NCBI RefSeq assembly: GCF_040938485.1
Contig: NW_027270897.1
Span: 1,116,001-1,180,000 of the forward strand
Length of the DNA stretch: 64,000 bases
DNA from: Diadema antillarum
Taxonomy: Eukaryota
Direction: 5' to 3'
The notes under the pieces are model-generated. The model was not told the origin of the DNA. It searched no databases and saw only the letters and a list, made by a program, of their open reading frames with translations. The position numbers and the translations under genes are program-made. Positions 1-64,000 of this stretch are shown in pieces (the stretch's first letter is position 1; every line of letters starts with the position of its first letter).

Positions 1-13005: not shown

Positions 13006-14117
13006 AAATTGATCGCAAACATTATCAAATATTCAACACGGCACATTCTTCATGTTTGAAATGCAGGAACATGGAGAAATTCCGTGAAAAATCCGAAATT
13101 TAATGAATCTTTCTCACAGGGAGAACGGAAAAGGTCGTGACGTATGCGTAGTTTTGTTTTGAAATGGAGCTTTAGGTTTCAAAGTTCTTTTTTTTAAATC
13201 TTTGTTTATCTCCAGTATAAGATACCGAAAGGGCTAATAGGGCTCACACCTGTAGATATAATGGAATGTCCCTGACAGCACCACAAAATAAATGAAGAAA
13301 ACAAAATTAATGAAAAATCAGAAACGCAGTTTGGCAACAAACTGATTCTTCTTTAGTGCCGTCTTCAGTCCGAAGGTTGGCGACTATGGACCTCCACTCT
13401 GCTCTGTTCATGGCCGCCTTACTTCATGCGGCCACACTCTTTCCTGTCCACTCCTTTATGTTGTTACACCACACACTGCGCTGGCGTCCTCTGCATCTCC
13501 TGCCTTCTATAATCCCTTCCAAACTGCATTTTGTTTTCTTTAAATTTTAGTTTTTATCAAAACTTCCATAATTTAAAGACTAACAGGTAAAAGTCAGATT
13601 TTTCCCGACTTCACAATTTCCTATGAAACCGTGAAGTTATGTTCTATCAGCTATGTGGGAGTTTAGCATAATTTCGGTTCAATTCAATTCAATTCAATTT
13701 TATTTCATACTTCTCGTACATTTATCGACATTAGATCAACAGTATAATAGCACAAGTTCTCGTACCTTGTCAATAATGTACAAAACAAACAAAAACCATA
13801 TACAATGTATATATACATAACATATTCACTAGTTATAATGATGATTGGTCGAAATCTCGGTTTGGGTTGTACATACAGAAATATGACGGGACCTACATGA
13901 AAGCAAACTTGTTTGGTTGTACGTCCCGAGTAATCAGTGTTCGTGAAAGAGAAATGGAGAACGGATGAAAGTTGAGACCGGATGATTTGATTATACGAAG
14001 AAAGGGAAGTGGGCAATGCTGATATGATTTTCAAAAAAAAAAAGAAAGAAAAGACCTATACTAACATTTGAACCGCAATTGTAACCTAACAATCATTCGT
14101 TTTCATAGTGGGACATG

Positions 14118-14139
14118 ATTATTATTATTATTATTATTA

Positions 14140-14176
<37 letters not shown>

Positions 14177-14205
14177 CATTATTATTATTATTATTACTAT
14201 TATTA
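14118..14205. repeat. (ATT)n microsatellite
   Basis: Direct read. Confidence 0.95.
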
Positions 14206-14377
14206 TAGAGCCTATATCTTGGTGTACTGTTGTTAGATAAGAACTATCACATATGCAGCAAAGCACAAAAACTGGCATTACCGAGCTAACGCTAAATTGA
14301 CTCCACCATCATCATCCCATTCAAAAAAGAGTAACGATATGGTATTGTCCCGTACCTCATATGAACAGATTACATTT

Positions 14378-15499
14378 TCACGTAGATGAGTTTTTACGTC
14401 TAGCATATGTCCGGCAAAGCGGAGCAACAGTAATCCCAACAGAGCTTGTCACGATGAATACTGCTCCAGCCACCGTCAGCAGATTTAACTTAGTATGCAA
14501 AATGATGACATCGAGAATAAAGGTCAGCAGAACGTCACTTGTACGTAGGACCGATACCAAAGCAGCATTTTCAGTCTGTAAGGCAAGAGTAAGGCATGCA
14601 ATTTCGAAGTACCCGAGATACCCTGTCGCCATAAGGTAAAAGCGATCCCCAATACAGCTGATGTTTCGCCATTCTCCCAGAATCGTTGTCATGGTGGCAC
14701 CCACGATAGCGATCATCAAACCATTGACAAAGAGAACGAGTTGAGCGTTCACCTTGATTTGTCCCAGTTTCCGTAGCAAGACCACGGAGTTGGCGTACAG
14801 TACTGCGGTCCCGATAGCTGTGATGACACCGGGCACGAACGTGCTCCCCTCTCTCTGACTCGTTGAAGAATCATCAAATATTGCGCTGGGTTGAACGACC
14901 AAGAAAATCCCAATGGCACCGAGGCAGGAGAATGTCGTTTTGGCAATAGTGCAACTTTCATTGAGACAAATTCGAGCAAAAAGAGTCGCAAACAAGGGCA
15001 TGAGGTTCAGAAGACTCTTAGCTGTAGAAATATCCAGTAATTGCATGGCGTAGAAAAAGCATACCATGAATGCAGTTCCGGACATCGAACGCAGAAGTAG
15101 GAATACCCAAACTTCCTTGCTGAGTTTAAACACAGGCACCTTCTTCCAAACCAAAATTGGTCCTGAGCATATCATCAAAAAAACGCCATGGCAGAAATTG
15201 AGTATGTTTGCTGACACGTTGTCAGACAAGAACTTAATGATGAGCGTCAGTGAAGAAAACAACAAAACTGACACTAGAGTGTATATCAGTCCTCTCCGTT
15301 TGAAGAAGACATTTACTGCCATGGCCCCTTTCGGATTTGCATCTAAGAGAGTGGATATTGTTGCACTAGCCTCAGTTTCAGCTGACTTGGTTCTTTGGCG
15401 TTGCACGGGTCCATTGCCGGGGGCGTGTAAGAAAGGGGTCATCGGGTGGTCGGGATCAGTACCGGACTTCAACGATGACTCGAACAGGTAATTTGCCAT
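14378..15499 (-). CDS. Solute carrier family 35 member G1-like (EamA/DMT superfamily) transporter, intronless CDS, 373 aa
   Basis: Uninterrupted hydrophobic ORF with two EamA-like halves (GLIYTLVSVLLFSSLTLIIK..LLLRSMSGT..PLFATLFARICLNE; ..ALQTENAALVSVLRTSDVLLTFILDVIIL). The start at 15499 (MANYLFESS) is chosen because it matches copy 1 and follows a polypyrimidine-CAG acceptor at 15517; in-frame upstream ATGs exist. Assignment is family-level only. Confidence 0.9.
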   Translation of the reverse strand: MANYLFESSLKSGTDPDHPMTPFLHAPGNGPVQRQRTKSAETEASATISTLLDANPKGAMAVNVFFKRRGLIYTLVSVLLFSSLTLIIKFLSDNVSANILNFCHGVFLMICSGPILVWKKVPVFKLSKEVWVFLLLRSMSGTAFMVCFFYAMQLLDISTAKSLLNLMPLFATLFARICLNESCTIAKTTFSCLGAIGIFLVVQPSAIFDDSSTSQREGSTFVPGVITAIGTAVLYANSVVLLRKLGQIKVNAQLVLFVNGLMIAIVGATMTTILGEWRNISCIGDRFYLMATGYLGYFEIACLTLALQTENAALVSVLRTSDVLLTFILDVIILHTKLNLLTVAGAVFIVTSSVGITVAPLCRTYARRKNSST

Positions 15500-17128
15500 T
15501 TCGACTGATCCAGACTCTGCGGTATAAGAGTGAAACACACCGTTTCGCATTACTCTGAGGATATTTAACATGCTGATTTTCAAGTCTTGTTTTGTATGGA
15601 GAACAATCAATGCATTTTATTGCTCATAATATCAGGGACTGACAAGGCCCTCCAATCGTTTTACAGTAGCTTCTATTATGATCTGACATGATCCCGCAAT
15701 ATCATCCGGTAACAAAGGGAACATTCACATAATCCACTGAATTGGATTTCGTCCCCCTTTTCTCTTTCTGTTGATTTTCACCTTCAATAAAGAATTTTTC
15801 TTTCATTTACTGCTGCGAAGTCTCAATCAGATAACCGCCCAATGGTTTGTGATGCAGTTCTTTCTATGGTAATGTTCACGTTAGGTTTTTCAGGATGTGA
15901 CACCAAAGTTGGTTAAAACGTGCTAAAGATGCTCTTGGATCGGAAAAAGAAGTTACGGTTTACAGGGACCTATGAATCCTTGAAAGTCATGGACACAAAG
16001 AGACAATCCAATAAACGAGAACTTGTCAAGATTGGGTTGGTTGGCTTAGAAGATTAGAATCAAGCAAACATGCAAATAATGATGTGGACTATTTTTTGAA
16101 CCAACCCACATATTTTCATGAAACATTGACATTAAACTTTTAACACAGATCAATTCATATTCAAATACGTGGTGGGGTGAGATGGTGATGTCACGGCGTC
16201 ACTTGTCGACTATTGGCTCGCACCATTACTCTCTGAATATAATACCAGGAGAAAGGTAGGCTTTATAAGACGTTAATCGTAGAGGCTCCGTCCGTGGCCC
16301 AAGTTCGAAAGGGCCAGAGACTTACGGTCGATTGGTTGCCACATTTTGGTGTTGCCTTGCCATTCTCCTGCTTGACTTGATCTATTCCTGCTGTGAGGAA
16401 TACAAACCTTGGCAATAAGGCTTCACAAAAGGCTTTTAAGAGCAAATGATAGTATTGCTGATAGTTCCGAATTCACATTTGCCCCGATTTGTCAACGATT
16501 TTCAGTGTGCTTCCCGAGGCATTTAATGCGCATGGTTGCTACCTGCTATACGGCGTACATGTTTACATTGTGTACAAGCATGATGTGTGGCCCAATATGC
16601 CTTAATTACCTTATCAACATCCAATGCTGCTAGACTGAAGATGCCCAAGACGTGTACAGCCTCAACGTGCAGTCACAGAAGAATTTTATGTAGCACAAGG
16701 CATTCTGAAAATGTGAACACGAGAACATGAGATGCCTTACTTTTCTGCATGGTGAACAGAGGTTTGTACAAGATCAACATCGTATATTATTTCTGAGGTT
16801 ATAAGGTCTTAAATCTTTGTCTGTCAAGTTGAGATGCCCGACGGGTTGTCAACTGCCTCCTATATTTTGCCCAAGACCGCGCAACAAACCTATCGATAAA
16901 TCGCAATATGCCAAAGGATATTCAACGCGTCAAGGTCATCGGCTTGTCACAAAATTTATGTCATAGACACAGTCTGTTTTAGGGGAAGGAGCTAGCATGA
17001 TGTGGTCTGAGTATCCCAAGCATTCGGGGGAAACATGATGGTTGTGACCTGGGACAGTTACAACCTCTGAGGGAAACCTTAGTATGTACTCCGGAAAATA
17101 TGGCAAAATGAAAAGTGTTGACTTTATT

Positions 17129-17310
17129 GGAGGCGCTGTGGCATTGTGGATATAAAGACTCTCGACTCCCAGTCGGAGGACCTGAGTTCGCTTCCCGCCC
17201 ATCCGAGTGCTTACATCCTTGGACGAGATGTTTATTCCCACCATGTCCCTCTCGACCCAGGTGTATAAATGGGTACCTGGCAATGCTAGGGTGATACTGT
17301 AATGGCAATA
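17129..17310 (+). mobile_element. tRNA-derived SINE with a CORE/V-like central domain
   Basis: A-box-like TGGCATTGTGG, B-box-like GAGTTCGCTTCC, then CCCTCTCGACCCAGGTGTATAAATGGGTACC, typical of metazoan SINE central domains. Confidence 0.75.
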
Positions 17311-17419
17311 CTGAAGAGAATACGCTGGATGAATAAGACCTTAGCATTAGTTTTATAGATAAAAAGAACCGCTAAAGCGATCATGGGACACAAACCTGCC
17401 GGTGAAATAATATAACACG

Positions 17420-17700
17420 GTCACACTTATTCAGATTTATATGCATGAGCTGATTCTGCCGCAGAAGAGATAGATAGTGTATGGCAAACTATAGAGGAAG
17501 TAGTGAACAAGGCCGGCTGTAACAGGGGCCGCGGAGCAGGAAGTGATGTTTCCGGATCACATAATTCGCCTAATCAGACTTCTTTATGGAGACCAAGCAG
17601 GATTTGTGAGAACAACTTCAAAAGGAGATTCAGTTTGGTTCCAGATTGGTCGTGGAGTCCGAACGGGATGTTGTGTGTGATGTCACCAGATACGCTATGA
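17420..17700 (+). mobile_element. RTE-clade LINE fragments
   Basis: IIRLIRLLYGDQAGFVRTTSKGDSVWFQIGRGVRTG matches the RTE reverse-transcriptase region; endonuclease-like IQIY..EEIDSVWQTIEEVV lies just upstream; ITLLNTA fragment near 18310. Confidence 0.75.
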
Positions 17701-18354
17701 AAAGGGACGGTCAGGAGAAAGCTCCGACACTTAAAGGACTCGCCACGAAGAGAAATTTTGTGGAAAATACTCTTATTCAATGGAAATGGAAAGGCGAAAG
17801 GGCGAGAGAGACCAATCACAACTTTAGCTAAAAACTACACAAAATTCAATTCGATTCCAGACAGTGCTCTTTAGAATTGCATCCCATTGGGGAACAGATA
17901 GGGAAGGTTGGTGTGGGCTCGTCCGTATACCTGCAGAGCTTACTTGCCCCAACTGCATTGATGATGGTAAGTAATTACTGTTATCAGTGATTATCGTGTC
18001 ATTTCTTGTACAGTCCTCGAGGCAGGCCGTAATCAGCGAATTCTAGTGCAGTTGCCACTCAGTTTCCGCATATTTTTTATGGACAGTTTCTAGATGCTAT
18101 GAGATTTGCGTACGGTTGTTACGCTTCAATTTGCACAAATTTCATAAACGGGGAGAGGAACACATAACAGGACAAACTCAGGTTCCATATCTTTACCAAT
18201 CCTAGGCATAACAAGAATAAGGCATAGGTTGGGTCAAAATCATGACGTAAAAAAAGATGTTTCTTTAAAAAAAAAACTCCAAAGTGATAGTTGCGACCGC
18301 ATCAAGGCAATTACCCTGCTAAATACTGCTTAGTGATATGATTACAGTGAAGAT

Positions 18355-18430
18355 GAGGATTAGGGTTAGGTTTAGGGTTAGAGTTTGGATTAGGATTTAG
18401 GATTAGGTTCAAGATTGGGATTAGGGTAAT
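18355..18430 (+). repeat. Degenerate (TTAGGG)n-like tract
   Basis: TTAGGGTTAGGTTTAGGGTTAGAG..TTAGGATTTAGGATTAGG..TTAGGG. Confidence 0.7.
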
Positions 18431-18462
18431 GGTCACTACTATAATGTAAGTTTGATTTCACT

Positions 18463-19140
18463 TTATTTATTACAATCAAGTTCAAAATAATGATGGAATT
18501 GTATCATATCCATGTTTTGGCCATTTTGGCATTCCCCGAGATGCGATAACTTTCTAAACATTGTCAAGGAAAAGACTCCAACATATACCCCCCCCCCCTC
18601 CCCCCGAACTTCATTGAAAGCATGGACTGCCTGAACATGAACGCAGGAAAAAGGGAGAAGGGTACTTCTGGGATTAAATTGGGGTATTAACGTCAGAATC
18701 ACGAAAGCCTTCTGTTTCCAGGCTTCTAATTTATTCAATCGTTCACTTCCTTCATAAAACATCGGAAGCCTGAAGAAGCGAGGCGATTTAATAGTCACAT
18801 GGATAATGGCCAGGAAAGTCATCAAAGACATTATACGGAGGATATATGAGGTACTTTCTAATTCCTGGCGAGAATATGTCGGGAAATGGCAAAAACACTT
18901 GTGATTTCTTGCAGACATTAAGCGTTTCGAACACCCCAATGTACCGTCGCATTGTGCTCTAACTAAGCGCTTCATCGTCATTTGATGTGATATGTTGTGA
19001 TTTATTTGCGAAATGCATACATTGGTTACACACAAATCTCTTGTGAACATAGTGTGTACATGCAGTAATTGGTATTGCGTCATACATATTTTGTTTAGAT
19101 CGTCATAAGCTATTAAAAGTTTGTCTGGGACGTCCAACAA
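18463..19140 (-). mobile_element. Possible decayed LINE RT C-terminal fragment
   Basis: IKSPRFF..SERLNKLEAWKQKAFVIL resembles the 'LERVQKRALRII' region of CR1/L2 ORF2; the match is weak. Confidence 0.3.
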
Positions 19141-19526
19141 AGATATATATATATATCACACATACAGAAATATTATGCAAAGAAAGTGTACTACCCACGT
19201 TCAATGGGTTTCATAGTTAGGCTTATGATATCTGGAGACAGCAAGGAAGAGAGAACACATAGAAGTGGGGTACTCTACATTATGATAATAGATTTTCCCG
19301 GCCAATTTCGCACTTTTGTCGGTCCGATTCCTTATTGCTGCATTCAATTTAGCAAAATTTAGCGCAGATGACACGTTAGGTATTTCATATTAATTTTGGA
19401 TCATTCAAATTAACCTCATTTAATTGACCTCATCCTAACTAACACTTTTTTCAATTGAAATTCGTAAAATAAGCATCATTTTAATTTTCGGTTATTCAAT
19501 TTAGAATGATATAATCACGTGATCAG

Positions 19527-22500
19527 ATATCGTCGTTGACACCACGAAGTGGCACTTTGGCCAAAATCGCGTAGAAAATCAATTTTCTGTTTTCTTCATT
19601 TTTGTTATGTATTAGTTATTCTCTATCATTTCACAGAATCTCAGGTCAGAATTATGCTTATTTATGCAAAAACTGGTATTTCTACAAGTGGCACAAGGCA
19701 CAAAAACGCAGATCAGTAATTTCACAAAGGTGGCACTATCGAATGTGCCGCTTCGTGGAATTAATTGCTCTGTGTGTTGGTTAGTTCACGAAGCGGCACA
19801 TTACATAGACGCCCTGTGTTAAGACGTGCTACACGCATCGTACCTGGACCACTTCCAGCCAAGCTACGATAATAATACGTCAATATCCAATGAAATACCA
19901 AGTACCATGTCATAAGAAGGTAAGAACTCTGGGTAGATTTTAGTCATCTATGATAATGGTGTTTATTTTGTCATACTTGAAATATTTGACTTGACATTGA
20001 AACGCTATCAGAAACGTAAGGTTAGAGACGTTCAAGACAAGTGTCTGATGTTCCTACTGTACAACGCAACTTTCAAGTTAACCTGGGCCCACGTACTGTG
20101 ATCCCTGTATGCTATGAGTTATCAACACCCCCCCCCCCCGAAAACATATACATCATCAATTACATGTATTAAATTCACGCTTTGCCAGCATTACCATTTT
20201 TTTTCCCCTGGACAAACGTCTGCCCATTTAGACTTTCCCCTTTTTATTTGCTTGTCAGTTGCGTAGAAGTAAATGTGTATGATGTTCGTGCCTATAGAAA
20301 CGTCTATAGTTTGTAGGCCGAGATGAAGTATTAATACCTGTACGGGCTGTACGCTGTTACTAAGAAGGGCTCAGAGGGGTCCGTTTTATGGAGTCATTAC
20401 ATATTTGAATCTCTCATAGATGTGTCTTATGAGCTAAAAGTCTCTCCTTAATAGGCTTTCATGAAACGGATCACAATCCTGTAATTTACATAGACATGAA
20501 ACTAATATGCCAGGGAGCAAAACATAATGTGATTATCTAGGCCTACACCCTCATTTGACCTAGTATCAAGATGTAGATAGACCCTAAAGCACGATGAAAG
20601 AAAACTCTAGACACCCATTTAAAATGAAGCAAAAAAAAAAAATCACAGGGCTGCTTCCCGGAAAAAGATGGATTCCTAGTGTTCAGAGAATTATGCATTC
20701 AGGTTTTCAGGGAAACATCTTCACAGTCTTGTGCTACTCCATCGTTGAATACATTGTGTGCAATTCTGGCAATGCATTTACCAATTTGAAACGTAACAGA
20801 GCAATTCAAAGTAATTTTGAAATTGTGTTTATTTTTTTTTTTTTTTGATAGAAAAGGCCCTGGATGTGTTAAGATTTCCAAGGTCACCAAGTCACATTAT
20901 TCATGTAATAATTTACATGTCTGTGTTTCTGCAATTTAATTAATCCAGATACCAACAGTGCAGGGCACTTCATCTCCAGAATCACACCTCTACAGAAAGC
21001 AGTTCGGATTCAGAGGACAATGTTTCACCGCCAGTACTGTGTAACAAAAGTGTACTTCAGCAACAAGTGGAGAAATTATATATGCCAATCGTTGCAATGT
21101 TTTTCTTTTTTTTTTCTCAAGACTCTCAAGCATAAACACCCCTCCCTAACATCTTTACCACCAGTGTTTGACAGTGATGTCAGGCCTTACTTAAACTCAT
21201 GTGTCCATGTAATTATTTCAAATGGTCTTTAGGTTTTAGTTATCCTCTTGTCGTAAGATTGATGATGAGTGACATGTTTAGCAAACACAAGCACATGCCT
21301 GGAGCAATGTGGTTTTCTTATTTAATTAAAAATATTCGAAGAACTATGAATCAAACAAAATTTGGTACTATGTTTCACCACTGTAAATGTGACCGTGCAT
21401 CACAAAGCGAACTAAAAGTCGCACCCCTTGATTTTACGCGAGGACTAAAAAAAAAGTAAAATGGGTCAACCGAGTCAGTCTTGAGTTTTTCATATTTTCT
21501 GAAAGAGCAATCCTTGTACATTATTCTTCAGTTTTGGATCATAACATGAATGGGAGAGTGTGTTTTCAGCAGTTTTTCTACAACCATTTTTTTTTTTGGG
21601 GGGGGGGGTGACAGAATGATCAGGTATGTCTTAAGGTCCTCTTTTCATGTCCTGAAATCCTTTACTCACTATTCACTTTCAAGTTTAATAACTTTTGAAA
21701 GGATAATTGTACTGCTTTGAAAATCGACGTTAATTGAGGGCAGAATGTGTTAATAGAACATGCGCAATTTCAGTTCAATCTGATAATTCCTTCATTGTTG
21801 TCCCGGTGGTTTACATCCTGCGTTTGTCCCTTTCATTGCATAGCTAGCACGACTTGGTAAAGATTAATTGCTTGAATAGACCCTGTTCTTCAAAGCCTCT
21901 TTTCTCAGTTCAATCTTTTTTCAGAGTGTGTGCTTTCTTTCTAGTATTTAGATAGGTTAGGGGAGACCGTTTGAATTTAGTTATACATCATTTTAAAGCT
22001 CAGAGTCTGCTCTAAAAGAATCTGCCCTCAACTGAAAATCAATGTCTGGCGACTTTTTGTCGGTTTTGTGATGCAGGGTCACAATGTAATATAGAATGCG
22101 CAACACATTACTGTTAACTCCATATTTTAAATCAGTTAGCTTAATGATAGTATCCATAATATTTATCATAGATGATATACATTGTATATTATCTCTTGTG
22201 TATTTCAGTCAGTTAAAAAATCATTCCTTGAATCATTTCATCTTTTTGCCTTTATTTCCACATTGAAAAATAATTCATTCGTTAGAAAAAAGAAATGAAA
22301 ATTCGTAAAGTTCGAATTTACATATGCCATTCGACATACCGCTCCGTACCATTCTTATTGATTTCGTGCTTATCGATTCATATTTTGACAAACATTCTGA
22401 AACAGGTATAATGAATAATTACATATCCAAGTGCACGAAGAGGGTCCAACTGATATACTGGGGGGAAAAATAGAATATTTGCTAGGTAATAAGGGGCATG

Positions 22501-24329
22501 GTCAGTTTCTTGGAATTGGTCTGGTTTTGAGGTTGTCGTTTATATTTGACATTCAAAAAAAAAAGGGTTGATTTATTCATTTAATTATTTCACCTCCTGA
22601 GCCGTTATACACCGCTCAAAGTCAGTGATCCAATTAAACGTAGAATTAGTGATCGTTGGTGCGTTTTAAAGTGCTGATATGCAGGGTAATGGACGTTGGT
22701 GTTAATTAAGGGGACGCAGGTATGTGTTCCACAGAATCATTAATTTTCTTCCGCTTATCTGAATCTTAATCTGGCAGAGAAAAAAAAGAAAGAAACTACA
22801 CTGTATTGTTATTTTAACCCGTTCCGCAGCTAGCCTTTCCTACAACGTGTGTATAGAAATATAATTATCTATTCTGTCAAATACCTTCAGAATATGATTA
22901 TGTTATAACAATAAGCGGACAAGGTAGTTTTCAAATGAACTGTCAATTTTGTAATACTAAATTTCGATTACATGTTTGAAATGTAAGCGCTTATTCAAGT
23001 CTGAAGTGGTATAAAAGATCATTTTCATTGCTTTATCAACTGACCATTTTTCTTTGTCAGTGAAGAACGAAATAAAATATGAAGTGTTTCAGCACTTAAC
23101 AAAAAAATTGTGGGGATCGATTTTATCATTTCTTTCGTACATTCTTTATTCAACCTTTATCATGTGGATTTGGTTTTGTTTTGCTAGTTTTTTTTTTCTT
23201 GTACAGAAGAATGAAAGTAGTTAGTATTCTATTAGAATAATAAGTATGATAAAAAGAGACTGAATACGGGCAGTTGATGGGGTATGAGGAGGGCATGAGA
23301 TTACTTCCAGGAGAGAGAGAGAGAGAAATGTGAGAGAGAGAAAGTAGACTTAACTGTAAAATAAAGTCTGCATGTGAAGTTATGAGACGTTAATCATAAC
23401 TGTGAGCATTGTGAAACACAGAATTAAGCAAGAAAAAAGATCAGTATACATTACAGTAAATGTACAGAAGTGAATAATTCTGATTAGGAATCAACCCTTT
23501 GTCATTATATAAACACAGAAAGCCCTGAACATAACAGCAACACTGCTTGTTTTTTATTACATGGAATTGTTCTTGTGATATATAGCCAAGAAGACATTTG
23601 GGGTTTATAATGAAATGGCGAAACTGTCTACATTTTTACTGTAAAGGCTGCACGAATGATTGCGAGTAATTTCGGAAATTGCAACACGCGCGAATACCTC
23701 ATTGTTGTGAACAAGGCGCACGTACGGTACGTCATGCGCGCGTGCAATGTGCCACTTCGTGGAATTAATGAAACCTAGATTTGGGCGTGTGATTTCGTTC
23801 ACGAAGCGGCACATTTCATTATGTTTGCAACTTTATGGTGCTAATATATTTTCTCCTCGATTTGAAAAAATCATAGTAGCCGGTGAGAAAAATACCCTTC
23901 TTGCTTTTCTGGTCACTAAACCATACATATATCCCCTAAAACCGATCGTAAGAGCAATTTCAAGATCGCATCTCAGAAAACCTCGTATTGTACTCGAGAA
24001 TACACAGGACACAATGGGGCGCGTCCCAATGTGCCACTTCGTGGAAACAATCGAACCGCGGTTTACGCGTATGATTTATTCCACGAACCGGCACAATTGT
24101 TTCCTGCCTCGCCGTCGCAATATTTCACCTTCATTATTCAAAATTGGTATGTGACTGTAAAGAAGAAGTTCTCCTCTTTCCGTTCATGTACAATTTATCA
24201 TGTTTAGTTACAGAAATCCACTCGATTTGACGATTTCAAAAATTGTAAAACTTTAATTGCGTTTTTCTCGAAACGCGGTATTCGTGAACCCCGCGCCAAA
24301 GTGCCACTTCGTGGTGTCAACGACGATAT
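19527..24329. mobile_element. 4.8-kb non-autonomous DNA transposon with perfect 35-bp terminal inverted repeats
   Basis: ATATCGTCGTTGACACCACGAAGTGGCACTTTGGC at 19527-19561 is exactly inverted at 24295-24329. Subterminal GTGCC(A/G)CTTCGTG hairpins lie near 19745, 23750 and 24030. The outer TA may be the target duplication. Confidence 0.75.
21388..22083. mobile_element. MITE nested in the 4.8-kb element
   Basis: Imperfect 35-bp TIR TGTGACCGTGCATCACAAAGCGAACTAAAAGTCGC versus reverse complement TGTGACCCTGCATCACAAAACCGACAAAAAGTCGC. Confidence 0.75.
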
Positions 24330-25770
24330 ATGCTGCTCTCGTTCATTCGAATTCATTTTTAACATCTTTTGCAGTCAATTCGGCACACGTTCATCATAAT
24401 ATTATGCTGAGGGTCTTTCTTCATTTTTTTTGTCAACATACACGTAGTTATTGCATCAGTGCATTTCATATTTCCGTATTCATTTCAGAGATTTTGGCAA
24501 CAGTTTTTTTTTTTTCAGTGTGCTTATTGAGTCTCCCAGCACGAAGAAAGTACATGCGGCCATAACTTATTCCGAGTGTGTCGGCCAATTCAAGGTTATG
24601 ATCGTCAAATGTTCCTATAATTCTTTCTCTGTCTTCTTGAGATATACGTCTGGATCTAACTTGTGCTGTCTTAACTGTAAGAAGATGAAGTTAATCTGTA
24701 GTATTGGTACATGTAGACCTATATAATGAAAAAAGGGGGCGTTACAAAACAACAAACTCGAGGTATATGGGGGTCAAGAATATGACACTTTTACTGCTTA
24801 ACAGTGGGTGGATAAAACCAAAAGTCACATAGAAATACATGTTTAAATGTTCTCACCTTTTCAGAACAGAAATAACATGAAGTAAATTTGAATGAAAATG
24901 TTTGGAATTTCACTGTTTATTCGCGAAATTACTCAAATACCCTTTTCGGCGAGTAATGGCGAATTTGAATGAACGTAGAGTTCCAGCCAATTTGAATGCC
25001 CTTTTTACGAATTCGAAAGCCACATGTGCAAATTTCATTGATCGAAATGCTAAATTAAACGCACAAGTTGCAATTTTGAAAGCTAAACTGTACGATAACG
25101 AGGGGTTTTGAAGGAGCCTTCTGCCAAATGAACTGACAAAACTGCTAAATTGACCGGGGAAACTTATAGTTAAAAGTAGGCAAAATTGATGATTCTGACT
25201 GACAGTCAGACTCATTACTATATAGCCGTATATGTCCTATACGTGATATGCGCATAACAAAATATATAAGCATGTCAACCTGGCGAATGTACGCAAAAAC
25301 CATGCAACTCGTAAAGAAAGGCATTTTTCTACTCGTCGTTCAGAAGTATTGTTTTGCCTGGCACAGTCGTAGCACTATCTAACAGGTATCTGATAGAGCT
25401 AGGGTTGTCAACGAAGGTGTGGGTTTGATATACAACCAAAATGCATCATTTTGCTCTTTTGTTTCCTTTTCACGCTAGCCACAGAAGCGTGAAACAAAAG
25501 TGCATTACATAATGGTCTAAAACCCAATCCAAAACGCAGTTCATATGAAAAGTAGTGACTGAGAGAGCCCGTGACAGCATACCTAGTGTACGTGATATCG
25601 GATGATACGTGGTCATAATAGGAATCCTGTTCCTCTGAAAGCCATGTGAATGAGAAAGACTACGACAGCAATCACAATTGTGATACAGATGATTAGAAGA
25701 ACCCTAAGGTGGTAATTTATAGTCGTTTATACAAATAGGACTTTTACTCAGATTGTGTTTCTGTTGTACT

Positions 25771-26065
25771 TACTCTCTAAATAAAAATCGAGTGAAAATA
25801 TTCACTCTTAGAGGAGTGAATGCAAAAAAGAGTGAATTTAGAGTGAAATTGGAGTGAATTTTGAGTGAGAATGTTCATTTTCACTCAATTTAGAGTGACC
25901 TCAAGGATCACTCGAAGATTTTGGAGTGATTCCTTAGGTCACTCTAAAACAAGGGAAAATGAACATTTTCACTCAAAATTCACTCCAATTTCACTCTAAA
26001 TTCACTCTTTTTTGAATTCACTCCTTTAAGAGTGAATATTTTCACTCGAATTTTTTTATAGAGTA
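25771..26065. mobile_element. Foldback MITE built from GAGTGAA/TTCACTC repeats
   Basis: Near-complete palindrome TACTCT..TCGAGTGAAAATATTCACTCTT ... AAGAGTGAATATTTTCACTCGA..AGAGTA. Confidence 0.85.
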
Positions 26066-27919
26066 CAAATATAAATGACCAATTATCCATACGGCTACCT
26101 TGTGGATCACTGACCATCCTGCTGCTAGTTGACAGTCATTGCTTCTGCCATGCCAATACTCCTTATCAATGGGTTTATTTCTGCAGCATTTCGTTCAACT
26201 TCTTTTTTACTCTGCTAAATATTTGTGTATTACTGTCTGTTAACACCAGAGAGATGATACTAAAACCTCCCTGATCACACTTACGATCGAGACGGGCAGA
26301 TTTTGGCTTCGATGTAAAATGTCGAAGGAACTCGGGAACAGCCACAGTCTGCAAAGATACGTATTCTCACTATGCCGAAATAAGTCATTCGTGTGCCTCG
26401 ATCGTTGGTTGCTGCTCGCAGCTGCTGTCGAGAGATATCGGCTGTTTCCGCCAATTCTGGTGCAGACGGTACAAAAGATTTCTGCTAACTCTACTGGGCT
26501 ATCATGCACTTCCTCGGGAGAAGGACTGGTACCTCGAGCGAAGCTGTATATACATGAATGAACATTATACAGTATAGTAAAGCCAGAACAAACAAATGCT
26601 GCTTCATGTTCCGTGTCACGACGACGCCTATTGTGCATGCAATCACACTGCGTCTGAACTTCATGGTCGTTAAGAGAAAAGCCAATCTTTTATAGCCATG
26701 ACAGAATGAATGTAACCTATTCCCAATTATTAACCTTCATGAAATGGGTAGAATTCAAATGATTTCACATTGCATATAGGATTCATCGATACCCCAAGTC
26801 GACTCTAATATCTGCATTTCCAATGGTTTTAGTTAAAGACTTACTGACGTCATAAGATGAATAAGATGAATATGTGTCTGTACATTTTTTTATGTTTATG
26901 TTCATCATTGATAGGTTAATGGTCATTGGCTCACTCGTGTTGACTATGGCAGCTAGTACATACATTTGCCAGGCTGGTAACTAAAGGGGGAAAAGACTCG
27001 ATAGGGGGTTCGAATCCCCTCCCCTCATCCCAACCCCTAGACCAATGTATTACACTAGTCTTGAAATTTGCAACAAGATCTTTTCTGCATAAACTAAAGT
27101 CGCGGTCTTCGAAGAAAAACTACGGTTTTACCATTGACTCAAATATAGTATCTGTTTTGCTTTCTTAATCTACGACAATATGTTTTACCTGTCCATATGA
27201 AATAAAATATAAAAAAAAAAGTTATCCAGTTTCTGAATGTGATGTATTTTGTAAACCAACCACACACTGTAACCATGTATAGGCCTGTATGGCTTATCTC
27301 TTTATTAACTATTCTTTAAGGTCTTTATTATTGCTGTTGTTGCTGTTGTTGATTAATTCATTGGTACAGAAAGAGCTGAGAGCTCTGTTTAATCTGCTTT
27401 ATCTAAAGATTTAAAACATAACCTGTCCGGTAGTTTCCGTAGTTTGGTTTTGTTTGTTAGTCATTTGTTTGTTTGGAAACGCAAGGGGATTGAATACAAG
27501 ATCCACCAAAATCAGAATTAGGCGGTGACCAGGTCTTTCAATCTTTGATGAAAAAAAAATGCCATAGGAGCAGGTCCTCAGATAACCTTCTCAAACTAAT
27601 CTGGGGGTGTTTCATCAACGTTTGTCAGCGTTGACGAGCTTCATCGCTGACGATTTGGTTAGCGATGACGTTACGTCAGCGATAACCAAACTGACGTGAA
27701 AAACCGTTTCACGAAGCCTCTGACAAATCGTCAGTGTATATTTATTTTTCAATCGAGTTGGACGAGGCTTCTGACGAATTAGGCCACGCCCACCATATCG
27801 AGGCGCCAGAAAAATGATTGAAAAAAAATATCTTTCACACTCTCGCGTATCTCGTCCCGTCACCGGTGATTACTTCCATCCTTACTCAAGTATCTGCAGA
27901 CGACCATAACATTTAAAGA

Positions 27920-30900
27920 ATGAGTGAGCTGGATGAGTTATCTGTAAGTATATCTTCTAAAACTGAATTATCATTGGCTTGCCTGGAGATGTAGTAGTTT
28001 GAAATGAAATCCATTGATAGATCCTAGAAGACTAGATTCGTAGATGGCGTCGTTAGATTTCTATCTTAAGACTTTAGTCCCACTCATTCATAAAGACGTT
28101 TTGTAGTATGGAAGTGTATCATACCTCCTCCTCTGGCCTCTAGCAGCGAGCAGGCATCTAAAAATCTGGTACAGTGGTAGGTAAGGACATAATAGGCTCC
28201 ATTTACACCATTACTGCGTGTCCGTACTAACTACGGCGGGCGTATTGCGTATTTATCATAATCGTAAATTCAGCCAAACCGTGTGGTGTTCATCGGTAAA
28301 TTTAGGTAAGCTGCGTGCTAAGGAAGCACCTTCCACAGCACACTAATTACTCGTCTGCTCGTTAGTGATGCTGTGCCGTGAATGCGGCCCCACACACCAA
28401 ACGGCGTTTACGCGAGATTGATAATTGATACAGCGGTTAGGCCTATTTCCAAAGCATAGCATCTGTCGATCGTCCTCCCTTCCTCCCTTTTTTGCTTTTT
28501 GGTCTTCAACTTTTTGATATTCTCGGAAGGACTCCCTAGCCTCTAGCATCAGTTACTAGGCTTATAATTGCTAACATTTGTTGTCCCGGACGTGGATGTC
28601 CCTCGACTAATTTAAGTGCCAATTCAAACATATAAGATTAGAAATACAACCCTGGCTATATTAATAGCTAGTAGGCCTACCTACATACTAGTACATTGCT
28701 ACATTTAACATTAATATTAGTACCCTAAACCCTAACTACACACAGCCCAGTCGCTGTACATAGCTTTCGCACAGCGTACTGCGTACAGTAGTACTAGCTA
28801 GGTAGGTAAACCCTAACCCTATTAAACCCTCGCAATACGACATAGTATACGTAACGTTAGGACCTACCCTTGCCTGCTTGTTAACGCATGGGTGCAGGCG
28901 CACTGCGGTGGAGCCCATTTTACGATTTTGCGTAGGTAAGGTGTAAATTGTAATTATTGATAAACAAACCACGTATTGACAAAATCTGTGTCTTAAAAGA
29001 CCCTTGGGCCTTGCACAAAGCCGTCTCTTTTTCCCCGATGCAAATTGTATTGTACATGTAATTTGTATTAAGAACCAAACATGCATTTTCAATGCAAAGC
29101 GGGGGAGCAACCATGGCTTCCATGCCATGCAGCACTTCACACACAAATGAATGGCAAATCATAACTGCATTGACTTTCTCTGTTGTTGAAATGAAATCAT
29201 TACTGTTTCATTGAAATGTTGTATTTGTGAATGATAAAGTATTCGCATTTTCTACTAAGGGTAGTTATTTTGTTTATTTTTTGTTGACTTTCATTCGTTT
29301 TCCATTGCCTATGCGCAGTGTCCTGCACGTTATGTACTCGTACGGTAATCGGATGTCTGCCTACATAGACGTACTACTCAGTAGATACTAGTACTACTAA
29401 AGTTTAAAGTCGTGCCTAATTTCAAAAGCTGGTTAATACAGGGTGTCCAACCCAAAACGAAAATGAATGCTTTGTCAAAACCAAATGCATGAAATTATAG
29501 AGAATTTTCATACGAGTCGAACGACACAAGAAATAAAATTGTCTAATTTGGTTGATTACTTTTCTTTTTAATCTAGACTATCTAGTTACTAGCATGCAGC
29601 ACTCCTACACTTTTTTCTGTACCGGTAATGGAGGAATTTTTCTTGACAACATCCCAAATTTGGCTCAAAATGTTTCTGTTTTGAAATGTGCTTCTGCCAA
29701 TTGCAAATTACAGTTAAATGAGTCTAAAATTTACAGAATACCTGGTTAAATGGGTAGTTAGAATCAAAACTTATTATGAAATGCATGTGCTTGTTGAGAA
29801 AAACAAAACTGTTTGCACCTGTATGCAGTTCAACACTGACAACACAGTGTCTTACACACATGCACTATTCAAGATGTCCCTCAATTTTCCAACAGTTAGT
29901 GTATGTGGTCCTTTCTAAGACCACATATGTAGTAGGTGTGATGAGCATGGCTAGATTTTAGAGAGATGTTTTTGTTGATCATGACATTAATTTTTTTATT
30001 AAAATTGATTTATCTTATCAAAGGCTAAGGCCTTCCAAAAGTACATGTATGCAAAGAGACTACCCAACAATTTCAGGTCAACTTTCAACAAAATTCCTAT
30101 AAGCATCGTGCATTGCAATGTGTGGAATTGATCTTTGTTAGTCTTCAAAGGCAGTGGCTTTTGTTCGATGCTGCCATTTGGAAAATTTGAATAACAAATT
30201 AATGGTCGAACCGTCTTTTCAAAAATATTTGTAGAGTGTAGTATTCAAACCTGCTACGTATGTTTTCATTTACAGTAAGCTATACTGATCACAGACATAC
30301 AACACATGTTAAATTGTATGACCCAGATTGCATCTTGACAGCTGAAACAGTCACCTAAATTTCTCCCTATGATAAACTATTTTTTTTAGTCAAAATTAGT
30401 ATTTGAATGATAAAAGTACTAAATTTCTGTTTGGTAAATGTCTTGTGACATTGTACCCAAAAATGTGAAATTAAAGAATCAAAATATGTTTACATTATTT
30501 ACGAATTTAACAAATTTGTTCCCCTGGTAATACACTATCTACATGTAGAATTTCTCAGCATTGATACAGCATTGTAGGTATGGACGCTCATTAACACCTC
30601 AATGAAATTAACTGCTTTTTTTTAAGATCTAGTACAAAATTCATAAAAAACTAGAAAAGCACTCTGAGAGCGCAGACTTCCGCCAAGCATCAGGCCATTT
30701 CCACCTGCACTGATCTTGTTTGCGATCATCAGTGATTTCCACCCATACGTACTGCATTGTGTGCTGAAAGCCGCCTGATTTCCCAATATACATGTAGAAG
30801 CCTTTGTTACGTCATAACCCCTCAGCTGCACAGTGCGCCTCGCCCTAGCAGAAAATAGAGGACGCACTTTAGTGCGCGCGGACAAACAAACCAACGGTAA

Positions 30901-33900
30901 CGAAAACATAACCTCCCACCTTGGCGGAGGTAATAAATCTGCTGAATCTTATTTAGTGTCAGCTACATCTAGGTGAAATCATGCTAAGTTATATCAATAT
31001 ATAGTTTACTAGATAAAAAATGTATTGAAAACCAGCACTATTAGTATTGTCTTTGACAGCTGTCTCTTGATAACTGAGTTGTTTATTACTGTGCCTGTAA
31101 AATTGTAGTTCAATTTTTACACTAAAAGATGTTAATTCAGCCTTTTGCTTTATTCAGATGATGTAGAAACAAGTTTATCGTATTTATTTCATTTTGTTTT
31201 GACGCAGGAAACTGATAAAGTACATGGACGGTATCAGCCTGGAGAAATACAACTCCTGTGCAAATATGTCAGGGAAAACTACCAACAGTTACACCCAAAG
31301 ACTGACAAGCCGAATGTAAGTAATTTACGTAAACATACATCTTGAAGTCAATCAAAAGCGTACTGTAGTCTACAAGTTATCAAAGAAATTGTAGAAATGA
31401 GAGACCAAAAGAAATTATGATTTTAAATGGATGTAAGCAGTAGGGACGCTGGCTCGCAATGTGATTCTCTGCAAAATAATAACTTAGCCTAAAAAACGTA
31501 GACGAATTGTATCCTCGTAAAATGATATTGTCCATGTTTACGATAACTTTTAAAAATAAACAAACCCTTCATAACAGCATTCTCGATGCATTTTTGGGCT
31601 CGAGAGTCATAAGGGAGAGGGGGAATGGGGACACCCATATAAAGAAGCGCTCCAGCGTCACCTCCGTTGTGATTAGCTGCACATCACACCACAGTGCTGA
31701 GTGATACTCTATCCAGAGTTTTTCAGCATATTCATCCAGATTCAGATCCAGATGTACATAACACACAGATTGGATAAGAAAAAGGTATTTTTATTTGACT
31801 GCGCGCAGAGCACACCCTAAAATTGACATATTACGATTCTTTTAGCAATGTTTTTTTGTTGTGTTAAATTTGATGTATTTAAAATTATTTGATAGTTTTC
31901 TTTGAATATTTTGGTATTATAAATTTGTTTATATATATATTTTGGATGTCCAAAAATATTTAGATTAAAAAATTGAAGGGTGGGGAGGGGGGGGGGGGGG
32001 AAAGATACCTCCCCCAAACAAAAGTTTGATGGGGGGGACATGTCATTGAGTATTTTTCTTTCTAGCGATGATTTTGTTGAACATTATTTTCTTGATTTAT
32101 TTCATCACAGCTCTGAAACGGAGACCACCCAACAATTGAAGGCGTACAGTGTAAATACTCAATCGTGAGTGCTACACGCCATTAAAACCAAAACAGCACC
32201 AACAACTAGTCAACTTTCAACAAAAACCCTTATCAAGCATCGTTCCTTGTGATGCATGGCATTAATCCTTGTTAGTCTCCCAAGGCAGTGGCTTTTGCTC
32301 CGATGCTGGCAGTCAGGAAATTGAAATAAGAAATTAACGCTCAGACTGTTTTTACAAAAATATCTGTGGATTGAAAACCACTCAACCAAATTTGACAATC
32401 TTGGTGTCACTCTTCTCCTTGATAATTCCCCTATAACTTAATGTCATTCATTTTGGAATCAGAGTAATGCAAATATGCCCAAATTATCGAAAAACTTGGG
32501 CTCTGGGCCATGCTGTATACACACACATATATTGTCGGAGGGGGGGGGGGGGGGGGGGAGGCCTCGTATCTGCAATTTTGGTGAAAATGACTTTTTTAAA
32601 AATAATGTCAAATAATGGGATAAGTGATGTCAAGTCCAAATCCCAGGTGTCCAACTTAAAAAATGAAGCCACCACAGTATGGTACAGTAAAGGCTTTCCC
32701 ATTCGCTATAGTGCTTTGGCCGCCATATTTTTTTGGCTCTCCTGAACATTTGACATTTTGCAGAATACAAGGTCTTCTCGCCCCAGCGGCGATATGTGTG
32801 TGTGTATATGTGTGAATGTAATATTGTTTATTATATTATGAATACTTACAATAATTGTTACTGTTCTAATTCAGACTAAAGCCAGACTGGCACATGCCTG
32901 GAGACAAGCAGCTATCTCCCTAATGAGCCAGGGGTTTCCCCTTTCGAAAAATAAAAAAAAGGAAGATGGCCCACACCTGCGTGATCTATGGCATCAAATG
33001 GTTTCTAGGGCCAAAAAGTACAGGGACCAGAGGAGACAGACAGGTGAGAATGATATACATTGTAAGTTGTACTTCTAAAATTGTATGGAATAGTGGATAG
33101 GCTTAAGAGAGATCCCACTCCACAAAGAAGGGTGCTAATATGTGACTTTTATCAATTTATCACAAGAATCAAGAATTGTTACATTGTTGATTTTTATAGA
33201 TAACTGTTATTGGAATTTAGAAAAATTGTGAAAAGATATAAAGCAGCTCATCTCTTCTGTTGATGTGAACAAAACCCTCAATGACAATTTTAATACCTGG
33301 AGTAAAACAGTAAGATATTTGAAATTTCAAATAGAAAATTGATTTAATTCAAAGTATATTCATAATACCTTAATAATAGTATGTGTTTCATGTAATTATA
33401 TCGCTACATCGAGATATATGTATTTTTAAAGTAAATCTTGATTAAAGAACTGTTGTAGGAATTCACAAGTGGAGGCTGATGTACAAATATAACTTATGAA
33501 AAATGATTAAAATAAAATGGATAGACAACCATGAAATACTGATTGAAAATACAGTATCTCAATCGTATTGGTTTCTGTAGGCGGAGGACCTCGACCAAAG
33601 TTTCATGAAAGACATGAAATGGTACTTGAAACTATTCCCAGCCAATGCCAGACAGGTTTCATTGGTATTGAAGCCGAGGCTGGTGACATTATTGCCTTGG
33701 TGAGCATATATATATTTTTTAATGTATGAATTTCCCGTTATTTGCAGATAAATACGATGAAGTTGTATAATGAAATAATTCTTTTAAAAAAATCACCTTT
33801 CTTAATTCCTCTTCAAGATAGATTATAGGTATTTAATTTTGTTGATTTTTTCCCGCTTTGATTCTTCTCTAAGAATTTATGATATTACTGTACTCAAATT

Positions 33901-35184
33901 TTTGAAACATTGAACTTTTTTTCATTTGAGGGTGGGATTTGGTTGTTTATAAATAGTTTCATTTATGTGCTATTCAATATAACAAGGGATAATTTCACTT
34001 TCTTAAATTGATTAAAAAATGAATAACAAGAAATTTCCCTCGAAATGATGAACTTATGATTACACGTAGAAAATTACATTCGAAAGTTCCCATTTCTACT
34101 TTTACATATTTATTGAACATTTTTAAGTAAATTTTTAAATGAGGAAGTTGAAGTTGTTCTTCAAATTTCTATTATTTTTCTTGTAAAAAAATTGTTGCTT
34201 TTAAAAATGTTGCATTAATCAATAAATGAAATAAAATGAAATGGAAGTACAACTGGCGAAGCACCGCATGGCTGCTACTTCATGGACTTGCTAGTGACTT
34301 GGTTCTGAGTCATGAGTCATATTTTCAGAGCCTGAGTCAGAGTCAAATTTAAAAAAAAAAATGGATTCCAGTCAGAGTCACAAAAAACTGGACTCGAGTT
34401 GAAGTCCTTACTCAAGTCACACAGCACTGTTCATTATTTCTCCTCTGATTTAGATCCTCTGTAAATTGTTCTGCAAAGGAATTCCTTCCTATTATATTTT
34501 GGTTAATTACATTCATGACCTTAGTTCCTCTGTAAAAGAAGATTAATTTCTGTGTATGAATGAGATCAATTAAATATGTAACAATTTACTAAATATGAAT
34601 TGCAATTACAGTTGGGTGGAATCGATGGAACACAGGAGCTGCCTACACAACAAGACCGACATTACAGGCATGAACAACAGGAACAGCAACATGGATATCA
34701 ACCACAGCATCAACCACAGCAGCAACACCTGCCACAACAGCCTCAACCACAGCCTCAACCACAGCAGGACCAACAACCACAGCAGCCTCAACCACAGCAT
34801 CAACCACAGCAGGACCACCAACAACAGCAGCCTCAACCAGAGCATCAACCACAGCAGGACCACCAACTACAGCAGCAGCATCAACCACAGCATCAAGCAC
34901 AGCAGCACTACCAACCACAGCAGCTTCACCAACCACAGCAGCAGCATCACCAGCCACAGCAGCAGCATCATAGGCATGTCAGTCCTAACAAGGGAAGAAA
35001 AAGGCAAGGAGAATCACAGGCGCAATTGGATCTTATCGAGATTGAGAGAGAAAAGCTGGAAATTAAGAGGCAGAAGCTTGAGGTGGAAAGAGAACAGTTG
35101 GAGGTGGAAAGAGAACAGTTGAAGGTCATGAAGGAGATGCTTGCAGAAATGCAAAACGGATTAATCTTCAAAAGTGAATTGTAG
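27920..35184 (+). CDS. Harbinger-associated Myb/SANT-like DNA-binding protein (NAIF1/MSANTD-type), 5 exons, 330 aa
   Basis: Exons 27920-27943, 31208-31315, 32875-33043, 33581-33699 and 34612-35184; all GT-AG with matching phases, 993 nt, no internal stop. Protein: MSELDELS-ETDKVHGRYQPGEIQLLCKYVRENYQQLHPKTDKPN-TKARLAHAWRQAAISL..HLRDLWHQMVSRAKKYRDQRRQT-GGGPRPKFHERHEMVLETIP.., then a Q/P/H-rich tract and a C-terminal coiled coil. Exon 1 is the least certain. Confidence 0.85.
30650..30933. mobile_element. Short Helentron/DINE-1-like non-autonomous element in Myb intron 1
   Basis: ACTAG terminus; subterminal inverted repeat TCCGCCAAG / CTTGGCGGA; partial inverted repeat AACCTCCCACCTTGGCGGAGGT. 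Confidence 0.65.
34670..34972 (+). repeat. Coding minisatellite (CAACCACAG/CAGCAG units) encoding QPQHQPQQ repeats
   Basis: Direct read within the last Myb exon. Confidence 0.9.
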
Positions 35185-36486
35185 TTTTCTTTCATAAATA
35201 CTTTGATACTTGAATTGGTTCTTCCAAAAATGGCTATATTCCTACAATAGCAGTGCATTATTTGAAATAATACCATCCAAACAGTTTCACTTTATATGAA
35301 AATTGCTGTAAAAGGAACTTTTGAATTCAACTATTTAGAGATGATTTTATTATTTATCACATTTACATCAGTGATGTTATCAAGAAATTTCAAGAAACTG
35401 TATGTTTCACATGTGAGGGACTGTTTCTATAAGAATAATACAAATGTAAAACAAAGAGGAACAAAGAAGTAGACAGTTGTCATGATCTGATTGTACATTA
35501 ACAATGAGGACTTTCACAATCGAGGATCACAGTCATATATGTTCACTTCCATTAATGTGTAACACTAACACCTATTAACAAAAGTGGTTTCATGAAGAAG
35601 ATAATGCTTAATATGTACAGACTACCCGTTAAAATATGGCTATTCTACATTCATGTTATATTCTGTCTTCTTCAAATCGTTTGGAGCACCCTGTTTTCTG
35701 TTTGTATATGATACAGAGAAAGCAAAAAAAAAAAAAAAAGTTCTAAGAATTGTAAATATATTAACTGACTCATTTTGACCAGTCTTCTTTAAATGTTCTG
35801 GAACAGTTTTGTCACTGTCAGTCATATTACAGAAGTAACCCCTTGTTAAATTCAATGAAACATTGAAGTTACCAAAGCCCTGCTATAATGTGTATAGATG
35901 CTTTTCTGTTCTTATTTGTAATTATTATGGAAATTTTTACAATCCCAATTTAATAGGATTTCTAAATGAAGCAAGTATGACTCATGTATAAATAGACAAG
36001 TCGTGCGCATGCATTCTGAACATGCTGAAGCTTCGTTCTGTGAGTCTGGAAAGCCAAACAGTAACTCAGTACAATAATCAAGCCTACTGCTAATGAATGC
36101 ATGAAAAAAGGGTTTCTGCACTTTCACGGCTCAAGTATCTACAAATTGATGCAGGTGATAACTAATGTATACAAAAATTAGACTTACATGTATTTAATAC
36201 ATGTATATGATTCTCCATGTTTATACTTCAGAGAATCCAAATCTATACAACCAATTTTTCTGAGGGATACTTTCTTAGATTTCTCATGTGGCTTGACTGA
36301 CTTGAGTTCACACAGAACAGAGAAATGATCATAAAGTAAAGGATCTGGACACGGTCAGCCCAAAATGATATTGTGTAACTTGCGAGTTCCAACCAAATCT
36401 ACACTGCCTCCATGTAAAGGAGTAGTGAAATGCACATGCTTAATACACCAGACAAGGCAAGTGCTGTAATGTAAACATAAACGTAC

Positions 36487-36880
36487 ACTAGAAATTGTGC
36501 CATCAAACTTGATATTGGGCCTTAAACATTTATTGACCCCTGCCTGTGACCTTTGACCTTGTGTAGACCATAACCTCCCAAAGGGACACTGTCCATCCAA
36601 GTGTGGTCACAAACGGACCTATAGATCAAAAGTTATGAGCAATAATAGAAATGTGCCACAGAAACTTAACATTGACCCCTGATTTTGACCTTTGACCTTA
36701 AGGTGACCTCCCCTAAATTTCGTAAAATGTGAAACATTGCAAAACCACTCTTCCCTCCAAGTTTGATTCAAATTGTAGCGCAGAGTACAGAGTTCAAATT
36801 TTTGTAGTGTTACGGACGGACGACTAACGAACGGATGACAGAGTTGATCCCTTTATAGTCTCCCATCATCTCCAGTGGGT
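36487..36880. mobile_element. Degenerate Helentron/DINE-1-like element between the convergent Harbinger genes
   Basis: ACTAGAAAT terminus, TGACCTTTGACC motifs and an (ACGG)n-like block. Confidence 0.55.
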
Positions 36881-37107
36881 TCAAAACAAAAGACTCCAAG
36901 AGATCTGAAAATGGCCTAGATTCAATATTGTCAATGTGAACATGAATATTGAAATCAGTGTTAAATATAGCAGGTATGTTGCATTATGAAGTCTTGTATG
37001 AACTCATGACATTATTTTCATCCATTTCAAACTGTTGCTTCCAAAGAACTAAAGATGTGTTAAGCAGATAACTTCTAAATGGCATTAATAATCATAATGT
37101 GAAGTAT

Positions 37108-37690
37108 ATACTGGGTGGCCCAGAATTAATGTTACATAAATACACCTTAATAACAAAGGAATGAATGACTGAATGAAATTATTGTTTGAAGCATTTGATT
37201 AAAGAGCACTTCGAGTTTTGTTTGTAACCAAAAACATCCATTTTCACAAAGGCATATTGATTTCATGACCACTTAACTAAAAATTAGGGATTAAAGACGT
37301 TACTCATTTGGTTTGACAAATCATTCTTGACTGAGAAATAGCAGTTCATTCAAATTAGAGTTGCCTGTAATAACCTTAATAAAATGAAGACAGAGACTTA
37401 CACCACTTAATGCACTTTTTTCGTCACATACTTAATGGGTTTACAAACAGTGATAGGCAGTCTTTGTGTTCGTTTTCTGTAAGCCAGCATGATCATTTAT
37501 GTTGAGATTTAAAGTAATGAATTGCTATTGCTCAATCAAGAATGAATTCGCAGGCTAAATAAGTAAATTTGTTAAATCCCTAGTTGTTAGTAATCTTGTC
37601 ATGTAATCAAAATGCCTTTGTGAAAATGGATGTTTTTGATGGCAAATGAAACTTGAATTGTTCTTCTATCAAATGCTAAAAATTCAATAA
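37108..37690. mobile_element. Tc1/mariner-like MITE remnant
   Basis: TATACTGGGTGGCCC terminus; inverted pair CAAAAACATCCATTTTCACAAAGGCAT (about 37229) / ATGCCTTTGTGAAAATGGATGTTTTTG (about 37612). Confidence 0.5.
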
Positions 37691-37732
37691 CATGTATTTT
37701 ATTCAGTCCTTCATTTCACAGCAGCGTGTAAT

Positions 37733-40700
37733 CTAGGCAAAATAGTCATTAATCAAGTCGTCTCTGACTTGTCGTCCTGACACGGCGTCAGCCCCTTCCT
37801 CATGCTCCTCGGCCTCTTCCTGAAACAGAGCTTGTGGCACTTCGACTTCAGGTTGGTTGAGTCGCTTGCTTATGTTGTGCAGACAGGCGCATGCTGTAAT
37901 CACATCACTGGCCCGCTCTGGCAACATGTGAAGGCCTGACCCTAGGAGACAGCGAAACTTACACTTTAACTGTCCATTCACCTGTTCGATGACAACCCGG
38001 GTGCAGCTGTGTGCTCTGTAAAGAGTGGAAGTTATTACATCAAGAAGTAAAGCTTTGTCTTTGTGTAAAATTGTATTTCTTAAAAACAGAAGACTTGCAC
38101 TTTTTAATTAACTCTTTATTTGTCATGGTGGAAACCCCCTGTGCGCCACATTATTTTGAGACATGAAGTTAGTCATGCTTTGAGAAAGATTTCTGTATTT
38201 CCAACCTTTATAACTTCTACGAATTTCTGGTAAGCTGGACATAATATTGAGCAAAGTTGAAGAGGAATGCCAAGCTTAGCTTTGATATAAATTGTATGAC
38301 AAATCTATTTCTATTTATTGTTTTTATGACCAGAGTGTAAAAGCATGGCTTTTGCACATAAAACTGTGAGAGAAACTAAGAATTTACATGCAAATTTAGT
38401 CGGGAACAACACTTGATAGTCAATCACCACATAGAATGCAAACTGTATGTAAAAGGAACAAAAGCTCGAGAAAAGCTTTCATTGTACCATTGGATTAGGC
38501 GGTTTTTAGATTGGTTCAAGCGAAATAGTGCGTTTGAACAGAATATGCGAAGTTGGCATGCCGTCCAACTGGTGGGACGTGCGATCATGGCACGTAAAGA
38601 GTTAATTCAGTGAAAGAGATTAGTACGTACTGGTTGTATCTTCTTTCAGCTTGTGTGGCAGGCAGGAGTTTCGGGGTCATTAGCCAAGGCTTGAGTCCAT
38701 ATCCCGAGTCCCCAAGCATCAGTCCATTCAGAAGTCCAGCCTCAAAGCCACGGCCAACTGCACTGGTCTATCAAAAAAGGAGGATATTTTTATTGTGTTT
38801 CATTATCTCTAATTATACCCCATTATATTCATATGATTAAAGATATTCTTTATTGAAATTTTTGTAGTACATGTATTATCATAAAATACGAGCAATTGTT
38901 AATGGAGGATATTCAAGATTCGCATTATTCTCATGCTTTTTTTGCAAATCAAGCTTGTTTTTATGCCTCCGCCCTGAAATGTCGCCGGAGGCATTATGTT
39001 CTCGGGTTGTCTGTCCGTTCATCCGTCTGTTTGTCCGTCCTTCTGTCCGTAATTCTATTTTTTGGGCAGCATATCTAAAAAACTTTTAGAGGTATCCTAA
39101 TGAAACTTGGCATGTATATGTATGAGTGGGCGTAGTTGTGCCTATCAACTTTTTGGTGCACATGCGACAGGTCAAAGGTCAAAAGGTCAAGGTCAAATGC
39201 TCAAAATTTCACTATTTCCCCTATATCTATGCAATGTCTGGATGTATTTTCTTGAAACTTGGTGTATACATGAACTATCAAATAAAGATTCCCCAGAGAG
39301 AGCTTTTGGGTCATGAGATTAAAGATCAATGGTCAAAGGTCAAGTGAAAATGTTAAAATTTCACTTTTTTCTCCATGATCTCACAAATATTTCAAGGTAT
39401 CTCCATGGAACCTATGCATGTTCTGACTGGCAGTGATCATGTAGGGGAATTAGGGGTCGTGGGTGGAAGATCAGGGGGTGAAAGGTCAAGATGAACTCAT
39501 CCAAATGTCATTATTTCTTTCTTATCTATGCAATTCTTGCAGGATTTTTTCTTGAAACTTAGTGTATGCATATATTACCCAATACAGATTCTCTTCAAGT
39601 TTCCTGCCTAATGGTCAAAGGTCAAAATGTCAAATATCAATTTAAAGTGTTAAATTTCAATTTTTCATTAAAGTTGTAAAAGGATCAAAAGTTGGGTACA
39701 GAAATCCTCAAATCCCCAAATACCTGCACTCTTAGACAGTATAGACATTCATCTAAATAAACCATGTTCAAGGATTGTGAACACTCAATGCATTTGTGAC
39801 AAACCTGTCATTTTGATATTTTGCCAGTCATATGACACACATTGTCAAGACATTGTGCTATAGTCCTACATGTATTCGGAGAACCATGCATTATAGAGGA
39901 GGCATACCAGTCGCCATAGGGACATTTCTAGTTTGTTATATTTCTGATTGTATGAATTCCTTAGAAAGAATGGATAAACCCTATAAAGGCTCAGAAAAAT
40001 AAGGAATTTGATGACAATTTCCCTTTAACATTTTCTAAAATGAGAACCAATATAGAATTTAAGTGTTGTGCATACATTCAATTATCAATTCTTGTGCAAT
40101 GTCCAGACTTTAGTTCTGTTGATGGATTAAGTTTCAAAAATATAAGGATAATAATTCAAGGAAAGAAATTTTAGTGTGCATTTCTTACTCTTAGAATTCG
40201 ACTATCGTGAGTGCTTCCGGGCCATCTTGCTGACACGCTTGTTATTTGGTATTTAGCATTGCACGTAAGCTGCACGTTAATGCTGTAAAACCCCTTGCGG
40301 TTTACGTAGAGATGTTCTACATCACCAAGAGCCACACCGTTGATCTGGACATGGGTTCCATCAATGGCTGCCACAACCTTGGGGAATTGGGCCAAACGGA
40401 AGAAATCAAGCTGTGTCTGTTGAACATCTTGGGGAGAATGAGGGAATTTGATGAACTGTGGAAAAAGAAAATATAATTATTGAATTGATTAAAGTTTTTA
40501 TATACATTTCCATAGTAATGCTCAAGGCCAGTAATTAGTGTGAAGGGAAGGATCAGTAGTTGCTCAATTTGAAAAAAAAAGATTCAATATCACAGTTTAT
40601 ATTTCCACTGATGTTATGATCATTGATTTTAGAAATGTTGGGCCACTTTATTTTGTCGACAAGTTATGATAAAGGTGAAAAACAATGTTTTACATCTTCA

Positions 40701-42096
40701 ATTGTTTCTTCCACTGTGAGATATTTAATGAAAACGTAAGTGACGGTTCAGCAATGTTTTTGTTCATTTGGCAGCATGCTAGTCTATATGATTTCTCTGT
40801 CTTTTTTTTTTATTTCCTCACTTAAATCTCACTTAAGTACTTTAATTTCTACAGTGCCCTCTAAACAACTACTGAGCCTCCCCTTCAAAGCTATTTACAT
40901 GAATTCATCTGTACTTGCTTTTCATGTGTTTAAAACAATGTGAATCCATAAGTACCAAGTGGAATATGACATTAACTATTGATTGACCAAAAGTGTAATT
41001 GCCATGTATATGATAATGCATGAAATGTACAAATGTTTGGTACTAAGAAATCAAAGAATCGAATAGAGTAGATACATATTAAAGCTTCTCAACATTAAAT
41101 CATCAGAGTATGTTCCATGAATGGATAGAATGTCAGAGACGAATTGATATTTATAAGTGCAGGAAATGACCGTTAACGTAGAGCTGTGATTGGCTGTCAA
41201 GATAAGCAAAAAGTTCCCAGCAGCATGCTTATAACAGCATACTAAATTCGTAGACCCTATTCTGTGCCGCTTGCATCGTTTTTGTAATCAACAGCTTGGA
41301 AAGTATTCAATTCAATCCATTGAGTTAAATGTACATATGTTATAGCATAATTCAGATTAAAGATTTTGCAATTCAGATATTTTTCATCCGAAACTAATAT
41401 ATGCATATGTATATATATGTTTACGTATAATTTATAAAAGTCTATTGACAACTGAAATTTCTATACTACAATGTTATTTATTTCTTGATGAAAATGTTTG
41501 CGTTGACTGCAGAATTTCAGTTTTTATTGATGTTTACAGTATGTGGTATTTTAAGCAATAAATTTCAAATCTTAACATGATACTATGCTATTGCAGTTAT
41601 TTTGTATTTGTCTTGATTTAAAGCAGAAAGACAGTTTTGGGGTATGTGAAAACATTTTAAAAGCTTTTTTGGCATAAATTACAGTATTTGATCATGATTA
41701 TGTAGAAAACTCATCCAGTACTAAGAGTTTTCTCCAAACTGACCTCTTGTATCTTTTATAAAGCTAATATATTTTAATTACTTTTCACTTTGTTCGAGGG
41801 CCTCCGAACAAATCTGTACACTGTGTCAGCTATACTTCACAAGGGGTAGTTAATGATTACTCATCTTCAGTTCAAAGCTTGGAAATTGTTCAGAAATATT
41901 TTGGATAGTGTTTTATGAAATATAGAAGAATTCTTTTATTTTAGAAAAAGAAATACGTCTTCACAAAACTATCTTTGTGATTTAAGTTGGCCATAATTGT
42001 TATTACTAGGCCTATTCTTTTTTATTATTTTAATTTTTTTTTTTGGTAAAACATTGCGGGAGGGTTTTTGAAATTAGTTTCGCATGTGTATTGTGT

Positions 42097-42129
<33 letters not shown>

Positions 42130-44324
42130 TTAGTGTGTGTGTGCACGAGGCTGCGTGTATGTGCTGGTGCATTTATACTTACCACATACTAGTAATTTCT
42201 GACAAAATTAAGACCCACAATCTTTTGAACAATTTATTTCTTTGATTTCTTTGTGATTAGAATGCTTTAGTTTATATTTTCTTACAAATCTGTCTTATAG
42301 GTCCACTATTCATTTATGATTACACTAATAATTACCCTATTGATTTTCTAGTATTAAAAGCAATATTGATTGTAATAATCATAACAGTAATAACAATAAT
42401 TATTGTTGATGTTTTCAATACTTTTTAATGCCATCTAGTTATTTTTTTTTTTTGGGGGGGGGGGGGGGTGAGGGGGTGGTAAATTAATTAAGGAGGTGTC
42501 AGTGCCACCGTTCATAAGTAAAAAGAAGGGCTAGTTCACAAAAGTTGTGTTTGCTCGGGCATCAATCACATAGCTTTTTTTGGGGGGGGGGGGGGGGAGG
42601 GGGGAAGAGTTGTCCTGGGTGAGACTGATTTCAAGTACAGTTTTTTTCTCCGTTGAAGTTTGAACATTTCCCTTGTATCATAATACTTGAGATATCGTAA
42701 AAAATGAAATGTAAATGAAACAACAAAGTAAAATAAAAGAAAAATAATGTACTATACTTGAAATGCTGCCAGCTTACGGCCGACAATGGCAATGAACAAC
42801 GAGATACTACTGTATCCAAAAAAAAAAAAAAAAAAAAAACCGACAACATTGCATTGCAATCGCAATGTGAGAATGCATTCGGCGCGGCCTGAGACCCCAA
42901 GTCGGTGGAACTTCATTAACATTCCATTTCCTTCAGACTTCGACAGTAAGTTATAGTTTAAACTTCATAGCTTCTCTGGCCTCTTTCTGAAAATTTATAC
43001 GAAGCTAAGGTAGAAATCAATACATTAGAATATTAAAAATGTCGAACTGTATTAAACCAGTAAAATTTAAACGCGATCGCTATGTGTGTACAGTGGCACC
43101 CAACACTCGTGGGTAGGTATGGGACTAAAGAAATTGCATAATACGCTGCGTACCTGACTCTTCATGTGCCGTGGCGTGGTAGAAACCCCCTTTGTGCCAC
43201 ATTTTTCGGAGACATTATGTCACTTCTTTAGATATCTGTTGAGCTGGGGCAACTAGTGAGTAAAGTTGTAACTGTTAGAGAAAATGGCAAGCTTTGCTTT
43301 GATGCATTATTGTACGTTGTATGCCAAATCTATGGTGGTTTTTCCTTCACATGAGTCTGACCAGTGCCAGTGGCAGTGGCAGTGCAGTATACATCTATAG
43401 GCTTAGCTACTATAAAGTGTACAATAATGTACATTAATTGCTGCAAAGGCATGAGTTTTGCAAACTTTACAGTGACAGAAACTAGCACCTCTTCATAGTC
43501 GTTCTCCACATGAAATGCAAGCTATTATATGAGAGGAACGGTAGCGCGAGTAACCCTTTCTTTTCTACCGCGGCATTAAATTGGAGATTCATTTATTATT
43601 TATCGACAGCCGCTAGCCGGTATCAGTTGGGAGCATTATCCTTCTTATAAATGTGTTTTTTTTTTTCTTTACGTTCAAACAAACAGAAAATTAAAGATTG
43701 GTATCTCGGTGCAACCTAAAATAAAGTTTAAATTGAATGTTTTGTAAGTGTTGATTTTTAAACCAATCATTCCATAACTTGAGTTTAAAACTAATGAATG
43801 ATCAAAGTTATTTCACTGTCAGTACAGTGAGTGAGAGGTAAACTGTGAGTGTGAAAATATGTAAGTTAAGTTACATCATATTCATAGTCTCAAGTCTAGT
43901 TCACTCTAACAGGCTTAGAATCAATGTGTAATAGTTTGAAGGATGATTGTTAAGAGTAACTTACTTGGTCCTTCTTTGCACAGATGGCTTTTGTCACTTT
44001 TCGTACGATGCGCGAACATGTTGGGATGCTGCAGCCATGCAAACTGGCAGGATCATCAAGCACACTGCCAGTTGCGAAGAAGTGGAGGGCAATACATACT
44101 TGAAGTGCAGCTGGCACAGCATGGCTTCTTTTGGTTTGTGGCTGCAGACTCTCTTCCAGTACATCTATAATGTAACCAACTCCTTCTCTGGTGAAGCGAT
44201 ACTTTTTAAGCATTTCGGTGTCGTCATAGATATCAAAGGGGTTTGTGCGATCTCTAAAGATGCGCTCTCTGCGCATCGCAGCTTCTGCAAGAGCATTGAT
44301 GAGTGCAGCCATTTTGGTTGTCAA
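37733..44324 (-). CDS. PIF/Harbinger DDE transposase (HARBI1-like nuclease, DDE_Tnp_4), 4 exons, 348 aa
   Basis: Exons 44324-43965, 40455-40189, 38767-38631 and 38015-37733; GT-AG, phases 0/0/2, 1047 nt, no stop. Catalytic motifs AIDGTHV, LGDSGY and RVVIEQVNGQLKCKFRCL are present, as are the family motifs YRFTR, LHFFATG, NRKGFYSINVQ, WPGSTHDS and ACACLHN. Confidence 0.95.
38962..39932. mobile_element. Helentron/DINE-1-like element in transposase intron 2
   Basis: TATGCCTCCGCC..CGGAGGCAT start, (TCCG/TCTG)n block, central repeats with AGGTCA clusters, GAGGCATA subterminal repeat, hairpin and CTAGTT end; same family as 52125-53407. Confidence 0.8.
42100..42143. repeat. (GT)n microsatellite
   Basis: Direct read. 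Confidence 0.9.
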
Positions 44325-44627
44325 GGCTCAGGGACAATTATTTCGTCAGTGAAAATCATCTTCGTCGATAGGTTTTACCCATCGACGAATTTATTGAAAA
44401 TTCGTCGATGACTTCAAGATATTCGTAGCTGGTTTTCATCGACGAATTTTCATGAAATGCAAATTCGTCGAAGAAAGTAAAATCGTAGGTGAAAACGTCG
44501 TTCGTCGATGAAAACCTTCGACGAACTCGTTGATGAAACGCCCCCCTGATGACTATTAGACGCCCAATCAGTGACCAGGCAATTCCTTTATTTGTATATC
44601 CGTGTGTGTTTGTTTCTACTGCTCCAG

Positions 44628-47600
44628 CAGGCAACCCTGTTCCAATCAGTCATACACTTGGGCCCCCACCGCCAGGCTACCTGGCCGCAGAGCCCTTACC
44701 CGGACCAGTGCTACCCCCGCACCATCCTGCCTTAGTCCCACCCATTCACGAGGGACAGCCCCTGCCCCTCACGGCTCCATCTTCCATGCTTGGACCCCCG
44801 CTGATCAGCCAGGAAATGCCACCTGCGGCTGATGAAAGGTGAGCTGCCTTATCCTCGCTTTGCAGAAGTGCCACAAGTAGACACTTGCGGATGTGGAAGG
44901 AAAATGTAACAAGGTCTTGTTCCAGTCCACAACTTAAGTCAATATTGACTCTGGAAAGCTGGAAGGTCATAACTCTGTACAGCAAAGCATGCTACTCGTA
45001 CATATATATATAAAATGTGACATATAGCCCTTGGCTTGCTTGCTACACAACACACTTGTGGTAAAGCAATGTAGCATGGAGGAAAATGAAGATTGATAAT
45101 GGCATGATATGATTACCTCAAGGTTAGGCGGTGGAAAAGAAACTTAATTGTTCCATAAATTCCTTCTGTTGAGTGACAAAAAGCATCTTTCCTGTTGATA
45201 GAAATCAAAATCTTTGTTGACATTCCTTCATTATGGCATTGCAATTAAGGGACGTGACATAAAAGTGGAGCCTTGTGCATGTTGAATTTTGTTGCACTGG
45301 GATCAGGAAGTTAATGCCAATTCCCTATGTTGTGATGGACAAGAGTGGTTCTGTAAAAAAAAAAAAAAAAAAGATGTGGTGTTTTATTTTTTGCAGTATA
45401 GAGTAAAATTTGTAAATCTGAAATTTGAACTGACCAATGAAATGTTTAAGTTGACTAAAAGTTATGTGTAGTAATACCGGTCACAGACTGCTTCGTCCGT
45501 GTAACTTGACTTTAACTTTGCAGAAGCAGTCTAACAAACTTTAAATGTATCATTGAGTGTTGGCTTTAGCATGAAATGGCGTCAGAACTCATTGGCTGTC
45601 CAATCCTCCGTCACATTTTTCGTCTGGCAGTGCAATCGGGACCCAGCGTCCCCCCATCGTTCCGCCCCCTCCCGACATCCAGCCAATCATCGACAAGCTG
45701 GCCAAGTACGTGGCCAAGAACGGGGAGGAGTTTGAGGCCAGCGTGCGGGACAAGCACGACCCCCGCTTTGAGTTCCTGGTGCCCTGGCACAACTACAACG
45801 CCTACTACCTCGCCAAGAAGGACATGTTTCTTCAGGAGTTTCGCCAGCGGGAGGAGGGAGCAGATGCGGCTGACGCTGAGAACAGGAATGCTGCTGAAAA
45901 GCAGAAGAAAGGTTGGGGGAAAATCTGCTCAGTTACATCACAGTAGAATTATCACATTTTCCTCCTTACTGTACTTCGTACTTCATTCCCCATACAAAGT
46001 GTGATAGCAAATATATGACCTCGCTACAAATTCATTTCAGTTCACCACTTTTGGTCCATATGATGTTTTATCATTTTCTTTTTTTTTGTGTTGTAATTTT
46101 TGTGATAAATAGTGAATGCGAGGAGCAGCATGTGATTTCAATAATCAGAATGCACAGTCTGGATACATGCTGCGTGCATGAGTCATGAAGACACTGAAGC
46201 TGCATACTGTTGTATACATAGTTATTAGTTGTTGGCTTGTAAGTGATACTGTAAATGTATGACTGCACTGGAAAATTCATATTGAAGTAAATTGATATTT
46301 GTTGTTGGGAATGCACAGAATATTCTGACCTCATGGGATTTGAAATGCTATTTTAGGGAGGTTAAGAATCCCCTGACTTTATCTAGAGACCTATAACATC
46401 CCTCAGTATCATTCAAACACTCAAGATGGAACATTCTAGACATTTCTCTCTGTGCCAGTTCTCATCTGCATCATGTGGCTGACTTTATTTCTCCCCAGTG
46501 CCTGTGAGGTTTCCCATTAAGCCAAAGAGAGCAGAGGAGCGGACCCTAGAGAGACGGAGCGCCCTTCCACTGGAGAGCAGCAGTGACTCCGAGGAAGAGG
46601 GCGAAGGGGATGAATCTACCTCAGGAAGCCATCGACGCACCACAGCCCGTGCAGGGGACTTTCCAGCAGGGGCACAGCGGGGATTCCCCCCTGAGATGCA
46701 GAGGGGATTTCCCCCTGAGCTGCAGAGGGGATTTCCCCCCAGGCAACAAATGGACTGGCCCATGGAGGAGGGCAGGGTGGGGGGAGGTGGGGAGGGGAGA
46801 GAATGGACTGCCATGGGGCAGGAGGGGGGCATGGATCCGTCGTACATCAGGGCCATGGAGGCTCAGGGGAGACTCGGCGTCCAGCAATTCATGGGGGAAG
46901 AGGACGCCACACAAAGCAGACGGTGCGGCAGTGCTTACAGCGAGGATCAGGGAAACGGCAGTGAGGGCAGATTTGCAGATGACGGCAGGGAATCTACAAG
47001 GACTGCTGGTAAGTCTTCCTCGACGTTACATCTTCCTCACTGCAAAAATGTCACTCATTCTGCGTGGTCTCATGAGGAATGTGATTATTTTTAGGGAAAC
47101 TGCTTGTGTCATGTTAAGGATGATAGTTTCCATATCCACGATATCTTAAAAATACACATTAGTTTTTACCCAAATTTAAGTGAAATCTGTGGTTGAAATT
47201 GTATTAATGTTTAAAATGTAAAGTGTAGTTTGATGGAGACAGAATGGTGACATGATCGAGAGTGCCCAACTGAATTCTTTGTTGTATCTGCTACGAAATG
47301 GCCCGGGGTTCCAATGCCAGTTTCTTAAACTTGCAGTGACATGTGGCTTGTAACACTGTATCATGGTGTATATTATATGCCCATATGTAAATGGTGCAAG
47401 ACTGTCTAATCCAAGTGTATTTAATGGTTGTAACTTCGCAATGATGGAGTGATCTCATCCTTGTCGTTGCCACTCATTCTGGTCCGTGGTCCTTGCCAAA
47501 TTTTTATGCCAACATTTTTCTATAAAACCTCAAGATTCAATAAGACGGCGCAAACTTTTGCAGTGCACTGAATCAATCGTGGAAATCCTTCCTCTCTTCC

Positions 47601-50600
47601 TCTTTCCTTTGCATTTGATGTTGCCCCACCCTCATTGTTCTGTCTTCTGTCCTCCTCTTCCTTTCTACTGTTACATCCCTGCTCCTTGTCTCTCCCTCAC
47701 CTTTGTTCCCTTTGTGCACCATCCATTTACCCTTCACTTTACCCTTTACATTACCCCTTCTCTTCATCCCTACCTTCCTTTGCCCTCACCTTGTCCCCAT
47801 CGCTACCCTTTACCCTTTATTTCTCCCTCCCATCTCGTTCACCTTTCCCCTCCCTCTGCACCTGCCTTACCACCTTGCACCTCCCTGTTCTCCTTTGCAT
47901 TGCTTTTAAATTTCCCCCTCTTTACATATCTCCTTCCTCTTTCCATGACCTTTCTGTCACCCCTCTCCCTTCATCTGGCCTTTCCCCTATCCCACCCCCT
48001 CCCCTATCTTTCTTTCTACCTTACCCACTGCTCTTCCCGTTTTTACTCTTTATCTATTCTTATGCCCCTCCAAACCCTGGCCCTTCCACCCGTTGCTTTT
48101 TCTCTTTACCCCTTCCTCTCCTTTCTATCACACCTATCCACCCCCATGCCCCTGCCCCTCCCCTCCCCTCCCCTACCCTACCCTACCTCTCCCCTACCCT
48201 ACCCTACCTTACCCTACCATGGTGGTCCCAGGGAGCCAACCTCGTCTGGAGGACCGGCTGGCAGCGGCTGCCAGGAAGAAGCTGGCTAGCGCCTCTCAGG
48301 AGCGCAGCCTGCAGGTGGAGAGGCGCAAGAAGCTGGCCCTCTTCCTCAATCAGGTGAAGGATCGGCCGCAGGCGGCTGCAGCAGCTCAAGAGAGTGGAGT
48401 GACAGGTACGTCCATCTCACTGCACTAGTCTGTCCTACATCCACACTTACCTAAATATTTATTGCACTAACATAGATGGTAACTGTGACTTCTTTACCAA
48501 AAAAAAAAAAAAGAAAAGAAAGAAAAATGAAAAAAAGAAAGAAATCTGCAGGTTTGATTGAAAGTACCCTCAAATTGTATTAATGTCTATTGAAGGAAAG
48601 CTAAAAATATTGTTTTTAAACCAATGATACTCCTTTTCAGCTCTCAAAATACTGCAAAGGTTTCAATACAAAGTTGGCTTCCCGGACACTAAACATCACA
48701 ATCTTCTAACCAGAATTTTGTCTGATCATAGCACTGAGATAACTGTCTGTGGATCAAGGTTTGATGGCTCCAAGTTCTCTGCTTCTGAAATGGCTGCATA
48801 AAGAGTGGAATTTTTCGGTCTTATCTTTGACTGTAAATCCTGGCCTTATGAGATCTTTCCAAATCATATTTGGGATTCAACCTTCCATTGTTTGTGATTT
48901 GCCAAATTTAATTTGATTTTGTCAGATATTTCTCCATATTCTAAGATTTTTAGCATGTTAGTATCTTCTTAAATGGATCCTTCCGAAGATTAATCACTTT
49001 TTCCAGATATTACATCAGTTTGCACTATAATCATGAAATGTCAGACTTAACCTTGATCTCTTGACTTTAAATGCATTCATTCTATTCAGACCACTATAAC
49101 AACCAACCCCTAAAAAGAAAAAAAAGAAAAGAAGTTTCAAATTTGTAAAACATCTTAAGGACATAGCTGGAGAAAGTAAGATATCAGAATTCAATTTCTC
49201 TACATTTTTTTTTAATTATTTTTTTTTTCTAGTTTGTTTCTAACCAAATCATTTGTTTGGCAGATTTCTGGACTTAAATGTCTAGCAGACTAATGTGGTA
49301 TTGGGCCATAAACTTAGCTTAGTTGTGTAAGAAACATGCAAGGCAGTGTATTGACTGCGTGGAAGAATCATGGCACATTTTCATTTGGATTTACCAGCAG
49401 CAAGAGCAGACAATTGCAAGAAATGAAATGACCCGTGGAAGACAGGAAAAGAGAATGGGAAAGAGAAAGGAAAGGGAAGGAAACTTTGCTTTTGATATTA
49501 AGGGTGGGGGGGGGGGGGGTCACAAACTCATGCTCCAAGAGAGCCCTCCTTCTCTCTCCCATTGTTTATATGTAGGGCAGGGGTTACACTCCTTTTCATG
49601 CCATGATGTGGTCAGGTCTTTCGTAGTTGTAATCTCTACATACTTCGCATAGGGCCTGCATAGTTAAAAGCGAAGTAAATGTAAATGTCACAGGATTATT
49701 AGCCCAACATGCATATTATGAATTCTAAGCTGTTATGTTTGCGGTCAGTTGTGAAATGAAGAGAAAGTAGCTCCTGTGAAATGTGTGTATATATATGTGT
49801 ATATGTGTTTGTTTGTTTGTGTATACGTATGTTTTTTCCCAAAAAAACTTAGTGTATGCCCTCAGATCTCTTTCATATGCTGTTAAGATTTGAAGTAAGA
49901 TTTATGAAGCAAAATTTTGATTTTTTTTTAAATTCGTTTTTTTGTGTGTGTGCAATAGATGTTATGAAAATATGTCACTGTTGTCATGTGAAACAATATG
50001 ACAGTATGTGTGTACTTTGTGTATTCTTTAAGATCCTGGTTTTTCTAAGATTCAGATCCTATTGTTAATGAGCAGACTATAGCTAAATTGGGGTGTATTT
50101 CATTGAATTATGGCTTGCTTTGTTTTGAGTCCTGCTTTCAGACTTGATAATCTCACTGACATTTTTTGACAGACTCTGAGCGAGATGAGTTTGAGAGAGG
50201 CAGGCTGCTGGGAAGACCAAGGTCACCGCAGGTGTCAAACCGAGGCGAGCAGGCTCAGAGTGCTGGTGTATCGCGTAGCGCCATGTACGGCGACAGCCGT
50301 GGCGGCAAGAGGGCGCCCCCAGTGCCCAAGTCTTACCAGACAGCAGTCAATCGAGGGGCGGTAGAGAGGTGAGGGTTGACCAGCTCGGTGTATATCTCTA
50401 CACATGATGTGTGCTAGTCTTTAAACAAGAATGTAGGAGATAAGTGCTTTCTATTACTGTGGTACAGTCTGTAATGTGGACATTTTCAAAAATGTTGTGC
50501 TCTACTAAACTTGCCCCCAGAATGACAGCATGCAAATGTTTAAAAAAAATGTTATTATGATGTTATGACGGACTAATCTTGTCTGCAGACTTGAAAACAA

Positions 50601-53600
50601 GTTAAGGTCACCGAAGTAAATTGGATGAAAGCATTCATATGAGTATAATTTACCAGCCACAATTGTTACTGTAGCGTGGTAATATAGTTTGAAAGGAAGG
50701 AAAGAAATGAATATCAGAATTTTTGCTACATTCAGAGAGGATTAAAGGTCAGTCAACTAAGTCAAAGGTCTGGATGAATAAACTCTGTAAATAACAGGTC
50801 ATACTAAGTCGTGATTGGTGGAGAAGGCTGAGGCCTTTGCACGCATGTGTAGATGAAAAGTTTGTGAGATATCAGTTTGGCTCTTTGTGTCATTGTGCAG
50901 ACGTAGGAAGAGACGCTCAAGATCTCGCTCACCGTCGCCAAGGAGATCCAGAAAGATGTCCCCTGCTCCCATCTCCACCGTTGTCCCCAGCACCTCAGCA
51001 ATAATGGGCAGAGCAAGGTGAGCTTGCCAGATTCACTCTCTTGCAGAAGATTGATGGATACTGCTATGGCATGATTTGTAATCCATTATAAAACATTATG
51101 TACCAACAAAGTTCAGATGATGGTCTCAGAGTGCAACACTGTTGCCATGCCTAAAGTGTATTATCCAGCTGAAATCATTTTATCGTCGTTATTTCACACA
51201 CTTAATATGCCTATGTGTCCATTTCAGAGCAAAAATTAACAGTTTCTGTGGGGCGCATAGAAACTACATTTTACCTTTGATAATACTACTAGTTCACTTT
51301 AAGATCTGTGTGATCAGGAGAGAACAGGACATTTATTCTTTTATATGTCTTATTATGTCTTATTTTTTTATTTATTTATTTATTTATTTATTTTTTTTGA
51401 AGCTTTGATGAAAAGGGCAAAACCTAATGCTTGCTGTTTTGGATGTCATTTCCTGAAATGCAAATTACTTAAAAATGTATTTTGTTTTCCTGAATTTGCT
51501 GACACCTGGCTGTGTAGCTCTGCCTCACCCCCTATGATGGAGGTATACCAGGAGAGGGAGATGTCTGTCTCATCACCAAGCAGTGAGCCAGGAGTAAGGC
51601 TCGGAAGGTGAGCTCCAAAGCAAATATCTTCTCTTGTCACAGACTATGTCTCCCTTTGTCGTCAGACCCCTTTTTTGCTTTTCATGCTTTTTTTATCTCA
51701 TATATGGGTCATACTTGTTTTATGGAAAACTGTGGTACAGTGATTTAAGCTGTATTTGCCATGTAATTAGAAGGTTATTATTTTTGTGAATTTTGTGAGT
51801 CTGGTGCTATTCGTGAATTTAACAGTACAAGAAAATATTAATTCTGATTCTGACATAAAAGTGATGTGCATGCGTACATGTATGCAGCACACAGTGCTTT
51901 TCCTAGACTTGGTGAGAAATGGAGTATGAATACAAACTGAGTTGGCTGCATGGTCTTTGTGGTTTGATATGATTAATGGTCCAGTTTACCTTTGGGACCA
52001 GTGATTTGAAAATTTTTCAAGATATCACATTTGATGCCTATGTGTAGGTCTGTTGTATCACAAAACATCCTACCATATAAAATTTTCGCAATAAAGCCTA
52101 AAATATAAGGAGATATCAGTATTTTTATGCCTCCGCCACGAAGTGGTGCCGGAGGCATTATGTTTTTGGGTTGTCCATCCGTACGTCCATCCGCATTCGT
52201 TTACGCGATAACTTGAGAAATATTGACTGGAATTTTACCAAACTTGGTCCAAGTATAAAGTATGATGGGGCAATTACTTAATTAGATTTTGCGTGAAATC
52301 GGGCAAAGGTCAAAGGTCAAGGTCAAATCATGAAATTGTATCCGTTTACGCGATAACTCAAGACTGGATCGAGCAAATTTCACCAAACTTTGTCCGAGGA
52401 TGATGTATGATGGGACAATTACATGATTAGTTTTTTAGTGAAATTGGACGAGGTCAAAGGTCAAAGATCAAGGTCAAATCCTAAAATATAACTGTTTACG
52501 TGATAACTCAAAACCGGATGAAGCAGCTTTCACCAAACCTGGTCCAAGGATGATGTATGATGGGGCAATTAGTTGAGGAGATTTTAGTGACATTGGCAAG
52601 AGGTCAAAGGTCAAAAGGTCAAGGTCAAATCTGCTAAAAATGTTGCTATTTCCCCCATATCTATGCATTGCCCAAAGGTATTTTATTGAAACTTAGTGTA
52701 GACATGTACTACTGTGTAAAGATTCTCCAGAGAGAGTTTCATGTCATGAGGTCAAAGGTCAAAAGGTCAAAGGTTAGGTGAAAATGTTGCAATTTCACTT
52801 TTCTTGCAAATGGTTCAATATATCTTCATGGAACTTGGTACATATGCATGTACTGACCGGCAGGGATTATCTGTGGAATTTAGGGGTCATGGGTCAAAGG
52901 TCAAGGTCAACTCCTCAATATTTTACTGTTTCCCTAGTATACTAGTATATGCAATGCTTGCATTATTAGTTTTAAAACTTAATATATACATGTATTACCT
53001 AATGGAGATTCTCTGGGAAATTTCCAGCCAGAAGGTCAAAGGTCAAAGGTTAAGGATCAAAGGTCAGGTTTAAATAAAAAAAAAAAAAATCTATTTTGTA
53101 CTGTAATAAAACTCTTTCTTCATGCCTTGAAAATTACTCAATGCACAAACTTATAACAGGGTCGGTCAGAAGTCAAGCACAAAATCCTCAATTCCCCAAA
53201 TATATGTACCTGCACTCTTAGACAATTATAGCAAACCCAGTTTGAGGAAACTGAACACTCAAGACATTTCTGACAAACCTGTCATATCAGTATTTTGCCA
53301 GTTATGTGAAACTGTCATCACACATTGTGAAGACATTGTACTATACACCTATTGGGAGAATCATGCATTATGGCGGAGGCATCAGTCGCCACAGCGACAT
53401 TTCTAGTTCTTAATAAACCATAACTGTAGACGGTTAAGTCTGGAAACATTTGTATTATAAATATTGTTCACATTTTGTATATTTAACAATACTTAACATT
53501 GATAATGCGGATTCAAATTTTATACAGTGGTTGTTTCTATCCCCAACTCACATTTTAGAACTATTTTAAAGCACTAATGCTGGGTTTTTGTTTCATCTGC

Positions 53601-54389
53601 AAATGGTAAATTATGCCTTTAAAATGTTAGTACAAATCCTAAGATTCCTTTTTGAGTCCATGTCAGTGTCTCAGTTACATGCTTTCTATTTTTTTTTTCT
53701 GATTTGTACATTAGTATTCAACCAAGTGGACTGGAAGTGAAGACTGAGTCCAAGACAAGCACCAGTGTGAGTATCTACATAGCTTTTTATGTGCCACATT
53801 TGTGCGCCTGACTCAAAACGCACAAGCCTGCCCAATCCGATCAATAAATCGCCAATTGCCAGAGTGTCTTTCGCTGTTTTGTGTGTTAAAGTCATGCCTC
53901 TACAATAATGTAGCTGCTGATCATTTGAAAGAAAACAAAAATTTAAATTTGTCATACAATTTATGTCAAAGCAACTTAGCTTGGCATTTTCTCTACAACT
54001 AGTGAAGGCGTAGTGATGCCTAGTGAAATAATAATAATAATAATAATAATAATAGACATTTATAGAGCGCCTTTTCCACTGGATGCAAAGCGCTATGACA
54101 TGTCATCCCTGGTCGCTATAGGAGATAAAATATATACAAAATACCAGGCAGTGACAGTATAAGCCCAGTGCACATAGAGGGACATCAAAATAAATAAGTC
54201 TTCAAGTTTTGTTTGAAATGATCAGTGTCTGGTTAATGTGAGCTTTGGCATCTATAGCCAAGGTATTTTCTGACCGTATATCATGTCAATTGTGGCTCTC
54301 CTTCCCCAATGTGACTGCAGGACTTACGGGCAAAGATACGGGCCATGCTAGCCGCCACCAGGGGAATGCCCAGCGAGGGTTCCGGATGA
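44628..54389 (+). CDS. SFSWAP: Splicing factor suppressor of white-apricot homolog, C-terminal part (Pro-rich region, second SURP domain, RS region, C-terminal motif), about 565 aa; 5' exons not found
   Basis: Exons 44628-44838, 45631-45911, 46499-47008, 48232-48405, 50173-50368, 50901-51017, 51518-51607, 53715-53766 and 54321-54389; all phases agree. [98 protein letters not shown] and [12 protein letters not shown] follow vertebrate SFSWAP in order. The first exon starts mid-codon. Confidence 0.92.
47560..48220 (+). repeat. Long polypyrimidine low-complexity tract ending in (CCCTA)n
   Basis: Direct read; lies in an SFSWAP intron and abuts the acceptor at 48231. Confidence 0.85.
51977..53618. 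mobile_element. TTAA-type MITE (same family as 231-619) interrupted by a Helentron-like insertion
   Basis: TTAA at 51973-51976 and 53619-53622; the two halves are colinear with 231-619. Confidence 0.8.
52125..53407. mobile_element. Helentron/DINE-1-like element with six ~145-bp central repeats
   Basis: ATGCCTCCGCC / GGCGGAGGCAT subterminal inverted repeats, partial inverted repeat CGGAGGCAT, TCCG/TCCA block, GTCGC-CACA-GCGAC hairpin and CTAG end; inserted in a T-run with no target duplication. Confidence 0.85.
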
Positions 54390-55104
54390 AAGGCTGTGGC
54401 GTCGCTGCGAAAACCGAAGCAGCTTGCACTGAGAGTGAAAGACGGGAGCCCTCACAAGGACCAAAATCATGGCATCGCCAAAAACGAGAAATATTACGGA
54501 GTAAAAGCGAAATACCAAACCTACGAGAGGAGATGTGATGCATGCCTGAAGGAAAACGGTAGAAGAGACGCAGTGTTTCATGAGAGATGATTGCCCATGT
54601 CAGCCAGAGAGTCTTTGGGGTCATGTATCCAGGCCAGTCACCCCACTCTACTATTCGACTTGTGCCGCCACAGCAGAAATGGACAGTAAAAGACGGACCG
54701 TCTGTTTGCGGCCACTGTGAAACTCATGTGACGCTTTCTCACTGGAAGAGAAAGCAGTGAACTTTTAACAGCCATCAAGATATCTTCATATCTATATATA
54801 TTGAGATGAAATTGAAGCAGCCAAAGTGCTGCCCGTATCCCTAGTTGACATTCTTTTTATTTTTCTTTCATTGATCTTCCTTCTCTCCGTTCAGTCAATC
54901 ACTTCAGATAAGAGAGATTAAAAAAAAAAAGAGAAGAAAATTAAGAAAGAGTATTACTCAGGGATAATATTGGATTATTCTCTTAAAAAAACGTGTGTGA
55001 ACATGCAGTGAATTGATTATGAGATGACCCCCAGTAACAAACAGATGAAGTCTGGAGCATTGGCGCAGTGAAGACAGTAGTAGATGTGTGTCTATGTGGT
55101 CCTC

Positions 55105-55162
55105 TGTGTGTGTGTGTGTGTATGTGTGTGTGTGCATGTGTGTGTGCATGTGTGTGTGTATG
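55105..55162. repeat. (GT)n-rich microsatellite
   Basis: Direct read. Confidence 0.85.
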
Positions 55163-56361
55163 TATGGCTGTGTGAATTGGCCTGTTTGCAAAGATGCAGA
55201 ACAGAGTAGCACAGAGCGAGTGCTCTGTGTGTTGCCAATGTATTTTTTAACAAGAGATGGAGTGACATGTGGTATTATCTCCATTAGTAAAAAAACCTCA
55301 GATGCAACTGTGACATATACGAGTAATACAAAATTGAAAAAAAAGAGAAAAAAAGGATATATTTATAACTTGTGAATACCTTATAACTACCTATTATGCA
55401 CGCAGTGTATCATTTGTGTAGAAGTATCTAGTGTGTAACTGTGTGAGGGATTTGTTGTTCTTTGCATGTTTGCGGGCAAAAGATGAGAGTGATTTAACTG
55501 TCACGCACTAGGGTGGGATTTCATTGAACTATCAGGGATGTGCTAATAGCCGCATTTGTAAATTGGCAAGGTACGTGTACTCATCACATTCCGTGAATGT
55601 AAGATGTGTTTGTAGATACGTTTCATTTGTTTTCTTGACATGTTTTCTGTTTTCGTGATGCATTGTTGTATCATATCGTGTAGAGAAAAGAAAACAAAGG
55701 TCTATCAGGAAATGGCATTTACACAGATTGTCGGTCTCAATGGGATATGTTGATGCTAATTGAGGCATATATTTTTACCTGCTGACACGGTATTTCAATG
55801 GTATATGTAACTGTGAGAGATAGTTATCATTATGGAATTCAAGAAAACATTGTGAATAGGCTCTGTATGCCAGTGTGCATGTATTATAGATTTCAATGAA
55901 GATATGTCAAGATGTGTAGAAGTATGCTGAAGTCAAACGATGTGAGAATGTGGGGACTTGCACTGACAAAGTCACCACCATAAATATGTTTGCAAGGACA
56001 TTTTTCTCTTCTGTGGCAGAAGCATTATTGTCAGCCATTTGGATTAGTGGAGAACAATGCCTCAGATTTATGTATGTGCTTGCAAGATTTATTGGTATGA
56101 TTAATTTTCTCCCTTCTTTTCTTGGTGGTTGTATGTTGGGGGAGAATAAATGTTTTGCTGTATTGTGTTTTCTGTAGCTGTGTTGTGGAGAAGTCTGAAA
56201 AAGCTGTTGCTTTCATCTGTATTGCAAGTGATTAGTCCAAAGGTTATAGGAAAATGCGTTGGAATGAGCTGATGTCGACCATGATTACCCTATTGCGCTA
56301 TCAGGTGTCGGTGTAACACATGTAGAGCGTAGAATATTTGTTAAACTTTAGTTTTGCATTA

Positions 56362-57675
56362 TTATACCCCCGCCAAACGAAGTTTGAAGGGGGTATATAG
56401 GAATCAGCGGACGGTCGGTCGGGCGGTCGGTCGGGCGGTCGGGCGGTCGGGCGGTCGGTCGGGCGGTCGGTCCGTTGCAAATCTTGCGTCGCGAACTACT
56501 TCCTCAGTTTTCAACCGATTCCCATAAAACTTGGCACAGATGTGTGCCTTGGGTTGTAGATGTGCAAGACGTATTTTTTGACAGTACCCAAAAGTACGTT
56601 GCCATGGTAACGGCATATTATGGGCAAAAATGGGTACAAATCTTGCGTCGCGAACTCCTCCCACAGTTTTTGATCAATTTTTATGAAATTAGGTACAGAT
56701 GTTCATCTGAATATGTTAATGTGCAAGACACATATTTCTGCAGTGGCAAAAAGTGCGTTGCCATGGTAACGGCATGTTATTGGTAAAATATAGGGCAAAA
56801 TGCTTCATGGCAAAACTGCTTCATCAGTGTTCTTCCAATTCTCATGGAATTCATATTGAATGTTTGTCTTAGGATATAGGTCAGCATGACACATTTCTTG
56901 ACAGTGACAAAAAGTATGTTGCCATGGTAACAGCTCACATATTATGAGCCAAAATGATGGAAAATTTTGTGTTGCAAACTACTTCCTCAGTTTTTGCCCA
57001 ATTTCCATGAAACTTGGTACAGATGTGTGCCTTTGGTTGTAGATGTGCAAGACACATTTTTTGACAGTACCCGAAAGTACGTTGCCATGGTAACGGCATA
57101 TTAATGGCAGAAGATCAAGGAAAGATCTTGCGGATTTAACTACTTCCTCAGTTTTTTGACCAAAGCTTATGAAATGTGGCACACACCTTGATCTTGGTGG
57201 GAAGATGTGGAAGACATATTTTTCGGACGTGTCGGAAGCTGCGTTGCCATGGTAACGGCATATAAATGGCAGAAGATCAAGGAAAGATCTTGCGGATTGA
57301 ACTACTTCCTCTGTATTCGACTGAAGCTCATGAAATGTGGCACACACATTGGTCTTGGTGGGAAGATGTGCAAGACATATTTTTTGGACGTGTCGGAAGC
57401 TGCGTTGCCATGGTAACGGCATATTAATGGCGGAAGATCAAGGAAAGATCTTGTGGATTGAACTACTTCCTCAGTTTTTGACAAAAGCTTATGAAATGTG
57501 GCACACACAATAGTCTTGGTGGGAAGATGTGCAAGACATATTTTTCAGACGTGTCGGAAGCTGCGTTGCCATGGTAACGGCATTTAAATGGCAGAAGATC
57601 AAGGAAAGATCATTCCTTGGGTAAGACTGTCGTCACGGGGCGGGGGTATTAATCACCTTAAGTGATATTTCTAGT
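56362..57675. mobile_element. Helentron/DINE-1-like element with a ~161-bp tandem array (7 units plus a partial)
   Basis: ATACCCCCGCC / GGCGGGGGTAT subterminal inverted repeats, GGGGGTAT partial repeat, (CGGT/CGGG)n block, ATCAC-CTTAA-GTGAT hairpin and CTAG end; GTTGCCATGGTAAC at 56598, 56757, 56918, 57081, 57243, 57404 and 57565. Confidence 0.85.
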
Positions 57676-60600
57676 TTGCATTGCATACAGGGTCTGCTTT
57701 TCCGTTAAATGTATGGTAATACGTGTGTTGTTCCCCGCAGAGTTGATTAGAAAGAGCAAAATTTGGCATTTTAAGCGTGTCACGAAAGCAGGCTACACTC
57801 TCCTCATGGCCACCTTGAGCTTCCATTTTAGCCTGACTGATGATAGGGAGTCACTGTCAAAGTAAATTCAATGCAGTTCTACTGATTTGGTAGATGGATA
57901 GATGGTTATAATCATGTCTCCTGGAGTCTTTCACAGGAGAGAATGTGAAGTCTAGCTCCCTAGTAGGAATTGCAAGGACAAAAAAACACAGAGCGATTCT
58001 GGAAAGGTTTGGAAGAGTCATGAGATTGGAAAGAGAGGGATCGACCACTTTACCACTCCATGATAATGAGTGTGAAGTTCAGGGCATCTTGCTGGCAGGC
58101 GTAAGGGTGTTTTTTCTCACAACATGCGTTTCCTTACCCCTGCAACTGATGAGCACCCTTTGAGCTGCAATGCAAGAGAAATATGTCAACGTTTTCTGAA
58201 GAGATGTGATGCATAAGATATTGTAGACAAGGGTGCCACTTAATAGCCTCATGCTTGCCTGGGTCATTTGCATTCTTCTGTCGAGATTGAAGTCTGCATG
58301 AGGTCTTGAACCAGTGGTCACTTCCCTCTTTTGTTTTTTTTTTTCTCTCTCTCTCAGGAAGGGCCGAGCGTCATGGCACGGAAATTTCTGGACATCATTG
58401 AGAAATGCACATGCTCTGCATGCTGTAGTGATGTGGCAGGAACATGGTGGAAGAAAATGAAAGGATTAATAATGTTAGCATTTGGAATGAGGATGGTGGA
58501 GGGACCCAAGACTTCAGTTTATTGTTGAAAATTTTGTCATGAACCGTCATGCTGTGTTAGAGCATGATAAAGTATAAGTGCAATATTGTCTCTTTTGGTG
58601 CACCTGTATTTTTCTTTCTTTGTTTTTTTGGTTTTGTTTAGAGCATATAATGAAACTTGGGTGATTCATGAATCTTTTAGAATATAATGAAAGGGGGAAT
58701 GGATGTATTGTAGAATTGCAATGACATTTTTTTTCCCCTAACGATAGGGGTGGGGAGGAGAGGCATCAATGCAGAAGTCATGGAAATTCATTCTTTACTG
58801 TCGGCAGGGGGATCTGATTCACAAAGCAAGCTAATTAGAAGTGAATACAGGGATGTGTAGAGGGATAGAATGGAATGGCATGTGGTCAGTGTGTAGTGAT
58901 GTAGGATTTACTGCCCATGTTCAGTGTGTGTGTGTCCACTGGAAGACAGTCGTGTTTAGTCTTGGTATTCAGGCCCGATCCTAGATGGCAGGAATGTCAT
59001 TTGTCTCACAGAGGATGAATCCTTGTTGTTTTCTTCATACCACATTCATTCATTCACCCCTCTCATAAGCATGGGCAGAGGGCTGAAGACGAGACTAGCA
59101 CTGGATTCTGTGCAAGAAAGTGATGGAACACCAGAAATGATGGAACGACCCTCTACGTTAGAGGAGGATGAAATCAGGCTAAATATCATGTATGTCCTTC
59201 AGTAATAATGATATTATATATCAGTGTCATTGTTTTGTGTGATTGAATTGAAGGAAATGAGAGCCTGAAGCAGACAGTATCCTACTGAAGTGTATTTTGT
59301 ACAGACCATTGTCTCCATGACAACACACGGCTGTAGTAACCAATCCGACTCCAGCTTTATCTCTTGCTGCTTGCCTATGGACACGCCTTTCCTACCTTTC
59401 TTTTCCATAGAGCCAAACCTGGGCATGTGTCCTAGAGGGTAGTGTAGAGTTTTGCCGCTGAAAAGCAGGAAAAAAACTAACAAAGTGTCTTTCTGTCAAA
59501 CATTCCCTCCTGCGGAGCAAAGACTTGTTGACAATTGTGATGTCATTTGTTTGGTTACTTGCTGCCCAAATAGCAGAAAGTCATCTCCCTGCACCCCCTT
59601 CCAGTTTGCGGCTGAAATAAACGGCCGAATATCGTGACCAACCAAATGCCCAATGTGTTTCAACTTTTGGCCAGCAGAGCGCTGAACTTTGCATGCATGT
59701 CCAGAGGCACATTCAAAAGTTAAGGAAGTTGTAATCTGTGTATGTTTGTGTGTGTGTGCGTATGTGTTCGTGTTAAAAAATATGCTATCTTAGTCTTTTG
59801 GCAGGCTCTGTGTGTCATCACACAGAACAGCATGCGTAGATAGTGAGTTGTTCATGCAATAGTTGACTGTCTGAGTACGCGCAAAGAAAAGAAATCCTGT
59901 TTTGCTGCTTTCTGTGCTTTGTTTTGTGTAATATATTTTGGAAAATTGGACTAACACCTATAGACTTTACGAGAGTGGTTTATACCATTGCCTCTGATAT
60001 TCTGGCATATGGGAGTTTGTGATCATTGGTGATTTCTCTTGTGCTCTAACTTTAATGTTGTATACGTGATATTTATTTTGTTGTGGTTTGTTCACATTTT
60101 TTTTTGTTTTTGCTTCTGCACCAGAGTTTTTGAGGCATTGTATTTTTTGGAGTATAGATTATGCCTTGTACAATGTAACAGAGTGTGTAATGTGTACTAG
60201 TACTGGAGCATGGAATTCTTAAGACCAGCTCAAACTTAAACGTGGTAGTATTCAGATGCAAATTGTTACTGTCGTGTCTGCGACATGAAAAATTCTGAGA
60301 CAGAGTAATCATCATTGCACTTTGTGTACTCACTGTAAGATTCTTATCAGGACCTTTCTCCTCATGTGTGTATTTAATCGGAACAAAAACGCAGGTAGCC
60401 GATCAGTAACTGGTAGTTGTGCTAGTAAGATGTTGTGTTTATGATATTTTTGTGGTCAAAATTGCATGTAATCTCCTCTGTAATGATGTGAATTAGTCAC
60501 GCAGCATGATGGTAGTGCTGTGGATTCCTCACAAGGTTCAGATGAAAGCGGCTGTAGAGCATGCTTATGCTTCCGTGTGTAGATGTACCATGGTATGTTT

Positions 60601-62649
60601 CTTTTAATACTGACGTAGGCACATCCTTGTAAAGATGATACATTTGTGCCAGATTTGATGCAGATCTCGTGCAGTTTGGACTTAAACCTGTGAAAACATA
60701 AAACAGAGATCTGAGGTGAAGTCCCCTGTTTGTTTGTTTGCTTGTTTGTTCTCTGGCAAAGGTTGACACTCCAGTCAGACATGATTTTTGTCTCATGTGC
60801 GCATATTTTTAGTGAGTGTAATGTGAGAGGGGAATTCCCACAGTGGTTAAAGACGCCGCATATTGATATTTATTGAGACTGTGTATGCATACTGATATGC
60901 AAACACCAAATTATTGCGTGACTGTGTCTACGAATTTTTTTTTTTATATTTCCTTTTTTTTTACTGAATTGTAGTGTCAGTAAAGAGGATGATTTGCCGT
61001 TTGGATGTCCTATGGACTGAGTGAGGATTACGTCTCCTGGCTGAGAGAGGCCGCCAATGACGTTCAGGGGATGTACAATCTATTAGAGTTTTACTTATAT
61101 CATTATTATTTATTTTTTATTGATGGCCAAATTGACCAATCCATTTGATGCCTGTCAATGTCAATTGATTGAATGACATCAAAATTAGGAAGGAGAAAGT
61201 GGGAGGAATGTGTCACATGAGTTTGTGTAGAGCCTGTTGTAATTTCCAGTCTAAAAGTGTGAAGGACTTAGCGTACCTAGAGGTTGTTGTTTTTTTTTTG
61301 ATAATGCATGGAGTTGAGTCACATTTCTCTCTGCCTTCCAGTGGAAAATTCACTCCTAGACTGTCTGGGAGTGATTATTTTGTTGGGTGTTTTTTCCAAC
61401 TCCTTTCTCTCCTTTTTTTTTTCTCCAAAAACATTCAAGAGTGCTAACTTTGCCAAAGCTTTGTTAAGTCTTTGAATCTCAGCGACCTGCCAATGTGAGA
61501 GTATGGAGCGAAGTCACTGTCCTGTACAAAGAATATTATGCAAATGTGTTGCAGCTTTCAGTGTATCATAATGTGAATGCAACAGACGACGCTCCAAGTG
61601 AAGATTATGATAACGATATGATGATGATGCTTGAAATTAATAAGATGTCTGTGTGGATATGGAGTGTTTGTTTTATTTTTTATTATTATCATCATCACTA
61701 TGAAATATTTCTCAATTATATGTATAATGTATGAGTGCATTAAGGTTAACAGTGGTTTGTTTGTTTGTTTTTCTTGTGTAAAATTTGTTTTGCAAGTTGA
61801 TATGTGGAGGCAGTTAGCTTCCACACACCAGTGTGAAACAGGTGCGTAGGGCTGTGGGTCCCGCACCAACACATTTGTATCCTCCACGTGTCCTGTGTAA
61901 CGGCATGCTCTCTTGAGCCCCCTGTATATAGAGTCTGTGTGTACAAACTGAAGAGAGAAAGAGAGAGTAAACCGTTTTATCATTCTTTTCAAAACACATT
62001 TGCCCCCGCGTCTGTCTTTTGCGTGCCGTAGAAAGAGATTTGGTCGGAGTGAGAGATTGGCGAGTGATGTAGATATATCTAATGTGGATGGGGGGGGGGG
62101 GGGGGGGGGGAGTGAGGATGTAAAAACGAACTTGCAATGGAATGCTTCATATGAATCAATGCAATTTAGAATAGAAATAGTTATTTTTCAAGGATATTGC
62201 AATTATGAATAAGGGCACATTTTACACACACACACACACATTCACAAGTAGAAACACATATCATGCAAGGGAGATTAAAGTTTGATCTCAGAGATGTTGG
62301 GTAGTGAATAATAATTTGGTTCATCTCTTTTTTTTTCGATATATTTCTGCGTGATCTAGGTCTAATCCATATCAGTGAAACCACATTTAGCCTTGTATCG
62401 ACAGAGGTACATGTAGCACGTCTCGCCTCATTGTGCGGTACCCATGTTATTTGTTCAAGGGGGAAAAAATGGCTGTTCCTTGTGCCGGGTTTTGCAACCT
62501 GCTTTTCCCATTTTTACAATGTCATGTACATTTCCACCTAAATGTGCATATTCTTTAAAATAAAAAAAAGAAGAAGAAAAAACTACAGTTTTAGTGTGAG
62601 CTCACAAAATCATATCTCCACAACAAAGCAGCGGCACATGACCTACCAC

Positions 62650-62699
<50 letters not shown>

Positions 62700-62722
62700 T
62701 GCACACACACGCACAAACACAT
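62650..62722. repeat. (AC)n microsatellite
   Basis: Direct read. Confidence 0.95.
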
Positions 62723-63818
62723 ACACATTCACACAAGCTGATACGTAGTAACCCAGAATAGTAACATGCCACACTTAAAGATATATCAACATGAAACCTG
62801 GGACATCCAGATAGTATGCAAAAACATTTATTGCACATTTCCAGCATTAATCCACACACACACTCCATCATTAGACACTAAAAGTACAACAGCTAGCAAT
62901 ATAAACAGTTACAAGATACCTACATTATCCCTTTTTTATTCTCTGACAGCACATACATGTGTATACTGAAAAAAACAAACAAACAACTAAATTAGAAAAG
63001 ACAGTTAGGGATTGCTTACATTTTTATACCAATTTGTTAGATCATGTACACAGCAAAATTGGTGTACATAATTGTTTTTCAGGAAAATTAAGAGACACTG
63101 AATGTTTTCTTTCTTGCTGATAAAATCATAAAATATAGGTAAGTGATATTGATTTTTATTCCAAGTGAAGTAACAATGTTCTGTAAAACACAATGTTCAG
63201 ACATTGCACATTCCGATAACCTGGATATAGCACACCAGAAGTTGCCCAGCTTCCAATTTCAAAACTTCAGAGTTCTCTTCATATTTTCTTACCCTGAGAG
63301 GTTGACGGTACAAAAATTAGTAGTGACACACAATGCACAATAATAGTGCATGATTACGCTATGAAAATAACTACTAGTAAATTAATGACTGACTGAATGA
63401 ATAACAAGAAGACTGAAGATTTTATTTGTGTCCAAAGGCAGCGACACAATGTGAACCTCAAGTCTGAATGAGTGGAATTGCAGTCTTTAAAATTTTTCTG
63501 TGTGATAAGACCAAATAGCAAATAATTTATCCTGCAGCATGCATTGCTATACTAGATATATCATCTATTGCACAAAATACCACTACAAGTAAGATGTATG
63601 CTGACTGTATAATTCCTTCTGTACAGCACACTTCCTATACCCGTCATATGTGTGCTAATTGGCATACCACCGTATACTCCATCCATTTAGCAGGTTTTTA
63701 CTGTCACAAATTTCACCAGTCGGGTGCTATTCGTGAATTTCACACCATGCGAAATACTAAGTCTGATCCCAACATGAATGCAAAGTGCACACGTACATGT
63801 ACGTATTGGTAAGCAGTA

Positions 63819-64000
63819 CAGTGGACTCCCGTTATAACGAGTCCTTGGGACCGCCAGTTTTCTTTCATTATATCGTAATTTTTATATAACCGAACAAGTG
63901 AACAGTAAACAATAAAAAACACAGAGCCGATAATGTTGCGGCCTGAATTTCTATTTCGTTATAGCAGGAGTGCATTGTACAAATTACAAGAACAAGGTGC
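63819..64000. mobile_element. pogo/Tigger-type MITE end
   Basis: TA|CAGTGGACTCCCGTTATAACGA terminus; partner end not in the window. Confidence 0.55.

Follow-up and report, generated by a model that had tools for sequence, protein, structure and literature searches.

The element and its two convergent genes

The window, which is the whole 64-kb stretch of Diadema antillarum DNA that was analyzed, contains an element of 16.9 kb delimited by terminal inverted repeats (TIRs), within which a four-exon transposase gene and a five-exon Myb/SANT-like gene converge (Table 1). Approximately 70% of the element (11,817 of 16,942 bp) is intron, distributed over seven introns of 537-3509 bp that are all bounded by GT-AG; seven introns of up to 3.5 kb had been described in an earlier note on this DNA. 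The pattern GGGGYGTTTCATCAACG has exactly two matches in the window, at 27604-27620 (+) and 44528-44544 (-), compared to a chance expectation of 0.03, and the paired TIRs claimed in that note were confirmed, at 27604-27620 and 44528-44545. Comparison of the window copy with six other copies gives a family TIR of 18 nt, GGGGG[T/C]GTTTCATCAACG. Adjacent to the tips lie two different motif arrays, with five CTGACG/CGTCAG motifs less than 170 bp from the left tip versus one across the 16.3-kb interior, and seven TTCGTCGA/TCGACGAA motifs of alternating orientation less than 200 bp from the right tip and none in the interior.

Table 1. Features of the element and its flanks (positions in the window).
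Feature	Position	Strand	Remarks
Left 3-bp target-site duplication	27601..27603		CTG; by empty-site comparison, belongs to the insertion with its right flank on contig C1439
Left TIR	27604..27620	+	GGGGTGTTTCATCAACG; one G shorter than the family form
Left subterminal region and Myb gene 5' leader	27604..27919	+	CTGACG/CGTCAG motif array
Myb/SANT-like exon 1	27920..27943	+	ATG, 8 codons, donor GTAAGT
Myb/SANT-like exon 2	31208..31315	+	Myb-like domain, first part
Myb/SANT-like exon 3	32875..33043	+	Myb-like domain, remainder
Myb/SANT-like exon 4	33581..33699	+	Conserved block TGGGPRP...
Myb/SANT-like exon 5	34612..35184	+	Q-rich disordered stretch, long C-terminal helix, stop codon
Region between the convergent stop codons, presumed 3' UTRs	35185..37732		Repeats inside
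Transposase exon 4	37733..38015	-	Catalytic E in ...RVVIEQVNGQLK...; stop TAG; DDE_Tnp_4 E 9.2e-8 (Pfam)
Transposase exon 3	38631..38767	-	Second catalytic D, LGDSGY
Nested unrelated 1-kb repeat, transposase intron 2	38954..39949		85-88% identical copies elsewhere in the genome
Transposase exon 2	40189..40455	-	First catalytic D, AIDGTH; DDE_Tnp_4 E 1.8e-12
Transposase exon 1	43965..44312	-	N-terminal part; 2456 relatives with E<=0.001
Right subterminal region and transposase gene 5' leader	44313..44545	-	TTCGTCGA/TCGACGAA motif array
Right TIR	44528..44545	-	GGGGGCGTTTCATCAACG when read inward
Right 3-bp target-site duplication	44546..44548		CTG; belongs to the insertion with its left flank at C9:5453646

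The transposase gene lies on the minus strand and comprises 1035 nt of coding sequence for 344 aa, with no internal stop and with GT-AG at every intron (3509, 1421 and 615 bp), and the intact four-exon DDE transposase proposed earlier is therefore borne out. Its exons are collinear with full-length homologs of 351-376 aa, and the motifs AIDGTH, LGDSGY and IEQ..G.LK, which carry the D, D, E triad, line up with those homologs. Single exons were used in the similarity searches; the joined exons were used only locally, for the counting of stop codons.

On the plus strand, the Myb/SANT-like gene comprises 993 nt and encodes 330 aa, and its introns (3264, 1559, 537 and 912 bp) are likewise all GT-AG. 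The translated model, compared locally as joined exons, is identical to a RefSeq protein (P0151; XP_071479157.1) and so agrees with the intact convergent gene of the earlier note; an alternative donor 18 nt downstream of exon 3 yields a 336-aa isoform (P0152). That the transposon genes would easily be mis-annotated as host genes had also been anticipated, and NCBI names this product "uncharacterized protein," a name carried by four accessions on 5 contigs (XP_071479157.1, XP_071481191.1, XP_071483355.1, XP_071483365.1). Myb_DNA-bind_5 matches P0151 at E 0.017, under the Pfam threshold, and matches a 61% identical relative from Diadema setosum (P0154) at E 2e-5 (24.9 bits, cut-off 21.7), while exon 3 alone matches Myb_DNA-bind_4 at E 0.023. 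The AF2 model has a three-helix domain at residues 19-99, which among solved structures is best matched by the DNA-binding domain of the trihelix protein GT-1 (Z 7.4, a value inside the range that the comparison tool calls common; rmsd 2.7 over 76 aa), followed by Zeste (Z 6.5); an alignment profile of the Myb-like protein gave no meaningful match when compared with solved structures. These lines, individually weak, agree with one another in pointing to the Myb/SANT-like DNA-binding domain that is characteristic of PIF/Harbinger partner proteins.

Between the two stop codons lie a high-copy repeat (~36400-36800) and, at 37185-37682, an inverted repeat of foldback or MITE-like form. Pfam identified no cargo domain in eight further open reading frames located in the introns and between the genes. 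A search of the genome with the whole element was dominated by one nested repeat.

Copies, empty sites and assembly

Seven full-length copies, including that of the window, are present in the genome, each of about 16,897-16,941 nt and with different flanks. They differ pairwise by 6-16 substitutions (~99.93% identity; 0.07% divergence), and 30 of the 32 variable sites are private to one copy, which gives the picture of a star-like burst. None of the 32 falls within the 2028 nt of exons, for which the chance is about 0.017, and both genes are intact in six of the copies, the exception (copy C) having lost 1 bp from Myb exon 2. The seven left and seven right junctions are all distinct and each has one partner at one of seven empty sites, which contain exactly one 3-bp CWG each (CTG, where read); the seven full-length loci, without exception, and 42 MITE insertions that are independent of one another are flanked by CTG or CAG. 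The earlier note had suggested a genome-wide search for paired copies, empty sites and presence/absence polymorphism, and its reading of the element as potentially competent is strengthened by the seven near-identical copies, by the seven empty sites, and by the absence of all four testable insertions from the other haplotype. These four loci with unique flanks (C397, C9:3602962, C1407 and C762) each have an empty counterpart in an assembly that keeps both haplotypes (PMC13511894), and so the insertions appear to be hemizygous and very recent. The left flank common to the copies on C54 and C44 is no sign of allelism, as it belongs to a family of ~40 copies that are nearly all identical. Family members of the same size had been put forward as grounds for refutation; copies of equal size in the same genome instead support the reading.

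The assembly is of low coverage and was built from short HiFi reads with both haplotypes kept (PMC13511894; bioRxiv 10.64898/2026.05.24.727502). The reads (mean 6.8 kb, ~11x) are shorter than the 16.9 kb of the element, and six of the seven assembled copies combine the flanks of two insertions, so none of the assembled copies, the window's included, can be taken with certainty for a single physical molecule, and private variants may have been shuffled between copies or may in part be consensus errors. In the window copy the left flank comes from one insertion and the right flank from another. The earlier claim of a complete element holds for every structural part, but the integrity of this copy as a single insertion is in doubt; likewise, CTG is present on both flanks and the 3-bp duplication is real, but the two CTGs stem from the sites of two separate insertions, since the contig changes copy inside the element.

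A 174-bp MITE with the ends of the element is also present (1147 first-look candidates, of which the 40 scored are 98-100% identical), as are an older MITE family of 143-173 bp and MITEs with slightly different ends. The two CWG copies differ at the middle base in ~1 in 8 young insertions (1/7 of the re-paired full-length loci and 4/30 young MITEs), and one discordant locus could be compared with its empty site: there the target and the left copy are both CTG, and the right copy is CAG. In the older MITE family, 7/12 are discordant. A discordance in about half of the insertions (3/7 full copies, 7/12 older MITEs) was considered and, for the full-length copies, rejected, as re-pairing of the flanks by their empty sites leaves one full copy in seven; three full copies had seemed discordant because the contigs are mis-threaded.

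Classification and alternative explanations

The features that identify PIF/Harbinger (PHIS) elements are found together here: a DDE_Tnp_4/DDE_Tnp_1-type transposase with its D, D, E triad, 18-bp TIRs and a 3-bp duplication (seen at the seven empty sites), and Tourist-like MITEs with common ends. Rice has the Tourist MITE system of Ping/Pong and mPing, with a TWA target, elements of ~5 kb and a plant host. Like the urchin family, it pairs a two-gene autonomous element with a very young, high-copy MITE that has only the ends in common, and its palindromic target likewise gives a 3-bp duplication with W in the middle.

By its CWG duplications, its TIRs that start with GGG and its partner of Myb_DNA-bind_5 type, the element is assigned to the NuwaI group of PHIS (PIF/Harbinger-ISL2EU-Spy), described by Han et al. 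(2015, Mob DNA 6:12; PMC4482050). That description defines the group by a CWG duplication, a TIR beginning with GGG, a DDE_Tnp_4 transposase of ~343 aa and a second ORF with Myb_DNA-bind_5, and the urchin shares with it an animal host. Judged by its sequence features, the element is a NuwaI member, with the transposase itself likened to the group by length (344 aa, compared with 341-346 aa in several catalogued families) and domain type alone. The 18-bp TIR falls inside the range of 12-61 bp given there. The urchin element differs in size, as NuwaI elements average ~4.46 kb and span 1,154-8,497 bp among the rows of Table S5 listed, in its intron share of about 70%, and in its partner protein (330 aa compared with 153-280 aa among the same rows); none of the 16 host species named in PMC4482050 is an echinoderm. 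Harbinger3_DR of zebrafish (= NuwaI-2_DRer), compared here by description, belongs to the same group, with a CWG target, a Myb-like partner and a DDE_Tnp_4 transposase of 343 aa. The element was reconstructed and mobilized in human cells, where both proteins were needed, the Myb-like protein binding the ends, contacting the transposase and carrying it into the nucleus (PMC2836001). However, Harbinger3_DR, a reconstruction based on dead copies, is 4.2 kb long and its partner measures 221 aa, whereas the urchin family is four times longer and has intact natural copies. Harbinger-Snek and related sea-urchin Harbingers, again likened by description, are also echinoid, combine a transposase with a Myb-like gene, have short non-autonomous derivatives, and indicate recent mobility in marine animals (PMC8437027). 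The element is therefore of the already described NuwaI kind, neither a TWA-type Harbinger nor a new kind of element, and it leaves the classification of transposons unchanged.

We consider it very probable that the stretch contains a single member of a PIF/Harbinger family of the NuwaI group in D. antillarum that is very young and looks autonomous, and that the unit of transposition is the whole 16.9-kb body, from its ends to the two convergent spliced genes with their seven introns and the repeats nested there. A domesticated pair of host genes would be expected to exist as one copy, fixed, syntenic between species and lacking functional ends. The two intact reading frames and the absence of exonic substitutions would also fit a co-domesticated HARBI1/NAIF1-like pair that had kept its ends by chance, but the seven copies at unrelated sites with TIRs, fresh 3-bp duplications and empty alleles, their star-like phylogeny and 0.07% divergence, and a matching high-copy MITE make this extremely improbable. 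That the assembler created the unit of 16.9 kb, or the seven copies of it, by joining Myb-only and transposase-only elements or by duplicating one locus, is suggested by the quality of the assembly described above and by flanks that are demonstrably swapped between copies. We regard this as very improbable too, given that all seven assembled copies agree in their internal order and each has private variants, that the interior is mostly unique with mapped nested repeats of <=1 kb, far under the read length, that the seven left and seven right junctions all differ and have one empty-site partner each, and that 76-94% of sampled words from the stretch linking the genes (33000-38999) occur in runs from other individuals.

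The remaining alternative is that the family is structurally intact and not self-sufficient, either because its burst has ended, with the copies now silenced, or because a related family supplied the proteins. The seven copies could recently have been silenced, and contigs from four runs over 33000-38999, none recorded as RNA, contain no splice joints. The same genome also holds a sister family with a 64% identical Myb-like partner (P0153), relatives of the left end at 89% identity (on C225 and C810), and the MITEs with slightly different ends. Against this, the coding exons of the seven copies are identical and uninterrupted save for the 1-bp deletion in copy C, all 32 substitutions fall outside the exons, and the RNA-seq-using NCBI pipeline produced the same 330-aa model and a second isoform. 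Moreover, contigs from three small runs, again none recorded as RNA, cover Myb exon 5 and the 3'-terminal part of the transposase gene but not the adjoining intron, which is a hint of transcription and not evidence of it. On balance a family lacking self-sufficiency seems unlikely, and we retain the autonomous-looking NuwaI family as the explanation.

Proposed mobilization and significance

Expression, the contacts of the proteins with DNA and with each other, and present-day activity are inferred here, and the following mechanism is modeled on the homologous systems Harbinger3_DR and Ping/Pong. Promoters located in the terminal regions would transcribe both genes and the transcripts would be spliced, after which the Myb/SANT-like (trihelix) protein would bind the subterminal arrays (TTCGTCGA x7 at the right end, CTGACG x5 at the left) and then recruit the 344-aa DDE transposase, which itself appears to be without a strong DNA-binding domain. 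The transposase would cut at the 18-bp TIRs and the element would be joined to a loosely palindromic target, (A-S-A-C)CWG(G-T-S-T), where a 3-nt stagger would lead to duplication of CWG. The 174-bp MITE, with the same ends, would presumably be driven by the same two proteins. The discordant CWG copies could be a natural footprint of an excised element that carries 3-nt 5' flaps from its donor site, which are sometimes ligated at the new site; such carry-over would be a piggyBac-like seamless chemistry and would agree with the 5'-overhang model put forward for mPing excision (PMC4561436). As a joint reading, current activity in the D. antillarum germline together with donor-flap carry-over is doubtful; if the family is active now, it would be the largest naturally mobile PIF/Harbinger known, and its activity would show that this two-protein system is able to move ~17 kb.

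The size of the element, which is naturally intact, twice that of the largest NuwaI among the catalogue rows listed and ~4 times the group average, is relevant to how much cargo PIF/Harbinger transposases can move, and together with the 174-bp MITE it forms a natural pair (0.17 kb versus 16.9 kb) for studying the effect of size on transposition. The family also damages the D. antillarum reference assembly, where the contig passes between loci at six of the seven copies; genes are split by this mis-threading, among them the SFSWAP-like gene adjoining the window copy, and the transposon genes continue to be named as uncharacterized. In a species of conservation concern, the apparently hemizygous insertions provide usable presence/absence markers and may be a sign of ongoing transposon activity.

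Gene content, ends and size of the element

The earlier note had described an intact four-exon DDE transposase and, convergent with it, an intact five-exon Myb/SANT gene, with seven introns between them, and our analysis bears this out (three introns fall in the transposase and four in the Myb-like gene). Joined in silico, the transposase exons give a frame of 1035 nt (344 aa) with 0 internal stops; the donors are GTAAGT, GTAAGA and GTACGT, and at every acceptor the AG is preceded by a polypyrimidine tract. Pfam DDE_Tnp_4 was matched over profile positions 1-60 by exon 2 (E 1.8e-12) and over positions 111-158 by exon 4 (E 9.2e-8), a full HMMER scan returned 2456 relatives of exon 1, and full-length relatives (351-376 aa) align collinearly with all four exons. 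All three catalytic residues are present, the two aspartates in AIDGTH and LGDSGY and the glutamate in IEQVNGQLK. The Myb-like model (993 nt, 330 aa; every intron GT-AG) translates to a protein identical to RefSeq P0151 (XP_071479157.1 and three more accessions; five contigs), and a second isoform, of 336 aa, is spliced from a donor lying 18 nt downstream. NCBI, which files P0151 under Diadema antillarum, names it 'uncharacterized protein', in keeping with the claim that the element is easily mis-annotated. For both genes database searches were run with single exons, which were joined solely for stop counting and the comparison with P0151.

Several lines of evidence, individually weak and mutually consistent, agree that the second gene is Myb/SANT-like. 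Myb_DNA-bind_4 was matched by exon 3 (E 0.023) and Myb_DNA-bind_5 by the whole of P0151 (E 0.017), while the Diadema setosum relative P0154 (61% identical) reached E 2e-5, its 24.9 bits exceeding the cut-off of 21.7. In the ESM Atlas the nearest clusters that carry a name are of Myb/SANT-like type, and the alignment of relatives is continuous over exon junctions 2/3, 3/4 and 4/5. The AlphaFold model has three helices at residues 19-99 (pLDDT 70-80), beyond which come a Q-rich disordered stretch and, at the C-terminus, a helix of 60 residues. The top solved structure for the N-terminal domain was the GT-1 trihelix DNA-binding domain (76 residues at rmsd 2.7 A; Z 7.4), and Zeste scored Z 6.5, although the structure-search tool warns that values of this size are common.

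The terminal inverted repeats (TIRs) with CTG on either side, also claimed previously, were recovered by a pattern search of the 64-kb window, in which GGGGYGTTTCATCAACG has exactly two matches, inverted (0.03 by chance), by direct reading of CTG outside both ends, and by comparison with six other copies. This comparison gives a family TIR of 18 nt, GGGGG[T/C]GTTTCATCAACG, of which the left end of the window copy is one G short. The TTCGTCGA motif occurs seven times in alternating orientations in the right subterminal 200 bp and 0 times in the 16.3-kb interior, and CTGACG occurs five times in the left 170 bp versus once in the interior; such arrays would be of the kind expected for a Myb-like end-binding protein. 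Intron space is partly occupied by other repeats, and the nested repeats, in introns and between the genes, are common to all seven full-length copies and were thus on board before the burst. Eight further ORFs of the element contained no Pfam domain, so that no cargo gene was found among them.

Features of the element, its flank pairings and a related MITE (window positions unless a contig is named; G000 is the D. antillarum assembly, C numbers its contigs)
Feature	Position	Strand	Remarks
Element, TIR to TIR	27604-44545		16,942 bp
Matches to GGGGYGTTTCATCAACG	27604-27620; 44528-44544		inverted
Transposase exons 1-4	44312-43965, 40455-40189, 38767-38631, 38015-37733	minus	spliced model
Myb-like exons 1-5	27920-27943, 31208-31315, 32875-33043, 33581-33699, 34612-35184	plus	spliced model
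Introns, together			11,817 bp (70%)
Coding sequence			2,028 bp (12%)
Between the two stop codons			2,548 bp (15%)
Two leaders			316 and 233 bp
1-kb repeat	38954-39949		85-88% identical copies elsewhere in genome
High-copy segments	about 36400-36800 and 38000-38600		high depth
Foldback	37185-37682		500 bp
Left of window copy + right of C1439 copy	C397 and C9:1115.5k		empty sites; read ...aaactaat CTG aatgaattt...
Left of C9:5.45M + right of window copy	C9:3602962		empty site
Left of C1439 + right of C9:5.47M			within high-copy repeat
Left + right of C26 copy			mutually paired; within another high-copy repeat
Left of C9:0.19M + right of C54:0.87M	C1407		empty site
Left of C54:0.89M + right of C54:2.50M			within a family with about 40 members, almost all of them identical
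Left of C54:2.51M + right of C9:0.21M	C762		empty site
MITE example	G000:C2021:36229-36419		among stretches L061-L090

Copies, empty sites and flank pairing

The searched genome was G000 (1.75 Gb, 2963 contigs), in which the window occupies C9:1116001-1180000 and no runs of N were encountered; in size and contig count it agrees with the hifiasm v0.4/RefSeq assembly described previously (PMC13511894; bioRxiv 10.64898/2026.05.24.727502). A search with both ends, which the earlier note had proposed for finding paired copies, gave eight left and seven right matches of about 100% identity and seven full-length copies (16,897-16,941 nt), three on C9, two on C54 and one each on C1439 and C26. They differ by 6-16 substitutions per pair, and 30 of their 32 variable sites are private to one copy; none of the 32 is exonic (chance about 0.017), and a single copy lacks 1 bp of Myb exon 2. 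Pairwise divergence is about 0.07%, compared with a heterozygosity of 2.52% between the two haplotypes (PMC13511894), so the burst is far younger than the mean age of allelic differences.

The eighth left end (G000:C44:2205913 onward; stretches L013 and L014) shares its junction with the C54:889714 copy. It lacks 119 bp (window equivalent 28123-28242), its similarity breaks off at window equivalent 42581, and it could represent the other allele, a mis-join or a damaged copy. DNA runs of other individuals contained 76-94% of sampled words of 33000-38999. Runs labelled as a different organism ('organism B'; run X5) contain pieces of the element from the same interval, introns included, with 0 differences over 115-216 bp each, which points to a very close relative, to wrong labelling of the sample or to very recent between-species sharing of the element.

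Each 400-bp flank was searched against the genome for left and right flanks lying side by side. Every flank had exactly one partner, and the gap between flank windows was always 5 nt, showing one 3-bp target at each empty site; the empty sites sought by the earlier note were thereby obtained for all seven insertions. The partners are mostly other than those in the assembly: the C26 copy keeps its own two flanks and the other six of the seven are swapped, in two three-way cycles. Real recombination could produce such swaps, but would need several events in a very short time. With HiFi reads averaging 6.8 kb at a depth of about 11x (PMC13511894), and with private variants only once per 4 kb or so within each copy, mis-threading by the assembler is by far the simplest explanation. 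Contigs C9, C54 and C1439 probably change locus inside the copies, as mis-joins in the reference assembly, and the window copy combines one insertion's left end with the right end of a different insertion. The claim of a complete transposon is supported for the ends and both genes rather than for the window copy as a single insertion.

Mis-threading also bears on the SFSWAP-like gene (window 44549-54389), which seems to start at the right end because the contig switches insertion inside the element. The empty site in stretch L018 (G000:C9:3600000-3607000) has more open sequence, rich in proline, upstream, and downstream of it, at L018 positions 4110-4346, lies a SURP-like exon. A site resembling a splice acceptor, some 90 bp beyond the element, suggests that the insertion sits in an intron.

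Further repeats were seen in the flanks. The right flank (44549-48090) has a second, inverted copy on C9 (L017, G000:C9:3927000-3934000), 100% identical over 3542 bp. Its limit is precisely the first base past CTG, where unrelated sequence lacking CTG takes over, probably through another assembly join. Left of the element, a repeated unit (24722-27475) has one paralogue 28 kb upstream on C9 (G000:C9:1112500-1116000; 93-99% identical) and three copies on C397 (373000-378000), of which one is 99.9% identical; the arrangement resembles a tandem segmental duplication together with its other haplotype. The flank at G000:C54:889715-890114 belongs to a family in about 40 places, almost all of whose copies show 100% identity across 800 bp; this family is a second, unrelated, very young mobile element.

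Recent mobility and discordant target duplications

At all four loci with unique flanks, exactly one other counterpart was present in the two-haplotype assembly, empty and 93-99.9% identical; these four insertions look hemizygous. A 174-bp MITE with the element's ends gave 1147 first-look candidates, and the 98-100% identity of the 40 scored indicates very recent amplification. A second, older MITE family (143-173 bp) resembles the element's left end. Among 42 independent MITE insertions, the half-site preceding the CWG duplication reads A(0.55) G/C A(0.57) C(0.58), a loose palindrome. A similar extended target has reportedly been seen for Harbinger3_DR.

The CWG copies were identical in six of the seven re-paired full-length loci. 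The seventh (C762:554527-554551) has CTG as its left copy and CAG as its right copy when filled, and its empty target is CTG. Discordance at the middle base was found in 4/30 of the young MITE family and 7/12 of the older one (six being CTG...CAG), more than the about 1-4% expected from random mutation at these ages. A possible cause would be that a 3-nt 5' flap of the donor site is carried over, as implied by the mPing excision model, although the same study saw the donor's base at only 1/46 new insertions (PMC4561436).

Relationship to NuwaI

Four features define NuwaI (Han et al. 2015; PMC4482050), namely CWG duplications, TIRs that begin with GGG, a transposase of DDE_Tnp_4 type and a second ORF of Myb/SANT type. 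The element matches all four in a comparison of features rather than of clade. The entry for HARBINGER3_DR (NuwaI-2_DRer) in that paper gives a transposase of 343 aa, compared with 344 aa here, and a Myb_DNA-bind_5 partner of 221 aa, compared with 330 aa. A literature search found no large, intron-rich Harbingers. The unusual size noted earlier is upheld, since 16,942 bp compares with an average of 4,462 bp for autonomous NuwaI elements and with 1,154 to 8,497 bp for the families in the Table S5 rows compared (PMC4482050). The suggestion that the element is potentially competent is in line with its near-identical copies, the empty sites and the empty counterparts at the unique-flank loci. Judged by these sequence features, the element adds a new and unusually long member to the known NuwaI group.
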